Sequence record: NC_049392.1
Origin: Escherichia phage ESSI2_ev239
Strand: one strand, 5' to 3'
Length of the DNA stretch: 29,203 bases
Part shown: piece after piece, positions 1 through 29,203 of the stretch
How positions within the stretch are numbered: position 1 is the stretch's first letter
Layout: each line of letters opens with the position of its first letter
Notes under the pieces: model-generated
What the model was told of the DNA's origin: nothing
The model's database searches: none
The model's input: the letters and a program-made list of their open reading frames with translations, nothing else
Position numbers and translations under genes: made by a program

Positions 1-123
1 ATCATTGCCAGCGTACCGCTGGCCTTATTGAGCAGACCGATCCAGTTAAAACTGAAATCACCCACATCTGCGCCCAGCACTACGGAATAAACCACCCCGT
101 TTTCATTCACCACACCGGTGCGG
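1..123. repeat. Direct repeat, copy A: identical to 5096-5218 (internal tail-fibre coding segment)
   Basis: Base-by-base comparison shows identity over 123 bp, then complete divergence at 124 versus 5219. The repeat runs into the window edge and may extend further left. Confidence 0.9.
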
Positions 124-152
124 TGTAGCGCCGTTTTCGTCACTTCCGCCAT
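1..152 (-). CDS. Tail-fibre paralogue, N-terminal fragment (ORF runs off the left edge); possible second fibre gene or recombination remnant
   Basis: Minus-strand ATG at 150-152 opens a frame reading MAEVTKTALH followed by [40 protein letters not shown], identical to residues ~63-102 of the 524-aa fibre. An in-frame stop lies upstream at about 204-206; no clear Shine-Dalgarno. Confidence 0.35.
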   Translation of the reverse strand, partial: MAEVTKTALHRTGVVNENGVVYSVVLGADVGDFSFNWIGLLNKASGTLAM

Positions 153-306
153 TATTTCGTCGCGGCAGGCTGTATCAGCGCCTTGCTGCGCTACTGAAGT
201 TAATCAGGTTGGGATGAACGGGTGCAGATAATTACGGCGCTCAGAATGCGTCTGGTGAGGTCTGGTGGATACGATAAAGCCCGCATAATGCGGGCTGGTT
301 GAGTAA

Positions 307-2010
307 TCAGGCAATAATGTTCTGGTACTTGCTCCGGGTTTCTCCGGCTTTCGTGGCGGTCTGCGTGAATGATGCCGCATTGGTCGGTGTGCCGACGCTG
401 GGGTGTGAGTGACTGGCGCACTGCCTTGCCAGTTCTGCCAGTAAATCAATGGTATCCAGCATCATGGTCAGAGCGTTGATACTCTCACTGCCAATATGGA
501 CAGTTGCCCCCATGACCTGCTGACCGCCAGCGGCCACTGATTTACGCAGAGCGGCAATCTTCTCTGTCAGGCTTTCGCCAACCTCCACAGCTACAGCACC
601 GCCCACTTTAATGGACTGCTGTCCTGCTATGTCCGTTTCTTCGTTTCCTTCAATACTGGCCAGTCTGTTACCTTTCACCGCCTGGCTATAATCACCGGCG
701 CTTACCTGCTGGATAGCTCCGGCCAGCAGTGTGGCGGTTCCCAGTACCGTAGTTTTATCCGTGGCTTTCACCGTGGTTTCACGGCTGACCAGTTCGCGCT
801 GTTCCGTATCAGCTTTCACTGTTCGCGCCATTGATGTTTCGCTGATGGTCTGATCGGTCTGTCTTACCCAGTCCCCTGCCTGAGTCACCCGCTGGGAAAC
901 TTCTTCCCGCTGCTGCTGCAATTGCTCTCCGGGTTTAACGTTCGGCAGGCTGGTACCATCCGGCAGCGTCTGCCTGATAAAGGGTTTATCCGGTCTGCCC
1001 CCCGTGAATGCAACCTCAACCAGCGTCCCTTCTGGCGGAAACTGAAACATACCCGAATCATTCCCGGCCATCGGTACCGGCAACGGCACCGCTGAATAAA
1101 CAGGCGTCTGATTGTCCGGGTTTCCGTCTGCGTCAAGCAGCTGCACATCCACGGCGTAACGTGGCCGGAAGGGATCGGCAAAGTTACCGCTTTTTACCGG
1201 CTCTGAATGCGCCACGACTCTGGCCATCTTTGGCAAATGAAGCCCGGATGCCAGTTCCGGGTAATGGCTTTCAATCTGCCGTTGCGCCGGTGTTTTCTGC
1301 AAAGGTTTACCCGTTGCGCGGTTTCTCGGCGTCCATGTGATCGCCATCGTGTCATTCGTCAGGTGAACTTTAGTCACGCGTTCACCGTTCATCTCCACCC
1401 CTGGCCGCATAGTCTGGATCACTGGTAATGTCACAGAGTTACCTCCAGCAGCCCCCTGGCTGAACTCTGACGGGATTTCTACGGGACGACCGGCAAACAA
1501 TGATTTTTCTGCGCCGCCGACGTAAAGCGAACCATCAGGCAACTGGTACCAGATGTAATCCTGGATGCCGAACGCCCTGCCCAGATTGTTCAGCAACTGA
1601 TAGCCGGTACCGTTATGGGTGAAATGTGGGATAGGGGTATCGCTGTACTGTGCATCAGGCACACTGACCGTGATCCCGCTGTTTTCTTCCAGCCAGCTGG
1701 CTACCTCGCGTAAAGTTGGATGTTGAAACGAACATGGCCACATCCTTTCAAACACACCTACCAGCTCACGAATGAACAGACGCTGAAAACCGTTTTCAGC
1801 GGGCTGCGATCGCTCCACATACCCCGTAAACCAGCGCAAAAGCAGATCGGTATACCCCACATCCAGCCGCACCAGTTTTCCGGTGTAATCGGTTGTTGTC
1901 TCTGCGGTGATGAAGCCCCGGCCGCAGCTGTTCAGCTCCAGTACCAGGCTGGCATCCACCAGGTGAACTTCATCCGTTGAAAGGTAAAGGCGTTTTACTG
2001 GTTTCATCAT
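307..2010 (-). CDS. Putative baseplate hub / central spike fusion (gp27/gpD-like N-region plus gp5/gpV/VgrG-like OB-fold)
   Basis: 567 aa. Mid-region motif PEGTLVEVAFTGGRPDKPFIRQTLPDG resembles the conserved OB-fold signature of gpV/gp5/VgrG spikes. Start overlaps the upstream gene stop (ATGA coupling). Family assignment by eye only. Confidence 0.45.
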   Translation of the reverse strand: MMKPVKRLYLSTDEVHLVDASLVLELNSCGRGFITAETTTDYTGKLVRLDVGYTDLLLRWFTGYVERSQPAENGFQRLFIRELVGVFERMWPCSFQHPTLREVASWLEENSGITVSVPDAQYSDTPIPHFTHNGTGYQLLNNLGRAFGIQDYIWYQLPDGSLYVGGAEKSLFAGRPVEIPSEFSQGAAGGNSVTLPVIQTMRPGVEMNGERVTKVHLTNDTMAITWTPRNRATGKPLQKTPAQRQIESHYPELASGLHLPKMARVVAHSEPVKSGNFADPFRPRYAVDVQLLDADGNPDNQTPVYSAVPLPVPMAGNDSGMFQFPPEGTLVEVAFTGGRPDKPFIRQTLPDGTSLPNVKPGEQLQQQREEVSQRVTQAGDWVRQTDQTISETSMARTVKADTEQRELVSRETTVKATDKTTVLGTATLLAGAIQQVSAGDYSQAVKGNRLASIEGNEETDIAGQQSIKVGGAVAVEVGESLTEKIAALRKSVAAGGQQVMGATVHIGSESINALTMMLDTIDLLAELARQCASHSHPSVGTPTNAASFTQTATKAGETRSKYQNIIA

Positions 2011-2555
2011 TAACCCAAAGCATCATTGACGGGCTTCAGCACTTTGCGTTCAAACCACGTCAGTTTTTCTTCATCTTCTCCGGCAGACTGGCCACCGGAC
2101 TGTCCCGCACTACCGGCAGTCTGTTTTTTTGCGGTCGTCTTACCTGTTGCCCTGGCCTCTCGCTTTTCCTGCACGCTGATATGTTCCGCCAGTGTGAATG
2201 TCACCAGCCAGGCCATTTTCCCGTCCTGCTGGGGTGCATCCAGCATTCCGCTGAACGTTGCTTCACGAAAGTTAACAGCACGGGCAACTTCATGCGCCAC
2301 GCGGTACTTCTGACGATTACCACTGGTATCGGTAGCACTGGCCAGCTCAAAAATACGCTTCAGTATTTCAGGCTGTTTAAAAGGTATTTCACCGCTGATC
2401 CGCAGTTCCTTTCCCTTTGCTCCCTGCTCTGATTTTGTTGTGGCACTGGTCTGGCCGGACTGATCTTTATCCTGAAATTGCTGTGAAACAGTCACCCGCA
2501 TGTTTTTCAGCTGGATGGCCTCGCCATTAAGCGCCAGTGTCGGGATCGAAGTCAT
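2010..2555 (-). CDS. Hypothetical phage protein (tail-associated by position)
   Basis: 181-aa ORF translationally coupled to the hub/spike gene; Gly/Ser/Ala-rich C-terminus; no motif I can name. An alternative start at internal Met 19 would be near 2501. Confidence 0.4.
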   Translation of the reverse strand: MTSIPTLALNGEAIQLKNMRVTVSQQFQDKDQSGQTSATTKSEQGAKGKELRISGEIPFKQPEILKRIFELASATDTSGNRQKYRVAHEVARAVNFREATFSGMLDAPQQDGKMAWLVTFTLAEHISVQEKREARATGKTTAKKQTAGSAGQSGGQSAGEDEEKLTWFERKVLKPVNDALG

Positions 2556-3252
2556 GAATCATTCCCTTTATTCCATCAAGATTATCGCCAACCAGCATCA
2601 TGGCTGCGGTGTAAACGGCAGACTGCTGCGGAATGTCCTTCACCAGTTCCAGTAACGTGGTGCCGGTGTCTCCGCTGGCAGTAAAAACCCACGCTCTGGC
2701 ACTCTTCCCCTGTAAATCATTCAGGCCGCTGGCCACATCACTGATAAGCTGGTCACGCAGCTGCGTGAACTCGCCCAGCTGTTTTTTCAGCCCTTCGATA
2801 TCAAACCCGGCACCCGCCGCCTTTTGTGCCTGGCTGATTGCCGCAGCAGATAAAGCTGCCCTGCTGGTTGGTACAGACAGCGGAATGGACGCAGGTAACG
2901 CAGCGGCAGTTTTCGCAGGGATCTGCATCTTTTCAATAGCCAGCGCTGCGGCGGATTGCGCCAGCCGTTTGACCTGCGTGAATGCCGGGGCGGGGAAAAT
3001 CCCGACCAGGTTATTCAGGCTGGCCATAAAGTTTTCCTGCGTCTGTCCGGTGACCATCATAATCACCACATCCACATCCCCCCCTGTTCCGGCCAGGCGT
3101 TCAGCAAGATAGCGAACGGCATTAACCGGGCTGAGATATGCCCCGTTCGCTGTCTGCTGTCCCAGCCCATAAATCCACGGATGCGCAGGGACGATCGAAC
3201 AGTTCAGCGCAGCAACAGAATCCGTGAAGGCCAGACGTGCTTCACGCCACAT
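2527..3252 (-). CDS. Hypothetical phage protein (Ala-rich), downstream of tail fibre assembly gene
   Basis: Track ORF 2527-3288; start moved to Met 13 (MWREARLAF) to limit overlap with the upstream gene. No recognisable domain. Confidence 0.4.
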   Translation of the reverse strand: MWREARLAFTDSVAALNCSIVPAHPWIYGLGQQTANGAYLSPVNAVRYLAERLAGTGGDVDVVIMMVTGQTQENFMASLNNLVGIFPAPAFTQVKRLAQSAAALAIEKMQIPAKTAAALPASIPLSVPTSRAALSAAAISQAQKAAGAGFDIEGLKKQLGEFTQLRDQLISDVASGLNDLQGKSARAWVFTASGDTGTTLLELVKDIPQQSAVYTAAMMLVGDNLDGIKGMIHDFDPDTGA

Positions 3253-3829
3253 TTCCAGGCACCTCCGGCCACACAATTTCCGGCGCATCTTCCGGTTGAA
3301 TACGATTCAGTAAAACGCGGTATTTTTTCCATGCGGTAAGCAGCAGTGCTTCTTCTTCGGTTGCCATGTCTAAATCAACGGCATCCTGCAATGTGGCAAT
3401 GGCTTCATTGGCCTGTTTAAGCAGGCTTTTCTTTTCGGCGTCTGCCTCGCTGACCAATGCAATTCGCATGGCCTCCGCATCATCCACCCACGCCTTACCA
3501 TTCCATTTTTGCCAGGCATTAGCCGGGGCTGACGTGGTTGTCCCTTCCGGGTAAGCGCCTGGCTCGGTGATCACCAGTTCATTACCGTTTTCTGTATCAA
3601 ACACCACCTCACCACGATGATCCTCACGGGAAATCCATCTTTGCTTCTCTGAATCAAAAATTGCCACAAACCCCGCTTTGATTACCGGTGGTTTTATTGT
3701 GGTGCAGTTGGCTGGCAGTCCGGTATGCGCAGGAATAAAGGCGTCACCGGAACCAATAAATTCATTCGTATCGGAACGCAGGTTATAAACAGTAACTGTT
3801 TGATCGATTTCACTCATTTTAAAAGTCAT
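3242..3829 (-). CDS. tfa: Tail fibre assembly chaperone (Tfa; P2 gpG / Mu U / lambda Tfa family)
   Basis: 195 aa directly after the tail fibre gene; C-terminal KKYRVLLNRIQPEDAPEIVWPEVP matches the conserved Tfa C-terminal signature. Confidence 0.8.
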   Translation of the reverse strand: MTFKMSEIDQTVTVYNLRSDTNEFIGSGDAFIPAHTGLPANCTTIKPPVIKAGFVAIFDSEKQRWISREDHRGEVVFDTENGNELVITEPGAYPEGTTTSAPANAWQKWNGKAWVDDAEAMRIALVSEADAEKKSLLKQANEAIATLQDAVDLDMATEEEALLLTAWKKYRVLLNRIQPEDAPEIVWPEVPGNVA

Positions 3830-5403
3830 TATGCGAGTCTCACTATGTAGTTAAATGCAATGTTCTTAACGGTCGTTTCTGCGTTGCCCGACGCGGCGAC
3901 GGTAATGGTGTGACTGTGTGCGCCAATTGCTACGGTATGAGAGTGAGCGCCAATACCTACGGTGTGATTGTGTGCGCCAATGGCTACAGTGTGCGCGTGG
4001 TTTCCCGCCGAACTGGTGGCGGCTCGCCCCTGATCGCTACGTGGTACCCCCCAGTCACTACCACCTGATTGCACGTTCCCGCCATAACCAATGGTGTGCG
4101 TATGCGCTCCCGTGGTATTTGTCGTTTTCGTGCCATAGTCAAACGTGCTCGCCGTTTTAGTACCGTAATCAAAGGATGATGTTGGTTTTGTCCCCAGATC
4201 GGTACTGGATGCACTGGCTGTATGGTCATGAGATTTATTGCCATCATCTTCATAGGAGAGAACTGCGCGACCGTCTGGCTTTCCTTTGATTGTCTGGCGG
4301 CGCATGTCAGTAATAACACCCGATGGATACGCAGCAGCCAGCAATGGATATGCCGCCGTATTAAAAGACTGCCCCTGCATAATTGCCCATCCAGTAGGTG
4401 GGATATCCGTTGGCCATGGAAGCGGCACACCAACCGGCAGAACGTCACTGCGACTTAAAACGGCCAGTTCACCCAGATCCAGACTTTTTCTTGCTTTTAC
4501 CTTATCGTTAACATCAGCAAGGTTTGCATCCTTACGCAAAAAATCGCTGCTGGCCTGCTGTTCTCCCAGGCTACCTTTTGGCCGTAAATCCGTGATGTTG
4601 CCATCCACATCAATGCTGGCCACAGCAAACACATAATGCTGAACCCCGTTCTGAACATAATCAGCAAGATTTGCTGCCACCGTGATTTTGCTCTGCACAT
4701 TCCAGACACTGGTCAGCATCCCTGTCCAGCACACATCCAGCCAGACTTTTACCGGCTTTGCCGTCACCGTAATATTCTGATTCGCAGCCAGTGACGCACG
4801 AAGTCCAGCCACATACCCCGTGCCTTTCGTGACAAAAAACTGATTTCCGGTTTTGGCTACCAGATACCCGTTACCAAAAAACGCCGCCGCGCCATAAATA
4901 TCCATATTTTCCAGGCGCTGGCGCTCATCCATTCCGGCCATACGCGCAGTAAAATCAATCTGCCAGGTTTCAGCGGGTGTATTAATCCCGGTTTCCGTCT
5001 GTGCGCCGTTGTACTCCATCAGAAACGAGCGGGTCAGCACGTTCCCCTGTTGCCCTTCTTTTGTTTTCAGTTTCTGCTGTGATGGTGCATGGACAATCAT
5101 TGCCAGCGTACCGCTGGCCTTATTGAGCAGACCGATCCAGTTAAAACTGAAATCACCCACATCTGCGCCCAGCACTACGGAATAAACCACCCCGTTTTCA
5201 TTCACCACACCGGTGCGGGTAACAGATTGCCGGTGAACAATCTGTGCTGTCGGGGGCAACGCTTCATTGCGGTCAACAGGTGTATCCGGGTTTAAATCCG
5301 GCACACTGGCAAAAACAAATTCGTCCAGTAGTACCGGTTCACCCGTTGCGCCCTGCTGTGCTTTCCAGTTTTCAAACGCCAGTGTGATGGCTGTCTGTGA
5401 CAT
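3829..5403 (-). CDS. Tail fibre protein with His-x-His repeat tip
   Basis: 524 aa; conserved N-terminal attachment region; C-terminal repeats FDYGTKT and GAHxHTV(A/G)IGAH resemble HxH metal-binding tips of T4 gp37-type fibres. Followed immediately by Tfa. Confidence 0.85.
5096..5218. repeat. Direct repeat, copy B (identical to 1-123)
   Basis: See copy A; lies within codons ~62-102 of the tail fibre gene. Confidence 0.9.
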
Positions 5404-5413
5404 AAAAACCTCC

Positions 5414-6007
5414 TTACAAACTCGCGCTGAATGTTGCGCTGCGGGCTTCCGTCCCTGCTAACGTCGCCGGGTAAACCACATATTCCCCCTGATCCCACCC
5501 GGCCCTGATAACCAGGCTTTCAGACGTGATCACCTCAAACTGATAACGGCGGCATGTTCGCCCGTACTGGCGGATTATCTGGATCAGCAGCTGCGTGTTG
5601 TCCGCAATCTGGCTGTCTGTCACCCGAACAAGAATCACATCCCAGTCGATATCCGGTTGCCGTTCTAACAGCTCCACATAACCAATTCCCAGCCGTTCAA
5701 AGATATTGATAAACCCCTCTACTGAACCGGCATCCCGCGCATTCACGAAGGCAAAAGCCACGCGTTTGCGGAACAGGGTCAACGGTTCACCATCAAAGCG
5801 GGTGATATCCCGGTCATAAGCCAGCAGATTCAGTAATGCCGGTGTACACGTCAGCGGATCAAACTGGTTCATTGGCCAGGTAACCCAGCCGTAAACCTCA
5901 GCCCAGAACCGCCGCGCCGCTTTCAGCAATTTCCCCGGTTCGCCTTTATTCATCCAGGAAGGCAAGACCATCCCGGCCAGCTTTTTCATGAACTCATTCA
6001 TTCTCAA
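5414..6007 (-). CDS. Baseplate/tail protein, gpI-like by position
   Basis: 197 aa between the J-like gene and the tail fibre gene, start overlapping the J-like stop. Assignment is by synteny with J-I-H order in P2-like and Mu-like baseplates. Confidence 0.45.
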
Positions 6008-7178
6008 TATTCACCGTCAGTGATTTCAGACGCGGCACGCTCAGTTCACTGGTAATGTCTCCCAGCGAAAATGTCAGTGATTCCGTCTGTGCAAAGGTTT
6101 TATGAATTTCCCGCCCCAGTTGCGAAAAGGAAAACCGCGAATATGGCCACGTCTTTCTGACGTCATAATCAGCATTTTCACGAAAGGCACAGCGGATCAT
6201 GTTTTCAATGCCGCCCTTCAGCGTTTTCACTTCTTCATCGCTGAAGTTGTTCAGGTTTCTGACATAAACCGTGACGACCAGATCGTGAAGCGTTTCCGGC
6301 ATGGGATAGCACTGCATATCATCACCGTGGCCGTGATGCCCCTGCGTGTTGATATAGTCATTGACGGCATCCACGAACGGCGAAGAAGCCACCCCGCTGT
6401 CCAGCAACAGATACGCGTTGGCGGTACCGGGTCCCCTCGGCGCTTCATGTTCAAAGAAAATCCGGTCAATACTCAGCCCTGCAACGCCGGCAATCATCGA
6501 CCGGTAAACGGCGTCAGTGTGGTAATTCCCCACCAGATTGAACTGATTGCGGCAGCGTTCGCGCAGCTCGTCATCACTTTCTTCATCCGCGCCCGGTACG
6601 GTCAGCCAGTTTTCTTCGCTGGCCACGTGGCTGATACCGTCAACGGCAACCGGCAGAATGCGGTAATATCCCGGCGCAAGGTTATATGCGCCCCCGGTGC
6701 CGGTGGCTTTTACCGGCAGTAATGCGCTGGTCGTACCGGAAGCGATCACTACATCCTCACTGGTGGCCAGCTCATACACGCGACCGTTAATGCGCTCTGT
6801 CTGGATAACCGTCCCGGCTTTCACCGTCACCACCGCTCTTGCATCTTCTTTGAAGAAGCGGATCACACCCTGTGCCGCGCTCGCCGGTTTTGCCGTGACG
6901 TTCACCGCCCACGCCAGCAGACGCAACATGCTCCCGCTGGCCGTGGCCACAAACATGTTGGCCAGCACAGTGAACACCAGAACGTCTTTCAGCCACATTA
7001 CTGGTGCGGTCACAATGGCGGTGATTAACCGCCAGAACGGTGACATGCGGGACGTATTGGTGATGATGCCCTCCTCATCCGCGATCGCATTGAAGCGATC
7101 GCGAACCTCAGATTCCGTCACCGGCATCCCGCTGGCTTTCACCACTTCTTCAAAATCAACCTGGGGCTTTTCCGTCAT
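5994..7178 (-). CDS. Baseplate J-like protein (gpJ/gp47 family)
   Basis: Track ORF 5994-7232 begins at GTG; preferred start is the ATG of MTEKPQV near 7178, which overlaps the upstream stop (ATGA). Size and position fit baseplate J. Confidence 0.65.
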   Translation of the reverse strand: MTEKPQVDFEEVVKASGMPVTESEVRDRFNAIADEEGIITNTSRMSPFWRLITAIVTAPVMWLKDVLVFTVLANMFVATASGSMLRLLAWAVNVTAKPASAAQGVIRFFKEDARAVVTVKAGTVIQTERINGRVYELATSEDVVIASGTTSALLPVKATGTGGAYNLAPGYYRILPVAVDGISHVASEENWLTVPGADEESDDELRERCRNQFNLVGNYHTDAVYRSMIAGVAGLSIDRIFFEHEAPRGPGTANAYLLLDSGVASSPFVDAVNDYINTQGHHGHGDDMQCYPMPETLHDLVVTVYVRNLNNFSDEEVKTLKGGIENMIRCAFRENADYDVRKTWPYSRFSFSQLGREIHKTFAQTESLTFSLGDITSELSVPRLKSLTVNIENE

Positions 7179-7504
7179 AAATCCACCTGATATGAAAGCG
7201 TGCCAAAATCGTATGTGCTCGCGGTCACCCACAGCCGTTTCTGGCTTTCTTCACTGATTTCCACCGTTCCCGGCACAATGCGCTCATCGTTTTCAACCAG
7301 TAATTCCAGTTGTGTAAAAATATCTGCCCTCAGTGTCGGACTGCGTTCCGCAATTAATTGCGTGGCTAATCCGCTCTCAATAATGGCGTGAATAATGTCC
7401 TGCCCGATACTTTTTCGGTTATTGCATAATTCAGGCTCATTACCGGCATTTAATGAAAAGTCACCATTCTCAATAAGCAGGTCAATATAAAGGGCTTCAC
7501 TCAT
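7175..7504 (-). CDS. Putative baseplate wedge protein (gpW/gp25-like)
   Basis: 109 aa; ATG overlaps the tape-measure stop (ATGA) and its stop overlaps the J-like start. Size and position typical of gpW/gp25; sequence similarity is weak by eye. Confidence 0.45.
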   Translation of the reverse strand: MSEALYIDLLIENGDFSLNAGNEPELCNNRKSIGQDIIHAIIESGLATQLIAERSPTLRADIFTQLELLVENDERIVPGTVEISEESQKRLWVTASTYDFGTLSYQVDL

Positions 7505-9468
7505 ACACCCAGCTCCTGATATTCCATTAACTTGCCGGGCGACATCATTTCAGTTGGATAAATATTCACCGTATCAATTCTGCGGCTGTTATCCGTTACT
7601 GATTTAGAATTACTGCTAATTGTTTTACTGATACCGCCTTTATCAACGCCTTTTAATTCACCGCCAGTAGAAAGGGTATTCGTTGTCAGTGCTGGTTGAG
7701 ATTCGTTCGCCAGTGAAATATCGACGCCCGGAATTTTATTGAGTTTTCCGACAATCCAGTTCCACGATTTCAGGAACCCGCCTTTGATGGTCTGCCAGAC
7801 GTTATCAAACAGGGAGACAATCCCGCTGGCCATGCCGCTTAGCGCCTGTGACGGTGAAAAGCCGGTCAGCAGCGCAATAAAGCTGTTCCAGCCGTCCGTG
7901 ATCCATTGCCACGCCGCGGAAAACACGCCGGCAAGCCATTCCACCACACCAGCCACGGCGGTAAACGCTGCCGTATTCATCACCGCCGCTTTCACATCAT
8001 CCCAGTGTTTAATCAGCAGATAACACCCGGCAGCCAGCAGAGCAATCGCCCCGATAACCAGCAGAACCGGCCAGCTCATCAGGTTGATGCCAATACCGGC
8101 CATAATCGCCGCCATACGCACGGCCAGCAGCGTACCCCGCAGGAATTTCAGCGTCAGGTTCCACGCCACAACAGCCTTTGAGGCAATCCAGACAGTGGCC
8201 GCGTAAATCTTCGTGACCAGCGTCAGGGCGCTCCAGAGTCCCTTCAGTCCCACCAGGATAAATTTTGAGACGCCCATGACAATATTTGTCACCGCGCCCG
8301 CTGCCGCCACGCCAAACAGCGCAAGTTGCACGTAACCAATCACCCGCGCAATGTTGGGAAACATCTGCATCCAGCGTCCGAACGTCTGCCCCATATCGGC
8401 CAGGCGGTTCAGTACCGGGTACAGAACCGGGATCAACGTCAGTCCGATCACCGTCTGAATGGCTTTAAGGATTTGTACAAAGCGATCCCACGGCTTGACC
8501 AGCTTCCCGGCCATCTCCTGTGTACGCTTCAGCCCGTCAGAGCCGCCCAGTTCGGTGATATTACGCTGCAGTAACGCCACATTGCCGTACAGATGTTTTA
8601 TCACCGCTGAACTGTCACCAAATGCCGCATCCAGCTCCGCCTGGGCTTTCAGGTTCCCTTCCAGGCTTTTGCCGTATTTGCCCTGCAGCTTGATCAGCAT
8701 TTCAGGCATGGACAGCATTTTGCCGGTGGAGTCCGTGAAGGACAGCCCCAGCTTTTTAGCGCCCTCCATCGCGCCGGTCATGAAGCCTTCGTAAGCGCTG
8801 CTGGCTTCTGTTCCCAGCGTACGGTTGAGCTGCCCCAGCACCGCCAGCTGTTCATCCAGCCCGACGCCGTAGTTAGTCCCGACACCTCGCGCCCCTTCCA
8901 TCAGGTCTTTGATGGTACCCATTTCGGTACCGAAGACCTTGCGCATATACACCATTTTTCCCGCCAGTTGCTCGGCGAACTGGACTTTACCCAGCCGCGC
9001 CGCATCGGCGGAAAAGTTACCGTACATCTGCCCCATAAACTCTGCTGTGTCGGCGGATGTGGATTTCAGGGCAAATGCCAGCGTATTAGCGACCTTCGTC
9101 ACTTTCGGCAGCTCGCTGGCGGTAAGGCCGGCAATGGAAGCGTTAATGTTCTCTGTGGATTTGACGAACTCCACTGCGCTGGCACCGTAGGTCATGCTGA
9201 ACCGGAGCGCATCACGCTGTACGGTCTTTAATGCCTGATTATCAATCCCTTTTGCGGCGGCATCATTCAGCGCGTCGTACATTTCGATAGCCGGCGATAA
9301 CGCGCCTTTTATGGCCATCCCCGTACCGGCCAGCCCCAGCACGCCGCCGCCAATCTGCGAAAAGGCCGCTTTTGATTTTTCCGCAAAGCCGGTGACGCTG
9401 CCCTGCGCCTGTTTTAACGGGCGCGTCAGCTTATCAATCAGGCTTAATGTAAAATCTAACTGTTTCAT
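7501..9468 (-). CDS. Tail tape measure protein
   Basis: 655 aa, Ala/Gly-rich helical N-half and hydrophobic C-half (LAVRMAAIMAGIGINLMSWPVLLVIGAIALLAAG); directly downstream of the frameshifted chaperone. Confidence 0.8.
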   Translation of the reverse strand: MKQLDFTLSLIDKLTRPLKQAQGSVTGFAEKSKAAFSQIGGGVLGLAGTGMAIKGALSPAIEMYDALNDAAAKGIDNQALKTVQRDALRFSMTYGASAVEFVKSTENINASIAGLTASELPKVTKVANTLAFALKSTSADTAEFMGQMYGNFSADAARLGKVQFAEQLAGKMVYMRKVFGTEMGTIKDLMEGARGVGTNYGVGLDEQLAVLGQLNRTLGTEASSAYEGFMTGAMEGAKKLGLSFTDSTGKMLSMPEMLIKLQGKYGKSLEGNLKAQAELDAAFGDSSAVIKHLYGNVALLQRNITELGGSDGLKRTQEMAGKLVKPWDRFVQILKAIQTVIGLTLIPVLYPVLNRLADMGQTFGRWMQMFPNIARVIGYVQLALFGVAAAGAVTNIVMGVSKFILVGLKGLWSALTLVTKIYAATVWIASKAVVAWNLTLKFLRGTLLAVRMAAIMAGIGINLMSWPVLLVIGAIALLAAGCYLLIKHWDDVKAAVMNTAAFTAVAGVVEWLAGVFSAAWQWITDGWNSFIALLTGFSPSQALSGMASGIVSLFDNVWQTIKGGFLKSWNWIVGKLNKIPGVDISLANESQPALTTNTLSTGGELKGVDKGGISKTISSNSKSVTDNSRRIDTVNIYPTEMMSPGKLMEYQELGV

Positions 9469-9913
9469 TCCGTGCCTTTAAATGCGGTGCTGATTCCGTT
9501 AGCAACCGCTATTCGCATATTTTCCCAGTGGCGATTATCCAGCCAGATGGCAGCGGAAATATCATCCACGGAATCCTGACCGTGTGGTAAATAATGGCGA
9601 CGCAAAATTAAATACTGTTCGAGTCCGTTCTGTTCAATTGCCCGGACTCGTTTTGTCAGTTTTTTACTTCAATTTCCAGTTCTGGCGCATAAAGCTCATT
9701 CACTTTCCCGGCAAGCTGGAGCGCTGCACCCGGACGTTTCAGAATGTCTTCCAGCGCTTCTTTACTTTCAGCAGACACAATGCGTACAAGATAATTGTGT
9801 GCAGGTGCCACTTTATTATCCATCGCCATTTCGTTGATGAACTTATTATAAGCGGTCTGATTCGGTTCAAAGATAATTTCTTTTTTGCATACAACCAGAT
9901 TAATTTTTTCCAT
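9465..9913 (-). CDS. Tail assembly chaperone, -1 frameshift fusion product (G-T / E-E' type)
   Basis: The -1 frame is open from the slippery heptamer at 9659-9665 to a TGA at 9465-9467 that overlaps the tape-measure ATG. Predicted fusion is about 149 aa (...EIEVKKLTKRVRAIEQNGLEQYLILRRHYLPHGQDSVDDISAAIWLDNRHWENMRIAVANGISTAFKGTE). Confidence 0.5.
9656..9913 (-). CDS. Tail assembly chaperone (zero-frame product)
   Basis: 85-aa ORF immediately upstream of the tape measure gene, ending ...EIEVKN with a TGA stop. Confidence 0.6.
   Translation of the reverse strand: MEKINLVVCKKEIIFEPNQTAYNKFINEMAMDNKVAPAHNYLVRIVSAESKEALEDILKRPGAALQLAGKVNELYAPELEIEVKN
9659..9665 (-). promoter_or_regulatory. Programmed -1 ribosomal frameshift slippery site A_AAA_AAC
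   Basis: Minus-strand AAAAAAC (plus-strand gttttttt) covers the last two sense codons of the chaperone (AAA AAC), two codons before its stop. Confidence 0.5.
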
Positions 9914-10199
9914 AAATAACGTTCTCTCTTAAATTAATTTCATCAACAAGCGCGTTATGCCGTGCAGCACACTGCCCGTATAACTCCAGATAAAGTGTCA
10001 GTAATTCCGCCGCGTCTTTTCCCTGCTTTCCACTCAGGCGCGGCAGCTGCGTGGCGCATTTAGTTTTCAGGTTTTCCTGATAACGTACGTTCGGTACTGG
10101 TGACGGCGTCGTTGTACATGCGGACAAAGTCATCAGACAGACACTTATTGGTAAATACCGGCCTAACCACTTCCGTGCGGATTTCACGCGGTGGCGCAT
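9900..10199 (-). CDS. o-spanin (Rz1-like outer-membrane lipoprotein)
   Basis: N-terminus MRHRVKSARKWLGRYLPISVCLMTLSAC carries a signal peptide and an LSAC lipobox. Starts inside the i-spanin gene in another frame and extends beyond it. Confidence 0.55.
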   Translation of the reverse strand: MRHRVKSARKWLGRYLPISVCLMTLSACTTTPSPVPNVRYQENLKTKCATQLPRLSGKQGKDAAELLTLYLELYGQCAARHNALVDEINLRENVIYGKN

Positions 10200-10392
10200 T
10201 TTTCAGTGCCTCCAGTTTGTCTTCCAGCCGGCGACCGGATGAACCGGCAATTTCAGCCAGTTGTTCCCCGGTCGCGGTGACCGCTTTTGAGACAGTCAGA
10301 TCAACACTGTCCCGCTTCCAGCCGGCCGTTTTCCAGCCAGCTATAAATGCCAGAGCAAGGGTGAATAACCAGCCTGACACGACGCGATCCAT
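10060..10392 (-). CDS. i-spanin (Rz-like)
   Basis: 110 aa with one N-terminal transmembrane segment (WLFTLALAFIAGW) and a charged periplasmic region; immediately downstream of the endolysin. Confidence 0.55.
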   Translation of the reverse strand: MDRVVSGWLFTLALAFIAGWKTAGWKRDSVDLTVSKAVTATGEQLAEIAGSSGRRLEDKLEALKNAPPREIRTEVVRPVFTNKCLSDDFVRMYNDAVTSTERTLSGKPEN

Positions 10393-10733
10393 CAGCGCAC
10401 CCCGTTATGTTCCAGGCTGAAATGATTACCATCAGGGCGGGATTTGAAGCGACCGCCCCATGAACCACCCAGCGATTCCCAGTATTCGCCCAGCGGCAGA
10501 TACGCCGCGCTGTTGGTCTGATACTGGCCATTAATGAACAGATTGAAGTCCACGGCCAGACGCTGCGTGTGCAGACTATTGGAAATGCCGCTGCCTTTTT
10601 TCGCGTTCATTGCAGCCTGTTCCGGGGTACGGTAAGCCTCACCAAACGTCAGTCGGTAGCCATGTTCTTCAGCCCACTGAATCAGATTTGCCACCATAAC
10701 GGTAAAGAGTTGCTGTTTTTCGCTCAGAGTCAT
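10392..10733 (-). CDS. Endolysin, peptidase M15 family (L-alanyl-D-glutamate peptidase type)
   Basis: 113 aa with zinc-binding signature SLHTQRLAVD ... GNHFSLEH (H-x6-D plus a second His) typical of VanY/M15 endolysins; sits between holin and spanins. Confidence 0.7.
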   Translation of the reverse strand: MTLSEKQQLFTVMVANLIQWAEEHGYRLTFGEAYRTPEQAAMNAKKGSGISNSLHTQRLAVDFNLFINGQYQTNSAAYLPLGEYWESLGGSWGGRFKSRPDGNHFSLEHNGVR

Positions 10734-11026
10734 TTCCCTGTCCCTTTATCAAAAATCCCTGTAAAACCCCGCTTACGCAGCCAGGCTTCCACCGCATTCT
10801 GCCCCAGAATACCCAGCGCGGAGCCAAATCCGGCCAGCGCGAGCGGATGAATATCCGGGACAAAGTACAGCGCCACCCCGGCAATCAGTGACAGCCCGCT
10901 GCCCACAATGACACGCCCCGCCACCAGACGAAGGGTGATCGGTTCATCACTGTTAAGCAATTTACCCAGCGCAATCAGCGCCCCCATGACTGCCAGTGCA
11001 ATGAACCCCTTTTCGTACTCCTGCAT
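10730..11026 (-). CDS. Holin (predicted 3 transmembrane segments)
   Basis: 98 aa with three hydrophobic stretches and a basic C-terminus (RKRGFTGIFDKGTGK); directly upstream of the endolysin with overlapping stop/start. Confidence 0.6.
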   Translation of the reverse strand: MQEYEKGFIALAVMGALIALGKLLNSDEPITLRLVAGRVIVGSGLSLIAGVALYFVPDIHPLALAGFGSALGILGQNAVEAWLRKRGFTGIFDKGTGK

Positions 11027-11038
11027 CCCTGCTGCCTC

Positions 11039-11494
11039 TTATCCAATCAGGTTTTCCGTGGCTTCCGCTTCCAGATACGGCACACCGTTGATGTTGACGA
11101 ACTTCGGACTTGTCACGAAGTATTTGATTTTATGCGTGGACACACTGCCACCCTTCGGATCACCATCCAGAACGCTGTTGAGCTGCAGCTTGTTACCAAA
11201 GGTTTCCACCTTCATTTCTTCGCTGCCGGCTTTGGCGTAAAAAAGGAAGTCAACCGGGGGAATACCACGCCATGACCCCGCTGAACGGGCTTTGGCTGTC
11301 AGAACCTGCAGCACTTTGGAGCTGACTTCAATTTCACCCTCGGCGGCAACGTCACCGTCCACATACCCGTCAGGAACACCGCGCGTCTGTGCGGCGGCAC
11401 TGTTATCGGTAATATCCAGCGAAATTTTTTCAATGTGGATCAGGTCACCGTCCAGATAGATATCAAAGGACATCCCTGAAATACGTTTGGTCAT
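11039..11494 (-). CDS. Putative tail tube protein
   Basis: 151 aa immediately downstream of the sheath-sized gene with overlapping stop/start. Assignment by size and order only. Confidence 0.4.
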   Translation of the reverse strand: MTKRISGMSFDIYLDGDLIHIEKISLDITDNSAAAQTRGVPDGYVDGDVAAEGEIEVSSKVLQVLTAKARSAGSWRGIPPVDFLFYAKAGSEEMKVETFGNKLQLNSVLDGDPKGGSVSTHKIKYFVTSPKFVNINGVPYLEAEATENLIG

Positions 11495-12618
11495 GCGCTG
11501 GCCTCCAGACTTGCATCCAGTAACAGACTGATGGTGATCTGCAGCGGTACTTCATACGTACGCACCACAATGTAAATATCCACCGCCTTTTTGTTCTTCC
11601 AGACAATGGTCACGTCACCGTCCTGTGGAGGTTTCACCTCGCCCGGAAATGACACGCCGTTAATGCTGGCCGCAGTGGACATTTCCCGCAGCGGACGGGC
11701 AAACAGCGTCTGGTGTGCGGCAATACTGCCCGGTGTACTGTTAAGTGAGCGATCGGCAATCTTACCGATGGCCAGCAGACGGACGCGGCGTGCTGCCTTA
11801 TCCACAATACGCAGCGTCTCGATGGACTGGTAATCACCGCCCTCAACGTCCAGCGTGCGCCCGTCAGCCCAGTAAAAGCCGTCATAGTCCGGATACCACA
11901 TCGGCACGCTGTAGCGCTGAGCTTCCAGCGCCTGAAGGGTCGCCAGTTCCAGCGTTTCGCCGGTACCGTCTTTCGGCAGTTCATCGCTTCCTGGACTCAG
12001 CAACGCGCCTGTTTTCACCCGCGCCGGACTGTCGGCAATAGTGACAGCACGGTTGCAGAGACGACCAGCCAGCACGCCCGGTTCATTCCCCCAGAGACGG
12101 GGTACCAGTTGTACCGCTTTTTCCGCGATACCTTCCTGAAGGGTGGACAGACGCACCAGATAATCCGCCTGGGTTTCATCCTGCTGCATCCCCTGAACCG
12201 CCAGAATGAACCACACCCAGCGCCCGTATTTAGCAATCAGTTCAGATCGCAGCGTTGCCGCCTGATTAATCTGCGCTTTCGCGGCCACATCATCAGACAG
12301 CACCACACCTTCCACCGAACAGGAGACCTGTGCGGCCTTAACGGCATCCACCCATGCCCCCGGCTCGCTGTCTGCGGCCAGCACATGAACAAATCCCCAC
12401 CAGTTCTGGCCGGCGTTCGCCAGTGCGGCCAGCACATCACTTTTTAACGGGCTGTCACCCTCGCCCAGCAGCGCATCAAAATCACTCTGTGCGTTAACTG
12501 CCAGCGTCTTACCTACATTTTTGGTTCCCGTGCCGATAAACAGCAGCGTGCGCTCCACTTCCGTGGTTTCACCCAGCAGCTGATTTACCTGGTTTACGGT
12601 CACAATTGGCCAGGTCAT
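11491..12618 (-). CDS. Putative tail sheath protein
   Basis: 375 aa between tail completion-like genes and the tube-sized gene. Assignment by size and order only; not visibly similar to P2 FI. Confidence 0.4.
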   Translation of the reverse strand: MTWPIVTVNQVNQLLGETTEVERTLLFIGTGTKNVGKTLAVNAQSDFDALLGEGDSPLKSDVLAALANAGQNWWGFVHVLAADSEPGAWVDAVKAAQVSCSVEGVVLSDDVAAKAQINQAATLRSELIAKYGRWVWFILAVQGMQQDETQADYLVRLSTLQEGIAEKAVQLVPRLWGNEPGVLAGRLCNRAVTIADSPARVKTGALLSPGSDELPKDGTGETLELATLQALEAQRYSVPMWYPDYDGFYWADGRTLDVEGGDYQSIETLRIVDKAARRVRLLAIGKIADRSLNSTPGSIAAHQTLFARPLREMSTAASINGVSFPGEVKPPQDGDVTIVWKNKKAVDIYIVVRTYEVPLQITISLLLDASLEASA

Positions 12619-13319
12619 GCTCTCCCCCTGATATCCTGCGCGTTAACATCCCAGCCGAACCCGATAGCCTGCAGCTGTCGCGCCAGCGCTTTGTTAAAAT
12701 CGTCCTGACCTATCCCCAGAAACGCCCTGGCAGGTAAATCAATCTGCCAGGACGTTTTGACCGGTTTGTCCTCCAGTATCCGGATAAGCAAACCTGCCTG
12801 TCTGGCGGTCATCCTTTCCTGTATTTCCTTATAACCGGGCTTACGCCAGCGCTTACCGCGCCTGACTTTATACCCGGCCTTGCGCAGACGTTTCGCCTGT
12901 CGCAGTGATGCAGGCTTGTCTCCCTGCTCACGGCCTTCCACCTGCTTACGGTTGACGGTCACGCTCATGCCGTTCTGCTGGACATACCCCACCACGCCGG
13001 CAGGCAGATTTCCCTTCGCATTCCGGTAATGACCACCGGCCAGATACAGCCTGACCGACTCTGTTTCAGGCATTTCCCGGATGCGGATCAGTTTCGGCAT
13101 ATTGCGCAACATTTTGCCTTTACGCCGGGTCTGTCGCGCCTGCCACTTATCACCCTCCGGCGACTGCTGATTGCGCACATTACGCTTTGCTGCGGCTTCC
13201 ACGCCGTATTTCGCTATACGCCACAACAGCCGGCGACGTTTCGCAGAAGGTAAATCCAGCTTTTTCAGCGCCTCCTGGAGCTGGCGGAACTGTTCCTTGT
13301 TCAGCTCGCCATTTATCAT
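12615..13319 (-). CDS. Phage virion morphogenesis / tail completion protein (gpS-like)
   Basis: 234 aa with a strongly basic C-terminal half; position after the head completion gene and before the sheath corresponds to gpR/gpS. Confidence 0.5.
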   Translation of the reverse strand: MINGELNKEQFRQLQEALKKLDLPSAKRRRLLWRIAKYGVEAAAKRNVRNQQSPEGDKWQARQTRRKGKMLRNMPKLIRIREMPETESVRLYLAGGHYRNAKGNLPAGVVGYVQQNGMSVTVNRKQVEGREQGDKPASLRQAKRLRKAGYKVRRGKRWRKPGYKEIQERMTARQAGLLIRILEDKPVKTSWQIDLPARAFLGIGQDDFNKALARQLQAIGFGWDVNAQDIRGRA

Positions 13320-13798
13320 TCCTGCCCCTCACTGACCGGGATCACCGTCACCTCATCAGCCGTCCAGACTTCGGGGTTTGCCAGCTTCCAGCGCTGGCCA
13401 TCAAACGGGATCTGGCCTTTGGGATCGGGAACCAGATTAAGTTCCTCCACCATTGGCAGCGTCACCACCATGATGGCGGTTTCCTGGTCGATGGTTTCGA
13501 TATCAAATTCCGGCAGCTCGGCGTCAATGCCGGTTTCCTCAAAGAGCGTGCGCTCATCCTGGCAAAGCCACGACATAAACAAAGCCATCAGGATTTTGGG
13601 ATCGTACTCGCGGTAGGGATAACGCTCCCACGTCAGCACGGCGTTATAACGGATGATGGCAATACGGTACTGCCCCAGCCCGGTGTCCCGCTGTGCCGGG
13701 ATGAACGCGATCTCGTCCATCTGGCTGTCAAATCCCTGCATTGCCCGTCTGGGCATGTTGGCAATGAGAAAATCGGTTAATTCCGTTAACTGGCTCAT
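13316..13798 (-). CDS. Putative tail completion protein (gpR-like)
   Basis: 160 aa, acidic, between gpL and the gpS-like gene with overlapping junctions. Assignment by position. Confidence 0.4.
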   Translation of the reverse strand: MSQLTELTDFLIANMPRRAMQGFDSQMDEIAFIPAQRDTGLGQYRIAIIRYNAVLTWERYPYREYDPKILMALFMSWLCQDERTLFEETGIDAELPEFDIETIDQETAIMVVTLPMVEELNLVPDPKGQIPFDGQRWKLANPEVWTADEVTVIPVSEGQE

Positions 13799-14286
13799 AT
13801 CATGGCCACCGTAATGCGTTGCAGCCCTTTGATGCGGCGTACTGCCAGTGTGGACTCCGCAATCAGGCTGGAGCGTGTTTCGTCACTTTCCTGCCCCGGA
13901 TGGCTCTCACGGCGACCAACAGAGGCAAACTCGCCCATCAAATCAGCTTTGGCACGTGCATATACCGCTTTGCGATAACGGGCGCACAACAGATTTTCGC
14001 CGTCAATTTCCACGCCCGGAACGTGCGCCGCGCGCTCATGACCAGCGCTGCGATACCTTGCCGCCACACTGACCAGATCATCATTGATTTCGCCGGCTGC
14101 AGTCAGCAGCGCCTGGCGGATGGTGGCCGCATCAATATCGGCCGGAATGGTGCGCTGGGACTGAAAATCTTTCACGCTCAGGTCAGGCCAGAAGCCATCA
14201 TTCGTCAGAGTGGCATCGTCAAAATCAATTGAAGTTCCGCTGAACATCCTGTTTCTCCGGAAAAAAGCGGGCTGGCCGGTTTCCAC
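13795..14286 (-). CDS. L: Head completion/stabilisation protein (P2 gpL family)
   Basis: 163 aa; position after M and conserved blocks (FWPDLSVKDF, RKAVYARAKADLMGEFAS, LAVRRIKGLQRITV) parallel P2 gpL. Confidence 0.7.
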   Translation of the reverse strand: METGQPAFFRRNRMFSGTSIDFDDATLTNDGFWPDLSVKDFQSQRTIPADIDAATIRQALLTAAGEINDDLVSVAARYRSAGHERAAHVPGVEIDGENLLCARYRKAVYARAKADLMGEFASVGRRESHPGQESDETRSSLIAESTLAVRRIKGLQRITVAMI

Positions 14287-14340
14287 GGGCGATACGCTTA
14301 TGCGATCCCCTCCACCGCGCCCGCTTTCGGGTCGGTAGTC

Positions 14341-14532
14341 TTACTCGCCGCGTTTTGCGGCCTGAATCTCACCTTCTTCAAACCACGCATCAGATGCGCG
14401 GCCGTCAGCAGTCTGATAGTGGATCAGATACTGATTGCAGCTGTTGGTGTACTCCGCACGGGCTTTGATATGCCCCTCTTCGCCGCTAATGGAAACTTCA
14501 ACAACCTGGCCTAACTCATGCTTAAACGACAT
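14341..14532 (-). CDS. Small hypothetical protein inserted between gpM and gpL
   Basis: 63-aa ORF (MSFKHELGQVVEVSISGEEGHIKARAEY...) tightly packed in the operon, about 1 nt after the M stop and about 54 nt before L. No P2 counterpart at this position that I know of. Confidence 0.45.
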   Translation of the reverse strand: MSFKHELGQVVEVSISGEEGHIKARAEYTNSCNQYLIHYQTADGRASDAWFEEGEIQAAKRGE

Positions 14533-14533
14533 A

Positions 14534-15247
14534 TCAAACTCCTGTAGACTCTTTTTTCAGCGCCCGCAGACGCGCAGCAATACGCTGCAACATCGTGCCA
14601 ACACCACATTTAGGGTCGAATCCCTTCGCCTGCTCCAGCAATTCCTTCGCCCGGAGCAATACTTCCCTGTCTTCCGTTGCCGCTGCGCGTGGCTCTCCGT
14701 TTTCATCGCGTAGCAGGTGCAGACCGGCAAACTTCAGGTATTTGGCCTTAATGACCTCATACACATTCCAGTGCTGCGTCACGTTTTCCAGCGTACGGCC
14801 AAAATACGGCTCCACATCATGCCCCTGCACGGCTTCCGCTTCCGCCCAGGACAACACCGTATCCGCCACAAACACCGGGAACGTACTGCCGAACGCGGCC
14901 GGGGTTTCCTGTCCCCGCTGGATTGCCACATCCGCCCAGTCCAGCGCCTGGTCAAACTGGCCTGTATCAAACAGCCAGACGACACACCAGGCAAAAACAG
15001 GATTCTGTTGCACACTGTCACCTTCCAGCCAGGATTGCGCGGTTGGCATCCAGCGCGGTAACAGCACATCACGCTTAAACTCCATGCGCTCAGCGCGGCT
15101 TTCAATCGCTGCGGCAGCGGCGACATCTTTCTCCAGCGCGACAATCTGAATATGCAGGCTGGTTTCCGTGTCCAGAGACTGCTGCTGTCGCAGTAACCGC
15201 TCCGCTTCAATTCGTGCGCTGTGGCGCTGTGCCGGTGACAGTTGCAT
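14534..15247 (-). CDS. M: Terminase small/endonuclease subunit (P2 gpM family)
   Basis: 237 aa; N-terminal SPAQRH motif and position after the capsid gene match P2 gpM. Confidence 0.8.
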   Translation of the reverse strand: MQLSPAQRHSARIEAERLLRQQQSLDTETSLHIQIVALEKDVAAAAAIESRAERMEFKRDVLLPRWMPTAQSWLEGDSVQQNPVFAWCVVWLFDTGQFDQALDWADVAIQRGQETPAAFGSTFPVFVADTVLSWAEAEAVQGHDVEPYFGRTLENVTQHWNVYEVIKAKYLKFAGLHLLRDENGEPRAAATEDREVLLRAKELLEQAKGFDPKCGVGTMLQRIAARLRALKKESTGV

Positions 15248-15257
15248 TAAATCCCCC

Positions 15258-16286
15258 TTACTCCCCTGCCGGAGGCGCGACCGGTGCCCCGATAGTTACC
15301 GCACTTTCATCAAATGCGGCGTACAGTTCCGGATACTCAACCGCATAACCTTCGTTACGCAGGTATTTGTTTTCATACTGCTTGCGGTCTTCCACAAACT
15401 CCGCCTTGCGCTGGCGCGTGCCGCGCTGGGTGTAGATGTGCAGGTTTGGCAGTGTCGTAACAATCATGCGTTTGCCCGGCATAAACGGCGGTACGTAAGC
15501 CGTGCGACCGGCGATGCTGTCAGACAGTAATTGCGCAGCGATCTTCTCCGTGGGTTTGTCTGCTTTCTGATACAGACGGAACGACTCCGCCGCGACCAGA
15601 TCAGCGCCGACCAGAACCACCAGACGCGGGTCATTACGGAACTGTGCCGGGATTTTGGTATTGATGAGATCGGAAGCCATTGCATCCAGCGACACGTAAT
15701 CGCCTTTCCCGTCACCGTCAAGCACCACCGCATCAGTGATGATCTGCTGGCCGTCCTTCCACTCTTTGACGATCTGATGCCAGCCCTTGTTCACATCCTC
15801 GCCGTTCGGGTTGGTTTCCGCGTTCGTGGTCTCGGCCACTTTGGTACCGTTAAAGCCGATACGCAGCATATCCAGCGCAAACGCCTGATTGGTGAACTCC
15901 TGAACACGCTGGAAAAACTCGTTTTCATCGCCGGCGTTCGCCCAGACAGAAAGCAACTGCCAGGTGAGTGCGGCGCATGAGTCGGTCTCGACCAGACTGT
16001 AATCATTACCACTCACGCCCACTTTCTTACGGAAGCGGCCATCCAGTACACGCCCGGTATACAGGCCAGAGCTGCCAACCGGAACCACCTGCCCCTGCAG
16101 CTGATCGACATCGGCAACGGTGATCAGATTCAGGAAATCAGACTGCTCCATCAGCGCATTGCGCAGCTGGGTTTCTTTGGGGTCGGTGAGTGCAAACCAG
16201 CGTTCGCTGTCGGTCGCCCCGTAGGATTCACGCAGCCCGGTGTGATACTGAAGCAGAAACTCACGGGCTTTCGCATTTAATTGCAT
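15258..16286 (-). CDS. N: Major capsid protein (P2 gpN family)
   Basis: 342 aa, typical gpN size, flanked by O and M in the canonical O-N-M-L order. Confidence 0.85.
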   Translation of the reverse strand: MQLNAKAREFLLQYHTGLRESYGATDSERWFALTDPKETQLRNALMEQSDFLNLITVADVDQLQGQVVPVGSSGLYTGRVLDGRFRKKVGVSGNDYSLVETDSCAALTWQLLSVWANAGDENEFFQRVQEFTNQAFALDMLRIGFNGTKVAETTNAETNPNGEDVNKGWHQIVKEWKDGQQIITDAVVLDGDGKGDYVSLDAMASDLINTKIPAQFRNDPRLVVLVGADLVAAESFRLYQKADKPTEKIAAQLLSDSIAGRTAYVPPFMPGKRMIVTTLPNLHIYTQRGTRQRKAEFVEDRKQYENKYLRNEGYAVEYPELYAAFDESAVTIGAPVAPPAGE

Positions 16287-16320
16287 ATTCTTTTTCCTTA
16301 AAGAAAAGTAGTGTTATCCC

Positions 16321-17160
16321 TTACAGGAAATTGAAGCCTTTTTTGCCCTTGCTGAATTTCTTGTCCGGCAGTTGAGTAACTTTGTTATTCAGCTTGCTGA
16401 AGTTTTTCACCAGCTCCGGCAGGTTCCCCACCAGACGCGCAAAATCTTCGGTGTCCACTACTTCCTTCACGGTGTCCACATCGTCCTGCACATCAGATAC
16501 CGCTTCTTCCGCCTCACCCAGACGGGTTTCAATAGCAGATACGCGCTTATCAATGGCATCCAGCGCTTCAGCCAGCGCCTGTAAGGCATCAGACTGTGAA
16601 GGTTCCTGCTCCGGGGTCTGCTCCGGTTCTTCGATACTGAAAAAATGGCGCCAGCCCTTTTTCGCTGTCTTTGACATTCCCTTTTCCTTTTTAAATTCCC
16701 TGACTTCATCAAACGCCAGCGGCTTGTATGGTCCGATGCGTTTTCCCCTGGTGCGGCTGAAACGTAGCCGTGTGGTGCTTACCCCGGCCGGACTGTCAGT
16801 AATGGCCAGCCCCTCAAGATAGGTTTTCCCGGTATTTCTGAAATTCCCGTCCGGTGTAAACTCCGGTGATAAAAATAAAAGCTGCCCCTTCGCATTCGCC
16901 TGAAGCAACGCTATAGCCGGACAGAGTCGGGCGTATAAACGAAGAATACCTTCATCATCCCGCTCGGCTTTTACTTCCAGCACTTCCCCCATATTCCCGA
17001 AATTGCGGGTATGTTCCGGCCATAACAGCGCGGTATATAAATTGGGGTCATATAATTCAGCGGCATCAAGTAACCATTGTTCTTCAATGGTTCTTTTATC
17101 GACCGTTTCACCCGCAGTGGCGATACAAATCCAGTTTGTTGCCAGTTGTGAACCTGACAT
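16321..17160 (-). CDS. O: Capsid scaffolding protein (P2 gpO family)
   Basis: Track ORF extends to 17250; preferred start is Met 31 (MSGSQLATNW) preceded by GGAGG, giving about 279 aa. Acidic coiled-coil C-terminus typical of gpO. Confidence 0.8.
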   Translation of the reverse strand: MSGSQLATNWICIATAGETVDKRTIEEQWLLDAAELYDPNLYTALLWPEHTRNFGNMGEVLEVKAERDDEGILRLYARLCPAIALLQANAKGQLLFLSPEFTPDGNFRNTGKTYLEGLAITDSPAGVSTTRLRFSRTRGKRIGPYKPLAFDEVREFKKEKGMSKTAKKGWRHFFSIEEPEQTPEQEPSQSDALQALAEALDAIDKRVSAIETRLGEAEEAVSDVQDDVDTVKEVVDTEDFARLVGNLPELVKNFSKLNNKVTQLPDKKFSKGKKGFNFL

Positions 17161-17330
17161 ATTGCCTCCGTTCATTCTGCGAGGCTCAGTATCACCAATA
17201 AAATACACCCACGCATTCCAATTATTTCGGTGAAATTCGGATATAAGCAATAACCGAACTCAGCAGAATTAATTTTCAAAAATCGCGGCTGAATTGCTGA
17301 ATAATTCGCTTATTAATAAACAGATGAATT

Positions 17331-19133
17331 ATGGCAAGGAAGCCAATGGCAAAATACAGTGAAGAACTAAAAGGAGTGGCAAGGGCGCTATACCTGAAGC
17401 GCTATACACCGCAGGAAATTGCCAGCGAACTTAACTTACCCAACCGGCGAATTGTTTATTACTGGGCGGAGAAATATTGCTGGGCGGAACTGCTCAGTCA
17501 TGAATCCACGGAAGACGCGCTGAATCGCCGCGTGCAGTCGCTGACGCTGCGAGAGGGAAAATCAGAGCTGGAGCTACGCGAGCTGGACAGCCTCGTAGCC
17601 CATCTGGTGAAACTCCGTGCGCAGCATAATAAGCATCAGGAAAAGCTGGCCGAAATTAAACACCGTGGCGGCGAAGATGGAGCTGCACCGCGCCAGTCTG
17701 GTGATGGGGATAAATCGGGTAAACGCGGAAAATACAAAAAGAACGATATCAGCAAACTTACTCAGGAGGATTTTGACGCATTCGCCGCAGAGCATTTCTT
17801 CGGCTATCAAAAACATCTGCGAGCCAATCTTGGCCAGCAGGTCAGAAATATACTCAAAAGCCGCCAGATTGGCGCTACCTGGTATTTTTCGATAGAAGCC
17901 TTTGAAAGTGCGGTTATGACAGGCGATCCGCAAATTTTTCTCTCTGCATCCAAAGCCCAGGCGGAAGTCTTTCGCAGCTACATCGTCAACATCGCAGAGC
18001 AGTATTTTGGCGTGGAACTCACCGGCAACCCCATCCGTCTGTCCAACGGCGCGGAGCTGCGCTTCCTGTCCACCAACAAAAATACCGCACAGTCCTATAA
18101 CGGCCATCTGTACTGTGATGAATATTTCTGGGTTCCGAACTTCGCCAAACTGAATGAAGTGGCCAGCGCAATGGCCACGATTGATAAATGGCGCACCACC
18201 TACTTTTCCACGCCAAGCAGCAAGACCCACCAGGCGTACCCGTTCTGGACAGGCGAGGAATGGAAGCGCGGCGACAAAAAGCGCGCACGAACAGTATTCC
18301 CGACCGATAAAGAGCTGCGCGACGGTGGGCGGCTTTGTCCTGACGGCCAGTGGCGTTACATCATTACGATGGAAGACGCTATCGCCGGTGGCTTTAACCT
18401 GGCCAGCATCGAGAAGCTACGCAACCGCTACAACCGCGACACGTTCAACATGCTCTATATGTGCATATTCGTGGACAGTAAAGACAGCGTATTTTCGTTC
18501 TCCCGCGTCGAAAAATGCTGTGTCGATCCGGATACGTGGGAAGACCATGACGAAGACCTTCCCCGCCCGTTCGGTAACAGAGAGGTATGGGCGGGCTATG
18601 ACCCCGCCCGCAGCGGCGATACGTCCACCTTTGTGATTATCGCGCCGCCGATACTGGCCGTCGAAAAGTTTCGCGTGCTGCGCGTTTTCCACTGGCAGGG
18701 GATGAACTGGAAATGGCAGGCGGCACAGATTAAGAAGCTGTTTGGCCAGTACAACATGACCTACATCGGTATTGATATCACCGGGCTGGGAAGCGGTGTC
18801 TTTGAAGACGTTCAGCACTTTGCCATGCGCCAGGCAGTCGCGATCCGCTACGGCGTCGAGACCAAAAATCGTCTGGTGATGAAGATGATTGACGTAATCG
18901 AAGACGGCCGCGTGGAATGGGATAAGGAGAAGACCGAAATCGCCGCCAGCTTTATGACCATCCGGCGCACGTCCACGGCCAGCGGCAACGCGATGACGTT
19001 CGTCGCCGACCGCACAGCAGAAACAGGCCACGCAGACAGTTTCTGGGCTATCGCCCACGCTATCGACAATGAACCACTCAATTACGGAAACCAGCGTAAA
19101 TCCCGCTGGGGAAACTTAGGGAAAGCAGCATGA
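17331..19133 (+). CDS. P: Terminase large (ATPase) subunit (P2 gpP family)
   Basis: 600 aa, divergent from O across a ~170 bp AT-rich intergenic region, as P and O are arranged in P2; followed by the portal gene with overlapping stop/start. Confidence 0.85.
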   Translation: MARKPMAKYSEELKGVARALYLKRYTPQEIASELNLPNRRIVYYWAEKYCWAELLSHESTEDALNRRVQSLTLREGKSELELRELDSLVAHLVKLRAQHNKHQEKLAEIKHRGGEDGAAPRQSGDGDKSGKRGKYKKNDISKLTQEDFDAFAAEHFFGYQKHLRANLGQQVRNILKSRQIGATWYFSIEAFESAVMTGDPQIFLSASKAQAEVFRSYIVNIAEQYFGVELTGNPIRLSNGAELRFLSTNKNTAQSYNGHLYCDEYFWVPNFAKLNEVASAMATIDKWRTTYFSTPSSKTHQAYPFWTGEEWKRGDKKRARTVFPTDKELRDGGRLCPDGQWRYIITMEDAIAGGFNLASIEKLRNRYNRDTFNMLYMCIFVDSKDSVFSFSRVEKCCVDPDTWEDHDEDLPRPFGNREVWAGYDPARSGDTSTFVIIAPPILAVEKFRVLRVFHWQGMNWKWQAAQIKKLFGQYNMTYIGIDITGLGSGVFEDVQHFAMRQAVAIRYGVETKNRLVMKMIDVIEDGRVEWDKEKTEIAASFMTIRRTSTASGNAMTFVADRTAETGHADSFWAIAHAIDNEPLNYGNQRKSRWGNLGKAA

Positions 19134-20149
19134 AGAAACGCAAATTCCGGGAGCGCCGCAGCGCCCCAAAACCGCGTCATATGAGCCTTATCAGCCTGGG
19201 TAAGCCTGAACCCATTCTGACCACCGGCACAAACTATACCGATGTGTGGTACGACAACGAGGCAGAGCACTGGACGCTGCCGATTGACCGGCTGGCACTG
19301 GCGCAACTGGTGAACCTCAATGCACAGCACGGCGGCGTGCTGTATGCCCGTCGCAATATGGTGTCGGCAAACTATGAAAATGGCGGGCTTACGCATGAAC
19401 AGCTGGGGGCGGCAGTATTCGACTGGCTAACGTTCGGTGATGTGGCCATTCTGAAGGTGCGCAATGGATGGGGGGATGTGGTGGCGCTGTATCCGCTGCC
19501 GGCGCTGTACACCCGGCAGCGCAAAACCGGAGAATTCGTCGTGCTGCAACAGGCTGAACCAATGATTTACCCCCCTGAAGATATCATCTTCCTGAAGCAG
19601 TACGACCCGCAGCAGGCGGTTTATGGCCTCCCGGACTACATCAGCGGCATTCATTCCGCACTGCTGAACGGTGAGGCAACTATCTTCCGCCGCCGTTACT
19701 ACCACAACGGCGCTCACACCGGGGGCATTATCTATTCCAATGACCCGAACATGACCGACGAAGTGGAAGAAGAGATTATCAGCAAGCTGGAACAGTCGAA
19801 GGGGATCGGGAATTTCAGCACCATGTTCGTGAATATTCCCAAAGGCGATCCGGACGGCATCAAATTTATTCCGATTGGCGATATCAGCGCCAAAGATGAG
19901 TTTCAGAACATCAAGAGCATCAGCGCCCAGGACGTTCTGACCGCGCACCGCTTTCCGGCCGGACTGGCGGGGATTATCCCGACGAACGGCGCAGTAATGG
20001 GAGATATTGAGAAAGCGGCTAAAACCTACCGTAAAGCTGAAATTTTACCCGTTCAGCGTATGTTTGCGGCAGCGATTGCTGGCCAGAGCGATATTCCACA
20101 GCATTTGTACCTGAATTTCCTGAAAGACAGCGAGCTGGAAGGTGATTAA
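19130..20149 (+). CDS. Q: Portal protein (P2 gpQ family)
   Basis: 339 aa; overlaps the terminase stop by 4 nt; P-then-Q order as in the P2 PQ operon. Confidence 0.85.
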   Translation: MKKRKFRERRSAPKPRHMSLISLGKPEPILTTGTNYTDVWYDNEAEHWTLPIDRLALAQLVNLNAQHGGVLYARRNMVSANYENGGLTHEQLGAAVFDWLTFGDVAILKVRNGWGDVVALYPLPALYTRQRKTGEFVVLQQAEPMIYPPEDIIFLKQYDPQQAVYGLPDYISGIHSALLNGEATIFRRRYYHNGAHTGGIIYSNDPNMTDEVEEEIISKLEQSKGIGNFSTMFVNIPKGDPDGIKFIPIGDISAKDEFQNIKSISAQDVLTAHRFPAGLAGIIPTNGAVMGDIEKAAKTYRKAEILPVQRMFAAAIAGQSDIPQHLYLNFLKDSELEGD

Positions 20150-20202
20150 TGCCACTAAAAAGGCTAAAATATAGGCGTTTTCAGGGCCATGGAGCGCGGA
20201 AT

Positions 20203-20472
20203 ATGCGGGTACTAAAAGTAAAATGTCCGGAGTGCGGGGCAAAAGCGATCATCAAAAAGACGAATCCCAAGCACCCCCATATTTCAGATATTTACTGCGC
20301 CTGTTCTGACGTGGAATGCGGTCATACCTTCGTGCTTAACCTGACGTTCTCCCACACATTAAGCCCCAGTGCCAAGACCGGGGACTTGATGGTGCAGACG
20401 ATCCTCAATTCCTTCTCGCCAGAACAGAAGCAAATGACGCTGGATTTATTGAAAGCCGGAATGGCTGCATAG
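20203..20472 (+). CDS. ogr: Ogr/Delta-family zinc-finger late transcription activator
   Basis: Track ORF starts at 20149; preferred start is MRVLKVK, preceded by GGAG. Cysteine spacing C-x2-C-x22-C-x4-C (CPEC ... CSDVEC) matches the Ogr/Delta zinc finger. Confidence 0.7.
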   Translation: MRVLKVKCPECGAKAIIKKTNPKHPHISDIYCACSDVECGHTFVLNLTFSHTLSPSAKTGDLMVQTILNSFSPEQKQMTLDLLKAGMAA

Positions 20473-20475
20473 AAA

Positions 20476-20495
20476 AAGGCACCGTAAGGTGCCTT
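20476..20495. terminator. Bidirectional intrinsic terminator between convergent ogr and early operon
   Basis: Perfect hairpin aaggcacc-gtaa-ggtgcctt flanked by A/T runs on both sides, between the ogr stop (20472) and the stop of the minus-strand gene (20500). Confidence 0.55.
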
Positions 20496-20499
20496 ACTT

Positions 20500-20751
20500 T
20501 TACGCGCTTGCCTCAGTCTTGATAAAGGCAATGCCATCTTTAAGGAATGCGTGATAGTTTCTCCCACTCAAAGGGGAGTGAACCACAGCAGTAAGCGGCA
20601 ACAAAACATCAACAACGTTAGCAAATTGCTCAAAACTGATATCGAAGTGCTCCATTGTCAGTTCATCAAAATCAGTCGTTTCATATAGTTCATCGCTGAT
20701 ATTAAAAATTCCCATCAGCAATTCCTCATACGAAAAATAATTTTGCTTCAT
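20500..20751 (-). CDS. Small acidic hypothetical protein (candidate accessory, anti-defence or exclusion factor)
   Basis: 83 aa, rich in D/E/F; last gene of the early operon, in a region visibly AT-richer than the structural genes. Confidence 0.5.
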   Translation of the reverse strand: MKQNYFSYEELLMGIFNISDELYETTDFDELTMEHFDISFEQFANVVDVLLPLTAVVHSPLSGRNYHAFLKDGIAFIKTEASA

Positions 20752-20773
20752 TTATTCGCCCTATAATTATTCG

Positions 20774-21145
20774 CTAATCAATAATCTTAATGGTCATATC
20801 ATCCGAATCAAAAACGCCGGACACATCAACCCCTGTAATTTTGATTCCCTCAGAACCGTCCATTGGAGGCCATCCCTCCTGCCCGTTACCTTCTTTCCAG
20901 TCAAATTCACATACAACACCATATGTATTAAAGTTATTCTCAAGTGCAATGAGCATCGCATGTTGTGCCAGCATAATTAAGACGGCATTAAGTACAGATT
21001 CATGCTTCATGAGACGATATTTAGCTTCCGACCAGAAATTGTTAATTTCATGTAATTTTTCTTCTGTCATTACATCGTGGTCAATTTCAATATCAATCTC
21101 CGCTTTCCAGTCATAATCCACGGTATATCTTTTGACATTTGTCAT
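20774..21145 (-). CDS. Acidic hypothetical protein (candidate accessory, anti-defence or exclusion factor)
   Basis: Track ORF 20774-21238; preferred start is MTNVKRYT, preceded by AAGGGG at 6-7 nt, about 10 nt after the primase-helicase stop. Roughly 123 aa, acidic, no domain I can name. Confidence 0.5.
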   Translation of the reverse strand: MTNVKRYTVDYDWKAEIDIEIDHDVMTEEKLHEINNFWSEAKYRLMKHESVLNAVLIMLAQHAMLIALENNFNTYGVVCEFDWKEGNGQEGWPPMDGSEGIKITGVDVSGVFDSDDMTIKIID

Positions 21146-21155
21146 TATTTTCCCC

Positions 21156-23882
21156 TTATTTTTCCCTACGGAATATCCAGCAACGGAATGTATCCGGCAT
21201 GCGTTGCATTTCACCTTTGCCACGGTTATGGCGTTCACTCACTGCGCTGCGCGTGGTTTTGGTGTCGATAAAACGGCGCTCGTTGCCGTTTTTAAGCAGC
21301 TTTTTAATCTCGGTTAAAGTAAACGGAATACGCTGCCGGTGGGCGGCGGCGACTTCTTCCAGATGGTTAAAATTGACCGCTATTTCACCTTCATCCGATG
21401 AATGGTTAATACCATGCGGTGCCAGCTCGTCGAGGTAGTCAAACAGCTCCCAAAACTCCTGCACCAGAGGGTGATCCTTTTTAAGCGCCTGACACCGTTC
21501 CACGGCCAGCGCGGTGATGGCCTCGCGGGTCTTCTCAATACGCTCCACCGGCACCGGCACAACCAACGCCAGCGCTTCCAGCAAACCGACCAGTTGCGCA
21601 TGGTTTTTGGCGATACGGATATGGCGGATATTGGTATTAGACTCCAGCTCGCCACGGGCGCGTTCGTAGCCCTGGCCAAACACCTTCATGATTTCTTTTT
21701 CACGCATAGTGGCCAGCAGGGTGAAACCAGATACCTGGCTGACTGGGATCTGCTCAAGGCGTTCAGCGGCATAGCGGGTCTGAATAGACTGGCCACGCTT
21801 GTCGGTATAGATGTGGATGATACGCTCCAGAAACGCCTTACTGCCGTCTGTGTCGGCGTTCTGCGCTATCACTATGCTGCCCCTGAATGGCGGCTCGTAG
21901 GTCTCGTTATTGTTCGATTTGATACCCACAGCGCGGGAGGCGCGACCGTTATACAGTGATTTCAGCTCGTCCCAGTCAAAAGCGCGTTGTTTAGCGTTAT
22001 CGGTAGTACGGTCGCCCTCAATCAGCACAACCGGCAAATTACCGACCTGCGCAAAGTTACGGCCACGCGCTGCGGCTGTCGATTTGGAAGGATCAAACCC
22101 TTCATACTCTTCACGGCCGGCGAGTTTCCACAGAAATTCAATCAGCGTGGATTTACCTGTTCCCGGTTCCCCCACGATTTCAAGAAACGGGAAAGACTTG
22201 TCACGCTCGCGGATTTGCTCAGCAAACAGCGACCCCAGCCAGAACGCCAGAGCCACATACCCTTTTTCACCAAAAGCCGTCCAGATATCGTCTACCCAGC
22301 CCGTAGTAAATTCGTTCAGCTTCGGATTCAGATCCAGCGACGGCGTGAGGCTCAGGCTCTTGACGCTGGCGCTGTTGATTTCGAAATAATCTTCATCGTT
22401 CATTTCGTACAGCCGGCCATCACAAACAGCCACGCGATTAAACAGCCATGCAGCATAATCCTTGTTATAGCCAATGAAATTTTGCGTCTTAACCTCTTTG
22501 ATTTCAGGGAGGCGCATCTGGATGAACTTATCCAGCTGTTTGGTACTGCCGGTGTACACCGCACCTTTGGCGATATGCAGCAGACGTTTTTTAAACTCGG
22601 CGGAACTGGTTAACTGGTTGGCCGTGAAAGTATCTTTCACGGCTGGCCGGTTCGGCATATTGACCTTCACGTAATACCAGGACTCGTCTGTAGGTTCAGA
22701 CCGCTGGAAGTAAAGCGGCGTCAGCCAGCAGTTGGCGATTTCAGTCACGCCACCTGACTCTTTAACCGCCCGTTCTTTGGCCTCCCACTCCATCACCACT
22801 TCAGTACCGGTATTGGTGATGCGCTCATAAGCTCGCATGTACCTGTCCAGATCCAGCTCAAACCAGTACATGCGGGAGTTATGCTCAAAATAGAACGAAT
22901 GCCACTCGTTATGCTGATGCATGAGCAACGCTTTTTCAGTCGGGCTTTTCGCCAGAAGGATATCGCCATAGTAGCGATAATTTTTGATGTCCGATTTGCT
23001 GAACCGCCCACGTAAAAGCAGGTCATTCCAGTCCAGACTGGAGGATGATTTCACCGGCTGCGCCGCGCGAACTTTCCAGCCGGCTTCCTCGCTACGGGCA
23101 GCAAAGGCCAGCGTGTGCTTAGTGCCAGCTCTGTCACCATCAAACGCCCATATCAGGCGTGGGCGGGGTTTCTCGCCCAGCTCTTTAGCCAGGGTATCCA
23201 GCGCCACCAGTGGGTAATTATTGCTGCTCAGTGTGGCCACAGCGGGTAAACCCGCCTGGCACAGGCTCAGCGCGTTGAAGATGCCCTCAGTGATCCAGAT
23301 TTCATTCACTTCCAGCAGGTTCACAGACGGCGGAACCCACCAGTGGCCAACGTAGCTGCCTCTGATGTTCGCTTTCTGCTTACCAAAGCGCTGCGGCTGG
23401 TCAATGATGCGCTCCCATGTCGCACCGCAGGTCAGCTTAAATCTGACGGTTGCCGACCCCATACCATCTTTGGCAAACGCCCCCTGGGTAAAGCAACCTT
23501 TCAGCGGTTCAGTATCCAGCCCTCTCGCCTCGCGCAGATACGCCTCAGCTACCGCATGAGGGTTATCTTCTGTGGCCTGGTACCGTTTTGACCAGTCTTC
23601 AAAAATATCCGGATACAGCTCTTTGACAACGACCTGATGGCCGCAGTTGTTTTCGCGGCCGCACTTCAGGATCCAGGGCTTTTCTATGCTGGTAAATAAT
23701 TCACGTTTGTGGCATTTAGGGCAAACGCCCTGTTGCAGATATTTATCCCGTTCCTTGAATTCAAAATCCTGAACGAGTCGGCACACAACGTCCTGCTGTA
23801 TTGTGGCATTCATAATTAATCCAGATGTAGAAAGGTGTGAAAGGCAAAAACTATATTCGGTATTGTTTGTTATATCGCTCAT
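21156..23882 (-). CDS. Replication primase-helicase (zinc-finger + Toprim primase + P-loop NTPase; P4 alpha-like architecture)
   Basis: 908 aa with CPKCH...CGRENNCGH zinc motif, Toprim-like EGIFNA and AFDGDRAG, and Walker A GEPGTGKS. Start may be the internal MNATIQ (about 23813). Confidence 0.75.
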   Translation of the reverse strand: MSDITNNTEYSFCLSHLSTSGLIMNATIQQDVVCRLVQDFEFKERDKYLQQGVCPKCHKRELFTSIEKPWILKCGRENNCGHQVVVKELYPDIFEDWSKRYQATEDNPHAVAEAYLREARGLDTEPLKGCFTQGAFAKDGMGSATVRFKLTCGATWERIIDQPQRFGKQKANIRGSYVGHWWVPPSVNLLEVNEIWITEGIFNALSLCQAGLPAVATLSSNNYPLVALDTLAKELGEKPRPRLIWAFDGDRAGTKHTLAFAARSEEAGWKVRAAQPVKSSSSLDWNDLLLRGRFSKSDIKNYRYYGDILLAKSPTEKALLMHQHNEWHSFYFEHNSRMYWFELDLDRYMRAYERITNTGTEVVMEWEAKERAVKESGGVTEIANCWLTPLYFQRSEPTDESWYYVKVNMPNRPAVKDTFTANQLTSSAEFKKRLLHIAKGAVYTGSTKQLDKFIQMRLPEIKEVKTQNFIGYNKDYAAWLFNRVAVCDGRLYEMNDEDYFEINSASVKSLSLTPSLDLNPKLNEFTTGWVDDIWTAFGEKGYVALAFWLGSLFAEQIRERDKSFPFLEIVGEPGTGKSTLIEFLWKLAGREEYEGFDPSKSTAAARGRNFAQVGNLPVVLIEGDRTTDNAKQRAFDWDELKSLYNGRASRAVGIKSNNNETYEPPFRGSIVIAQNADTDGSKAFLERIIHIYTDKRGQSIQTRYAAERLEQIPVSQVSGFTLLATMREKEIMKVFGQGYERARGELESNTNIRHIRIAKNHAQLVGLLEALALVVPVPVERIEKTREAITALAVERCQALKKDHPLVQEFWELFDYLDELAPHGINHSSDEGEIAVNFNHLEEVAAAHRQRIPFTLTEIKKLLKNGNERRFIDTKTTRSAVSERHNRGKGEMQRMPDTFRCWIFRREK

Positions 23883-24069
23883 GCGTCATTAATTCCCAAT
23901 GTCTGCCCTTATCTTTACTCAGTAACCGCCAGCGATAAGAGACATGTACAGACAAATAATGATGCGGTTTTATAACCTGATATACTTTTTTGCCGCTGTA
24001 ATATTCTGTCAGCACTGATAATGCCTTGTGAATGACACTTTCACTCGCATGAGAGGTCACTGTCAGCAT
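23851..24069 (-). CDS. Small hypothetical ORF upstream of the primase-helicase
   Basis: 72-aa ORF overlapping the annotated primase start by about 30 nt; no motif; may be spurious if the primase starts at 23882. Confidence 0.3.
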   Translation of the reverse strand: MLTVTSHASESVIHKALSVLTEYYSGKKVYQVIKPHHYLSVHVSYRWRLLSKDKGRHWELMTHERYNKQYRI

Positions 24070-24071
24070 AG

Positions 24072-24632
24072 TTATTTCACACTGGCTATTTTGACAAGAT
24101 ACATCCAGACATAAGAAACAATCTTTATGTTGTGGATTGCATGGTTATACGCATTGCGAGTGAAAGTATACGGAATAATACTGTCCATATTAAGCCCCAG
24201 CGTCGAGGCAAGTTCAACAATCGTAATAACGGATTGCTCATTACCGTGGGTAAAACACTGCACTGCAAACTTATTCAAAACATGCCGCAACACAGAACTG
24301 TGCAGTGATGGACACCCGTTCCATAACTTCACGCTCGCGGGATCAGCATTTTCATTAACGAATGAGTAGAAATCACAGATAGCCAACTCTATATCTTGAC
24401 AATCGTCATCAAGCAACTGACAACGGACTTCAGAGGGTTGACGTAACCACCACTCTATAGCTTCCGCACTGACTGTACCACCGTTACTCATCGAATCATC
24501 AAGACTGATGCGACGATAAAATGTTTCGCCGATTTCACCGGTTTCAGGATTAAAGAAAATTGCAGCAATAGCCGTAATTGCTGCGGTGGATTTATCATCC
24601 ATTGCTTCAATGTCAATCATTAAATGTTTCAT
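24072..24632 (-). CDS. Putative 3'-5' exonuclease (DEDD / DnaQ-like, Rv2179c-like)
   Basis: 186 aa starting MKHLMIDIEAMD, the D-x-E exo I motif seen in small DEDD exonucleases common in prophage early regions. Confidence 0.55.
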   Translation of the reverse strand: MKHLMIDIEAMDDKSTAAITAIAAIFFNPETGEIGETFYRRISLDDSMSNGGTVSAEAIEWWLRQPSEVRCQLLDDDCQDIELAICDFYSFVNENADPASVKLWNGCPSLHSSVLRHVLNKFAVQCFTHGNEQSVITIVELASTLGLNMDSIIPYTFTRNAYNHAIHNIKIVSYVWMYLVKIASVK

Positions 24633-24641
24633 CGCGATTCC

Positions 24642-24977
24642 TTAACGGTTAGATGTTGCAACAGGTTTAAGATGGGAATTATTGCTTTTTAATGCAGATG
24701 TAGCCAATGACATAAGACCGGAAATATTATTTTCAGTTGGTATATTCCCGCCAAAAACCATTAGTGTAATTTTGTGAAGCTCTTCAAAATCTTCACAGTC
24801 ATTATTAAAGCGTGCAGTGGATGTTATACCCTCAAGACATTTTGCAAGCTGGATATTTAATTCCATTAACTGCAAACCATCGCTATGGACAGAGAATGTT
24901 TCTTTTTCAATCGCGTTTGCCTGTGCATGGTAATTTTGCAAAAGGCTACGAATCAGGGTCGCATATTTAGTTTTCAT
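24642..24977 (-). CDS. Hypothetical early protein (occupies the P2 orf78/B position after cox)
   Basis: Track ORF 24642-25004; start moved to Met 10 (MKTKYATL) so it follows the cox stop. No recognisable domain. Confidence 0.4.
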   Translation of the reverse strand: MKTKYATLIRSLLQNYHAQANAIEKETFSVHSDGLQLMELNIQLAKCLEGITSTARFNNDCEDFEELHKITLMVFGGNIPTENNISGLMSLATSALKSNNSHLKPVATSNR

Positions 24978-24979
24978 AA

Positions 24980-25249
24980 TTAAAGCCCTAACCACATTAG
25001 CCACGCATCGCGTTGTGCTTTTGGTTTTTTTGCAAATGCAAGTCGGATGCCTTTATTAAATTCCTCAATACAAATCAGTTTCTCCGTACGCGCTCCAGGC
25101 TTCTCCGGATCCTGAATTTCAATAAAAGGAATTTTGTCCGCTTTAACCATCATATCCACGGCATTTTTAGACTTACCCAACAGCTCCGCGAACTTCTCAG
25201 TTGTCACCCCTTCGAGCGGGTACTTGATAAGCAAATCATCAAGGTTCAT
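24980..25249 (-). CDS. cox: Cox-like excisionase / lytic-switch regulator
   Basis: 89 aa, back-to-back with the C repressor gene; C-terminal RDAWLMWLGL resembles the P2 Cox C-terminus as I recall it. Confidence 0.65.
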   Translation of the reverse strand: MNLDDLLIKYPLEGVTTEKFAELLGKSKNAVDMMVKADKIPFIEIQDPEKPGARTEKLICIEEFNKGIRLAFAKKPKAQRDAWLMWLGL

Positions 25250-25345
25250 GTGTTATCCTCCGTTTTGCAAACCTTTGCAGACCGTTCTAGAACACTCTGG
25301 AACATTCCACATGTGACACATTACAAAATGGAGGATATTCCTTAC
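25250..25345. promoter_or_regulatory. Immunity switch region between cox and C (candidate Pe/Pc promoters and operator repeats)
   Basis: 96-bp intergenic region containing two pairs of direct repeats spaced about one helical turn apart: TTTGCAAAC / TTTGCAGAC and GAACACT / GAACATT. Confidence 0.4.
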
Positions 25346-25666
25346 ATGGCACATATGTCAAGTATGGGTGAGAAGTTTCGTTTAATCCGCAAGGCTGAGG
25401 GAATGACCCGCCAAGAGTTTGCTGATGCAGTTGGCTTACCTTATGGAACGCTAACGAACTACGAAACAAAGGGTTTCCAAGTAACAGAAGGCGCTCTTAT
25501 GAAGATAACCAAAAACCCAAGATTCAAAAAATACGCTTACTGGCTTTCAACGGACGAAACCATGCCGGAGGTAGGTCAAATATCCCCGGCTCTCTCTCTT
25601 GATGGGTCAGAGCAACCGGAGGATATTCCGGATTTAACCCCCAAAACAGCAAAATCACACCGTTAA
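25346..25666 (+). CDS. C: Immunity repressor (P2 C-like, helix-turn-helix)
   Basis: Track ORF starts at 25013; preferred start MAHMSSMGEKF follows GGAGG at about 10 nt. HTH segment TRQEFADAVGLPYGTLTNYE; about 106 aa, directly upstream of int. Confidence 0.7.
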   Translation: MAHMSSMGEKFRLIRKAEGMTRQEFADAVGLPYGTLTNYETKGFQVTEGALMKITKNPRFKKYAYWLSTDETMPEVGQISPALSLDGSEQPEDIPDLTPKTAKSHR

Positions 25667-25750
25667 AAGCTGAAAATTGGTTAGACCTGTATTTTGAATT
25701 TGCTGACTGCCTGTGGTCGCAGGCCGGAAGCTACATCGGAGGGCTTCGCT

Positions 25751-26734
25751 ATGGCGATTAAGAAGCTCGATGATGGACGTTATGAACTGGACACAAGAGC
25801 GGGCGGACGCACCAGTAAGCGGATCCGCAAAATATTTAACAGAAGGGCTGATGCTGTTGCGTATGAACGCTACATGCTGGGTAAGTTTCAGCGCAAGGAA
25901 TGGGATCCGGCAGCACAGATTGACAGGCGCACGCTGGACGATATCAGAGAATTGTGGTGGCTCTACCACGGCCAGACGCAGAAGAATGGCGAGATTGAAA
26001 ACAGGCATCTCATCAAAACCATTACCGCGCTGGATAATCCGCAGGTAGGCGAGGTTAACAAACGAATGCTGATAGTCCACCGCAGCCGCAGGCTGGCGCA
26101 GGGAATAAGCGCATCCACGGTCAACCGCGATATTTACCGGCTGTCCGGCATGTTCAGCGCACTGATCAAGCTGGATGAGTTTGAGGGGGAAAACCCGCTG
26201 CGTGGTCTGCCTCCCCTGAAAGAGAAAAATCCCGGCATGACCTTTCTCACAAAACCGGAAATTAGCCGCCTGCTGGACACGCTGACGGGCGATTACCGAC
26301 TGGTTGCCCTGCTGTGCCTCAGCACAGGCGGACGCTGGGGAGAGGTCAGTACGCTGACGGAATCGCAGATTATGCACGGCCGTGTCGTATTCCTGGAAAC
26401 GAAGAACGGCAAAAAGCGCGTGGTTCCCATCTCTTCCGAACTGGAAGACGAAATTATGGCCAACGCCAGCGCGGGGCTGTTCCGGGTGGACTATGAAAAC
26501 TTCTGCCGGAAGCTGCGGAAGGTCAAGCCAGACCTGCCACGCGGTCAGGCCACCCACATTCTGCGACACACGTTCGCCAGCCACTTTATGATGAACGGCG
26601 GGAATATCATTGCGCTTCAGCAGATACTTGGCCATGCCAGCATTCAGCAGACGATGGCGTATGCGCATCTGGCACCGGATTATCTCCAGAACGCTATCGC
26701 ACTGAATCCGCTGAAAGGGGGGCTGGGAGTCTGA
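25751..26734 (+). CDS. int: Tyrosine integrase (P2 Int-like)
   Basis: Start MAIKKLDDGRYE, preceded by GGAGGG, matches the P2 Int N-terminus; catalytic region HILRHTFASHFMMNGGNIIALQQILGH...MAYAHL carries the R-H-R-Y signature. Confidence 0.9.
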   Translation: MAIKKLDDGRYELDTRAGGRTSKRIRKIFNRRADAVAYERYMLGKFQRKEWDPAAQIDRRTLDDIRELWWLYHGQTQKNGEIENRHLIKTITALDNPQVGEVNKRMLIVHRSRRLAQGISASTVNRDIYRLSGMFSALIKLDEFEGENPLRGLPPLKEKNPGMTFLTKPEISRLLDTLTGDYRLVALLCLSTGGRWGEVSTLTESQIMHGRVVFLETKNGKKRVVPISSELEDEIMANASAGLFRVDYENFCRKLRKVKPDLPRGQATHILRHTFASHFMMNGGNIIALQQILGHASIQQTMAYAHLAPDYLQNAIALNPLKGGLGV

Positions 26735-26739
26735 TAATT

Positions 26740-26970
26740 CCGTCCACATGTGGACGCATTTTTCCGTTTCGGGACTGCCTGAAACCGCCTGAAACGGAAG
26801 TGTGGACAGTGTGGACGGTAAAATTGGCCTGAAAAGTTTGTAAGTCGTTGAAAAAAAAGACCCCCACATCATGTGGGGGAAGACAGGGATGGTGTTGTTT
26901 TAAAAAGCATAAATCATTGATATTGTTGTATTTATATTGAAATTTCCGTCCACAAAACGTCCACATCGAC
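26740..26970. other. attP attachment site: Int arm-type repeats flanking a hairpin core
   Basis: Left arm GTCCACATGTGGAC (about 26742-26755) and TGTGGACAGTGTGGACGG (about 26801-26818); core hairpin cccccacat-cat-gtggggg preceded by A8 (about 26851-26879); AT-rich spacer; right arm CCGTCCACAAAACGTCCACA (about 26946-26967) in opposite orientation. Confidence 0.6.
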
Positions 26971-27189
26971 CGCAAGCCCCAGTTTCTGGGGCTTTATCAA
27001 AAAAACGTGACGTCTATCACGGTAATGGCGAACTGCAAGAAGTTCGGTTGCCAAATGGCTGATATCGCTTTCTAAATCAATTCAATCTCATATGACATAA
27101 CTACGTTGTGAAACAGGAACTACTGAATGCTGATTCACCATAGATGAAAAAAATGCTAATATCCACAAAAAGGCTAAGCGTAAAATAAA

Positions 27190-28293
27190 ATGAAATATAT
27201 TTTTGAATACGGATTTTATCTCAGCATACTTATAGCGACAATATATGTCACTTCTAAGTTTTTGGGTATTACACCTGCAAAACATAAATACGCCTCACTT
27301 GATGGCTTACGTGGAATTTGTGCAGCAATGGTTGCTGTATTCCATCTTTACTGGAGAGCCGGAGGAGAATCAGATATATACTGGTCTCTTGAGTACATTA
27401 CACTCAGCAATGTAAAACGCGCCATATATCTAACAGGTGAGTTATCTGTTGGTGTATTTTTTATGCTGTCTGCTTTTTTATTTTTCAAAAAGGCACTGGC
27501 GAACTCCTTCGATGTAAAAAGTTTTGCAATTTCACGATTCATGCGAATTTACCCACCTGTAGTGGTTCTTTTATTTATAATATATATTGCAACATTTATC
27601 ATGAATCCGGATGACCATACTCCAGTATCGCAATGGTTTATACCTTCATTACCATTTATATTCAATCCACCTGGAGCTAACATCAATGGTGTATCGCTCC
27701 AGATTGCCACATCTGGTGTGTTCTGGACGTTAGTCTGGGAATTACGCCTATACCTTGCAATTCCATTTTTATATCTGATAATGAAAAACATAAAATATAA
27801 AGAAGCATTTGTTATTTTTTTAATGGGATGTATTTTGTTATTCAAGTATTTTATAAATAATGAACAATACCTGAGTTATATAATGTATTTCCTTGCCGGA
27901 TTTCTTGTCGCTACAATCAAGAGTAACAAGCGCCCATCAGATATAATCTGCGTTTTATTATTATTCGCAGCTATATATTTCACTCGACATGCTTACAACA
28001 CTACAACTCCGCTTTATATGTTTGTTATTTTCTACACAATAAAGTGCGGATGTGATTACTTTGGCTTACTTACATCCCTGCCTGTAACTATGCTGGGAAC
28101 CTGCAGTTTCTCCCTTTATTTAGTTCATGGGATAACTCAGACAGTATCTAAACATTATTTATATAGCACAGGAAACTATGTTTGGCAGATTTGTGCAATT
28201 ATTGCGGCAGGTATCATTGCGCCGGTTATGTACAAATATGTCGAAAGTCGCAGCATCATACATAAGCCTCCTCACCTTCAGATTGCAAAGTAG
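27190..28293 (+). CDS. Acyltransferase family 3 integral membrane protein (candidate O-antigen O-acetyltransferase, lysogenic-conversion moron)
   Basis: 367 aa, about 10 hydrophobic segments, N-terminal signature LDGLRGICAAMVAVFH typical of the Oac/OafA-type acyltransferase-3 family; markedly AT-rich compared with the phage backbone. Confidence 0.75.
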   Translation: MKYIFEYGFYLSILIATIYVTSKFLGITPAKHKYASLDGLRGICAAMVAVFHLYWRAGGESDIYWSLEYITLSNVKRAIYLTGELSVGVFFMLSAFLFFKKALANSFDVKSFAISRFMRIYPPVVVLLFIIYIATFIMNPDDHTPVSQWFIPSLPFIFNPPGANINGVSLQIATSGVFWTLVWELRLYLAIPFLYLIMKNIKYKEAFVIFLMGCILLFKYFINNEQYLSYIMYFLAGFLVATIKSNKRPSDIICVLLLFAAIYFTRHAYNTTTPLYMFVIFYTIKCGCDYFGLLTSLPVTMLGTCSFSLYLVHGITQTVSKHYLYSTGNYVWQICAIIAAGIIAPVMYKYVESRSIIHKPPHLQIAK

Positions 28294-28299
28294 AACATT

Positions 28300-28322
28300 T
28301 GCGCCCCTGAACAGGGGCGTTA
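28300..28322 (+). terminator. Possible intrinsic terminator after the acyltransferase gene
   Basis: GC-rich hairpin gcgcccctg-aa-caggggcg just after the stop; weak U-tract. Confidence 0.35.
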
Positions 28323-28387
28323 TCCCACCGCGCTGTTAAAATTTTGTTTCGTCTCACCCCGCATTTTTAAGTTGCCCATCGGAAAAA

Positions 28388-28653
28388 CGTCACAACCATC
28401 ACACATCAAAGAAACACCACCTATCCACATGATTATCATGAATAAAATTTGTGACGGTAAAACCATCACAAAACGTAACACAAACCGTCACACTCAATAA
28501 ATTCAGCGAGTTATAAAACAGAGCTGTGATGTTTTAAGGCCGTCACACTGTGATGCTCTTGTGATAGTTTTGTGATGGTTTTCAATATATGAATTTACTT
28601 ATACATATCATATAGATAAATGATATTTTTAAAATCTGTGATGTTTGTGACGG
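28388..28653. repeat. Iteron-like array of about 11 TGTGA(C/T)GG motifs in both orientations (candidate replication origin or regulator binding array)
   Basis: Motif copies at about 28388, 28396, 28450, 28463, 28485, 28524, 28540, 28548, 28571, 28636 and 28646, several as inverted pairs; AT-rich block (tatatgaatttacttatacatatcatatagataaatgatattttt) lies inside; no ORF of 60 aa or more. Confidence 0.5.
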
Positions 28654-29126
28654 TTTTCCGATGCTCCCCCTCAATTTTTGAAAAAATAAGAAGTGGTCAG
28701 AAATCACCCTGATTTGTTGGTGAGTTTGTTTCTCTCTCTGTTACTGATTTGGTTACTGGTGGCAGCATGTGTGCACAGGGATGGGAGCAGACGGATCTGT
28801 GCAAGGTATTTCAGTTGTGCCGGTTCGTACAGTTCCCCGTAAACCCGTGCCAGCTGCGGCTTTCTGTTTTTAAACGCTTACGAGAGCCGGCGCCGGCCGT
28901 TACGTAAAAAATCACGTAATCACAACTCATCCCGCATGGCTCAGGGCTTTAGCTCCTGTTACGCCCTGCCTTCCATCGCACAAAAACTGAAATCTTTGAA
29001 ATCTGTTTCACACATTTCAGTTTGAGATCTGGTCTCAAAGCCCCAGCGCTGGCGCGGTCTGGCGGTATGTTTTGTACCCCCGGAAAAACTGAAATCATTC
29101 TCAACACGAAAACCGCAGGCGGGGGC

Positions 29127-29203
29127 CTGTCTCTTATACACATCTCCGAGCCCACGAGACTCCTGAGCATCTCGTATGCCGTCTTCTGCTTGAAAAAAAA
29201 AAA
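29127..29203. other. Sequencing adapter contamination (Nextera read-through adapter with 8-nt index, P7 tail and poly-A)
   Basis: CTGTCTCTTATACACATCTCCGAGCCCACGAGAC + TCCTGAGC + ATCTCGTATGCCGTCTTCTGCTTG + A11 is the standard Nextera i7 adapter structure; not biological sequence. Confidence 0.9.

Follow-up and report, generated by a model that had tools for sequence, protein, structure and literature searches.

Organization of the chaperone locus

The window analysed here is the whole 29,203-nucleotide stretch of Escherichia phage ESSI2_ev239 (NC_049392.1), and all positions refer to it. Its minus strand carries a contractile-tail module in the order sheath, tube, holin, endolysin, Rz/Rz1, chaperone, extension and tape measure. 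The sheath (12618-11491, minus strand) and tube (11494-11039, minus strand) genes were located from the list of open reading frames (ORFs) and from Pfam, and the tape-measure gene (7501..9468, minus strand, 655 aa) from PF10145, TIGR01760 and PHROG 28. The chaperone gene lies between the tube and tape-measure genes and immediately 5' of the latter, which is the placement of a G/GT-type pair. A lysis cassette is interposed between the tube and chaperone genes, as in HP1.

The zero-frame ORF of the tail assembly chaperone, which corresponds to the short product, occupies positions 9656..9913 on the minus strand, with an ATG at 9913, 85 sense codons and a TGA. Its 3' end reads GAA GTA AAA AAC TGA, the stop being at 9658-9656 (minus strand). 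These last codons contain the slippery heptamer A_AAA_AAC (9659..9665, minus strand) in the X_XXY_YYZ register (codons GT-A AAA AAC), and the zero-frame TGA (9656..9658, minus strand) directly follows it. A preliminary description, made from the letters of the window, had reported an 85-codon chaperone ending in AAA AAC TGA and had recognized A_AAA_AAC as an X_XXY_YYZ site; the sequence bears out the former, and the heptamer is indeed in register at 9665-9659 (minus strand). Upstream of the slip the -1 frame is open for three codons only (overlap window AGTAAAAAACTGA). A -1-frame TGA at 9671-9669 closes it there, and the zero-frame TGA at 9656-9658 sets the 3' edge, so a productive shift is confined to 9668-9659. 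Between these two stops lies the sole productive -1 shift window, AGTAAAAAAC, with a length of 10 nt (9659..9668, minus strand).

From the C at 9659, the -1 frame translates into an extension, LTKRVR...AFKGTE (9465..9659, minus strand), made of 64 sense codons (9659-9468) and a TGA (9467-9465). This TGA overlaps the tape-measure ATG (9468-9466) to form an ATGA at 9468-9465 (minus strand), so that both the length of about 64 codons and the end at the tape-measure start that had been proposed were found. Conceptual joining of the chaperone and the extension gives a predicted long product of 149 aa, complement(join(9465..9659,9659..9913)), with an expected mass of about 17 kDa vs about 9.6 kDa for the short one. 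The junction peptide first put forward, ...EIEVKK-LTKRVR..., had to be revised. Classical simultaneous slippage retains the Asn decoded at AAC and would therefore give ...EIEVKN-LTKRVR...; the original version, in which the VKK-L junction results from a P-site-only slip or a transcriptional A insertion, stands as one of two possibilities. The predicted junction peptide is VKNLTKRVRAIE with a tandem ribosomal slip and VKKLTKRVRAIE with a P-site slip or a transcriptional insertion, and an Asn at the junction (VKN-LTK) is obtainable from the ribosomal tandem slip only. The ORF list also contains, within the extension, a 46-codon ORF starting with TTG (9465..9605, minus strand), which is the 'DUF6890 family protein' of PGAP.

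Protein families and structure of the two halves

The chaperone part matches PF10963 (Phage_TAC_10) with an E-value of 4e-34 (117.2 bits, for a gathering threshold of 25.7). The -1 part matches PF21830 (DUF6890) with an E-value of 7.9e-25 (86.8 bits, gathering threshold 23.6), as well as PHROG 7050. Conceptual fusions built for HP1, phi3 and ACA1 display the same PF10963 and PF21830 pair, and no NCBIfam model matches the fusion. The chaperone and extension halves were modelled separately. The N-terminal model can be superposed on the tail assembly chaperone of HK97 and has the chaperone fold. The AlphaFold model of the extension is made of three helices (pLDDT 91.2), and a fold search with this model against viral predicted structures gave a best E-value of 0.76, which provides no clue to its function.

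Conservation of the heptamer and of the extension

The heptamer is identical in all 85 close loci. A_AAA_AAN was found in register in 12 out of 12 distant phages (HP1, HP2, K139, F108, phiO18P, PV94, SMHB1, yong1, ValB1MD-2, phi3, PfPro and ACA1), whose protein identity goes as low as about 35%. A further 180 IMG/VR loci, belonging to four other lineages, were obtained by scanning viral contigs with four single proteins, and 179 of these loci possess it, bringing the total to about 276 of 277 loci (97 from the first sets plus 180). The codon before the heptamer encodes Val, Leu or Ile, and its third base is invariably A; the last base of the heptamer is C, A or G depending on the group of hosts. 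A stop codon (TGA, TAA or TAG) adjoins the heptamer in the AAC and AAA lineages, ACA1 apart, and comes 7 codons later in the AAG lineages of Pseudomonas. The exception is locus L209 (IMGVR_UViG_2767802213_000001), which has a run of eight A and contains both parts in one ORF (...KVKKIDALV...). The extra A of L209 may be a homopolymer sequencing error. Another locus, L176, was scored as devoid of the heptamer through a parsing artefact, its -1 frame being open far upstream; GTA AAA AAG is present there.

Together with the motif, the frame, the length (60-64 codons) and the end beside the tape-measure start are conserved over about 277 loci, which represent 12 or more Peduoviridae genera, and the carriers include viable isolated phages (HP1, K139, phiO18P, ESSI-2 and vB_YenM_324). 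The DUF6890 segment is retained in HP1, HP2, K139, F108, phiO18P, Pseudomonas phi3 and others. Using tblastn, homologues of the extension were identified in 71 phage records, the similarity beginning at the slip site. The alignment of the extension has no gaps across 15 lineages; homology extends from residue 1 and abuts the chaperone end by a 1-nt overlap. The preliminary description had considered that a -1 segment not conserved in related phages would argue against frameshifting, and the segment proved to be conserved.

Changes in the -1 frame follow the pattern of a coding sequence under protein-coding (purifying) selection. Variable sites are distributed as 23, 18 and 57 over its first, second and third codon positions, and synonymous changes account for 61% of the codon differences in this frame vs 11% and 7% in the other two. 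In the 59 distinct close relatives the first ATG, GTG or TTG of the extension falls at codon 3 to codon 56, and none is conserved: the TTG at codon 19 comes first in only 8 of them, and in 35 there is no candidate start before codon 48, so that the earliest one falls inside the domain. The 18 residues 5' of this TTG are conserved as protein, and inspection by eye revealed no Shine-Dalgarno sequence before the TTG at 9605. The locus thus contains a second, overlapping -1 ORF without a conserved start of its own, as in G/GT-type pairs.

A hairpin downstream of the heptamer, conserved in the enterobacterial clade

A stem-loop downstream of the slip site had been proposed as a feature to look for, and one was found on the minus strand at 9620..9650. 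This candidate stimulatory element begins 8 nt 3' of the heptamer and is composed of an 8-bp stem (CGAGUCCG/CGGACUCG) and a 15-nt loop. It is present in both the MFE and centroid folds with a z-score of -3.3, and none of 200 shuffled sequences folds as well. The hairpin is conserved in the enterobacterial clade: over 34 distinct sequences, 98.5% of the cells are paired, and three of the eight stem pairs show compensatory changes (for instance from G-C to A-U in 7 sequences). As controls, none of 500 shuffles matches this covariation, and alignments slid along the sequence reach at most 39% of paired cells. The hairpin sits in coding sequence, so its conservation partly reflects that of the peptide R-V-R...N-G-L. 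Its position and compensatory changes suggest that it may act as a frameshift stimulator.

At larger evolutionary distances, a significantly stable structure was detected within 60 nt downstream in 9 of 15 deep lineages; downstream folding is unremarkable in YenM324, SI7, phiO18P, HP1, PfPro and ACA1. Pairing of the hairpin loop into a pseudoknot, as judged by eye, would involve a weak 4-bp helix. No Shine-Dalgarno-like stimulator conserved in the 12 nt 5' of the heptamer was seen by eye across 15 lineages. The zero-frame TGA is a possible pause element or stimulator. Neither Rfam, frameshift-element models included, nor a tRNA scan gave any match in the window, at gathering score for the former.

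Comparison with known frameshifting systems

Production of two tail assembly chaperones via a -1 frameshift is almost universal among long-tailed phages, with the P2 family as a textbook case. A parallel with G/GT of lambda and E/E' of P2 had been drawn for ESSI2_ev239 from the start, and every feature that it leads one to expect at the sequence level (position, conserved -1 domain, in-register heptamer) is present. The gpE/gpE+E' pair of P2 (NC_001895), a phage of the same family Peduoviridae, resembles that of ESSI2_ev239 in its site directly 5' of the tape-measure gene, in its products (about 90 aa for the short one and about 142-149 aa for the long one, with a common N-terminus) and in a homopolymeric heptamer for the -1 shift close to where the short ORF stops, with an extension ending at or overlapping the tape-measure start (PMC3091744). 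The differences concern the heptamer, which is T_TTT_TTG 6 codons before the E stop in P2 and A_AAA_AAC at the stop in ESSI2_ev239; the protein families, PF10109 (Phage_TAC_7) and PF06528 (Phage_P2_GpE) in P2 vs PF10963 and PF21830; and the lysis cassette that separates the tube and chaperone genes in ESSI2_ev239. In addition, a downstream hairpin is reported to be missing from P2 and from its relatives in Burkholderia (PMC3091744), whereas the ESSI2_ev239 clade has one.

Membership in the P2 gpE family was considered and rejected: a Pfam scan of the fusion finds neither P2 family, when the P2 E+E' product matches both, BLASTP gives nothing significant, and the hhalign probability is 0.3%. By its layout the locus is predicted to work like P2 E/E+E', and it is not a member of that sequence family. 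Christie et al. (2002) reportedly mention conservation in P2-related phages. The initial statement that the tail proteins are not P2-like is correct for the chaperone pair, which has no detectable similarity to P2 E/E+E' (PF10109 and PF06528), but does not extend to the head and tail-completion genes, which are P2-type.

Like gpG/gpGT of lambda, the pair would consist of two chaperones with one start, produced through a low-level -1 frameshift and encoded between the tube and tape-measure genes. Lambda differs in being a siphovirus, in its G_GGA_AAG heptamer and larger T domain, and in the lack of sequence similarity between the two pairs; moreover, its efficiency and function have been measured. 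According to the work of Levin (1993) and of Xu, Hendrix and Duda (2004, 2013, 2014) summarised in PMC5009743, the shared domain of the lambda proteins binds the tape measure, the extension binds the tube protein and neither is found in the virion, the G:GT ratio being about 30:1. This functional model serves as the template for the mechanism proposed below.

The only precedent that we found for the family itself is gp36/gp36a of Pseudoalteromonas phage ACA1 (OR438928), which matches PF10963 (E-value 5e-18) and PF21830 (E-value 4e-9) and has the same type of site, A_AAA_AAA. Its record contains a joined CDS described as a 'projected programmed frameshift analogous to that in phage P2'; the shift was thus projected by the annotators, and the paper on ACA1 is silent about it. 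The ACA1 product differs by an identity of only about 35% to that of ESSI2_ev239, by a zero-frame ORF continuing 8 codons past the heptamer and by the absence of significant downstream structure (z = +0.37). The identical heptamer A_AAA_AAC occurs in insA/insAB' of IS1, where its use for -1 ribosomal frameshifting in E. coli has been proven, with low efficiency (PMC4066793; PMC5009743). Its weakness as a shifter in this host (PMC4066793; PMC5009743) is a point against the mechanism proposed below. IS1 is an unrelated transposase system with no established stimulator (PMC4066793), unlike the ESSI2_ev239 site, which is followed by a conserved hairpin.

Proposed mechanism and alternative readings

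The reading that we favour, with a probability of about 0.88, is a programmed low-level -1 frameshift in HP1/ESSI-2-type temperate phages, by which one gene would specify a short and a long chaperone. We infer from the sequence comparisons the synthesis of the fusion, its low level, the stimulation by hairpin and stop, and the function in assembly. The short chaperone would come from the majority of ribosomes, which stop at the TGA after 85 codons. On GU-A AAA AAC a small share of them would move back by one base, the P-site tRNA-Lys and the A-site tRNA-Asn pairing anew with AAA AAA. The 8-bp hairpin that begins 8 nt further 3' is the probable cause of the pause, to which the neighbouring stop codon may also contribute. 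The shifted ribosomes would read 64 further codons and end at the ATGA, which yields 149 aa comprising the chaperone domain and the three-helix DUF6890 domain. By analogy with lambda gpG/gpGT and P2 gpE/gpE+E', the N-terminal domain shared by both forms would coat the tape-measure protein, the rarer extension would recruit tube (hence sheath) subunits onto the baseplate-tape-measure complex, and neither form would be retained in the virion. The low efficiency of A_AAA_AAC fits a chaperone system that needs little of the long form.

A ribosomal slip and the transcriptional addition of one A give nearly identical products and are inseparable from sequence alone. In the latter case, RNA polymerase would add one A on the run of six (or seven) A, and standard translation would then produce the ...VKK-LTK... 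fusion. Transcriptional slippage is an established frameshifting route in bacteria and IS elements (PMC5009743). A homopolymeric A run is present at the shift site in every lineage, and in L209, which has one A more, the predicted fusion is read from one uninterrupted ORF, an equivalent outcome. However, efficient slippage of the bacterial RNA polymerase takes place on runs of about 8-9 or more, and the run is limited here to 6 A (7 in the AAA lineages) over about 277 loci, with no trend towards lengthening. A hairpin with compensatory changes 8 nt downstream resembles a ribosomal stimulator and has no obvious role for a polymerase, and the same heptamer is ribosomal in IS1 (PMC4066793). We consider this route unlikely. 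It is very unlikely that no recoding takes place and that DUF6890 is an independent small gene of 46 aa translated from the TTG at 9605, as might be suggested by the separate small CDS of RefSeq/PGAP and several phage records and by the stand-alone status of DUF6890 as a family in Pfam and NCBI. Such a gene would be without a conserved start codon (TTG first in 8 of 59 relatives, codon 48 or later in 35) or any Shine-Dalgarno visible by eye before its TTG; the 18 residues preceding this codon are conserved and homology reaches the slip site in all lineages. The annotated N-termini are themselves ragged, and include CTG 'starts', and the invariance of the heptamer, down to the synonymous third-position A of the preceding codon, would be left unexplained.

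The arrangement might also be a chance by-product of compact overlapping genes, or what is left of a disrupted gene in a defective prophage. The motif alone indeed proves little, because AAAAAAC is at chance frequency in the window (8 bare copies vs 7.1 expected) and because three other overlapping gene junctions of the window associate an in-frame heptamer beside a stop with an open -1 frame. One of these sites, the A_AAA_AAT at 9903-9909, is not kept in ev040. The chaperone site, in contrast, stands well above chance because it is conserved in every lineage examined and because its start-less -1 frame behaves as coding sequence. Motif, frame, length and end point are all kept across the loci, viable phages included, and the -1 frame is under purifying selection; very recent common ancestry is excluded as the cause of this conservation because the lineages share 35-55% protein identity. 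Coincidence or decay is therefore extremely improbable, and programmed frameshifting is the reading retained below.

A more elaborate version of programmed frameshifting combines three proposals, and as a whole it appears doubtful. DUF6890 would stand in for the P2 E' and lambda T domains without being homologous to them, as an independently arisen means of bringing in an HP1-type tube protein. The stimulatory design would be distinct, with a weak heptamer relying on the adjacent stop and hairpin, vs a strong A_AAA_AAG without adjacent stop in the Pseudomonas lineages. Finally, frameshifted ribosomes would re-initiate at the ATGA; if this is true, tape-measure synthesis would be tied stoichiometrically to that of the long chaperone.

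Consequences for annotation

The mechanism itself is well known, and the proposed frameshift is biologically ordinary; its value is chiefly for annotation, since public annotation almost always misses it in the HP1/ESSI-2-type group. Most phage records and RefSeq/PGAP have at this place either a gap of about 190 nt or a spurious small ORF whose TTG, GTG or CTG start is arbitrary. In RefSeq, for instance, PGAP calls a separate 'DUF6890 family protein' in an E. coli prophage that is 98% identical. We read the 46-codon TTG ORF as an artefact of annotation that arises when the frameshift goes unrecognised. The shift is annotated only in the Pseudoalteromonas phages ACA1, ACA2 and proACA1-A. Our literature search did not find DUF6890, PF21830, PF10963 or HP1 orf26 together with frameshifting, and no experimental report of the fusion protein was found in the accessible literature for ESSI2_ev239 or any member of the family.

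The present analysis ties DUF6890 (PF21830, PHROG 7050) to the predicted frameshift extension of Phage_TAC_10 chaperones, and this link spans the HP1, K139, ESSI-2, phiO18P and phi3 branch of Peduoviridae. With its A_AAA_AAC heptamer, stop and hairpin, the site also constitutes a clean natural test case in Enterobacteria. The 149-aa fusion product is absent from the protein databases searched, and the DUF6890 proteins that these contain have ragged N-termini, some of them starting with CTG, the initial codon of the -1 frame. Among 1.84 billion representative proteins, none carries DUF6890 as the in-frame C-terminus of a larger protein; the matches are fragments of 26-81 aa, save one of 1,582 aa. 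This single long match involves 14 short repeated stretches and looks spurious.

Organization of the proposed frameshift site

The tail assembly chaperone ORF lies on the minus strand, where it runs over 85 codons from the ATG at 9913 to the stop at 9658-9656 and ends in ...GAA ATT GAA GTA AAA AAC TGA. The slippery heptamer A AAA AAC (9665-9659, minus) is an X_XXY_YYZ motif in the correct register. From the C at 9659 the -1 frame of the same strand is open for 64 codons (the extension; translation LTKRVRAIEQNGLEQYLILRRHYLPHGQDSVDDISAAIWLDNRHWENMRIAVANGISTAFKGTE), up to a TGA (9467-9465) which overlaps the ATG (9468-9466) of the tape-measure gene (minus, 655 aa; PF10145, TIGR01760, PHROG 28). 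A programmed -1 frameshift had been proposed here in a preliminary description, and on re-reading of the sequence its ORF, heptamer, 64-codon -1 frame and TGA/ATG overlap were all correctly placed. Since the -1 frame is closed upstream by another TGA (9671-9669, minus), a productive shift is confined to 10 nt only, AGTAAAAAAC. At its other end, the conserved C-terminal ...AFKG of the extension is encoded by GCA TTT AAA GGC (9471-9480, minus). The AAGG within these codons, 6 nt 5' of the tape-measure ATG, could double as the Shine-Dalgarno sequence of that gene, so conservation of the last residues may partly reflect a translation-initiation signal.

The motif by itself is no rarity: the window contains 8 copies of AAAAAAC where 7.1 are expected, and a scan of all window ORFs of at least 60 aa gave 85 in-frame X_XXY_YYZ heptamers. 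Three of these are located at other overlapping gene junctions, near a stop and with the -1 frame entering the next gene. G_GGA_AAC (19109-19115, plus), which the large terminase gene (17331-19133) carries 5 codons before its stop, leads into the portal gene (19130-20149, plus), which is the -1 frame at this point and is joined to the terminase by an ATGA overlap; because portal has its own ATG, this heptamer is probably a coincidence of overlapping genes. A_AAA_AAT (9903-9909, minus) directly precedes the TAA stop of an Rz1/LysC-like ORF (10199-9900), and its -1 frame is the chaperone ORF itself (ATG GAA AAA ATT). It is a by-product of the chaperone N-terminal codons, as the motif is missing in ESSI2_ev040 (MEQI...), and serves as a good negative control for the conserved site, which lies 240 nt further downstream. 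The last is T_TTG_GGT (2013-2019). With the bare heptamer no rarity and similar junctions elsewhere in the window, the case rests on comparative evidence, which argues strongly for a frameshift site.

Conservation of the probable recoding signal

We compared 85 close loci (80 IMG/VR contigs, an E. coli prophage, ESSI2_ev040, vB_YenM_324, Salmonella SI7 and the window). Without exception the chaperone ends in [GA]TA AAA AAC with TGA or TAA as the next codon, and the -1 frame stays open over 63-64 codons, ending at the tape-measure ATG or within a few bases of it. A_AAA_AAN is likewise in register in all 12 distant phages compared, HP1, HP2, K139, F108, phiO18P, PV94, SMHB1, yong1, ValB1MD-2, phi3, UFJF_PfPro and ACA1, the protein identity of which goes down to about 35%; the alignment of 15 conceptual fusion proteins is gapless across the junction. 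With the phi3, K139, PV94 and HP1 chaperones as seeds, 182 more IMG/VR loci were collected, and A_AAA_AAN was in register in 179 of the 180 evaluable ones: AAG with the zero-frame stop 7 codons later in 78 (including L176, checked manually), AAC and AAA with the stop directly after in 74 and 27, respectively.

The only exception, L209 (IMGVR_UViG_2767802213_000001), has a run of 8 A rather than 7 at 849-856, by which chaperone and DUF6890 extension become one zero-frame ORF reading ...KLQIKVKKIDALV... A second A-run of this contig (~499) likewise exceeds that of sibling contigs by one base, so that the extra A probably stems from homopolymer sequencing error and not from a natural variant encoding only the fusion. 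Error or not, it shows the form of the fused product.

Immediately 5' of AAA AAN there is always an A, in the third position of a Val, Leu or Ile codon; coding for protein does not account for this constraint on a synonymous site. The last base of the heptamer varies with the host group: phages of Enterobacteria, Pasteurellaceae, Aeromonas and Vibrio cholerae have C, those of marine Vibrio, Salinivibrio and Pseudoalteromonas have A, and Pseudomonas phages (survey loci L088, L095 and L098-L177) have G. This pattern may reflect host tRNA-Lys/Asn decoding, or stop-codon context and heptamer strength compensating for each other.

Coding capacity of the -1 frame

Among 59 distinct extension sequences, variable sites number 23/18/57 at -1 codon positions 1, 2 and 3. 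Of the codon differences, 61% are synonymous in the -1 frame; the corresponding values for the two remaining frames, which both contain stops, are 11% and 7%. The conceptual fusion matches PF10963 Phage_TAC_10 over residues 4-85 (E 3.7e-34) and PF21830 DUF6890 over residues 104-147 (E 7.9e-25), with parallel matches to PHROGs 1214 and 7050; the same Pfam pair was found in the conceptual fusions of HP1, Pseudomonas phi3 and Pseudoalteromonas ACA1. The extension is predicted to fold into three helices (pLDDT 91.2), and a search of viral models gave no informative structural neighbour.

Alternative explanations

Neither chance nor gene decay is compatible with the conservation of the signal across lineages or with many of these relatives being viable isolated phages. 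Independent initiation of a small DUF6890 gene, as implied by the TTG start that the NCBI pipeline PGAP calls at 9605, is contradicted as well. The first ATG, GTG or TTG of the -1 frame lies at codon 3, 19, 31, 38, 48, 52 or 56 depending on the relative, and no more than 8 of the 59 sequences have TTG 9605 as their first candidate. Homology begins at the first residue of the extension: there tblastn matches share 1 nt with the adjoining chaperone match (the two meet at 21490 in HP1). Database DUF6890 proteins are short fragments only. Among 5.8 billion sequences searched, 42 proteins of 45-71 aa were retrieved, none of them with a PF10963 domain; all 120 chaperone homologues among the matches listed are 85-99 aa long. 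The DUF6890 HMM gave 69 matches in 1.84 billion representatives, of 26-81 aa apart from one spurious repeat protein, with N-termini aligned anywhere between profile positions 1 and 34. The longest NCBI entries start MTKRVR..., from a CTG that is merely the first -1 codon. Entries as ragged as these are typical of gene callers that have to guess a start within a frameshift extension.

Transcriptional slippage on the A-run would give the same product as a ribosomal shift. It is disfavoured by the shortness of the run (6-7 A and no more in some 277 loci) and by the position of a candidate stimulatory hairpin at 9650-9620 (minus), CGAGUCCG-N15-CGGACUCG, which begins 8 nt after the heptamer. A downstream stem-loop had been suggested as a check, and this 8-pair hairpin was found: the 60 nt downstream of the heptamer fold with z = -3.3 (0/200 shuffles fold as well). 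Over 34 distinct enterobacterial sequences 98.5% of cells pair, against at most 39% in slid controls, both sides change in 3 of the 8 pairs, and the closing pair is G-C in 24, A-U in 7 and G-U in 2; none of 500 shuffles reached either the pairing or the covariation score. Part of this signal is protein constraint, because the stem encodes the conserved R-V-R...N-G-L. Across 15 deep lineages, downstream structure is significantly stable in 9 (z of -2.3 or below) and no stable structure was found by folding z in the other 6, HP1 among them; SMHB1 and yong1 have a stem in the same position with a wholly different sequence. P2-like phages have been reported without a downstream hairpin (PMC3091744). 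No conserved Shine-Dalgarno-like element was found upstream of the heptamer in the 15 lineages. Every AAC or AAA heptamer has the zero-frame stop right after it, and the Pseudomonas AAG heptamers do not; an adjacent stop may add a pause for weaker heptamers, in a pattern that is phylogenetically confounded.

Proposed mechanism and annotation

Low-level -1 ribosomal frameshifting is the best reading of the site. In E. coli, A_AAA_AAC has a low efficiency, yet is shift-prone (>0.1% without stimulators), and its use has been proven for IS1 (PMC4066793). A far more slippery heptamer is A_AAA_AAG (PMC5009743). Chaperone pairs require only a low level: lambda makes G and GT at ~30:1, and P2 shifts with 2-3 times the efficiency (PMC5009743). 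By analogy with lambda, the shared chaperone domain may coat the tape-measure protein and the DUF6890 domain recruit the tube protein. The fusion junction had been given as ...EIEVKK-LTKRVR..., which a P-site-only slip or a +1 A transcript would produce; a tandem slip, omitted there, would keep the Asn and yield ...EIEVKN-LTKRVR...

P2 E/E+E' and lambda G/GT are functional counterparts of this pair. No sequence similarity was found between P2 E+E' and the two halves in the window; the Pfam families differ (PF10109 + PF06528 in P2), and the P2 heptamer T_TTT_TTG lies 6 codons before the E stop, whereas A_AAA_AAC is directly at the stop. Conservation of the frameshift among P2-related phages was reportedly noted by Christie et al. 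in 2002 and Xu et al. in 2004. Within the protein family, only the GenBank records of the Pseudoalteromonas phages ACA1, ACA2 and proACA1-A carry two chaperone CDSs at the site; that of ACA1, the only one of the three inspected, has a joined CDS with a 'projected programmed frameshift analogous to that in phage P2'. Among the remaining records inspected, the gap is left empty in those of ESSI2_ev040, vB_YenM_324, HP1, HP2, K139, PV94, SMHB1, PfPro and ValB1MD-2, and a separate small ORF is called in those of E. coli RefSeq, SI7, phi3, F108, phiO18P and yong1. We found no link of DUF6890 or PF10963 to frameshifting in the accessible literature. The observation is confirmed and its reading as a frameshift chaperone is supported, as far as sequence analysis reaches, by conservation and a coding -1 frame: it is an unannotated instance of a very well known type of recoding. 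Its interest is modest and its value mainly for annotation, in that DUF6890 gains a predicted function and a systematic mis-annotation across the HP1-type branch of Peduoviridae is corrected.

Genome context

Essentially an entire ESSI-2-type phage genome (Peduoviridae), the window is most closely related to Escherichia phage ESSI2_ev129 (~89% identity over half of the query), and 13 complete E. coli genomes contain prophages 98% identical over the queried chaperone region. Head and completion genes are P2-type (capsid PF05125, GPO scaffold, both terminase subunits, portal, gpL, gpR, gpS), and tail genes HP1-type (sheath DUF2586, tube Phage_HP1_Orf24, HP1_ORF34 baseplate protein, DUF2590). As in HP1, a holin, endolysin and Rz/Rz1 cassette lies between the tube and chaperone genes.

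Two minus-strand ORFs have no Pfam match at E 0.001 or better, one of 405 aa (25655-26872) and one of 253 aa (2527-3288), the latter flanked by the tail-fibre assembly and HP1_ORF34 baseplate genes. An Rv2179c-like 3'-5' exoribonuclease domain protein (24072-24632, minus; PF16473, E 9e-52), an unusual accessory gene in a P2-family replication module, adjoins a 908-aa Toprim/DUF5906 primase-helicase-like replication protein (21156-23882, minus). At the phage edge, on the strand opposite to its neighbours, a 367-aa Acyl_transf_3 acyltransferase (27190-28293, plus; PF01757, E 4e-29) looks like lysogenic-conversion cargo, e.g. an O-antigen acetylase.

Follow-up and report, generated by a model that had tools for sequence, protein, structure and literature searches.

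An Ea10 homologue and an unrelated small acidic gene at the replication gene–portal hotspot of an ESSI-2-type prophage

Lambda Ea10 is an early phage protein whose role has, to our knowledge, gone unexplained for about 50 years. The neighbours of its gene in the lambda pL operon, Gam, Kil, CIII and Ral, are inhibitors of host factors, and among other acidic early proteins T7 Ocr and ArdA are anti-restriction DNA mimics. Ea10 itself is made abundantly from pL (PMC3961180), its gene is non-essential (PMC10695390) and its role has been described as "not fully understood" (bioRxiv 10.1101/2024.10.31.621285); in the literature on Ea10 and DUF2528 we found no functional characterisation. P2-like phages carry defence cargo in the hotspot between gpA and gpQ (Rousset et al. 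2022, PMC9122126), and a "primase-portal" hotspot is described in a recent preprint (Moura de Sousa et al. 2026, bioRxiv 10.64898/2026.02.27.708500).

The locus presented here lies in an ESSI-2-type, P2-like (Peduoviridae) prophage and places an Ea10 homologue, gene A, and a second small acidic gene, gene B, at such a junction. It resembles the P2 gpA–gpQ hotspot in its location between replication gene and portal, in the extreme turnover of its contents among near-identical phages and in the Old, AbiL and methylase cargo of its relatives, and differs from it in that a primase-helicase replaces the gpA nickase and that ogr stands between the portal gene and the slot. The cargo differs as well, in that it consists of two small genes in early-operon orientation that bear no defence signature. 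The hotspot, the named family of gene A and the PHROG of gene B (existing, unannotated) are already known. Our best explanation, to which we assign a probability of roughly 0.6, is that A and B are hotspot cargo made up of two independent modules, placed as cistrons of the early operon and serving a host-interference role.

The prophage and the end of its early strand

The window, by which we mean the whole 29,203-nucleotide stretch of DNA that was analysed, is a prophage of the ESSI-2 type. Its terminase and portal DNA is 67–71% identical to that of Cronobacter phage ESSI-2, the Escherichia ESSI2_ev phages and Yersinia phage vB_YenM_324, and a 5.2-kb stretch spanning genes A and B is 100% identical to E. 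coli assembly GCA_032988385.1 (locus L012). The slot and its surroundings are laid out as follows.

16321–17250, minus strand: scaffold
17331–19133, plus strand: large terminase
19130–20149, plus strand: portal (P2 Q equivalent), the core gene on the far side of the hotspot (Pfam Phage_portal on the homologous gene of L012)
20149–20472, plus strand: Ogr/Delta zinc-finger late activator, the downstream slot boundary, convergent with genes A and B (Pfam Ogr_Delta 2.9e-17; phrog_603 1.6e-42)
20476–20495, minus strand: hairpin and T-run terminator, closing the predicted early operon (terminator scan)
20500–20751, minus strand: gene B, 83 aa, phrog_10957, last gene of the predicted early operon
20774–21145, minus strand: gene A, 123 aa, Ea10 homologue (DUF2528 / phrog_646)
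21156–23882, minus strand: primase-helicase, the upstream slot boundary (Pfam Toprim_3, Toprim_2 and DUF5906 ATPase; phrog_1139, 1239 bits)

The portal label is also carried, by annotation, by the gene at the equivalent position in ESSI-2-type phages. All early genes lie on one strand, on which a ParE-like ORF, an Rv2179c-like 3'-5' exonuclease, a 120-aa ORF and cox stand upstream of the primase-helicase, with repressor and integrase beyond. As called mechanically, the primase ORF has 908 aa, starts at 23882 and overlaps the ParE-like ORF; because the primases of relatives were called at 883–897 aa, the true start is probably Met24 at 23813. The ParE-like ORF encodes a toxin-domain protein of 72 aa (23851–24069, minus strand; PF24732, 8.3e-18) between the exonuclease and the primase; it stands alone, without an obvious antitoxin partner, and is kept in many relatives and uncalled in some. 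Just past the integrase (25694–26734) lies a gene for a membrane acyltransferase of 367 aa (27190–28293, plus strand; Acyl_transf_3, E 3.8e-29), which may represent a serotype-converting moron or flanking host DNA. The minus strand carries an exact Nextera mosaic-end adapter, AGATGTGTATAAGAGACAG, at 29127–29145, about 60 bases short of the right-hand window end; the last stretch of the contig is probably an adapter or assembly artefact. Rfam gave no family match anywhere in the window, and a search for a P2 cos core sequence gave no match there, a result that is uninformative.

The preliminary description of this DNA had placed two genes of these lengths on the minus strand, tightly linked behind the primase-helicase, and the ORF coordinates agree with it in full. 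The mechanical ORF of gene A extends to a GTG at 21238; every homologue starts at the ATG that yields 123 aa, which is preceded by a Shine-Dalgarno-like AAGGGG and separated by 10 nt from the primase stop codon (21156–21158), and the spacer between genes A and B is 22 nt. The acidity attributed to both products is borne out by pI values of 4.44 for A and 4.29 for B, with net charges of -14 and -10. The description of the region as AT-rich acquired cargo likewise stands, at 38–39% GC against 52–55% in the flanks (0.384 for gene A and 0.393 for gene B against 0.524 for the primase, 0.546 for the portal gene and 0.537 for terL), with GC3 of 0.38 and 0.43 against 0.58–0.66 in the neighbouring core genes. 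Comparison with several homologues gave dN/dS of 0.08–0.19 for A and B; this purifying selection marks both as real coding genes. An ORF of 108 aa runs antisense over gene A (20790–21116, plus strand), and we take it as a by-product of AT-rich sequence because it is the minus-strand frame that agrees with the protein homology, the Pfam match and the dN/dS values.

Straight after the gene B stop, the minus strand carries the terminator hairpin (20495–20476), with 8 pairs, 5 of them G-C, followed by TTTCT; the hairpin lies 3 nt past the ogr stop codon of the opposite strand, and the stretch is kept in the Citrobacter relatives (homology 20751–20464). A bidirectional terminator shared with ogr had been proposed at this position. 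The minus-strand part of that proposal is confirmed; on the plus strand, the direction of ogr, nothing but ACTTTTAC comes after the hairpin, and this failed the T-run criterion of the scan, so that "bidirectional" is weakly supported. A promoter scan confined to sigma-70 consensus sites, with weak or atypical promoters outside its reach, gave 2 promoter-like matches against 2.7 expected when an own promoter for the A/B pair was sought, and none upstream of gene A. We read A and B as the last two cistrons of a putative early lytic operon, which would run from cox through the 120-aa ORF, the 3'-5' exonuclease, the ParE-like ORF and the primase-helicase to A, B and the terminator, so that their products would be made on induction or infection and not in the lysogen.

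Two small acidic protein families

Gene A had been thought to contain no recognisable domain, which is wrong. It matches Pfam DUF2528 (PF10800) at E 7.5e-42 with 142.5 bits (cut-off 22) over profile positions 2–104 of 104, phrog_646 at 3.2e-58, and lambda Ea10, a protein of 122 aa, at 77.5% identity and 98% coverage (tblastn, E 3e-54). Matches occur in 213 phage records, most of them from lambda, 434 and Stx-converting phages; "ssb" is a frequent label for the gene in these records. At the DNA level, gene A is 75.8% identical to lambda-type ea10, and this homology is limited to the ORF (21149–20787); because it ends at the ORF borders, ea10 moved as a single-gene module. The GC content of lambda-type ea10, 38.5%, equals the 38.4% of gene A, so AT-richness is a trait of the Ea10 gene family wherever it is located. 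In an alignment of 34 sequences, gene A retains the family-invariant Y7, L31, N35, F37, R44, V55, G91 and G100 as well as the Ea10 motifs D22-H23-D24 (DHD) and E90-G91-W92-P93...D96-G97-S98 (EGWP..DGS), and, instead of a surface for passive binding, the conserved His, Asp, Trp and Gly motifs could equally mark a site of ligand binding or catalysis. Gene A and lambda ea10 thus share length, motifs, GC content and an early-operon place; they differ in that gene A follows the primase-helicase of a P2-type myovirus, whereas the lambda gene lies in the pL operon near ral and cIII.

Other members of the Ea10 family are also found in early regions. Ea10 homologues adjoin CIII in lambdoid pL-type operons, a lambda-type record has ea10 between a superinfection-exclusion gene and kil/gam, and distant members (32–34% identity) immediately precede GemA/Mor in the early accessory region of Mu-like Burkholderia and Stenotrophomonas phages. 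A role for ea10 in the lambda block of host replication initiation was considered and dropped, since that literature concerns the exo-xis region.

The database names of Ea10 homologues, which include "single-stranded DNA-binding protein", suggest a different reading, in which A and B would be replication accessories of the primase-helicase module and gene A would encode an ssDNA-binding protein. The position of both genes immediately downstream of the primase-helicase is in keeping with this, as is that of the VP882 relative of gene B, which follows a DnaQ-like exonuclease. However, no SSB family was found for gene A in Pfam at E≤1, and the AF2 model of its product (built with 34 family members; pLDDT 93.7, pTM 0.85) predicts an N-terminal beta-hairpin, four helices, a conserved Gly/Trp/Pro-rich loop and one more strand rather than a five-stranded OB barrel. 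The net charge of -14 is conserved in the Ea10 family. A Serratia lambdoid prophage (L083, 3501–5499) encodes an Ea10 homologue beside CIII, and a true SSB (PF00436) is encoded separately in the same operon, downstream of the gene for a Rad52-type recombinase, so that Ea10 is not the SSB of that phage. Furthermore, A and B are dispensable, because they are absent from at least six close relatives (primase C-terminal regions 78–87% identical) that have only 27–66 bp between primase and ogr, and because lambda ea10 is itself non-essential. We therefore regard an accessory role in replication as very unlikely, and the "SSB" label on Ea10 homologues as probably wrong.

Gene B is, by sequence comparison, a member of a phage-only family of acidic proteins of about 85 aa that is present in temperate and in large Vibrio phages. 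It matches phrog_10957 at E 3.3e-11, with residues 4–71 on profile positions 3–69 of 93, and shares 35–43% identity with small proteins of Vibrio phages VP882, MAR and VHML; with proteins of Vibrio phages of 130–142 kb the identity is 56%, across roughly half of gene B. A HMMER search of 1.8 billion cluster representatives returned 82 relatives at E≤1e-3, nearly all of 77–110 aa, and none of the 91 proteins from a profile search has a Pfam domain or a name beyond "hypothetical". The AF2 model (pLDDT 93.1) predicts four helices followed by a three-stranded sheet and compares with family members at a Foldseek TM of 0.73–0.75; a BFVD structure search gave only uncharacterised family members, and neither the gene A nor the gene B model had a convincing structural relative. 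Profile match, identity and predicted fold thus ally gene B with the phrog_10957 or VP882 gp45-like proteins, which are without name, Pfam domain or solved structure, and gene B is distinguished from them as the terminal cistron of a P2-type early operon. The relatives are found in small early or accessory gene clusters, one of them sharing its contig with genes for thymidylate synthase and dCMP deaminase and another at an operon end beside an integrase. The large Vibrio phages and the nucleotide-metabolism contig are probably virulent phages.

Searches for the region as a whole and in curated collections returned little. Megablast of the A/B region against phages gave nothing, relatives being found only by protein-level and distant searches, and at megablast sensitivity none of 5,426 complete E. 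coli genomes carries the A/B stretch, with the portal/ogr part alone matched in 18 genomes. Neither gene has a match in NCBIfam or in PADLOC-DB (no family at E≤0.1), and sequence searches of the PDB gave no match, whether with single sequences or with profiles (gene A profile searched at E≤10). Like Ocr and ArdA, the two proteins are small, strongly acidic and predicted to be early, and their acidity, measured on the sequence level, is conserved in both families (Ea10 family, median net charge -14 with 13 columns at least 80% acidic; gene B family, median net charge -10 with 11 such columns). The DNA-mimic idea is compatible with these charge data and has no structural or catalogue support.

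Turnover of the slot and independence of the two genes

Using the primase as an anchor we collected 52 IMG/VR loci and measured the interval from primase stop to ogr in about 33 close relatives (L018–L050), among which it spans 27–2130 bp and at least 12 different arrangements occur. The contents of the interval, with the loci in which they were found, are listed below.

Nothing (27–66 bp): L036, L038, L039, L042, L043, L049
55-aa membrane peptide: L024, L032, L046
ClpX-type zinc-finger protein alone: L018, L019, L021
ClpX-type zinc-finger protein and gene B: L030, Citrobacter L004–L011
91-aa CxxC protein and gene B: L022, L023, L037
Gene B alone: Klebsiella L070–L072
Ea10 (52% identity) and an unrelated 70-aa ORF: L050
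239-aa protein on the other strand: L026–L028, E. coli HZ13
282–330-aa membrane/coiled-coil protein: L029, L033–L035
DUF6232 protein: L041
DUF7415 protein and Dam methylase: L044 (type II/orphan methylase, 4.1e-100)
AbiLi and AbiLii: L045, L047, L048 (5.1e-72 and 1.1e-10)
P2 Old: L031 (PADLOC E 1.7e-215)

At the same slot, ESSI-2 has an empty gap of 317 bp and ESSI2_ev040 an unrelated 86-aa ORF. The earlier proposal that this junction is the variable slot equivalent to P2 old/tin, with differing cargo in related phages, is thus upheld by relatives that are empty or carry Old, AbiLi/AbiLii or a Dam methylase, and the slot agrees with the "primase-portal" hotspot of the 2026 preprint and is the published gpA–gpQ hotspot. 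The keyword survey behind that publication ("replication endonuclease"; PMC9122126) probably missed this lineage.

Several occupants of the slot deserve description. The ClpX-type protein found at the gene A position has 103 aa and a C-terminal C4 zinc finger (PF06689, 1.3e-10; L004 5693–6004, L030 5826–6137), and a phage-borne copy of this ClpX substrate/adaptor-binding domain is unusual. In L004 and L030 its gene and the 83-aa gene overlap by 4 bases, stop on start, an arrangement consistent with translational coupling; in L018, L019 and L021 the gene lies just downstream of the primase and stands alone. The 91-aa CxxC protein is a third occupant of the gene A position (L022 5680–5955, L023 5521–5778, L037 2551–2826), is without a Pfam or PADLOC match, and its gene likewise ends in a 4-base overlap with the start of the 83-aa gene. 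The protein of 282–330 aa (L029 5697–6686, L033, L034 5897–6745, L035) combines N-terminal membrane segments with a long coiled coil; Pfam assigns it to no family, PADLOC gives only weak LmuB-like coiled-coil matches, and it is a candidate exclusion or abortive-infection protein.

These distributions speak against the earlier view of A and B as a two-gene cassette forming an undescribed system, since each gene occurs without the other and A can be exchanged for a ClpX-type gene while B stays. Relative to the Citrobacter prophages, the window is about 85% identical through the primase to its stop at 21156, shows no homology over gene A, and returns to 86% identity exactly at the start codon of gene B (20751), from where homology continues through the terminator; because the homology breaks at 21156 and 20751, gene A constitutes a single-gene swap. 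Gene B is found without A in Citrobacter after the ClpX-type gene, in Klebsiella alone, in L022, L023 and L037 after the CxxC gene, and in other contexts, and Ea10 without gene B in lambdoid phages, Mu-like phages and L050. A comparison of the A and B profiles by hhalign found no relationship. On these sequence comparisons, A and B are two unrelated, independently mobile single-gene modules and not a two-component system. An obligate pair that is active only together, such as a toxin and antitoxin or an effector with its regulator, would account for the tight spacing of the two genes and for the recurrence of the A+B arrangement in E. coli, Enterobacter and Citrobacter prophages. That recurrence, however, is confined to one prophage lineage, in which gene A is 85–100% identical, and is explained by descent; each gene occurs many times without the other and with varied partners, and an Enterobacter locus with an intact A has a shorter call, of 71 aa, for B. 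We consider an obligate pair the least probable of the readings discussed here.

Given the cargo of its relatives, the slot also invites a reading in which A or B would be prophage-encoded defence or superinfection exclusion, protecting the lysogen in the manner of P2 tin and old. The presence of Old and AbiLi/AbiLii at the same junction in close relatives, the published standing of gpA–gpQ as a defence hotspot (PMC9122126) and an AT-richness typical of such cargo would all suit this reading. Yet neither A nor B matches PADLOC, both are closely tied into the early lytic operon and show no promoter signal above chance, and Ea10 homologues are among the early-region genes of lambdoid and Mu-like phages. 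Protection of a lysogen would, moreover, make little sense in the seemingly virulent phages that carry members of the gene B family, namely the 130–142 kb Vibrio phages and the nucleotide-metabolism contig. A defence role for A or B is thus unlikely in our judgement.

A proposed early role and its implications

Several lines point to the products of A and B being made during lytic development and not in the lysogen: the coupling of both genes to the early operon, the lack of a promoter signal above chance, the early-region contexts of Ea10 and the phage contexts of the relatives of gene B. In the favoured reading of independent host-interference modules, each protein would be a dispensable, stoichiometric early factor acting in host takeover or counter-defence, and each would act by binding a protein of the host or of a defence system, by way of a conserved acidic surface, in the manner of the proteins encoded beside ea10 in the lambda pL operon. 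We infer interference instead of defence, and the functional part taken by itself, that A and B are independent early binders with a host-interference or counter-defence role, has in our estimate slightly less than an even chance of being right.

A more specific proposal would treat the primase-side part of the hotspot as a counter-defence sub-slot that swaps small genes in early-operon orientation, namely Ea10, the ClpX-type zinc-finger protein, the 91-aa CxxC protein and the 83-aa family. This would make new anti-defence or host-factor inhibitors of Ea10 and the 83-aa family. One version of this proposal would see in Ea10 a soluble SPFH-like domain, possibly a mimic of HflK/C, that interferes with the HflK/C–FtsH axis; its context is that ea10 in lambda adjoins cIII, which encodes an inhibitor of that axis. 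We offer the sub-slot proposal as a speculative one that is doubtful in its present form.

In summary, this work adds to the known hotspot and the known protein families the placement of an Ea10 module in the P2-type defence hotspot by this lineage, a small-gene sub-slot next to the primase that exchanges Ea10, zinc-finger and CxxC genes, and evidence against the widespread "SSB" annotation of the Ea10 family. The published gpA–portal hotspot is thereby extended to the primase-helicase lineage of Peduoviridae, where the slot is shared by true defence systems and small genes of the early operon. Because ea10 moved as a single-ORF module into a P2-type hotspot, lambdoid, Mu-like and P2-like phages have Ea10/DUF2528 in common in their early regions. 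Should Ea10 or the 83-aa family prove to be counter-defence factors, an old question of lambda biology would be answered.

Follow-up and report, generated by a model that had tools for sequence, protein, structure and literature searches.

P2-like phages in which gene A is replaced by a gene for a DnaG-type primase protein are already known, namely phiCTX, Smp131 and RSY1, and the protein family goes under several names: orf37 in phiCTX, ORF47 in RSY1, orf39 in the Smp131 paper (gp40 in RefSeq) and PHROG 1139, where it is annotated as 'DNA primase'. A literature search found no biochemistry of any member of the orf37 family, and neither an origin nor Rep biochemistry for phiCTX, RSY1 or Smp131. 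In large surveys GpA defines the P2-like prophages and alpha the P4-like satellites, and variants without these genes have been reported (PMC13586616, PMC8628076). The origins of the SaPIs have iterons in opposite orientation that flank an AT-rich region, and are bound by the winged-helix domain of Rep (PMC9371898). Here these systems are compared with a stretch of 29,203 nucleotides from Escherichia phage ESSI2_ev239 (NC_049392.1), hereafter the window. It is likely that the gene in the gene A position of this phage, here called rep, encodes a primase-helicase initiator of theta-type replication, with an iteron element as its origin.

The early operon and the rep gene

Upstream of rep are cox, a gene for a C-like repressor and int, and downstream are ogr, portal and terminase genes. 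The first gene of the early operon, cox (24980..25249, minus strand), encodes a P2-type Cox protein (Phage_Cox, E 5.7e-21; PHROG 272), in agreement with an earlier sequence-only reading, according to which a P2-like cox is kept. Upstream of cox there is a promoter-like sequence, TTGACA-18-TATCCT (25332..25361, minus strand), which with a 10/12 match is the best of the region and is flanked by inverted repeats at 25254–25270 and 25321–25337; it is probably the early promoter of an operon extending from cox to rep. The operon also encodes an Rv2179c-like 3'-5' exonuclease (24072..24632, minus strand; PF16473, E 8.6e-52), and an exonuclease of the same family, with 47–49% identity to that of the window, is found upstream of rep in E. 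coli and Salmonella prophages. Directly upstream of rep there is a ParE-like ORF of 72 aa (23851..24069, minus strand; PF24732, E 8.3e-18) that is adjacent to rep in every close relative with 86–94% identity. The last genes of the operon are DUF2528 (20774–21145) and an ORF of 83 aa (20500–20751), followed by a terminator-like hairpin (20476..20495, minus strand). A P2-type tyrosine integrase with Int_N and Phage_integrase domains is encoded on the plus strand (25694..26734), and the TGTGGAC repeats beside it at 26733–26974, including a cluster of six GTCCACA, are probably the arm sites of attP.

The longest rep ORF of the window is 21156..23882 on the minus strand and corresponds to 908 aa. 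Because the close homologues are mostly ~880–905 aa long and cover 97% of the query, translation probably starts at the ATG at 23813 (M24), so that the CDS is 21156..23813 and the product has 885 aa, the same length as in the rep genes of E. coli and Salmonella prophages. This ATG is located 38 nt past the stop codon of the ParE-like ORF, whereas a start at the alternative ATG at 23882 would lead to an overlap with it. Residues are numbered below according to the 885-aa protein, with M24 as residue 1. By profile, homology and structural model rep (21156..23813, minus strand) is a full-length primase-helicase gene of the phiCTX orf37/PHROG 1139 family. Residues 26–907 of the longest ORF align to positions 2–890 of the 895 in the PHROG 1139 profile (E=0), and the inferred protein is colinear with those of phiCTX orf37, RSY1 and Smp131 with 39–46% identity over 96–98% of the length (41% over 97% for phiCTX orf37). 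The best deposited phage record shows at most 46.5% identity, and prophage homologues at 85–98% are common; enterobacterial homologues are labelled in RefSeq as 'toprim domain-containing protein' or 'bifunctional DNA primase/helicase'. Like rep, the phiCTX orf37 family is found in the early region of P2-like genomes; the window differs from phiCTX, RSY1 and Smp131 in its enterobacterial host and its ESSI-2-like structural module. The orf37-type Rep belongs natively to P2-like phages and is often found in enterobacterial prophages, and the idea of a satellite-type replicon making up a new mosaic has to be given up, since the full-length family is present in P2-like phage records already.

Phages ESSI2_ev129 and ESSI-2, the nearest kin in the structural genes, both have a Phage_GPA nickase at the map position of rep. 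Rep gives no Pfam match to Phage_GPA (PF05840), no GPA homologue was found in the window by Pfam or by tblastn with the GPA protein of ESSI2_ev129, and neither the early-region ORFs searched nor tblastn queries with GPA and P4 alpha revealed another replication initiator. Portals with at least 91% identity to that of the window are all paired with an orf37-type Rep, and of those at 60–69% identity nine are paired with GPA and one with an orf37-type Rep. As the nickase of ESSI2_ev129 and ESSI-2 is found at the same position, the replication-module swap relative to the nearest kin is, by comparison of the genomes, real; this part of the sequence-only reading stands, but the module is not that of P4 alpha. 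The view that the large early gene encodes a replicative primase-helicase and not an HUH nickase is right as well. Gene A of P2 likewise follows cox in the early operon, at the corresponding map position, but shows no similarity to rep in sequence or domains, and its product acts by nicking, where melting and priming are proposed for Rep.

Domains of Rep and their relatives

The zinc-finger, Toprim and P-loop motifs that had been read from the sequence are all present. A Cys4 zinc ribbon (23643..23723, minus strand), assigned by alignment and model, has the pattern C31-P-x-C34...C51...C57 with all four cysteines invariant in 38 homologues, and forms beta-ribbon strands in the AF2 model of Rep (pLDDT 86.5); Pfam finds only generic zinc ribbons in the N-terminal 100 aa, with weak scores (E ~0.007). 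The Toprim catalytic domain, aa 172–268 (23010..23300, minus strand), contains E176 and D225-x-D227, of which E176 and D225 are invariant in the same 38 homologues. It scores over the Pfam cut-offs with both Toprim_3 (44.4 bits, cut-off 27.2) and Toprim_2 (41.7 bits, cut-off 22.1), and with Foldseek this part matches DnaG RNA-polymerase domains and a primase fragment of T7 gp4 with E-values of 4e-6 to 1e-5, the structures matched by the primase part including 5w33, 4e2k and 1nui. According to Foldseek it is followed by a beta-rich N-terminal tier (aa ~300–500) and an AAA+ core (aa ~520–700), together 21714..22916 on the minus strand, with the Walker A P-loop G548-EPGTGKS-T556 at 22146–22172, and in the ATPase core a Walker B-like VVLIEGD and N652; the Walker A and Walker B residues, like N652, are invariant in the 38 homologues. 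The protein ends with a helical lid and a winged-helix-like domain (21159..21713, minus strand), and this C-terminal domain may be the one that recognizes the origin.

Searches of the PDB sequences, with a single sequence (phmmer) and with profiles, gave only weak matches to DnaG Toprim and P-loop regions and found neither Cch nor SaPI Rep; structure prediction was therefore needed to place Rep. With the model as query the best structural matches are two self-loading helicases of the 'Rep2-type', SCCmec Cch (5dgk, E 1.7e-15, target-normalised TM 0.60) and SaPIbov1 Rep (8tch, E 8e-11), over ~520 residues that include the N-terminal tier, the AAA+ core and the C-terminal domain, and both are found again when the C-terminal domain is queried alone. 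The three-tier fold of these proteins, an N-terminal domain, an AAA+ core and a C-terminal winged helix, is thus seen also in the Rep model, but the sequence identity is ~9–13% and the resemblance is structural only. Rep further differs from Cch and SaPIbov1 Rep, which belong to staphylococcal islands and not to phages of Gram-negative hosts, in having a fused DnaG-type primase and a candidate origin that is not immediately downstream of its gene. T7 gp4 and DnaG share the zinc ribbon and the Toprim RNA-polymerase domain with Rep, but the helicase of gp4, like DnaB, is of the RecA-fold SF4 type and that of Rep is of the Cch type. The model thus points to a DnaG-type primase fused to a self-loading helicase of the Cch/SaPIbov1-Rep type, and Rep should have both primer synthesis and helicase activities.

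The sequence-only reading had taken the protein to be P4 alpha-like, and in its full form this would mean that rep is a true orthologue of alpha acquired from a P4-like satellite and that the phage uses a satellite replicon. Both proteins combine in one polypeptide, and in the same order, a zinc ribbon, a Toprim primase, a P-loop helicase and a C-terminal DNA-binding region, satellite-like islands do carry an orf37-type Rep, and DUF5906 is touched by both, in Rep with 22.9–25.8 bits, which is below the Pfam cut-off of 27.6 (16 of the 38 family members match it, with a best E of 1.4e-4). BLASTP gives two short colinear HSPs between Rep and alpha (E 0.002), and hhalign aligns them with a probability of 83.6% in the Toprim region only (alpha aa 184–345). 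The hallmarks of alpha are however absent: Zn_Ribbon_Prim (PF08273), which scores 66.9 bits in alpha, has no match at E≤10 in the N-terminal 100 aa of Rep, D5_N (PF08706) and Pox_D5 are both carried by alpha but not detected on Rep by Pfam, and the Pox_D5-type C-terminal origin-binding winged helix (PDB 1ka8) was not recovered in Rep. The closest solved relative of alpha by sequence, SaPI5 PriRep5 (7ola), does not appear in the list of 50 Foldseek matches to Rep, which is led by Cch and SaPIbov1 Rep, and the full-length relatives of Rep come from the phages phiCTX, RSY1 and Smp131. Alpha acts on iterons, as is proposed for Rep, but the iteron sequences differ; the P4 type I iteron TGTTCACC matches the window at a single site, with 1.06 expected, which is chance level, and forms no cluster, and P4-type iterons were rejected as the origin of the window. 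An orthologue of alpha is thus very improbable, and the label holds in no family sense; the Toprim domains are homologous, and the sequence similarity, limited to that domain and the P-loop, makes Rep only a distant cousin of alpha.

Even less credible is a non-replicative role, in which Rep would be a defence-associated or accessory Toprim/ATPase moron. PADLOC reports a weak match (E 5e-7) to the DnaG-like domain of DRT-associated proteins, and the ParE-like ORF directly upstream of rep might also suggest such a function. The match spans only the ~100-aa Toprim region, however, so that neither a defence system nor a defence ATPase or nuclease was identified beyond the level of this domain. 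Further arguments against this role are the location of the gene in the early operon in the gene A position, the lack of any other recognisable initiator in the early-region ORFs that were searched, the conservation of the family in P2-like phages that have no GPA, and the fact that the nearest among solved structures are initiator-helicases of replication.

A candidate origin with iterons

The candidate origin is a conserved element of 290 bp (28377..28666, no strand assigned) with 12 GTGAY iteron cores, inverted double iterons at its two ends (CATCGGAAAAACGTCACAACCATCACA ... TGTGATGTTTGTGACGGTTTTCCGATG) and an AT-rich stretch at 28582–28636, a layout that resembles the published SaPI origins. 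The motif TGTGAYGGTTT has 8 matches, all within 28377–28666, compared to 0.98 expected, and among 14 distinct relatives 63/72 are invariant in the iteron cores and 138/320 outside them. As a positive control the same detector recovers crr of P4. The combination of terminal inverted repeats (TIR) and iterons was found with every Rep-family element examined, including those of phiCTX, RSY1 and Smp131, an Arsenophonus prophage (L017) and two islands (L008 and L111). The cores are lineage-specific versions of GTRAN (GTGAY, GTAAC, GTAAT or GTAAG), GTGAY in the window as opposed to GTAAT or GTAAC in phiCTX, RSY1 and Smp131. The element is located 0.1–0.8 kb from rep in loci L145, L176, L017 and L008/L155, and ~4.6–5 kb from it in the window, beyond int and attP, which puts the two at opposite ends in the prophage. 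An origin beside or inside rep was looked for and rejected, as the region 20400–25300 contains no iteron cluster, only scattered two-copy repeats. The array was likewise rejected as integrase arm sites, since a separate TGTGGAC cluster abuts int, and in the window, Smp131 and L008 a distance of 1.3–6 kb separates the array from attP.

A more serious alternative is that Rep is replicative but that the element belongs to packaging, as a cosB-like element near cos with sites for the small terminase subunit, and that the true origin is found elsewhere, for example inside rep as in P2 A or lambda O. In most genomes the element is found near cos or the portal gene, which would suit packaging as well. 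The cos of the window should be at 29128/117, and the element is 0.2–0.5 kb from cos in the window, phiCTX and RSY1; in 44 of 79 element-bearing IMG/VR loci, partial contigs in which the type of Rep could be read in 10, the nearest marker found is the portal gene, the P2-type position of cos. There is also an intact copy in one GPA-type prophage (L138), and a GPA-type E. coli prophage (L022) has retained a 57-bp fragment. Against this stands the pair RSA1 and RSY1, which have near-identical terminases (gpM 99%, TerL 96%), the same cos and unrelated Reps, and only RSY1 has the element. In addition, gpM and TerL of the window are nearer to those of ESSI-2 and ESSI2_ev129 than to those of the element-bearing RSY1 and Smp131, and the element is absent in these two GPA-type phages, which share only cos-proximal sequence. 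A separate set of ACTGAAA(T) repeats is located beside cos in phages with either rep type, islands without any terminase gene have the element near rep, and neither rep nor the sequence directly following it was seen to contain an iteron cluster. Terminase or cos sites were seriously considered, but the comparisons with RSA1 and RSY1 and with ESSI-2 and ESSI2_ev129 make them unlikely; by these comparisons the element appears to follow the type of Rep and not the terminase or cos, and 28377–28666 is probably the origin of replication for Rep, with one exception on record.

Proposed replication and its implications

The rep gene is probably expressed together with cox from the early promoter of the operon, giving one polypeptide in which the DnaG/T7-gp4-type primase, the hexameric AAA+ helicase of the Cch/SaPIbov1-Rep type and the winged-helix-like domain are combined. 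The C-terminal domain should recognize and bind the GTGAY iterons of 28377–28666, and two oppositely oriented hexamers might be loaded at the inverted sets of iterons. The DNA would then melt within the element, most plausibly in the AT-rich stretch, and the helicase would unwind it bidirectionally with the fused primase priming for the host polymerase. Replication should accordingly be of the theta type and not by a rolling circle as with P2 A.

Rep and the element would together constitute a portable replicon, shared by phiCTX, RSY1 and Smp131 with many P2-like prophages of enterobacteria and with two or more satellite-like islands. That this is a previously undescribed theta replicon of P2-like phages of Gamma- and Betaproteobacteria and of satellite-like islands is put forward tentatively, as a reading that may or may not hold. 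What is new is the candidate iteron origin that co-occurs with the Rep family in phages and two satellite-like islands, and together with the structural assignment it offers a directly testable replicon for a family without a characterised member. Among the islands there is a P4-like hybrid from E. coli that carries a capsid gene of its own together with an epsilon-type derepressor and a Delta-like activator. Because satellite-like islands (at least two) use the orf37-type Rep family, cross-talk between helper and satellite, which the sequence-only reading had raised, is conceivable, though the iteron cores differ.

The Peduoviridae have at least three kinds of replication module, with GPA, with an orf37-type Rep or with the different Toprim protein found in RSA1, and these are exchanged independently of the packaging module. 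If the portable replicon is true, specificity or incompatibility between helper and satellite would be set at the level of the replicon by the core (GTGAY, GTAAC, GTAAT or GTAAG). It would also explain some of the P2-like prophages and P4-like satellites that are scored without a primase or alpha in genome surveys, and it is plausible that an orf37-type Rep occupies some of these GpA and alpha gaps.

The rep gene and its protein family

The open reading frame at 21156–23882 (rep) is real, and the zinc finger, Toprim and P-loop motifs attributed to it by the sequence-only reading are all present. Close homologues are mostly about 880–905 residues long (885 in the E. coli and Salmonella genes) and start at the equivalent of M24, and an ATG at 23813 is located 38 nt past the stop codon of the preceding ORF, so the CDS is most likely 21156–23813. 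Four cysteines (CPxC...C...C) are invariant in 38 homologues, and the Toprim glutamate, the DxD aspartates, a Walker A motif (GEPGTGKST), a Walker B-like motif (VVLIEGD) and a sensor-like asparagine are conserved. Toprim_3 and Toprim_2 exceed the Pfam gathering cut-offs, and DUF5906 scores just under its cut-off.

The early operon, all on the minus strand, begins with cox (24980–25249), followed by a PHROG 7058 ORF, an Rv2179c-like 3'-5' exonuclease (24072–24632) and a 72-residue ORF with a ParE-like toxin domain (PF24732; 23851–24069) directly upstream of rep, and ends with a DUF2528 ORF and an 83-residue ORF. There is a promoter-like site ahead of cox and a terminator-like hairpin after the 83-residue ORF. 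Beyond cox are genes for a C-like HTH repressor and an integrase of the P2 type, and ogr, portal and terminase genes are found downstream of the operon. The ParE-like ORF, for which no antitoxin partner is evident, stays beside rep in E. coli, Salmonella and Enterobacter prophages with 86–94% identity, and distant members of the Rep family have unrelated small ORFs at this position.

Rep matches PHROG 1139 ('DNA primase') end to end (E = 0), and tblastn against 50,697 phage records gave 38 matches with 29–46.5% identity, each with at least 96% query coverage; among them are the P2-like phages phiCTX (orf37), Ralstonia phage RSY1, Stenotrophomonas phage Smp131 and Pseudomonas phage Dobby. The Smp131 (PMC3931495) and RSY1 (PMC5694545) genes have been named DNA primase-like or DnaG-type primase, with a replication role inferred. 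The annotated Smp131 primase falls out of the family alignment over its last ~150 residues (27600–27958) and is broken into two pieces by tblastn, which suggests that the record as deposited has a frameshift or an error of sequencing. The family is also abundant in bacterial genomes, with 1,420 matches among 8,000 candidates scored, among them a Salmonella cluster with 1,064 sequences at 92% identity, under the names 'toprim domain-containing protein' or 'bifunctional DNA primase/helicase'. The entire early module is found in Salmonella as well, and with 87.7% identity in nucleotide sequence it is present in E. coli prophages at the raiA-pheL site, in about 20 among 5,426 complete genomes. Rep is a genuine replicative primase-helicase of a known and widespread phage family, distinct from the P4 alpha family, and the premise of a replicon borrowed from a satellite is not supported. 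Neither is the alternative of a defence-system protein, since PADLOC returns a Toprim-level match only.

Relation to P4 alpha and exchange of replication modules

The likeness to P4 alpha holds for the architecture and the primase half, but not for family membership or for the helicase and origin-binding halves. BLASTP between Rep and alpha gives two short colinear HSPs, one in Toprim (34% over 94 residues) and one in the Walker A region, both with an E-value of 0.002, and profile-profile alignment joins the Toprim region only (83.6% probability). Alpha scores on Zn_Ribbon_Prim, D5_N, Pox_D5 and DUF5906, the last being its SF3 helicase core, whereas a domain search found none of the first three in Rep. 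An AlphaFold model of Rep (pLDDT 86.5) was searched against the PDB; the N-terminal ~290 residues resemble DnaG RNA-polymerase domains and the T7 gp4 primase fragment, and the C-terminal ~520 residues resemble SCCmec Cch (E 1.7e-15) and SaPIbov1 Rep (E 8e-11), with far weaker matches to SaPI1 Rep1 (7pds, deposited as PriRep1), poxvirus D5/E5, SV40 large T antigen and MCM. By sequence, alpha leads instead to SaPI5 PriRep5 (7ola, E 1.3e-7). PriRep5 and Rep1 have been classed as SF3, and SaPIbov1-type Rep together with Cch in an MCM-like group (PMC9371898). Rep and alpha thus have a common type of primase, joined to helicase and origin-binding halves from separate branches of self-loading initiator helicases.

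Compared with the phages closest in structural genes, the module swap is real. Over positions 1–12750 the genes for tail and head share 89% nucleotide identity with Escherichia phage ESSI2_ev129 and are more distantly related to those of Cronobacter phage ESSI-2, and where the window has rep both of these phages have a 679-residue nickase of the P2 gene A type (Phage_GPA, E 1e-104) between ogr/portal and cox. In a survey of 21 loci with related portal genes, all those with portals at least 91% identical, from E. coli, Salmonella, Enterobacter, Erwinia and Pseudocitrobacter, are linked to a window-type Rep at 92–98% identity, and those with portals 60–69% identical are linked to GPA in nine cases and to a window-type Rep in one (Arsenophonus). 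The deposited phage records contain 384 genomes of the GPA type against 38 of the window-Rep type. The swap is nevertheless not unusual, replication modules evidently being freely exchanged among the P2-like phages (Peduoviridae). Ralstonia phage RSA1, whose head and packaging proteins share 90–99% identity with those of RSY1, has a 934-residue 'DNA primase' (31802–34606) with a Toprim_3 domain. Outside this domain the protein is related neither to the orf37 family nor to alpha, and it is a third type of replicase in P2-like phages.

A candidate replication origin

The 29.2-kb window represents a complete genome of a P2-like phage, assembled in circular permutation. Its right end (29129–29203), an assembly artefact of non-phage origin, comprises read-through of an Illumina Nextera adapter (CTGTCTCTTATACACATCT-CCGAGCCCACGAGAC-index-ATCTCGTATGCCGTCTTCTGCTTG) and then poly-A. 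The left end is chimeric, since positions 1–123 exactly copy 5096–5218 inside the tail-fibre gene. The true circular junction joins ~29126 to ~117. It falls at the same point as the ends of the ESSI-2 record, suggesting that cos is located here. Four alternating copies of ACTGAAA(T)/ATTTCAG adjoin the inferred cos (28808–29089 in the window, 30566–30844 in the relative L002 and 28440–28720 in L003) and, being conserved in Toprim-type and GPA-type relatives alike, are candidate terminase-recognition repeats.

A repeat search found no iterons beside or inside rep. An unbiased k-mer scan of the window gave two dense clusters, namely six copies of TGTGGAC beside int, probably attP arm sites, and a 290-bp array at 28377–28666. 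The latter contains 12 GTGAY cores, an AT-rich stretch of 55 bp, and inverted double iterons at its ends within CATCGGAAAA and TTTTCCGATG. Among 14 distinct relatives 63 of 72 core positions are invariant, against 138 of 320 in the remaining region. The same architecture of terminal inverted repeats plus iterons is present in every examined element with this Rep family for which sequence of the relevant region was available, with lineage-specific cores. These are GTAAT in RSY1 and in phiCTX, where it coincides with the R3 repeats annotated in that phage; GTAAC in Smp131 and in two islands from Vibrio (L008) and E. coli (L111); and GTAAG in the Arsenophonus prophage (L017). The detector recovered P4 crr as a positive control and found nothing in 40 shuffles of the window. 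The element is 0.1–0.8 kb from rep in the loci L017, L008/L155, L145 and L176; in the window the two are 4.6 kb apart in the circular genome, across int and attP, and in the prophage form they are at opposite ends. Between attP and the element is an acyltransferase-family gene (27190–28293, plus strand, with a low GC of about 35–37%), probably a lysogenic-conversion moron, with a homologue at the raiA end of an E. coli prophage.

We consider it likely that the element is the replication origin. It is usually found near cos or the portal gene, as would also be expected of a cosB-like packaging site, but RSA1 and RSY1, with 99% identity in gpM, 96% in TerL, the same cos and unrelated Reps, differ in that only RSY1 has the element. 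The window terminase is also far closer to those of ESSI-2 and ESSI2_ev129, which lack the element, than to those of RSY1 and Smp131, which have it; the repeat adjoining cos that is common to both rep types is another one, ACTGAAA(T), and the element is present in islands without a terminase gene. A scan of IMG/VR with the terminal-repeat signature gave 107 stretches, 74 of them classed as genuine, and further loci bring the number that carry the element to 79. The rep gene is within the available sequence in 10 of these, with seven strong and two weak window-Rep matches and one GPA.

The packaging explanation is kept alive by elements in two GPA-type prophages. The otherwise ordinary P2-like prophage L138 (IMGVR_UViG_3300025308_000005), the single exception to the association with Rep, has an intact element (3305–3599, ATTAC x12) between the portal/methyltransferase and early genes, and the E. 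coli prophage L022 (EC42405) retains a 57-bp fragment. Both may be orphans left by rep swaps. Beside its fragment L022 has seven tandem copies of the heptamer CATCGCT (19877–19931), and it also encodes ParM and a partition protein.

For the element as origin, a mechanism can be proposed by analogy with SaPI Rep, Cch and the published SaPI origins (PMC9371898). The C-terminal domain of Rep would bind the iterons, two hexamers loaded head-to-head, one on each of the inverted sets, would open the DNA within the element, most plausibly at the AT-rich stretch, and the helicase half would unwind while the fused primase primes, giving theta-type replication and not the rolling circle driven by P2 A.

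Islands with the same Rep family

The Rep family is also found in small islands. An 11-kb island at tRNA-Arg in E. coli KCJ3K291 (L111; NZ_CP054407.1, 14600–25900) has a P4-type integrase, an AlpA-like regulator, a cI-like repressor and an epsilon-type derepression protein (PF25738), together with a Rep 56% identical to that of the window, a second integrase of the P2 type (65%), a P2-family capsid gene, a Delta-like Ogr/Delta activator and the iteron element with GTAAC cores. From its gene content it looks like a satellite hybrid with a window-type replicon instead of alpha. A comparable 10-kb island beside rpoC in Vibrio coralliilyticus (L008; 6900–17300) encodes an integrase, an S24 repressor, a cox-like protein, Rep (50% identity), three Ogr/Delta proteins and P2-family capsid, portal and tail-S proteins, with the element ~0.8 kb downstream of rep, and represents a satellite-like island or else a prophage that has undergone heavy reduction. 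The island cores (GTAAC) differ from those of the window (GTGAY). As to the cross-talk with satellites that had been suggested, this difference would seem to favour specificity over promiscuous cross-activation. For this family the analysis contributes a structural placement of the helicase half, and a candidate origin that can be tested.

Follow-up and report, generated by a model that had tools for sequence, protein, structure and literature searches.

A complete Wphi-type attachment site next to the integrase gene of an ESSI-2-like peduovirus, with a core that matches the 3' end of the CpxQ sRNA gene

Does the stretch that follows the integrase gene of Escherichia phage ESSI2_ev239 (NC_049392.1) hold a complete phage attachment site, and was the DNA that carries it free of a host chromosome? 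The preliminary description of this record, which is analysed here over its whole length of 29,203 nucleotides and referred to as the window, had read the repeats, hairpin and AT-rich spacer at 26740-26970 as an intact attP of an unintegrated phage. Overall, positions 26742-26965 form the complete attP of a temperate peduovirus on a contig of packaged, unintegrated DNA with a probability of roughly 0.88.

The 29.2-kb window is a peduovirus genome with a map order that is reversed relative to P2. The phage is temperate and joins an ESSI-2/Quadragintavirus-like structural module to a P2/Wphi-like int-C-cox module; the tRNA scan of the window returned no hit. The genes that matter for the argument are the following.

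307-13800, minus strand: tail and baseplate genes
13795-17250, minus strand: head genes
17331-20149, plus strand: terminase and portal genes
20149-20472, after terminase and portal: Ogr-like gene
21156-23882, minus strand: Toprim primase-helicase, 908 aa
24980-25249, minus strand: cox, the directionality factor gene
25346-25666, plus strand: C-type repressor
25751-26734, plus strand: int, P2-family heterobivalent tyrosine integrase, 327 aa (Pfam Int_N and Phage_integrase)
27190-28293, plus strand: cargo acyltransferase (Acyl_transf_3), 367 aa, next to attP

Genome order and tail genes are shared with the ESSI-2-like phages (Cronobacter ESSI-2 and Escherichia ESSI2_ev129, ev015 and ev040; Seongnamvirus/Quadragintavirus), and the tail half is about 89% identical at the nucleotide level to ESSI-2-like peduoviruses, whereas the integrases, immunity and replication modules of these phages differ from those of the window and their attachment sites presumably differ too. 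The integrase is 65% identical to that of Wphi, 48% to that of P2 and 80% to that of a prophage in E. coli SCU-171, and the catalytic columns R/H-x-x-R/H/Y are invariant. Its N-terminus, GRYELDTR, shows the Y/D/R pattern that has been assigned to the P2 arm-site type, the consensus of which is tgTGGaCa (PMC3448106). Judged by Pfam domains, identity and the Y/D/R pattern, the gene adjoining the putative site thus encodes a P2-family integrase with an N-terminal arm-binding domain.

Matches to this arm consensus are concentrated immediately downstream of int. On both strands of the window TGTGGAC occurs nine times against 3.5 expected copies, a count that none of 100 shuffles reached, and six of the nine copies lie within the 224 bp from 26742 to 26965, where about 0.03 would be expected (Poisson estimate about 1e-12). 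The arm repeats, the core hairpin and the run of eight adenines that the preliminary description had listed are all present; A8 occupies 26851-26858, with GA between it and the core hairpin. The locus is built as follows.

26742-26755: palindrome GTCCACA/TGTGGAC, outer element of the int-proximal arm (halves 26742-26748, minus strand, and 26749-26755, plus strand)
26777-26794, plus strand: two GCCTGAAAC repeats in 10-bp phase, with a third copy, GCCTGAAA, at 26827-26834
26801-26816, plus strand: tandem TGTGGAC-AG-TGTGGAC, inner element of the int-proximal arm (copies 26801-26807 and 26810-26816)
26853-26895: 43-bp common core of attP and attB with a single mismatch, at 26859, and perfect over 36 bp (26860-26895)
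26861-26879, minus strand: core hairpin CCCCCACAT-C-ATGTGGGGG, followed on that strand by UC and U8 (26860-26851)
26910-26922, minus strand: IHF consensus TATCAATGATTTA, within the AT-rich spacer that separates core and distal arm
26948-26965, minus strand: distal arm, tandem GTCCACA-AAAC-GTCCACA followed by TCGAC (copies 26948-26954 and 26959-26965)
26974-26994, plus strand: hairpin AAGCCCCAG-TTT-CTGGGGCTT followed by TATC, a terminator bounding attP

Both flanks of the core carry at least two matches to the arm consensus, the int flank four and the distal flank two. The IHF-like sequence that had been suspected in the spacer turns out to be a perfect consensus, without a second perfect WATCAANNNNTTR match anywhere in the window, and this predicted IHF site between core and int-distal arm has the same relative position as the annotated site of P2. 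By contrast, core-type half-sites for Int could not be recognised by eye.

The decisive evidence comes from lysogens and from chromosomes in which the site is empty. An integrase with 100% identity occurs on many genome and metagenome contigs, always with cpxP, cpxR and cpxA about 185 bp downstream, and these contigs also carry, at a distance of about 28 kb, a 100% identical acyltransferase, with fieF and pfkA before it and the tail genes of this phage after it. In Citrobacter lysogens these two genes mark a prophage of about 29 kb between fieF and cpxP. Window positions 26700-26895 are 100% identical to the lysogen attL, which then continues into host CTATGGCAAGG... on the cpxP side, while 26853-27200 is nearly identical to the lysogen attR (one substitution in one lysogen), with host DNA to its left and the distal arm included. 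In the alignment of attP, attL and attR the divergence into host sequence, on the cpxP side and on the fieF side, falls exactly at the edges of the core. A search of host genomes for the core, which had been proposed as a check, was carried out by scanning the 35-bp core against one genome per species. It found at least 120 loci across Enterobacterales, which flank analysis resolved into 111 empty sites, six attL, two to three attR and no attP. Empty attB sites are present in Citrobacter amalonaticus (L026) and C. sedlakii (L130), the fieF-side flanks of which are those of the lysogen attR, and on this sequence evidence the two species appear to be natural hosts of the phage. The core is thus identical to a bacterial attB, with attL and attR junctions in lysogens, and since arms and core recur in attL and attR and attB is found empty, the region is a true attP, as had been proposed, and the DNA to its right is phage cargo. 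The latter had likewise been foreseen: in every lysogen the acyltransferase belongs to the prophage, with attR on one side and, after about 830 bp, directly the tail genes on the other. Host DNA immediately to the right of the core, which had been named as a finding against an attP, is absent by comparison with lysogens and empty sites alike.

The position of attB identifies the specificity as that of Wphi. With cpxP on one side and fieF on the other, attB overlaps the cpxP terminator; for E. coli W, cpxP-fieF has been given as the site of prophage Wphi1 (PMC3032704), and E. coli prophages at the same site show the order int-attL-cpxP on one side and fieF-attR-ogr on the other. This integration site was therefore already known, and the attP described here is a Wphi-type site on an ESSI-2-like phage. 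Wphi (AY135739/AJ245959) resembles the window in its attB, AT-rich spacer and hairpin terminator, in the core sequence except for the extra GA that separates the A8 run from the hairpin in the window, and in the distal arm, which reads GTCCACA-N4-GTCCACATCGAC in both. It differs in its int-proximal arm, a tandem GTCCACA that is oriented like the distal pair and separated from the core by about 100 bp, and in what lies beyond attP, namely ogr in Wphi and the acyltransferase in the window, as well as in having P2-like where the window has ESSI-2-like structural genes.

What the core corresponds to in the host can be read from E. coli K-12. In the K-12 annotation cpxQ is a 58-nt sRNA that starts 10 nt past the cpxP stop codon, and alignment to K-12 places the core, read on the minus strand, at nt 16-58 of CpxQ, that is in the cpxP 3'UTR with the terminator hairpin and U8 included. 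The attachment site of Wphi thus coincides with the 3' two-thirds of the CpxQ sRNA gene. CpxQ belongs to the Cpx response; it is a 3'UTR sRNA that is processed by RNase E, depends on Hfq and is described in reviews as exceptionally conserved (PMC9438474). This accounts for the conservation of the core and attB across Enterobacterales, with no variation of the core from Escherichia to Erwinia and Edwardsiella. The minus-strand hairpin with its T8, previously suggested as a terminator, is accordingly a copy of the host cpxP/CpxQ terminator. Hairpin and T-run together give a terminator-like score on the minus strand, whereas the fold of the hairpin alone is not significant (z about -0.9 to -1.4), and it is on the homology to the CpxQ 3' end and the match in the terminator scan, and not on energy, that it is accepted as a terminator. 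Rfam returned no family at gathering score, and no CpxQ match, in the window, the lysogen locus or the empty attB locus, and the identity of CpxQ was therefore taken from the K-12 annotation. The only sub-threshold Rfam match was to Hrs1 on the plus strand (28 bits against a cut-off of 56 bits); the Hrs1 consensus resembles the reverse complement of a CpxQ-type terminator. No text that links CpxQ to phage integration was found in the searchable papers. Integration at the 3' end of small RNA genes, with a core that restores this end, is a known class that includes 186 in tRNA-Ile, Fels-2/SopEPhi in ssrA and Wphi2 at cyaR; unlike the tRNA and tmRNA cases, the target here is an sRNA derived from a 3'UTR.

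Polymorphisms narrow the crossover within the core. In one genome the base at window position 26868 is G in attR and A in attL, and in the relative from E. coli SCU-171 attL keeps phage-type bases through 26872, which together point to strand exchange within a short interval whose right limit is the end of identity.

26873-26895: interval predicted to hold the strand-exchange points

The attP, attB, attL and attR sites would thereby be fixed to within about 23 bp.

How far does the site follow the layout of P2, as the preliminary description maintained? In P2 (AF063097, with annotated footprinted sites) the order is terminator, P arm bound by Int, IHF, core, Cox, P' arm and int, and this order is shared, as are the tgTGGaCa arm consensus, the heterobivalent tyrosine integrase and the Cox directionality factor. 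The arms, however, had been named the wrong way round: the int-proximal arm corresponds to P' and the distal arm to P, the orientation and context of the latter (GTCCACATCGAC) matching the P arms of both P2 and Wphi. Unlike P2, the window has another core and attB, a different number and orientation of int-proximal repeats, no cox-box, and a P' arm that does not overlap the int reading frame. In P2, in Wphi and in two metagenomic attP sites of Wphi type (L193 and L196) all arm repeats share one orientation, with about 90-100 bp between the int-proximal pair and the core, whereas the inner tandem pair of the window, 36 bp from the core, is inverted with respect to the distal pair and is missing at the corresponding position in P2 and Wphi. 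The arrangement of the window, with the 26801-26816 pair turned round, therefore departs from that of P2. The inner pair is kept, as TGTGGAC-N3-TGTGGACGG, in both relatives with an integrase of 80-81% identity, the SCU-171 prophage and the metagenomic L149, so that the inverted pair appears, from this conservation, to be a lineage-specific variant of the P2 layout and no ground for excluding the site from the attP class. Most integrase relatives in IMG/VR are prophage predictions that are cut a few bases past the int stop and are useless for this purpose; the informative ones were L149, L170, L193 and L196, plus a few that offered short flanks only.

Only one GTCCACA of the window, that at 26742-26748, holds the int-proximal position and orientation seen in P2 and Wphi. 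It forms one half of the palindrome, and the palindrome invites a competing interpretation, namely that it serves as the int terminator or as a site related to the C/Cox operator instead of an arm site for Int. On the plus strand it forms a terminator-like hairpin followed by CATTTTT, a T-rich tail right after the int stop, and the 10-mer TCCACATGTG that it contains is found again in the cox-C operator region (chance about 0.02 by estimate). Moreover conservation in SCU-171 and L149 does not extend to the 26749-26755 half. It is the GTCCACA half alone that both relatives have kept, at a place and in an orientation that match the P' arm repeats of P2 and Wphi, and the two roles are compatible. 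A purely terminator- or operator-like function is possible, if doubtful, and the arm-site reading of the GTCCACA half is to be preferred.

Between this arm repeat and the core lie the phased GCCTGAAAC repeats, one of three features that the preliminary description did not mention, together with the terminator at 26974-26994 and the conservation of half the palindrome. The repeats sit like the Cox footprint of P2, between the core and the P' arm, and are probably, as a guess from position, the best candidates for Cox sites; the P2-type cox-box (TTAAAG/CNCA) was searched for and is absent. The phased pair is retained with changed sequence in the relatives, as two copies of CCTGAGAC in SCU-171 and as CTTGAGAC/CCTGAGGC in L149. 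A shared-k-mer comparison of the int-proximal arm with the cox-C intergenic region gave, in addition to the palindrome 10-mer, no more than a weak similarity for the GCCTGAAAC repeats, and in one relative the repeats show a weak co-variation with the operator motifs. At the other border of the site, the hairpin at 26974-26994 is stable (-15.2 kcal/mol, z = -2.8; none of 200 shuffles was equally stable). It is the positional counterpart of the ogr/F-operon terminator of P2 and has a homologue in Wphi.

Taken together, the features suggest how the site would work. Reading away from int, attP would consist of the P' arm repeat GTCCACA within the palindrome, the phased repeats, the inverted TGTGGAC pair, the core, the IHF site, the P arm and the terminator. 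Int would bind the arm heptamers through its N-terminal domain and the core through its core-binding and catalytic domains, and IHF would bend the distal arm back onto the core. The resulting intasome would recombine with attB, the 3' 43 nt of the CpxQ gene (cpxP 3'UTR and terminator) between cpxP and fieF. Integration would rebuild a full-length CpxQ in attL with a terminator of phage origin, and would place the AT-rich acyltransferase cargo at the attR end, beside fieF. The rebuilt 3' end reads ...GGGGG-UC-U8 in attL versus ...GGGGG-U8 in the host.

An intact attP does not by itself reveal in which physical form the DNA was sequenced, and here the ends of the contig are informative. Both lie inside one 15-mer, GCGGGTGCGGTGTAG.

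29119-29126, plus strand: right genome terminus, the first 8 nt of GCGGGTGCGGTGTAG, read as GCGGGGGC, with adapter abutting
117-128, plus strand: left genome terminus, the last 12 nt of GCGGGTGCGGTGTAG (GGTGCGGTGTAG)

By comparison with prophages, in which the GCGGGTGCGGTGTAG site is uninterrupted, window position 29126 directly precedes position 117 and the two ends overlap by 5 nt. Positions 29127-29203 are Nextera adapter; a conserved-looking element at this end, which matches T4-like and unrelated phages, proved to be that adapter and not a tRNA. At the left end, positions 1-123 are an exact direct copy of 5096-5218, joined at 117-123 through the 7-nt microhomology GGTGCGG, and 1-116 is therefore a chimeric piece of 116 nt. 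An artefact caused by an invertible segment or repeat was considered for the contig break and rejected, since the copy is direct, the 7-nt microhomology lies exactly at the 15-mer and the relatives have no insertion there. The tail and head copies of the 15-mer differ in one base, G versus T at 29124, so that reads with errors may be the source of the last bases.

The same sequence ends other records. That of Cronobacter phage ESSI-2 starts and ends with GCGGGTGCGGTGTAG as a 15-nt terminal repeat, that of ESSI2_ev129 ends in ...CCGCAGGCG plus Nextera adapter and starts with adapter plus GTAGCGCC..., and that of ESSI2_ev015 ends in ...GCAGGCGGGTGC, with the same base as the tail of the window, again at Nextera adapter; the ev phages are isolates from faecal viromes (PMC6969025). 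Because these three records end there while prophages run through, GCGGGTGCGGTGTAG is the cohesive-end site (cos) of the ESSI-2-like group. The cos 19-mer of P2, GGCGAGGCGGGGAAAGCAC, has no match in the window with up to three mismatches, and cos was located from the ends of the related records after that search had failed. The ESSI-2-like phages share not only the cos sequence with the window but also its unusual, non-P2 location and the arrangement of int, attP, acetyltransferase cargo and cos: in the virion-derived ev129 and ev015, int is followed by an acetyltransferase and then by the genome end, the cargo being a serine acetyltransferase in this group versus Acyl_transf_3 in the window. 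The contig is thus most likely a linear cos-to-cos genome of about 29.0 kb (117-29126) that was cut for packaging and came from virions, for which the sequence ends and the adapter are indirect evidence. Both att arms are contiguous on it without host DNA, and its ends coincide with the cleavage site of cos. Such ends support an unintegrated state more strongly than attP does alone, and they favour packaged linear DNA over a plasmid-like circle. The preliminary description, which had left the choice between virion DNA, an excised circle and a plasmid-like state, was right that the DNA is unintegrated, its ends being those of virion-derived ESSI-2-like genomes; among the forms it named, the cos-ended contig points to the packaged one.

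Two other histories of the DNA deserve attention. In the first it would be unintegrated but intracellular, excised circles or replicating concatemers of an induced lysogen. The contig covers the genome once, its 5-nt end overlap closes a circle by comparison with prophages, the portal-proximal region is crossed unbroken, and the two physical forms are indistinguishable from assemblies. Circular or concatemeric templates should, however, yield reads straight through cos, whereas the sole break of the contig falls within the 15-nt cos, exactly where virion-derived ev129 and ev015 break, and the adapter and the microhomology chimera, one on each end, are signs of free ends; an intracellular origin is accordingly improbable. 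In the second, prophages in tandem at one attB would make int-attP-cargo an internal junction of chromosomal DNA. A possible precedent exists in a bacterial genome assembly: on one of its contigs (L019, 70.6 kb) a different integrase (67% identical) and its own arm are followed by the core and then by the distal arm and acyltransferase of this phage. This hybrid may be a tandem-lysogen junction, a recombinant phage being the alternative, and its presence in a bacterial assembly means that an int-attP-cargo junction alone is no proof of an unintegrated state. In the window, however, both arms come from one phage, as they do in single lysogens, host DNA is absent from the contig, and the ends lie at cos with adapter as in virion assemblies, while the attL and attR branches of a tandem lysogen should, going by how assemblers behave, break the assembly at the core and not at cos; a tandem origin is highly improbable. 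That the locus is an attL or attR junction with host chromosome right of the core may be dismissed, for although the core is also host sequence (CpxQ) and the DNA to its right is AT-rich and unlike the phage backbone, the core-adjacent host flanks (CTATGGCAAGG... on the cpxP side, species-specific on the fieF side) are absent here and in lysogens the DNA right of the core runs on into phage tail genes.

With packaged DNA as the preferred reading, the contig can be annotated as a complete, cos-terminated, unintegrated genome of a temperate phage that carries a P2/Wphi-type integration module on an ESSI-2-like chassis, with a predicted host range of C. amalonaticus, C. sedlakii and any enterobacterium with a conserved CpxQ 3' end. 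Current understanding is not overturned, and the interest of the locus is modest; it lies in the overlap of attB with CpxQ, in the non-P2 location of cos, and in the variant int-proximal arm, a natural departure from the P2 arm-site layout that may be useful for work on intasome architecture. A bolder joint reading, which has to be regarded as rather unlikely, holds that the integrase lineage of the window, SCU-171 and L149 builds an intasome with a geometry unlike that of P2 and Wphi, and that the UC-bearing phage terminator lets lysogeny tune the Cpx response. Were it true, the UC before the U-tract could alter 3'-end formation of CpxQ or its binding by Hfq, and tuning of the Cpx envelope-stress response would go hand in hand with surface modification by the adjacent acyltransferase.

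The acyltransferase island itself has a GC content of 33-37% (about 34%) versus 55-59% in int. The encoded protein is 26% identical to O-acyltransferase B of the serotype-converting Shigella phage Sf101 (oacB), which has the same order of int, att, acyltransferase and tail genes and thus likewise carries an acyltransferase moron beside int and attP, whereas Sf101 is a Lederbergvirus and its phage type, integrase and att site are unrelated to those of the window.

In contig L019 (GCA_041297695.1, 70.6 kb), positions 4582-6010 span a junction at which a different P2-family Int, of 326 aa and 67% identical to that of the window, is joined with its own arm, via the same core, to the distal arm and the acyltransferase of the window phage. 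Tandem integration of two different phages at the CpxQ site is the probable origin of this junction, a recombinant phage being the alternative. The Pseudocitrobacter vendiensis prophage (NZ_CALSBS010000018.1; loci L032 and L064) combines an attL, the int-side host junction, carrying the window's int-side arm with an attR, the fieF-side junction, carrying a different distal arm, and the two attP arms therefore reassort between phages. In one further lysogen, L018 (GCA_044030895.1), the tail-fibre and baseplate segment, corresponding to window ~2166-6794 at 88.6% identity, is reversed relative to the window and the other lysogens; either an inversion or a misassembly could account for this.

Rfam family RF02628, Hrs1 (Erwinia Hfq-regulated sRNA 1), which is relevant to window 26853-26900 (+), has a consensus that begins with AAAAAAA-CCCC...GGGG-AGACAGGG. 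This start resembles the CpxQ 3' end in reverse complement, and the likeness suggests that the Hrs1 family may be a strand-flipped homologue of CpxQ. A search of the cpxQ-containing loci against Rfam returned no families at the gathering score. Within the window, the 10-mer TCCACATGTG occurs both in the attP palindrome (26743-26752) and in the cox-C operator region (25306-25315), where it lies just downstream of a predicted leftward promoter. The chance of such sharing is about 0.02, and it is not seen in SCU-171, the E. coli prophage relative; a regulator could also bind at attP, or the match could be a coincidence.

Features of the window ends, the flanking non-coding region and the replication region
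29119-29126 joined to 117-128: cos of ESSI-2-like peduoviruses, GCGGGTGCGGTGTAG, across the junction
29127-29203: Nextera adapter read-through, in the order CTGTCTCTTATACACATCTCCGAGCCCACGAGAC, 8-nt index TCCTGAGC, ATCTCGTATGCCGTCTTCTGCTTG and poly-A
28370-28665: non-coding iteron-like array downstream of the acyltransferase gene, ~13 copies of TGTGAYGGTTT in two opposed blocks
20500-21238, minus strand: two AT-rich genes, of 83 aa (without family) and 154 aa (DUF2528)

Both ends of the record carry extraneous sequence. Window 1-123 is an exact direct copy of 5096-5218, within the tail-fibre gene, and is joined to the true left end of the genome by a 7-nt microhomology, GGTGCGG. The copy most probably arose as a chimera at a free DNA end, in the library or during assembly, and window 1-116 is thus misplaced at the left end of the genome. 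The right-hand 77 nt are Illumina Nextera adapter and non-genomic; in sequence searches they gave spurious 93-95% matches to records of unrelated phages, T4-like ones among them, that contain the same contaminant. Adapter was likewise left at the ends of the GenBank/RefSeq records for the relatives ESSI2_ev129 and ev015. Whereas the P2 cos adjoins the portal gene, that of the ESSI-2-like phages lies away from it, inside a non-coding stretch of ~1 kb between the cargo gene and a 567-aa spike/baseplate gene; the P2 cos 19-mer was not found in the window.

The iteron-like array has 70-nt arms that are 73% complementary, and might serve the 908-aa Toprim primase-helicase as its origin, or else be a region bound by terminase. 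The array region does not align to ESSI2_ev129, whose replication protein differs from that of the window. The 83-aa and DUF2528 genes have the Ogr-like gene on one side and the replication gene on the other, a position held by other genes in relatives, such as zf-C4_ClpX in lysogens with an identical Int, and appear to occupy a second cargo, or 'moron', slot.

Follow-up and report, generated by a model that had tools for sequence, protein, structure and literature searches.

Escherichia phage ESSI2_ev239 carries, as accessory cargo in a variable slot between attP and cos, a gene for a predicted membrane O-acyltransferase of the AT3-only (acyltransferase-3) kind. By analogy with characterised AT3 enzymes, we consider it probable that this inner-membrane protein would be expressed in the lysogen and would O-acetylate an envelope polysaccharide, most likely the O-antigen, seroconverting the host and lowering phage adsorption. 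The window analysed here is the whole stretch of 29,203 nucleotides deposited as NC_049392.1. Its relevant features, in window coordinates, are as follows.

117..306, no strand: left genome end (cos side), 3' of the last late gene.
307-2010, minus strand: 567-aa spike-like protein, the last late gene, adjoining the left genome end.
24980-25249, minus strand: Cox, upstream of the integrase region.
25751..26734, plus strand: tyrosine integrase (Pfam Int_N, 103 bits; Phage_integrase, 70 bits).
26741..26817, no strand: P arm of attP, with TGTGGAC-type arm repeats, namely the palindrome CGTCCACATGTGGACG and GTGTGGACAGTGTGGACG, in inverted and direct orientation.
26852..26896, no strand: core of attP, matching the fieF-cpxP intergenic hairpin (cpxP terminator, minus strand).
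26938..26975, no strand: P' arm of attP, with two GTCCACA repeats; it stays with the acyltransferase gene in the prophage (attL side).
27134..27162, plus strand: candidate promoter read from the sequence (TTCACC, a 17-nt spacer and TGcTAATAT, an extended -10).
27190..28293, plus strand: gene for the AT3-only membrane O-acyltransferase (367 aa; 11 transmembrane helices predicted).
28302..28319, plus strand: GC-rich hairpin (CGCCCCTG-AA-CAGGGGCG) 9 nt past the stop codon, resembling a terminator whose T tail is weak.
28377..28663, no strand: TGTGAYRG array, AT-rich and non-coding, with eight motifs in a large imperfect inverted repeat.
28700..29123, no strand: cos-proximal backbone, ~50% GC, with (A)CTGAAAT repeats.

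From 117 to 29123, the window spans what is essentially the complete linear genome of a temperate phage in the Peduoviridae, of the Quadragintavirus/ESSI-2 type. The closest deposited phages are the Escherichia phages ESSI2_ev129, ev015 and ev040 (Peduoviridae, Quadragintavirus), which are 88-89% identical to the window across half of the genome, and Cronobacter phage ESSI-2. The structural genes comprise P2-type head genes and an HP1-type baseplate (HP1_ORF34, DUF2590, Baseplate_J and the spike-like 567-aa protein). Judged by these sequences, the phage is not P2 proper; it is a Peduoviridae member resembling Quadragintavirus/ESSI-2, and its baseplate is of the HP1 type. An HTH repressor gene, Cox and the tyrosine integrase sit directly 5' of the attP/acyltransferase region, and the gene order continues as int, attP, acyltransferase, cos. 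The ORF listing starts the integrase at a TTG at 25694; the ATG at 25751 (MAIKKLDDGRYE...) is the likelier start.

Both ends of the contig contain artefactual sequence. Bases 29128-29203 are Nextera adapter read-through followed by poly-A, and bases 1-116 are a 99% duplicate of 5096-5211 (the match proper pairs 1-127 with 5096-5221). The ESSI2_ev129 record also has adapter at both ends, at homologous positions (...CCGCAGGCG / GTAGCGCCGTTTT...). The right physical end of the genome lies at ~29123, homologous to the end of ESSI2_ev129, and in related prophages 29123 is joined directly to 117, forming the cos junction. Because the ends coincide with those of ESSI2_ev129 and 29123 joins 117, we take the window to represent the whole linear genome, cut at or near cos. 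A tRNA search of the window found none, and Rfam gave no match in the window at the gathering threshold. Matches to the attP hairpin at E<=1 (Hrs1, 28 bits; AgvB, 22 bits) were sub-threshold and were set aside as terminator-like chance hits.

Positions 26852-26895 (44 nt) are identical at 43 of 44 nucleotides to a single site in ~4,400 of 5,426 complete E. coli genomes. This attB site is a hairpin between fieF and cpxP, 25 nt past the cpxP stop codon, and it is also occupied by other P2-type prophages. In both Citrobacter and E. coli, this cpxP terminator serves as the phage's integration site. The limits of the core were drawn from an alignment of attP, attB and attR and from lysogen junctions; within it, a terminator-like hairpin spans 26879-26861 on the minus strand. 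By comparison with the attP organisation of the P2 family, the repeats on either side are putative Int arm sites. The GTCCACA motif also precedes the gene in the raiA-type prophages of E. coli and in Citrobacter prophages.

Public assemblies contain the exact acyltransferase protein in 76 indexed blocks. In seven of eight places examined the order is sbp, pfkA, fieF, then the gene, the 567-aa spike gene and HP1_ORF34 onwards. In eight independent assemblies, the acyltransferase gene lies within the prophage, between attL and cos. Identity of these lysogens to the window (99.8-99.96%) begins at precisely 26852, extends to 29123 and carries on from 117. Since this identity starts at the attP core and crosses the cos junction, the gene is part of the phage and not of the host flank. 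The attL of E. coli lysogen L078 reads as predicted, base for base: fieF flank, core, P' arm and gene. Compared with E. coli, most host flanks of the lysogens reach ~85% identity and one reaches 99%. As the gene is inside the prophage, in the lysogen it is parted from int and lies ~420 nt from fieF, to which it is divergent.

The acyltransferase ORF is intact, starts with ATG and is the single long ORF at 27190..28293 on the plus strand; the ORF listing leaves no possible upstream alternative start. A preliminary description had proposed an AT-rich gene next to attP that has no counterpart in P2, and our analysis bears this out. The gene has 35.9% GC (GC3 32.6%) against 52.4% for the backbone at 117-26734, and in 500-nt windows GC falls to 33-40% over the gene compared with 50-59% over most of the backbone. 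Its ATG lies 294 nt downstream of the attP core at 26852-26896, on the opposite side from int. A tblastn search of 50,697 phage records returned no close homologue and no P2-type phage with a homologue; in P2-type phages, the attP stretch is the sole shared part of the region.

Related prophages show that the gene occupies an exchangeable position. A cassette corresponding to 27148-29123, ~91-94% identical, fills this slot in prophages of E. coli and 'Salmonella s1' whose integrase is different and which are integrated between raiA and pheL, and a Citrobacter prophage next to copA encodes a 78%-identical protein there. In ESSI2_ev129, by contrast, the attP-cos slot is filled by a hexapeptide-repeat acetyltransferase, and in other raiA-site prophages by an ATP-dependent nuclease and a YafO toxin-antitoxin. 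Since sister phages hold other cargo in the same slot, the acyltransferase gene is accessory. The arrangement resembles the variable slots of the P2 family, a hotspot concept reportedly due to Rousset and colleagues (2022), in that the backbone position is fixed and the cargo differs between otherwise similar phages. It differs in that the slot lies between attP and cos in an HP1/ESSI-2-like phage rather than P2, and in that the cargo here is a putative surface-modifying enzyme instead of an intracellular defence system.

Homologues of the protein form a compact enterobacterial clade, with identities of 96% in E. coli, 76-81% in Citrobacter, 69% in Kosakonia, ~51% in Enterobacter and Salmonella 6,14, and 35-38% in Klebsiella. 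Annotated sources of the exact protein are Citrobacter farmeri, C. amalonaticus and E. coli. The settings of the relatives vary: in at least five prophage types they occupy accessory-gene slots by tail fibre, tailspike or int genes. In a P2-type prophage, a 62%-identical relative separates the tail-fibre-assembly and sheath genes, a place that we take to be the Z/fun position of P2. The 51% relatives are found in two Enterobacter phage types, between int/S24-repressor and tailspike genes, and the 37% relatives are located behind a tailspike-like gene where a lambdoid Klebsiella prophage ends. One Kosakonia copy (69%) has 0 phage genes within 7 kb. The same pattern of placement, by receptor-binding genes or att, is seen for oac of Sf6 (tailspike, oac, int) and oacB of Sf101.

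The 367-aa protein matches Pfam PF01757 (Acyl_transf_3) over residues 35-346 with 102.2 bits (E 3.8e-29), far above the curated gathering cut-off of 31 bits, and AT3 is its sole Pfam domain. It also matches PHROG 3333, 'O-acetyltransferase', with 136 bits. An NCBIfam search gave no equivalog above cut-off, WecH and OpgC models included, and the PADLOC defence library returned 0 matches to the protein. Elsewhere in 26735-29123, no ORF of at least 60 aa has a family match, and there is no neighbouring SGNH gene.

The AT3 catalytic motifs are present (R41-X10-H52, R116-xx-R119, W65, F98, E184). The N-terminal signature reads S36-LDGLRGICAAMVAVFH-52 and contains the R-X10-H motif as R41 and H52, while the RXXR motif reads S115-R116-F-M-R119. 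This second motif lies on the cytoplasmic side, as R73/R76 in Oac and R116/R119 in OacB. R41, H52, F90, R116, R119, W179 and E184 are, among others, invariant across 48 homologues. At the position of the FFxISG-type motif the protein reads F90-F91-M-L-S94-A95; the Phe pair and Ser are kept and Gly is replaced by Ala, a position that alternates between G and A within the clade in the homologue alignment. A hydrophobic N-terminal segment (residues 6-25) is also kept in homologues down to 35% identity. In previously studied enzymes, the R/K-X10-H motif is defined in the first core helix (R14/H25 in OafA), and loss of the FFxISG glycine is tolerated by OafA but not by Oac (PMC7448272).

An AlphaFold2 model of the protein, built from the homologue alignment (pLDDT 92.2, pTM 0.90), predicts 11 transmembrane helices, with neither an extramembrane domain nor an SGNH domain. 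The model has the ten-helix AT3 core fold enclosing a central cavity; the additional helix is N-terminal, and the final helix stops at residue 356 of 367, ~10 residues before the C-terminus. The best solved structural matches are HGSNAT and GWT1, both trans-membrane acetyl-CoA acyltransferases. These are eukaryotic, act on other acceptors and have just 12-15% sequence identity to the phage protein. Neither sequence nor fold search found a bacterial AT3 structure in the PDB, and among the predicted viral structures of BFVD the one AT3-like match is a functionally uninformative 637-aa unnamed viral protein. The preliminary description of an acyltransferase-3 membrane protein with an LDGLRGI...AVFH-type N-terminal signature therefore holds, given the Pfam score, the signature and the predicted helices; its expected count of ten transmembrane helices gives way to 11 in the model. 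The proposed Oac/OafA-type assignment is right on the Oac side only. Because the protein has 11 predicted transmembrane helices and neither an SGNH domain nor a partner gene, it would be of the Oac/OacB type and not of the OafA type.

Among characterised enzymes, the best BLASTP relative is OacB of phage Sf101 (76 bits, 26% identity over 320 aa), followed by Oac of Sf6 (41 bits, 26% over 186 aa) and WecH (31 bits over 73 aa); OpgC was not significant. Like the phage protein, OacB (homologue OacC) is AT3-only and has 11 predicted helices including an extra N-terminal one, and its gene is a temperate-phage gene sited between int/att and tail genes. The extra helix is common to these two alone among five proteins compared, and the published topology prediction for OacB has 11 helices and a periplasmic N-terminus (PMC8952252). 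Residues R47, H58, W71, F98, R116, R119 and S146 are essential in OacB (PMC8952252). Of these seven, six align with R41, H52, W65, F98, R116 and R119 of the phage protein, while S146 falls in a variable loop and is not alignable. The two phages differ, Sf101 being a Lederbergvirus podovirus of Shigella flexneri and the present phage a Peduoviridae myovirus of Citrobacter/E. coli.

Oac of Sf6 is likewise an AT3-only lysogenic-conversion enzyme with R-X10-H and RXXR motifs, encoded between tailspike and int, and it blocks superinfection by Sf6 (PMC9558356). However, it has 333 aa and 10 transmembrane helices, does not have the extra N-terminal helix, and is less similar to the phage protein than is OacB. 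The Salmonella enzymes OafA and OafB (GtrC family II, e.g. prophage BTP1) share the AT3 membrane domain and its motifs, and both acetylate O-antigen, OafB being prophage-borne (PMC7448272, PMC9558356, PMC9833829). They differ in having a C-terminal 11th helix, a linker and a periplasmic SGNH domain responsible for the final transfer step; the 367-aa protein has none of these elements of the AT3-SGNH fused class (OafA, OafB/GtrC, OatA). Membership of the housekeeping enzymes WecH (ECA) or OpgC (OPG) is not indicated either, as there is no equivalog-level match and no strong pairwise similarity. Since identity to characterised enzymes is 26% at most, we file the protein not as an OacB orthologue but as a new clade that is predicted to work like Oac/OacB.

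The gene is flanked by several candidate non-coding elements. The sequence at 27134..27162 is a candidate for its promoter: the TG(C/T)TAA(T/C)AT element (27154-27162) is kept in the window and in the E. coli and Citrobacter copies despite diverged flanks. A consensus promoter scan instead reported a different, weak site at 27162-27191. The gene lacks a clear Shine-Dalgarno sequence, and inspection by eye found no phase-variation signals 5' of the gene (0 GATC, no long repeat tract). The hairpin at 28302..28319 is invariant in 4/4 aligned copies and was not called by a consensus terminator scan. Downstream, the TGTGAYRG array accompanies the gene in the E. coli and Salmonella copies and is absent beside more distant homologues. 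We rejected the idea that the array is a multi-copy mobile element, as it is single-copy and found solely with the cassette in 22 E. coli genomes. A small ORF within it (28320-28481, minus strand) was also discarded; it has no PHROG match, and its substitutions favour the conserved motifs over coding.

How might the enzyme act? Because integration parts the gene from int, fieF is divergent and the TGnTAATAT element is conserved, we infer that lysogens transcribe the gene from a promoter of its own. By analogy to AT3 proteins in general, the acetyl-CoA donor would enter the cytoplasm-facing cavity and the acyl group would be presented at the periplasmic face. In the published AT3 model, R-X10-H and RXXR residues line the acetyl-CoA cavity, with the thioester near the essential His (PMC9833829, PMC7448272), and the AlphaFold prediction agrees with this mechanism. 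The enzyme would then O-acetylate a sugar in an envelope polysaccharide; the likeliest acceptor is the O-antigen repeat unit while it is being assembled in the periplasm. This would change a surface epitope (seroconversion) and may reduce adsorption or enzymatic cleavage by phages that use the polysaccharide.

The identity of the acceptor is the point at which this reading meets its main competitor. The substrates of AT3 enzymes also include ECA, OPGs, capsules, peptidoglycan and secondary metabolites (PMC9558356). The O-antigens of Citrobacter and E. coli differ, so that a serotype-specific acceptor would often be absent from carriers of the identical protein. Since that protein circulates in both hosts (C. 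farmeri, C. amalonaticus and E. coli, with lysogen flanks that match E. coli at 85% or 99% identity), a conserved acceptor is a real alternative, albeit a rather unlikely one in our estimate: the enzyme would acylate an envelope glycan such as ECA, WecA-primed GlcNAc, LPS core or capsule/colanic acid, and could do so in many hosts. The detectable similarity to WecH, itself an AT3-only ECA acetyltransferase, fits this idea, as do the ability of OacB/OacD-type enzymes to acetylate O-6 of GlcNAc (PMC8952252) and the Klebsiella relatives, which adjoin depolymerase-like tailspikes whose usual receptor is capsule. On the other hand, OacB and Oac are closer to the phage protein than WecH and OpgC, whose NCBIfam equivalogs are unmatched. 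The hosts also have a chromosomal wecH, and a second ECA enzyme would be of little benefit.

A bolder version, which we likewise hold to be rather unlikely, is a broad-host 'receptor cloak' on a glycan shared across the Enterobacteriaceae, with the TGTGAYRG array serving as a regulatory or recombination element of the cassette. Its grounds are the movement of an identical protein between Citrobacter and E. coli and the presence of relatives in at least five phage architectures; candidate glycans are ECA, the WecA-primed GlcNAc of many O-units, and LPS core.

It is very unlikely that the gene is a decaying or silent passenger, functionless in the lysogen. The cassette is indeed rare, being carried by 22 of 5,426 complete E. 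coli genomes, its promoter and ribosome-binding signals are weak, and truncated copies occur in the 90% cluster of the protein. However, dN/dS is 0.20 against the E. coli copy and 0.06 against the Citrobacter copy, and the gene is intact and under purifying selection. The catalytic residues are all invariant, and the exact protein recurs in the 76 assembly blocks mentioned above. Copies also survive beside integrase or spike fragments in decayed prophages; the gene is thus kept where the rest of the prophage has decayed.

A role in the lytic cycle, or acylation of a lipid, a small molecule or another non-glycan substrate, seems more improbable still. AT3 proteins do acylate antibiotics and Nod factors (PMC9558356), and the structural neighbour GWT1 acylates lipid-linked inositol; but close phage relatives exist without the gene, the nearest characterised relatives are O-antigen enzymes, and lysogen-expressed accessory genes typically have this position and orientation. 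That the gene is host chromosomal flank or an assembly chimera, as its location beyond int (where host DNA would start for an integrated P2-type prophage) and the artefactual contig ends might suggest, is refuted by the eight assemblies that place it between attL and cos; the attP core upstream of it, the cassettes in prophages at two other sites and the agreement of the window ends with the physical ends of ESSI2_ev129 also speak against it.

Taken together, we propose that the gene belongs to an uncharacterised clade that is new to the Quadragintavirus/ESSI-2 phage group. As its closest studied relatives are O-antigen acetylases of Shigella phages, it would be a new example of a well-known kind of lysogenic-conversion gene, and phage AT3 O-acetyltransferases beside att are indeed textbook lysogenic conversion (PMC9558356). 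A literature search on the RefSeq accessions of the E. coli homologues found no paper, and Quadragintavirus is mentioned just in passing. The clade is spread over several phage types and genera with no characterised member, and it challenges no current concept.

Prophage-driven O-acetylation of surface polysaccharides alters serotype, vaccine epitopes and phage susceptibility. Shigella and Salmonella have been well studied in this respect, E. coli and Citrobacter hardly at all. If the enzyme does modify the O-antigen or another receptor, it could account for some serotype sub-factors and for some resistance to therapeutic phages. Surface-modifying and defence cargo would then be swapped at the attP-cos slot of ESSI-2-like phages.

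The slot between the attP core and cos, in which the AT-rich acyltransferase gene lies (window 27190-28293, plus strand), is polymorphic in content between phages, and acetyltransferases of two unrelated folds are found in it.

Cargo and repeat features in the window and in related phages
Sister phage ESSI2_ev129 (L006), 29934-30551: hexapeptide-repeat (LbH) acetyltransferase in the attP-cos slot
Other raiA-site prophages (L072), 763-4228: DNA-methyltransferase fragment, ATP-dependent nuclease and YafO toxin-antitoxin in the attP-cos slot
Window 28377-28663: TGTGAYRG array, non-coding and AT-rich, downstream of the acyltransferase
Window 28982-29099: (A)CTGAAAT repeats
Window 20500-21240: lower-GC patch flanked by the ogr/delta-like gene on one side and the Toprim/DUF5906 replication gene on the other

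The cassette also comprises the TGTGAYRG array. The motif occurs 12 times in the whole window against 3.6 expected by chance, and eight of these copies fall inside the array. Here, the motifs form a large imperfect inverted repeat with arms of 70 nt that are 73% complementary, within which a perfect 16-nt inverted repeat is contained. When copies from E. coli, Salmonella and the window are compared, the motifs are kept and the spacers vary. The array is present in a single copy and was found solely together with the acyltransferase cassette; no such array lies beside the more distant acyltransferase homologues. The array may bind a protein.

On the other side of the gene, the attP core (window 26852-26896) is the cpxP terminator hairpin, where the sRNA CpxQ also has its 3' end. 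Integration duplicates this hairpin, and cpxP therefore retains a terminator at attR. The same site is also occupied by many P2-type prophages of E. coli.

Both ends of the record are assembly artefacts. Positions 1-116 are a 99% duplicate of 5096-5211, within the tail-fibre gene (the full match runs from 1-127 to 5096-5221), and the last 76 nt (29128-29203) are Nextera adapter read-through (CTGTCTCTTATACACATCT CCGAGCCCACGAGAC TCCTGAGC ATCTCGTATGCCGTCTTCTGCTTG) followed by poly-A. ORFs called on the minus strand at 28949-29170, which contain '...SEMCIRDR...', are adapter translations. The true contig ends, 117 and 29123, match those of ESSI2_ev129, whose record likewise begins and terminates in adapter, and prophages read across the junction as GCAGGCG-GGTGCGGT-GTAGCGCC. 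Taken together, the shared ends and the prophage junction suggest that cos lies at 117 / 29123, where it would separate the cargo slot from the last late gene, as in the HP1 layout. About 8 nt are absent from ESSI2_ev129 at this junction, possibly a cohesive end, and the (A)CTGAAAT repeats may be terminase-binding sites.

A second region of lower GC content (40-45%) was seen at 20500-21240. It contains a 154-aa DUF2528 protein and an ORF of 83 aa (PHROGs without a known function), and the E. coli relative has a 239-aa hypothetical protein at this position instead. This patch may be a further cargo slot.

Two lysogen contigs show variant arrangements. In L077 (GCA_041297695.1, 70.6 kb), an integrase and the acyltransferase lie side by side, which is also the arrangement of the window, whereas the early region differs and is 186-like (Fil, TerB, DUF3927). 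This combination points either to a recombinant phage or to two phages integrated in tandem at the cpxP site. In L076, a Citrobacter-type lysogen, the baseplate-J, tail-fibre and assembly gene block is inverted (9977-13104 versus window 6794-3669) and adjoins the spike gene; neither HP1_ORF34 nor the 253-aa gene is among the gene calls of this contig. The inversion may stem from a rearrangement, or the tail-fibre segment may be invertible.

In Salmonella 6,14 as well as in C. amalonaticus ku-bf3, an intact acyltransferase adjoins only integrase or spike fragments. At these two loci the prophage has decayed and the acyltransferase cargo gene has been kept.

Follow-up and report, generated by a model that had tools for sequence, protein, structure and literature searches.

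Genome context, DNA ends and cos

The window, that is the whole stretch of 29,203 nucleotides that was analysed (Escherichia phage ESSI2_ev239, NC_049392.1), belongs to a P2-like phage and carries terminase, portal, capsid and tail genes together with those for Cox, a C-type repressor and an integrase. An array of short repeats is found near its right end, where the order is int, attP, cargo gene, array and cos. The features that frame the array are the following:

27190-28293, + strand: acyltransferase cargo gene
28302-28319, + strand: terminator hairpin of the acyltransferase gene, CGCCCCTG-AA-CAGGGGCG, the left limit of the non-coding region
29115-29126, + strand: right-end half of the cos core (GCAGGCGGG.GC), which lies outside the proposed origin
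from position 117 of the window: left half of the cos core (GGTGCGGTGTAGCGCC)
307-2010, - strand: spike-like gene
21156-23882, - strand: primase-helicase of 908 aa, the proposed initiator, of the phiCTX orf37 type (41% identity)

Approximately 1.1 kb without credible ORFs, extending from the acyltransferase gene to the spike-like gene, holds the array, which is flanked by the 3' ends of convergent genes. The preliminary description, made from the sequence of the window, had noted the absence of any ORF of 60 aa or more at the array, and indeed none overlaps positions 28294-28948; moreover, no conserved and plausible small ORF was found here in the E. coli relative. In the window 4.5 kb separate the array from the primase gene, with int, attP and the cargo gene lying between them. 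In the prophage the primase and the array are located near opposite ends.

Two portions of the record are artefacts, namely positions 29127-29203, which consist of Nextera adapter and poly-A, and positions 1-123, which are an exact duplicate of 5096-5218. A core of 19 nt, GCAGGCGGGTGCGGTGTAG, with the dyad ACGAAAACCGC/GCGCCGTTTTCGT on its flanks, is invariant in about 80 related prophages, and both ends of the window as well as the end of contig IMGVR_UViG_2718218027_000005 fall inside it. This core is evidently cos, and since genuine DNA ends lie inside it the window is a linear cos-to-cos genome, with the array about 450 bp inside the right end. In all phiCTX-like genomes the distance between array and cos is within 0.2-0.8 kb. 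In addition, a family-wide repeat, ACTGAAA, is present in four to five copies within 340 bp of cos.

The low G+C content suggested that the array might have arrived together with the acyltransferase cargo, and this possibility was rejected. Most relatives keep the array at 82-99% identity without the acyltransferase, having other cargo or none, and therefore the array is not part of the cargo.

Structure and conservation of the repeat array

Positions 28379-28661 contain 13 iterons with the extended consensus TGTGAYG(G/T)TT, placed in both orientations within 283 bp. About 11 copies in approximately 270 bp had been reported in the preliminary description, and this was confirmed, the element being slightly larger. 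The exact motif TGTGAYGG occurs 11 times in the whole window, with seven of these copies inside 28396-28653, while 2.1 +/- 1.6 are expected for the whole 29 kb and 11 were reached in none of 100 shuffles. With TGTGAYR, 12 sites are obtained in 28388-28652, and the 13th copy is the variant TGTTACG at 28473-28480. No second iteron cluster was found in the window, where at most two copies per 200 bp occur elsewhere, nor was one seen in the loci of relatives that were scanned. The parts of the array are listed below:

28379-28386, + strand: left boundary octamer TCGGAAAA, the inverted partner of 28654-28661
28387-28403, - strand: left outer iteron doublet ACGTCACA, CCATCACA, with 9-bp spacing, invariant in relatives
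28450-28492: left inner cluster TGTGACGG (+), CCATCACA (-), ACGTAACA (-, variant) and CCGTCACA (-), nearly invariant in 14 arrays
28497-28521, + strand: central spacer ATAAATTCAGCGAGTTATAAAACAG, conserved in sequence and IHF-like, at the dyad centre
28525-28578: right inner cluster TGTGATGT (+), CCGTCACA (-), TGTGATGC (+), TGTGATAG (+) and TGTGATGG (+), conserved
28579-28636: AT-rich block of 58 nt with 14% G+C against 51% in the window, a candidate DNA-unwinding element
28605-28618: conserved core ATATCATATAGATA of the AT-rich block
28637-28653, + strand: right outer iteron doublet TGTGATGT, TGTGACGG, with 9-bp spacing
28654-28661, + strand: right boundary octamer TTTTCCGA

The iterons of the left half lie mostly on the minus strand and those of the right half mostly on the plus strand, and the array as a whole forms an imperfect palindrome of 283 bp with its centre near 28520. 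Complementarity between the arms 28377-28446 and 28594-28663 (70 nt each) is 73%, and all 16 positions of 28459-28474 pair with 28567-28582. The near-palindromic pairs and the extremely AT-rich stretch mentioned in the preliminary description were both recovered, the former as TGTGACGG-N5-CCATCACA at 28450-28470 and the latter as the block that follows the right inner cluster and precedes the right outer doublet. In the right inner cluster, TGTGATGC, TGTGATAG and TGTGATGG are placed 11 bp apart.

Among 14 distinct TGTGAYGG arrays the invariant columns amount to 84% in iterons and 51% in spacers (Fisher p = 3e-8). Conservation begins exactly at the left octamer (28379-28386), whereas the sequence further upstream varies with the cargo gene. 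Apart from the iterons, what is kept within the array is the central site and the core ATATCATATAGATA of the AT-rich block. The central spacer is retained in all array types as YCA(A/G)NNAGTTAT; in the window it agrees with the IHF consensus WATCAANNNNTTR at seven of nine positions, and its phiCTX equivalent, AATCAATAAGTTA, is annotated as an IHF binding site. A block rich in AT is likewise found at the equivalent position in every array type, and in all of them a 9-bp doublet adjoins the flank. A candidate DnaA box, TATCCACA at 28424-28431, was dropped because relatives do not conserve it.

The array is present once in the window and once in each E. coli genome that carries it. When it was compared by blastn with 50,697 phage records no match was obtained, which is explained by its being too divergent at the DNA level. 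A search of 26700-29203 against Rfam gave nothing in the array and only a sub-threshold Hrs1-like match near attP, and four records of a plasmid collection, apparently phage or prophage-like, were not informative.

The primase-helicase and its association with the array

The primase-helicase has Pfam matches to Toprim_3/Toprim_2/DUF5906 and matches PHROG 1139 'DNA primase' with 1239 bits. The Toprim domain is placed at residues 195-291 and a Walker A motif, GEPGTGKST, near 571-579. The protein ends in ..TFR900-C901-W902-IF, and a comparison of 10 diverse homologues shows C901, W902 and F904 to be invariant. When the C-terminal 229 and 90 residues were modelled with AF2 (pLDDT approximately 81-82), a helical bundle followed by a beta-alpha-alpha-beta-beta domain was predicted, with R900-C901-W902 in the last strand. 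Foldseek gave no match for this model, no confident match to the C-terminal fold was found among solved DNA-binding domains, and a sequence search of the PDB with the primase-helicase was equally negative.

The protein had been described as P4 alpha-like, which stands as regards the order of its domains and is only marginal as regards its sequence. BLASTP against P4 alpha gave two short, local and collinear matches, one over the Toprim domain (34% over 94 aa) and one over Walker A (35% over 63 aa), each with E = 0.002, and no counterpart of the alpha origin-binding domain was detected. As judged from these marginal matches, the resemblance of the primase-helicase to P4 alpha would be limited to the order of its domains and its mode of action, and membership of the alpha family is not demonstrable.

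A 24-mer of the array was found in 14 IMG/VR contigs, and the primase (91-97% identity) is present in all nine of those that are long enough. A set of 5426 complete E. coli genomes contained 22 with the full array, 20 with the primase and 19 with both, although shared ancestry inflates such co-occurrence counts, a single prophage lineage accounting for the E. coli cases. The three genomes with the array and no primase contain IS1-deleted remnants of the same raiA prophage. In E. coli EH09-18-41, where the whole prophage was examined, the spike region is 94% identical and the cos core is identical, and there is no array; this prophage has a 186-like CI/CII module and a 'replication endonuclease' as its replication gene. 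An A-type prophage in 17 further E. coli genomes has the array only as a vestige of about 60 bp (one flank, two iterons and the centre), and in most relatives that share the spike and cos regions the cargo follows directly after a cos-proximal region of about 400 bp, with no array. These distributions are consistent with an array that is kept intact with the primase and is absent or decayed without it.

All sampled variants of the primase have an array of this kind. Related arrays were also found in more distant lineages, in which the repeat differs as follows:

GGTTACA: L221/L239
CGTTACA: L240-243, L251, L253 and L256
CCTTACA: L254
TGTAAT: L268 (primase 32% identical, array 95 bp after the stop codon)
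GGTCACA: L308 and L316
CATCACA only: L275/L120 (primase 61% identical, array cos-proximal)
(A)GGTAAT: phiCTX, Smp131, RSY1 and a Dyella prophage

All of these repeats fit the register NGTNAY. In L221/L239, which have a primase 55% identical, an integrase 47% identical and a 186-like cos, the array lies 170-250 bp 3' of the primase stop codon and consists of TCGGAAA, doublet, spacer, cluster, central AGTTAT site, cluster, AT block, doublet and TTTCCGA, a layout from flank to flank that is common to the array types. The left flank octamer itself also occurs in the L221/L239, RSY1 and Dyella arrays. Arrays placed 3' of the primase are found in L285 and L308 as well. Conservation of the motif array near homologous primases had been proposed as a check in the preliminary description, and the search in relatives gave the same layout 95-250 bp after the primase stop codon across such lineages. 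In the phage of L064 a GGTTACA array was observed at the cos-proximal site. A GGAGTCC cluster in L073 was considered as a further member and rejected, since it is a simple tandem repeat adjoining a reverse-transcriptase cargo gene.

A further association concerns the residue that precedes the invariant Cys-Trp of the primase. Across approximately 17 backgrounds, counted without phylogenetic correction, iteron positions 1-2 follow this residue:

Lys: G at iteron position 1 (GGTTACA, GGTCACA, GGTAAT), 11 backgrounds (L239, L244 group, L252, L285, L317, L318/320, L308, L316, phiCTX, RSY1 and Dyella)
Arg: CGTCACA/CCATCACA, window group
Arg: CGTTACA, L240 group and L251
Arg: TGTAAT, L268
Glu: CCTTACA, L254
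His: CCATCACA, L120

Even where the primases are 93-95% identical to each other, their tails differ exactly as the array types differ. The early proteins common to the window phage and the L239 type are the primase, C and Int only, with Cox being shared with some L239-type loci, and the mosaic C/cox/int regions seen in phages of the GGTTACA and CGTTACA types do not follow the array type. In lineages whose array adjoins the primase gene the two are physically linked, which confounds the covariation in part. Nevertheless the tail and the array are at least 4.5 kb apart in the window and phiCTX lineages, and simple hitch-hiking of one contiguous block fails because in L240, L243 and L253 the Arg-type tail is separated from the complete CGTTACA array by a half-array of the other type. 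A doubtful exception is L352, in which the primase has a Lys tail and the cluster found 2 kb upstream of it is rich in CGTTACA and atypical in layout. Complete arrays of the own type adjoining half-arrays of another type are found in L240, L243, L253, L242 and L251. Such partial or heterologous arrays share their hot spot with anti-phage cargo genes.

The array as a putative replication origin

The closest known element is the region of the 'R3 repeats' of phiCTX (NC_003278, 35100-35390, 291 bp), which is located between attP and cosR, the position that the array has in the window. It also contains about 12 copies of a repeat of 6-7 bp in both orientations, with outer doublets, the central AATCAATAAGTTA site and an AT-rich block, and the phiCTX genome encodes a primase of the same family (41-42% identity). 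The two differ in their repeat, (A)GGTAAT in phiCTX and TGTGAYGG in the window, and in the primase tail, ..TVK-CW and ..TFR-CW, respectively. Judged by this arrangement the window array and the R3-repeat region are homologous elements. The GenBank record of phiCTX gives the R3 repeats with two IHF sites and assigns them no function; no origin has been attributed to phiCTX-type phages or to the R3 region in the searchable papers, and the paper on Smp131 contains no discussion of an origin.

The alpha protein of P4 binds type I iterons. It shares with the window primase a zinc motif, Toprim, a P-loop helicase and a C-terminal DNA-binding region, the last being a prediction in the window protein. 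In the P4 record crr lies 45 bp after alpha and has octamers in both orientations, including a 9-bp doublet, which resembles the arrays found after the primase in L239, L268, L285 and L308, and the P4 repeat, GGTGAACA, fits the pattern NGTNAN of the array family. However, P4 requires two separate clusters, ori and crr, whereas the window phage has one, and P4 crr is formed by two direct repeats of 120 bp whereas the window array is a palindrome. In SaPIs the origin follows immediately on the downstream side of rep and is recognised by the Rep C-terminal domain (PMC7581432). The SaPI Rep-ori and SCCmec Cch and Cch2 systems differ in that SaPI primases belong to the archaeo-eukaryotic primase (AEP) family and not to the Toprim type of the window, their hosts are Gram-positive, and the structural scores are modest. 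Compared with both precedents, the arrays described here occur as one palindromic copy, and those of the window and phiCTX lineages are placed away from the gene and beside cos. The window phage falls in one broad group with P2 and 186, having virion genes of the P2 type, packaging by cos and a lysogeny module of C, cox and int, but in those phages the origin is a nick site inside gene A and replication is of the rolling-circle type, an initiation chemistry unlike the one proposed here. The A-type relatives of the window phage lack the array.

Taken with the comparisons above, 28379-28661 is probably (at roughly 0.77) the vegetative replication origin, of the iteron type, recognised by the phage's own 908-aa primase-helicase. 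An origin had already been suggested in the preliminary description by analogy with P4, and the suggestion is now supported by the co-occurrence with the primase, by the location of the array 3' of the primase in other lineages and by the covariation of repeat and tail. In the mechanism that we infer, the C-terminal domain (the last 80 or so residues, including ..R900-C901-W902..) would bind the 13 TGTGAYG(G/T)TT iterons, with R900 as the likely specificity contact. As the oppositely oriented half-arrays flank the central IHF-like bend site, they could position two helicase rings head to head, IHF being a presumed participant, and the block of 58 nt with 14% G+C that lies on the right, between the inner cluster and the outer doublet, would melt. 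The P-loop helicase might then load itself as a double hexamer, the Toprim domain would prime and a host polymerase would extend, which would lead to theta-type replication starting at this place.

The main residual alternative is a crr-like accessory site, in which the primase-helicase would bind the array as a cis-acting control element (for copy control or 'handcuffing') while initiation takes place elsewhere. It fits the position of the array relative to the primase in several lineages, which is that of P4 crr relative to alpha, and the covariation identifies the primase only as a partner and not the place where synthesis starts. P4, however, needs ori in addition to crr and a second cluster did not appear in the window or in the scanned loci of relatives, and the array by itself has the features of a complete origin, namely inverted iteron sets, a bend site and an AT-rich block; this role is consequently thought unlikely. 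The proximity to cos could instead point to packaging, with the array serving as a cosB-like platform on which the small terminase and/or IHF would aid the recognition of cos. The arrays of the window, phiCTX, Smp131 and RSY1 do lie 0.2-0.8 kb from cos on the same side, and IHF sites are annotated inside the phiCTX array. Against this, there are A-type prophages without an array whose cos core is identical and whose virion genes are very similar, with a small terminase annotated as gpM, and the case of EH09-18-41 indicates that the array is not needed by this cos/terminase system. Moreover the L239-type array is about 3.2 kb from cos with reverse-transcriptase cargo in between, the ACTGAAA copies near cos are a better candidate for cosB, and the type of iteron follows the primase tail and not the packaging genes, all of which makes a packaging function highly improbable, although a role linked to packaging is conceivable in the phiCTX-like sub-group, where every array lies near cos.

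Short repeats in both orientations are also typical of repressor or ribbon-helix-helix (RHH) operators, and a terminator-like hairpin is scored at the palindromic iteron pair 28448-28472. The array might accordingly be read as an operator for the C repressor, Cox, an Ogr-like protein or a host factor, by which cargo or late genes are controlled or insulated. A transcription-factor array had indeed been offered as an alternative in the preliminary description. It is not supported, because the C/cox/int regions do not follow the array type, and the convergent 3' ends around the array leave no promoter to control. In addition the array is conserved among relatives in which the adjoining cargo gene varies or is missing, A-type phages without an array also carry an Ogr-like gene, and the inverted pairs have spacings of N11 (28450/28470) and N14 (28525/28547) that differ from the TGTGA-N6-TCACA of a CRP operator; an operator is thus regarded as quite improbable. 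The other alternative raised at that stage, a degenerate transposon end or a miniature mobile element with terminal inverted repeats and subterminal transposase-binding repeats, finds some agreement in the inverted flanks TCGGAAAA/TTTTCCGA, in the 73% complementarity of the 70-nt arms, in the presence/absence polymorphism among related prophages and in the two positions that arrays occupy relative to other genes in different lineages. It is hardly credible nonetheless, since neither the window nor any of the E. coli genomes has more than one copy of the array, its position is always syntenic, and there is no target-site duplication (gcccaT|...|Atgctc, with no direct repeat at 28379/28661). Furthermore the window contains no transposase, the TGT/ACA ends face away from the centre, a polarity that does not suit ends of the Tn7/Mu type, and presence or absence follows the replication module.

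If the array is the origin, as is preferred here, a candidate is now placed at 28379-28661 and a function is proposed for a phiCTX region that is annotated without one. A simple specificity rule can also be offered, which relates the residue before Cys-Trp to iteron position 1. Confirmation would aid the annotation of prophages and the building of phage-derived replicons, and would shed light on the exchange of replication modules and on incompatibility among co-resident prophages and satellites. The pairing of at least eight iteron variants with one variable residue before an invariant Cys-Trp also allows a more speculative and rather doubtful proposal, according to which the arrays would form a modular 'origin specificity code' that is exchanged and stacked, with the partial or heterologous arrays being functional as decoys or landing pads. 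Decoy arrays would in this case titrate the primase-helicase of a competitor, a form of inter-phage replication interference or incompatibility, and landing pads would let a phage be replicated by a co-resident relative.

The P2-like phages that have a phiCTX-type primase-helicase in place of the A nickase are a large group. At least 577 loci with a primase of this type are present in IMG/VR, and the hosts of the group include Enterobacterales, Pseudomonas, Ralstonia, Stenotrophomonas and Dyella.

Contig ends and the cos region

Both ends of the contig are artefacts. On the right, positions 29127-29203 consist of Nextera adapter (CTGTCTCTTATACACATCT CCGAGCCCACGAGAC ... ATCTCGTATGCCGTCTTCTGCTTG) followed by poly-A, and on the left bases 1-123 are an exact copy of 5096-5218, joined at a 7-nt microhomology (GGTGCGG). 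The features recognized near the genome end are the following:

Window 29115-29126 and 117-135; 12776-12800 in the relative's locus L001: cos site, with the 19-nt core GCAGGCGGGTGCGGTGTAG
Window ~28980-29100, e.g. 28983-28994 and 29085-29097: AAACTGAAA(T/A) repeats

The cos core, with the arms of the dyad ACGAAAACCGC / GCGCCGTTTTCGT on either side, showed no variation in about 80 related prophages, although the identity of its flanks falls to about 70%. In the window phage the site is placed between the tail-spike gene and attP, whereas the cos of P2 adjoins the portal gene. Four to five copies of AAACTGAAA(T/A) were found at most 340 bp from cos in all relatives, regardless of the replication module. 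As candidates for a site of terminase recognition (cosB-like), these repeats are more plausible than the iteron array. Some relatives (loci L052 and L065) carry an additional insert of about 600 bp between the array or cargo position and the cos-proximal region, and this insert holds long inverted segments (…gttagtggatg…/…catccactaac…).

The interval between attP and the array

Cargo genes accumulate in a hot spot that runs from attP (or the primase) to the array or cos.

Window 26735-28293; also in relatives' loci L012, L064, L067, L239 and L374: cargo hot spot
Window 27190-28293: acyltransferase cargo gene of low G+C (Acyl_transf_3)

In relatives the same place is occupied by other or unassigned ORFs, a YafO-type toxin, an ATP-dependent nuclease or reverse transcriptases, or is empty. 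The window phage and the E. coli raiA prophages have different integrases, although the array and the acyltransferase are common to both. Directly past int, in the presumed attP region, there is a strong terminator-like hairpin (26861-26879), and positions 26853-26939 gave sub-threshold Rfam matches to Hrs1 (28 bits, E = 0.01) and AgvB. This segment may be a second copy of the 3' end of the host gene targeted for integration. In L073, a spike and cos relative, seven copies of GGAGTCC(C/CA) stand beside a cargo gene (~8080-8180); they were rejected as an iteron array, being a simple tandem repeat unrelated to the arrays, and might be part of a retron-like cassette.

Stacked and vestigial arrays

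Tandem arrays of differing specificity were found in the relatives' loci L240, L243 and L253 (about 100-860 bp past the primase stop), L242 and L251. In these stacked loci GGTTACA-type half-arrays flank a complete CGTTACA array, the type that goes with the Arg-type tail of the primase; the arrangement looks like an insertion of one array into a second. A vestigial array was also observed:

L374 5995-6057: vestigial array (ttggaaaaCCGTCACA, centre, TGTGATA)

It was seen in 17 genomes, among them E. coli EC42405, in a raiA-integrated prophage with an A-type replication endonuclease and ParM-type partition genes.

As annotated, the primase CDS of Smp131 (L288 1407-3959) ends in unrelated C-terminal sequence in place of the conserved ..KCW.. 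tail, which points to a truncated gene, or else to a record that contains a frameshift.

Follow-up and report, generated by a model that had tools for sequence, protein, structure and literature searches.

The repeats just inside the right-hand contig end of this phage genome are best explained as the flank, on the right-end side of a P2-family cos site, that terminase recognises, and we put the probability of this reading at roughly 0.8. The cut site, cosN, would be GGCGGGTGCGGTGTAGCGC, which in the window (the whole stretch of 29,203 nucleotides analysed here) is divided between 29118–29126 and 117–131. We favour this reading because of where DNA ends fall in this and other assemblies, the homology with the cos regions of P2, 186 and P4, the position-specific conservation of the repeats and the concerted switch of their copies in one sublineage. 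The sequence-only reading had offered a packaging or terminase recognition region as one of two possible roles; in its favour, an invariant 19-mer at the DNA ends starts 22 nt after the repeats, and the flank is homologous to that of P2, 186 and P4. From these comparisons we infer protein binding, the identity of the reading subunit, and the length and polarity of the overhang.

Genome setting and repeat array

The window is the genome of a P2-family myovirus, from a temperate, ESSI-2-like phage of the Peduoviridae. Tail, fibre and spike genes occupy 307–13800 on the minus strand. The portal gene (19130–20149) is followed by a gene for an Ogr/Delta-like zinc-finger late activator (20149–20472), which occupies the slot where P2 and 186 have cos. 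The integrase gene (Int_N and Phage_integrase domains) lies at 25694–26734 on the plus strand, and a 405-aa minus-strand ORF at 25655–26872, without a family match, is its shadow. Near 26860–26900 there is a joined attP, at which the window becomes identical to prophages that are flanked by host DNA; this makes the window the excised form rather than a prophage. GTCCAC-type repeats lie on both sides of this attP, which is just downstream of the integrase, and related prophages adjoin fieF/pfkA in Citrobacter-like genomes or raiA in E. coli. Between attP and cos, just upstream of the repeats, is an acyltransferase gene (Acyl_transf_3; 27190–28293, plus strand), a slot in which ev040, ev129 and YenM324 carry other cargo genes. 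An identification of the gene beside the repeats as an integrase with its attachment site downstream was rejected, as the gene encodes the acyltransferase and attP is upstream. The repeats themselves lie where the acyltransferase (plus) and spike (minus) genes converge, in the longest non-coding stretch of the genome.

The sequence AAAAACTGAAATC occurs exactly at 28982–28994 and 29084–29096, 102 bp from start to start, in agreement with the direct repeat about 100 bp apart that had been noticed by inspection. Allowing up to one mismatch, the window contains 4 matches versus 0.06 expected, and the other two (47–59 and 5142–5154) are a single tail-fibre coding sequence that is present twice. The 9-mer AACTGAAAT has 7 copies in the window versus 0.25 expected. 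An inverted repeat had also been described and does exist, but its length is not 10 bp: 28984–29001 pairs with 29006–29023 (18 nt, 89%), and the exact 10-mer ATTTCAGTTT at 29014–29023 pairs also with 29086–29095. The G+C-rich blocks are present as reported (GGCGCGGTCTGGCGG at 29052–29066 and CCGCAGGCGGGGG at 29113–29125), although the letters of the last one, which is the start of the cut site itself, need amending. Base 29124 is G in the window and T in seven otherwise identical relatives, the sole mismatch in 833 nt; situated 3 bases from the adapter junction, it is probably an error, and the true block would be CCGCAGGCGGGTGC. The only ORFs in the region (28949–29170 and 28959–29141, minus strand) both begin inside the adapter and are artefacts, as had been supposed. 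A further inverted copy, ATTTCAGTT, lies at 28808–28816, 310 nt from the nick, in a block that is conserved in the E. coli homologue. Relative to the predicted top-strand nick, the repeats span −136 to −22, and the features are as follows.

28982–28994, plus strand: distal repeat 1, AAAAACTGAAATC; CTGAAA core at −131
28995–29003, plus strand: distal repeat 2, degenerate, TTTGAAATC; family consensus ACTGAAATTC, core at −121/−122
29004–29012, minus strand: inverted half-copy, TGTTTCACA; family consensus TTTTCA at −111/−112
29013–29023, minus strand: inverted repeat copy, CATTTCAGTTT; TTTCAG at −103
29036–29065, no strand: conserved G+C block, CAAAGCCCCAGCGCTGGCGCGGTCTGGCGG, containing the palindrome CCAGCGCTGG; GGCGCG at −67
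29070–29077, plus strand: conserved TTTTGTAC; family consensus TTTGTAG at −47
29084–29096, plus strand: proximal repeat, AAAAACTGAAATC, with CTGAAA at −29; corresponds to ACTGCATT in the 55-bp cos core of P2 and P4
29108–29117, plus strand: GAAAACCGCA, final bases before the predicted top-strand nick; AAAACCG common to P2, 186 and P4

DNA ends in the window and in related assemblies

The window represents linear DNA from virions of a P2-family, ESSI-2-like phage and was assembled from a Nextera library. Nextera adapter (CTGTCTCTTATACACATCT followed by i7 N704, P7 and poly-A) runs from 29127, and the last genuine base is 29126. Ten prophages that encode the identical acyltransferase, and E. coli prophages (un-annotated, and 83% identical over 28300–29127), read ...AAAAACTGAAATCATTCTCAACACGAAAACCGCAGGCGGGTGCGGTGTAGCGCCGTTTTCG... 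uninterrupted. In these prophages, the end of the window continues directly into window 124 onward through ...CCGCAGGCGGGTGCGGTGTAGCGCC...; both contig ends are therefore inside one short segment, and they fall within one invariant 19-mer, GGCGGGTGCGGTGTAGCGC, that is unbroken in the related prophages. Adapter at one end and a chimera at the other can both be understood, because dead ends are expected at a physical terminus. The features at the two ends are listed below.

29118–29126, plus strand: first 9 nt of the predicted cosN, GGCGGGTGC; 29124 probably miscalled as G; genuine sequence ends here
29127–29203, no strand: Nextera adapter read-through (ME, i7 N704, P7) and poly-A; artefact
1–116, no strand: copy of tail-fibre gene bases 5096–5211 fused to the left DNA end; most likely an artefact
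117–131, plus strand: rest of the predicted cosN, GGTGCGGTGTAGCGC; 117–123 doubles as the 7-nt microhomology of the chimera
132–163, plus strand: right cos flank with two TTTCGTC copies (135–141 and 155–161), 20 nt apart; conserved islands GCCGTTTTCGTC and TTTATTTCGT

Window 1–123 is a 100% copy of 5096–5218, joined through the 7-nt microhomology GGTGCGG, and this join is absent from the junction in all ten close prophages and in every relative. Because the copy is exact, the joint is a microhomology and no relative has the join, 1–123 is most likely a PCR, extension or assembly chimera formed at a free cohesive end. The chimera gives the false impression of a second fibre-like ORF on the minus strand (152 to 1). 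Taken at face value, this ORF, a second fibre-like N-terminus at the window start that matches Pfam Phage_tail_fib, would suit an origin of the repeats as a decayed tail-fibre gene fragment or as a recombination or inversion site for fibre switching. So would the one-mismatch 13-mer copies TAAAACTGAAATC in the fibre gene (5142–5154) and at 47–59, and the DFSF that is encoded by the minus-strand motif (translation ..ENDFSFSG..; compare GDFSFNW in the fibre). We find such an origin scarcely credible: the ORF lies in the copied segment, the similarity to the fibre gene is confined to a 12-mer, more than 100 non-coding flanks, which have no conserved reading frame, keep the motif in both orientations, and no relative has an alternative orientation of the junction. 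Both an invertible or deleted fibre segment (of the Gin/Cin/Min type) and a fibre pseudogene were rejected because 1–123 is an exact duplicate and every relative has the same direct junction. Elsewhere, in one related prophage (L006, 13977–18612), a 4.6-kb fibre and baseplate segment is inverted, with breakpoints inside genes and no inverted repeats; it reflects either an assembly error or a disabling rearrangement.

The break in the window has counterparts in eight other phage assemblies or GenBank records, which stop, contain adapter or are missing bases at this spot. In the list below, the bases of CCGCAGGCGGGTGCGGTGTAGCGCC are numbered 1–25, such that base 14 is window 29126 and bases 10–16 are window 117–123.

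Window: last genuine base on the right is base 14, followed by adapter
ESSI-2 (HQ110083), which is colinear with the window: base 7 is its first and base 21 its last; 15-nt terminal redundancy GCGGGTGCGGTGTAG at both ends
ESSI2_ev040 (LR597638): sequence interrupted between bases 14 and 16 by Nextera adapter (P5/i5/ME)
ev129 (LR597640): adapter and then base 18 (GTAGCGCC) at the start; ends at base 9 (GCAGGCG), then adapter
ev015 (LR597649): adapter and then base 18 (GTAGCGCC) at the start; ends at base 14 (GGCGGGTGC)
Salmonella phage SW5: opened at base 14 / base 13
Salmonella phage SI7: bases 15–21 (GGTGTAG) missing at the junction
IMG/VR contig of 28,216 bp: starts at base 15 (GGTGTAGCGCC), ends at base 14 (GGCGGGTGC)

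All of the ends, scars and small deletions, in the window and in the eight others, fall between bases 7 and 22 of this one segment. The right end is at the window's own last base (29126) in ev040, ev015, SW5, SI7 and the IMG/VR contig, and the left-end starts differ among assemblies, from the 13th to the 22nd base. A random break would fall in such a stretch of 10–16 nt in about 1 in 2,000–3,000 assemblies. Transposase libraries lose phage termini (PMC5557969), and this loss, together with the ends and scars of the different assemblies at a single segment, indirectly identifies that segment as the probable cosN. The 15-nt terminal redundancy of ESSI-2 resembles the cosL/cosR of the P2 record. 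Virion ends that map elsewhere and repeats that are not conserved had been named in advance as observations that would count against a packaging role; we found the opposite on both counts, with assembly ends that map to the 19-mer and repeats that are conserved.

The adapter occupies 29624–29665 in LR597638, 1–43 and 30879–30927 in LR597640, and 1–48 in LR597649, and the 7-nt gap (GGTGTAG) of SI7 is at about 20480 in MK972712. These four public records contain adapter or lack bases and need correction. The position of cos explains why Nextera assemblies of ESSI-2-like phages break here.

Homology with P2-type cos regions and conservation among relatives

The passages of PMC3931495, PMC5694545 and PMC9594776 that draw on Ziermann & Calendar 1990 give P2, 186 and P4 cos 19-nt 5′ cohesive ends and a 55-bp conserved core. 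With the flanks aligned, the 19-mer of the window phage is identical to the P2 cohesive end GGCGAGGCGGGGAAAGCAC at 11 of 19 positions and has the same GGCG start and AGC.C end. No match to the P2 19-mer with up to 3 mismatches was found in the window, the true site differing at 8 positions, and the cut site was located via relatives instead. Left of the nick, the conserved core flank (..CTGCATTAAAACCG..) has a counterpart of ACTGAAAT at equal distance, and AAAACCG precedes the cut site in the window phage, P2, 186 and P4 alike; the intervening hairpin is absent here. ACTGAAAT and ACTGCATT have 6 of 8 bases in common and lie at the same 29–30 nt from the nick, with ACTG(A/C)A(A/T)T as the proximal element common to all four phages. 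Farther out, P2, 186 and P4 have TGCAT arrays in the same layout, each with three more copies about 100–125 nt from the nick. The G+C block also has counterparts to the left of cos, CTGGCGCGG(T/C) in 186 and GGCGCGGTCTG in P4; their distance from the nick is 49 nt, versus 60 nt here. The alignment to P2-like cos regions that had been proposed as a check recovers homology in both the 19-mer and its left flank.

The window phage therefore resembles P2, 186 and P4 in having a G+C-rich cut site that starts with GGCG and has AAAACCG just to its left, a cluster of the proximal short motif 100–130 nt away, a gpP/gpM-type terminase and an accessory-gene hotspot adjoining cos; in common with 186 and P4, it also has a GGCGCGG block between the proximal element and the distal cluster. 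It differs in its motif, CTGAAA rather than TGCAT, in lacking their short hairpin between AAAACCG and the nick, and, compared with 186 and P4, in a G+C block whose distance from the nick is greater by 11 nt (one helical turn). Cos adjoins the portal gene Q in P2 and 186, a position that is typical but not defining, whereas cos at 29118 is about 9 kb from the portal gene and sits between the spike gene and the attP/accessory region, a layout found in the whole ESSI-2 group. About 140 nt left of cos in P4, just outside the TGCAT array, TTTTTACTGAAAAAAG is close to the ESSI-2-type TTTTTACTGAAAAAAAG; the likeness may be chance or deep homology.

On the basis of the flank alignment to P2, 186 and P4, we infer a top-strand nick between 29117 and 29118 and a bottom-strand nick after window 131. 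By homology with P2, cosN most likely gives 19-nt 5′ cohesive ends, although the ESSI-2 record implies 15 nt (GCGGG...GTAG) rather than 19 nt. Each of the two most common captured ends (base 14 and base 16) lies at a distance of 9 nt from a predicted nick, which equals the Tn5 stagger.

In a collection with one genome per species, at least 120 loci contain GCAGGCGGGTGCGGTGTAG exactly, almost all of them from Enterobacterales; a few matches, in G+C-rich genomes, are due to chance. The genera include Xenorhabdus, Photorhabdus, Yersinia, Serratia, Proteus, Morganella and Providencia, as well as Hafnia, Rahnella, Pectobacterium, Kosakonia, Enterobacter, Citrobacter and Salmonella. Element positions relative to the predicted nick were counted in 119 distinct true flanks.

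−131: CTGAAA, 83/119
−121: CTGAAA, 74/119; [ACG]TGAAA, 85/119
−111/−112: TTTCA[CGT], 52/119
−102/−103: TTTCAG (inverted), 93/119
−67: GGCGCG, 70/119
−47: TTTGTA, 83/119
−30/−29: CTGAAA, 106/119

In the information profile of a 124-sequence alignment, these fixed elements form information-rich islands with variable spacers between them. In the window, the two direct copies correspond to the elements at −131 and −29, and the inverted copy to the one at −103. Across the cut, the two TTTCGTC copies of the right flank change together between lineages (TTTTGT twice, or TTACGTGGGG/TTTCGTGGGG, that is, TTACGT/TTTCGT), and the pair may be a second recognition element. Most relatives (L039–L158) have three GATCC copies (the Dam site) at −153, −142 and −15, which the lineage of the window does not. 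Orphan 19-mers in Photorhabdus (L073, L075, L096 and L106) were considered as array-less satellites and rejected; they are remnants that keep about 25 nt of the left flank, and at least those of L096 and L106 adjoin the host dnaG–rpoD.

Among named phages, Cronobacter phage ESSI-2 (HQ110083, Seongnamvirus), Escherichia phages ESSI2_ev015, ev040 and ev129 (Quadragintavirus), Yersinia phage vB_YenM_324, and Salmonella phages SI7 and SW5 (Irrigatiovirus) have the same layout, 19-mer and array architecture, and large terminase subunits that are 58–74% identical. SI7 and SW5 carry a TGCAA variant of the array and the others the CTGAAA form. Compared with these relatives, the window phage has a primase-type replication module and the acyltransferase gene. 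Megablast of the region against phage records gave no match, and only the distant mode found ESSI-2, to which the flank is about 76% identical over 95 nt. None of the related records that we examined has a cos annotation, and, leaving aside the ESSI-2 genome paper, our literature search found no description of cos for the ESSI-2-like group.

Seven loci without CTGAAA or TTTCAG have 4–8 copies of TGCAA/TTGCA at the same positions, with cosN unchanged and the same gene order; the sequenced Salmonella phages SI7 and SW5 are of this type. The hosts of the TGCAA sublineage overlap those of CTGAAA phages (for example, Yersinia, Enterobacter and Hafnia). On sequence comparison, CTGAAA, TGCAA and TGCAT appear as three motif classes in one architecture, and the simplest reading of the concerted switch would be a single phage-encoded reader with a shifted specificity.

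The same data bear on whether this is indeed a cos flank but one in which specific recognition is limited to about 55 bp around the nick, the repeats being sites for host architectural proteins (IHF-, Fis- or HU-like) or phased A-tracts. The elements are A/T-rich and contain A-tracts, two loci (L080 and L154) retain the proximal half only, and lambda cosB requires bending by IHF. Nevertheless, we consider a host-bending role unlikely because all copies switch from CTGAAA to TGCAA within the same host genera. In addition, the proximal repeat region has no match by eye to the IHF consensus WATCAANNNNTTR, and P4, which has only the cos region in common with P2 (PMC9122126), keeps the distal TGCAT cluster even though this cluster is outside the 55-bp core. 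In the terminase recognition reading, the loci with the proximal half suggest that the distal array (the first direct copy and the inverted copy) may be auxiliary or dispensable.

The flank is kept across replication modules, which have a Toprim primase in the window and gpA in ESSI-2, ev040 and YenM324, and it stays with the terminase type while these modules differ. This bears on the second role that had been proposed at the outset, a regulatory one, which we extend to a replication element: a promoter, operator, late-activator site, terminator, or an origin with iterons. Elements repeated in both orientations would be compatible with such a role, as would one weak terminator-like hairpin in the G+C block (29047–29064) and an unrelated iteron-like cluster 400 bp upstream. 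We regard it as very improbable, and nothing supports the proposal, as two convergent genes have their 3′ ends on either side of the region and leave nothing for it to drive. Moreover, there is no promoter-like site within 28982–29126, an Rfam search of the region returned only one chance-level miRNA match, and the element stays with cosN while the neighbouring genes and the replication module change.

The upstream cluster is a feature of its own. At 28380–28660, TGTGA(C/T)GG(TTTT) occurs densely and in both orientations (7 strict copies plus degenerate ones) around an A/T-rich centre at 28590–28640, and the cluster includes a 70-nt imperfect inverted repeat. Of about 160 loci, 28 have it, all in the lineage of the window and whether or not the acyltransferase gene is present. 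By analogy with the ori/crr iterons of P4, it could be a putative origin for the Toprim primase (21156–23882).

Terminase subunits and a proposed recognition mechanism

The two terminase genes, 14 kb from cos, are as follows.

14534–15247, minus strand: small terminase subunit, P2 gpM family; Pfam PF05944, E = 1e-38; phrog_74
17331–19133, plus strand: large terminase subunit, P2 gpP family; Pfam Terminase_5, Terminase_6N and Terminase_6C

The small subunit is 29% identical to P2 gpM and 54% identical to the TerS of ESSI-2, and the large subunit is 45% identical to P2 gpP. From sequence, the small subunit is a candidate reader of the repeats, and the large subunit is the candidate cosN nuclease and a second candidate reader. 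The Terminase_5 (gpP-like) domain of the latter, at residues 14–67, can be read as a helix-turn-helix. Its putative recognition helix is LPN[AR]RI[VI]YYWA[EQ]K in four CTGAAA-type phages, IP-PRTIYHWADVG in SI7 (TGCAA type) and MK-RPTVQSWKQRD in P2 and 186 (TGCAT type), the TGCAA side of this comparison resting on SI7. The alignment of small subunits has no obvious class-specific change of specificity between motif classes. The difference in the helix between motif classes is suggestive of a reader in the large subunit and is confounded with phylogeny.

Lambda cosB consists of the gpNu1-binding elements R3–I1–R2–R1 beside cosN. The array described here is similar: its short repeats, found in both orientations, lie no more than about 130 bp from the nicking site and are presumably bound by terminase. 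By the lambda map convention, however, the repeats are on the opposite side of the cut site, and the small subunit belongs to PF05944, which is unrelated to gpNu1.

We propose that the array comprises four or five CTGAAA elements: a distal group of three or four at 95–135 bp from the nick, in both orientations, and a single proximal one at 29 bp, with the conserved G+C block between the distal group and the proximal element. The terminase would contact this array with its gpM-type small subunit, with the helix-turn-helix at the N-terminus of its gpP-type large subunit, or with both. Binding would bend or wrap about 110 bp of DNA and thereby place the nuclease on cosN, where staggered nicks would start or finish packaging. 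P2-type terminase reportedly takes circular monomers as its substrate.

A bolder proposal is that the short-motif arrays (CTGAAA, TGCAA and TGCAT) form a modular packaging-specificity code in which the N-terminal helix-turn-helix of the large subunit is the reader, either alone or together with the small subunit, and in which arrays and reader helix switch together. We offer it tentatively and think it rather doubtful. If it is true, the code sets packaging groups and thereby the phage or satellite genomes that a given helper phage can package.

The kind of element is known and no new type of system is involved; what is new is the location of cos, which is unannotated in all of the related records examined. 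Genome ends and a packaging signal are thereby assigned, at the strength given above, for a widespread and little-studied group of temperate Enterobacterales phages, the ESSI-2-like Peduoviridae. The CTGAAA array, its natural TGCAA variant and the P2-type TGCAT array make up a comparative series for DNA recognition by P2-type terminases, which could also be used in designing cosmids or transducing particles for these hosts.

Follow-up and report, generated by a model that had tools for sequence, protein, structure and literature searches.

Genome organisation

The window analysed here, the entire 29,203-nt record of Escherichia phage ESSI2_ev239, is a complete genome of a P2-like temperate phage (Peduoviridae, ESSI-2/Quadragintavirus-like) written in virion order. 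It is collinear with Cronobacter phage ESSI-2 (Peduoviridae), similarly oriented and approximately 76% identical, and its tail half exhibits 88.5-89.2% identity to Escherichia phages ESSI2_ev129, ev015 and ev040. Genes for the baseplate, tail fibre and tail are followed by lysis genes, by head genes that include the small terminase subunit and by the large terminase subunit. Thereafter come the portal, an Ogr-type zinc finger, a primase-type replication protein, regulatory genes, the integrase and an acyltransferase. The principal features are as follows.

14534-15247, minus strand: small terminase subunit (PHROGs; Pfam PF05944 Phage_term_smal)
17331-19133, plus strand: large terminase subunit (PHROGs; Pfam PF06056 gpP-like, PF03237/PF17289)
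19130-20149: portal protein
20149-20472: Ogr-type zinc finger protein
21156-23882, minus strand: primase-type replication protein of 908 aa (phrog_1139)
25694-26734, plus strand: integrase (Pfam Int_N, Phage_integrase)
about 26852, plus strand: approximate attP boundary, placed where homology to fieF-flanked prophages starts (feature span with the integrase, 25694-26860)
27190-28293, plus strand: Acyl_transf_3, O-antigen-acetylase-like acyltransferase, between attP and the proposed cos site

The P2-type packaging genes span 14534-19133, where the terminase subunits flank the capsid and scaffold genes. Both subunits of a P2-type terminase, gpP-like (large) and gpM-like (small), were identified using Pfam and PHROGs. 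An ORF of 405 aa without a family match (25655-26872, minus strand) lies antisense to the integrase gene and is almost certainly a shadow ORF. The acyltransferase is likely a lysogenic-conversion moron. Its region has a low G+C content (0.35-0.42 over 27001-29000), and an identical copy of the protein is found in many enterobacterial prophages beside fieF/pfkA. On a contig of GCA_041297695.1 (3582-6104) the identical acyltransferase is immediately preceded by an integrase, in the place of the host gene fieF of the other assemblies, an arrangement suggestive of an excised or circular phage, of tandem copies or of another integration module. A non-coding stretch of 833 nt separates the acyltransferase from the adapter described below.

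Adapter sequence at the right end

The last 77 nt of the window (29127-29203) are synthetic and can be read directly as a 34-nt adapter, an 8-nt index, the 24-nt complement of P7 and a run of 11 A residues.

29127-29160, plus strand: Nextera mosaic end and complement of the Read-2 primer site (Read-1 read-through adapter), CTGTCTCTTATACACATCTCCGAGCCCACGAGAC, exact at 34 of 34 positions
29161-29168, plus strand: 8-nt i7 sample index, TCCTGAGC, filling the NNNNNNNN slot that the constant adapter parts enclose
29169-29192, plus strand: complement of the P7 flow-cell sequence, ATCTCGTATGCCGTCTTCTGCTTG, exact at 24 of 24 positions
29193-29203, plus strand: A11 run, read directly and interpreted as base calls beyond the end of the library molecule

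Four-colour Illumina instruments call poly-A past the end of a library molecule, and TCCTGAGC is presumably Illumina index N704. The phage sequence closes with ...CCGCAGGCGGGGGC, after which adapter, index, P7 complement and the eleven A residues follow. The string CTGTCTCTTATACACATCTCCGAGCCCACGAGACNNNNNNNNATCTCGTATGCCGTCTTCTGCTTG, with the index in the variable slot, has been published for the trimming of Nextera 'Read 1' (PMC6843071), and the window tail equals it at all 58 fixed bases, a match that cannot be due to chance. The adapter lies in the read-through orientation at the tip of the contig. Elsewhere in the window, neither other 12-mers of the Nextera Read-1 adapter nor the Read-2/P5 adapter were found on either strand. 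An adapter string past the junction was likewise absent from all of approximately 30 related sequences, which run on with GGTGTAGCGCCGTTTT; relatives show GGTGTAGCGCC where the window has adapter, which is therefore without a counterpart in homologous natural sequence. The feature at 29127-29203 is an ordinary Nextera contamination artefact and not biology.

Two ORFs predicted at this end originate in the adapter.

28949-29170, minus strand: spurious ORF of 73 aa, whose start codon and first approximately 15 codons (MLRSLVGSEMCIRDR) are adapter-encoded (ORF list, translation)
28959-29141, minus strand: spurious ORF of 60 aa, starting in the adapter (MYKRQ...) (ORF list; analogous CDS in ev129)

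An initial annotation, made from the sequence alone, had described the last 77 nt or so as Nextera adapter, index, P7 and poly-A matching a known synthetic sequence exactly. The coordinates and composition are confirmed to the base, and the published string bears out the match. The same annotation held that the two minus-strand ORFs are not genes, which agrees with the start of both within the adapter; no CDS is annotated in the interval homologous to 28949-29170 in RefSeq prophages of E. coli. Its advice to discard any annotation in the last 80 bp or so was right in direction and too narrow in extent, since the ORFs run approximately 180 nt beyond that limit, to 28949, into genuine non-coding cos-flanking DNA, and the left tip is affected also. 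This reach had been overlooked, together with the left-end artefact (1-123) and a probable base error at 29124.

Left end and base 29124

1-123, plus strand: chimeric duplication that repeats 5096-5218 (within the tail-fibre gene) exactly and is joined to the left cos end (BLAST self-match, 123/123)
3-152, minus strand: spurious partial ORF running off the left contig end, a fusion of cos flank and duplicated tail-fibre fragment (translation)
29124, plus strand: G, against T in all of approximately 30 relatives; 3 nt ahead of the adapter junction

Apart from the pair 1-123 and 5096-5218, the window contains no long exact repeat. After the copy the window resumes the true left arm (TGTAGCGCC...), and relatives carry right-arm sequence to the left of GGTGCGGTGTAG, not a tail-fibre copy. 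The joint coincides with a 7-nt microhomology, GGTGCGG, at which window positions 117-123 equal G8-G14 of the cos sequence in the numbering given below. An overlap of 7 nt is too short for a mis-join in a k-mer graph, and a real chimeric molecule is therefore implied, which would most simply have arisen by PCR template switching onto a terminal fragment. From TGVVNENG onwards the ORF at 3-152 is identical to approximately residues 64-106 of the tail fibre. That the minus strand of 1-153 represents the start of a second tail-fibre gene or a host gene was considered and ruled out, as 1-123 is a copy of 5096-5218.

The G at 29124 was observed in none of the sequences compared: 10 prophages with the exact acyltransferase, 18 read-through IMG/VR contigs, three genome contigs and the E. 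coli prophage. IMG/VR contig 2718218027_000005 is identical to the window over 1,934 nt (27190-29123) and then has T. Illumina errors are known to include the substitution of T by G after GGC-rich sequence. An error in base calling or consensus at this thinly covered tip probably accounts for the G.

The junction site in related phages and prophages

The site at which the contig ends is numbered G1 C2 A3 G4 G5 C6 G7 G8 G9 T10 G11 C12 G13 G14 T15 G16 T17 A18 G19 C20 G21 C22. The ends of five records fall within it as follows.

Window: on the right, phage sequence stops at C12 (29126); on the left, the chimera joint lies within G8-G14
ev015: on the right, the record ends at C12 (..GGGTGC); on the left, adapter is followed by G16 (GTAGCGCC)
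ev040: internally, ..GGGTGC (C12) is followed by Nextera adapter and then by G14 (GTGTAGCGCC); on the left, the same junction
ev129: on the right, ..GCAGGCG (G7) is followed by adapter; on the left, adapter is followed by G16 (GTAGCGCC)
IMG/VR contig 2718218027_000005 (28,216 bp): on the right, ..GGGTGC (C12); on the left, G13 (GGTGTAGCGCC)

Although identical to window 27190-29123 (100%), the IMG/VR contig shares only 96% identity on the left arm and is therefore a distinct phage. The ESSI-2 record starts with GCGGGTGCGGTGTAG and ends with ..GCAGGCGGGTGCGGTGTAG, and the window adapter begins inside the equivalent string. In the RefSeq record of P2 the 19-nt cos is written out at each end, a convention that the 15-nt repeat of ESSI-2 matches. 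The end point of the window is thereby shared with five other independent assemblies, namely ESSI-2, ev129, ev015, ev040 and the IMG/VR contig, and the three ev RefSeq records still carry Nextera adapter at the junction site. The two parts of the site that remain in the window are given below.

29118-29126, plus strand: right-hand cos part, predicted nt 1-9, GGCGGGGGC (GGCGGGTGC in relatives), the last genuine phage sequence
124-131, plus strand: left-hand cos part, TGTAGCGC, predicted nt 12-19; genuine left arm from here at the latest

The left-hand part aligns to the start of the ESSI-2 record and to the left junctions of ev129/ev015, ev040 and contig 2718218027_000005.

The last genuine phage letters before the adapter (...GCAGGCGGGGGC) lie in a site that integrated or read-through relatives read continuously (...GCAGGCGGGTGCGGTGTAGCGCC...). 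In the E. coli prophage integrated in NZ_AP023286 the site reads ...ACGAAAACCGCAGGCGGGTGCGGTGTAGCGCCGTTTTCGTC..., in the order raiA, acyltransferase, site and baseplate gene, the last being the gene at the left end of the window; immediately before the acyltransferase come the host genes rluD, bamD and raiA. The site is equally continuous in 10 assemblies with the window's exact acyltransferase next to fieF/pfkA, in 18 of 19 IMG/VR contigs containing the flanking 22-mer and in three isolate genomes (Salmonella, Pseudocitrobacter and Erwinia), amounting to more than 30 integrated or metagenomic copies overall. It is accordingly terminal in virion-type assemblies and uninterrupted within integrated or metagenomic copies, and in lysogens it is adjoined by phage genes on both sides and not by host DNA.

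The 22-mer replaced a 14-nt pattern (GAAAACCGCAGGCG) that had returned more than 120 matches in IMG/VR, mostly by chance. Comparison of the last 1.5 kb with phages yielded no match using megablast; blastn matches were weak, but pointed to the end of the ESSI-2 record. A scan for the site joined to adapter retrieved metagenome contig ERZ1036380 NODE-3221, rejected since it shares only 12 GC-rich nucleotides and the adapter and is otherwise unrelated; no instance of the pattern was found in IMG/VR. A lambda-like cos, suspected at first, was dropped given the prophage contexts.

Several elements flank the site on its right-arm side.

28982-29117, no strand assigned: conserved non-coding cos flank (repeat search; blocks kept in ESSI-2, ev129 and the E. 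coli prophage)
28982-28997 and 29084-29099: direct repeat AAAAACTGAAATC in two copies at a distance of 102 nt
28984-29001 and 29006-29023: 18-nt inverted repeat
29040-29055: GC palindrome, GCCCCAGCGCTGGCGC

The repeat blocks are retained in ESSI-2, the ev phages and E. coli prophages despite divergence of the flank, and may possibly represent candidate binding elements for terminase or a host factor. Conservation of the core itself was judged from ESSI-2 and the ev phages only, and a conservation profile across the site is partly circular, most of the sequences having been selected on the core 19-mer.

Calibration on known cos sites

Of 50,697 phage records, 41 contain the adapter 34-mer, 28 of them within approximately 120 nt of a record end. 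One such record, P2_2H4 (NC_049385), has as its cos the experimentally defined P2 19-mer, GGCGAGGCGGGGAAAGCAC. Its right end reads ...GGCGAGGCG and then CTGTCTCTTA, that is, cos nt 1-9 followed by adapter, and its left end reads ...AGATGTGTATAAGAGACAG and then GGGAAAGCACTGCGCGC, that is, adapter followed by cos nt 10-19. At the left end of the 186-like phage SW9, adapter is followed by GGAAAGCAT (nt 11-19). Nextera contigs of P2-type phages therefore stop approximately 9 nt into the cohesive end; here, the right arm ends at C12 and the left arm starts at G13/G14.

Because the adapter junction lies approximately 9 nt into the known cos of P2, the cohesive end of the present phage is predicted, by analogy with P2_2H4, to be G4-C22, a 19-nt 5' overhang of sequence GGCGGGTGCGGTGTAGCGC. 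In the register set by the adapter junction, a hand count gave 11 of 19 ungapped identities between the predicted and the P2 19-mer, a comparison too short for statistics; GGCG at the start and AGC.C at the end are among the matching positions. MAFFT prefers another register against the P2/186 19-mer, with a 5-nt shift on an AGGCGGG core. The 15-nt terminal repeat of ESSI-2 (G5-G19) does not coincide exactly with the predicted overhang. Relative to a 9-nt rule, the junction at the right end of ev129 is displaced inwards by 5 nt and two left-end junctions by 2-3 nt; the rule therefore gives the outermost junction and not every one.

The lambda-type phage Lambda_ev110 (LR597652) exhibits a spacing unlike that of the P2-type cases. 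Its right end (46571-46770) has lambda cos nt 1-4 (GGGC), T8 and the full P7/index/mosaic-end adapter, the T8 representing the same adapter and homopolymer pattern on the other strand, and the left end of the record begins with cos nt 10 (CCT).

According to the authors of PhageTerm, Nextera data lose terminal sequence (PMC5557969), which fits a contig that stops approximately 10 nt short of the end of the overhang. It is possible, and held here with slightly less than even confidence, that adapter scars are non-random, the outermost Tn5 junction in P2-type phages lying approximately 9 nt into the 19-nt 5' overhang and mapping cos to within about 1 nt. On the same tentative reading, the junction would follow nt 9 on the right and phage sequence would resume at nt 10-11 on the left, with GGCGGGTGCGGTGTAGCGC as the cohesive end of the present phage. 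If true, adapter-tipped public contigs would map cos termini, contrary to the accepted view that tagmentation libraries hold no information on termini.

Origin of the contig ends

The window very probably represents a whole P2-like genome assembled from linear packaged DNA, sequenced from an untrimmed Nextera library, with a contig that ends at cos. By analogy with P2, the contig end is regarded as the physical end of the genome, with approximately 10 nt of the overhang missing. The initial annotation had called this end technical and not a phage terminus. That part of its conclusion does not stand: the adapter is joined inside cos at the common end of five other assemblies, the site is internal in prophages, and P2_2H4 displays the same geometry at a known cos.

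A linear cos-ended molecule would provide no genomic read past its terminus, and only artefactual reads could lengthen the contig tips. At the right tip these would be short-insert Read-1 reads running through into mosaic-end adapter, index, P7 and poly-A (29127-29203); at the left tip, a chimeric molecule would have contributed the 123 nt of tail-fibre gene through the 7-nt microhomology joint. The outermost Tn5 strand transfer on the strand bearing the 5' overhang may fall 9 nt from the recessed 3' end, and gap-filling from the natural 3' end would then copy those 9 nt together with the mosaic end and adapter. With no competing path, the assembler would append the read-through reads. The coverage, the insert sizes and a lack of reads across cos are deduced here from the assembled sequence.

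Improbable, although the best surviving of the alternatives, is a break in circular or concatemeric DNA (a replicative form, or annealed cos) caused by a Tn5 hotspot at GGCGGGTGC or by a GC-rich palindromic region that is hard to sequence. The Tn5 target consensus favours G...C ends, such as those of the 9-bp interval GGCGGGTGC, and there is a GC palindrome 70 nt upstream. Nextera insertion bias is documented (PMC5418689). However, a hotspot in continuous DNA leaves spanning fragments, so that contigs would not stop there; isolate and metagenome assemblies, many of them presumably Illumina, read through the site; and the same behaviour is seen at a sequence-unrelated part of the P2 and 186 cos.

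Even less probable, by a small degree, is the account implied by the initial annotation, in which the adapter became attached at an arbitrary assembly break (a coverage gap or random chimeric read) unrelated to the phage terminus. Adapter read-through can in principle join any contig tip, the adapter is internal in 13 of the 41 adapter-bearing phage records, and an unrelated high-GC metagenome contig ends in ..GCAGGCGGGGGC followed by adapter by chance alone. Against this, both tips of a 29-kb contig fall in one site of approximately 20 nt, for which the rough chance is (20/29000)^2, or about 5e-7. The recurrence of that site as the end of five other independent assemblies and a junction geometry that matches a phage with a known cos also oppose an arbitrary break.

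The notion that the shared site is an attachment site (attP, or attL/attR of an excised prophage) and the contig a prophage cut at its integration boundaries, first suspected from the short, att-like direct repeat at both ends of the ESSI-2 record and in keeping with an integrase within 3 kb, can be dismissed with near certainty: integrated copies hold the site uninterrupted between acyltransferase and baseplate gene, the acyltransferase is immediately preceded by host genes (raiA, or fieF/pfkA), and homology to fieF-flanked prophages begins at window position 26852, which therefore places att approximately 2.27 kb before the junction.

Consequences for the record and related records

Positions 29127-29203 and 1-116 (or 1-123) should be trimmed, the three spurious ORFs dropped and base 29124 treated as T. 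The trimmed unit genome, window 124-29126 plus GG, amounts to about 29,005 bp, and should be entered as a cos-ended unit of that length and not as an incomplete fragment. The conclusion of the initial annotation would leave the genome end undefined, whereas the adapter marks it. Adapter-tipped contig ends in cos phages may be read as evidence of physical termini.

Other phage genomes in RefSeq still contain Nextera adapter, located at the cos site or across it, some with adapter-encoded CDSs.

NC_049394 (ev129): adapter at 1-43 and 30879-30927
NC_049395 (ev015): adapter at 1-48
NC_049393 (ev040): adapter at 29624-29665
NC_049385 (P2_2H4): adapter at both ends
NC_049459 (SW9): adapter at 1-30

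The first codons (..DVYKRQ..) of ev129 CDS YP_009877565.1 (30741-30926) are adapter-encoded, and a CDS of P2_2H4 starts at nt 16, within the adapter.

Comparison with known systems

The artefact itself belongs to Nextera read-through contamination, the class removed by UniVec or NCBI FCS-adaptor, with the same mosaic-end/Read-2-primer complement, index, P7 complement and homopolymer, and with adapter-encoded ORF starts (EMCIRDR, YKRQ) here too. The adapter is identical to that of the usual case; only its point of attachment, inside the cos cohesive end, is noteworthy.

ESSI-2 (Seongnamvirus) and ESSI2_ev129, ev015 and ev040 (Quadragintavirus) share gene order, orientation and terminal site with the present phage. 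They differ from it in the early/accessory region, where the integrase and moron set of the window are different. ESSI-2 and the ev phages possess a P2 A-like 'nicking at origin' protein where the window encodes the 908-aa primase-type protein, a difference that suggests a swap of an early-region module.

The cos sites of P2 and 186 (Peduoviridae), with 19-nt 5' cohesive ends GGCGAGGCGGGGAAAGCAC and GGCGTGGCGGGGAAAGCAT, respectively, have in common with the present site the P2-type terminase genes and a G-rich core. The cos of P2 adjoins the portal gene Q, whereas the site in the present phage has the acyltransferase, downstream of int/attP, on one side and the baseplate/tail operon on the other. 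The length and polarity of the overhang are predicted for the present phage and experimentally defined in P2.
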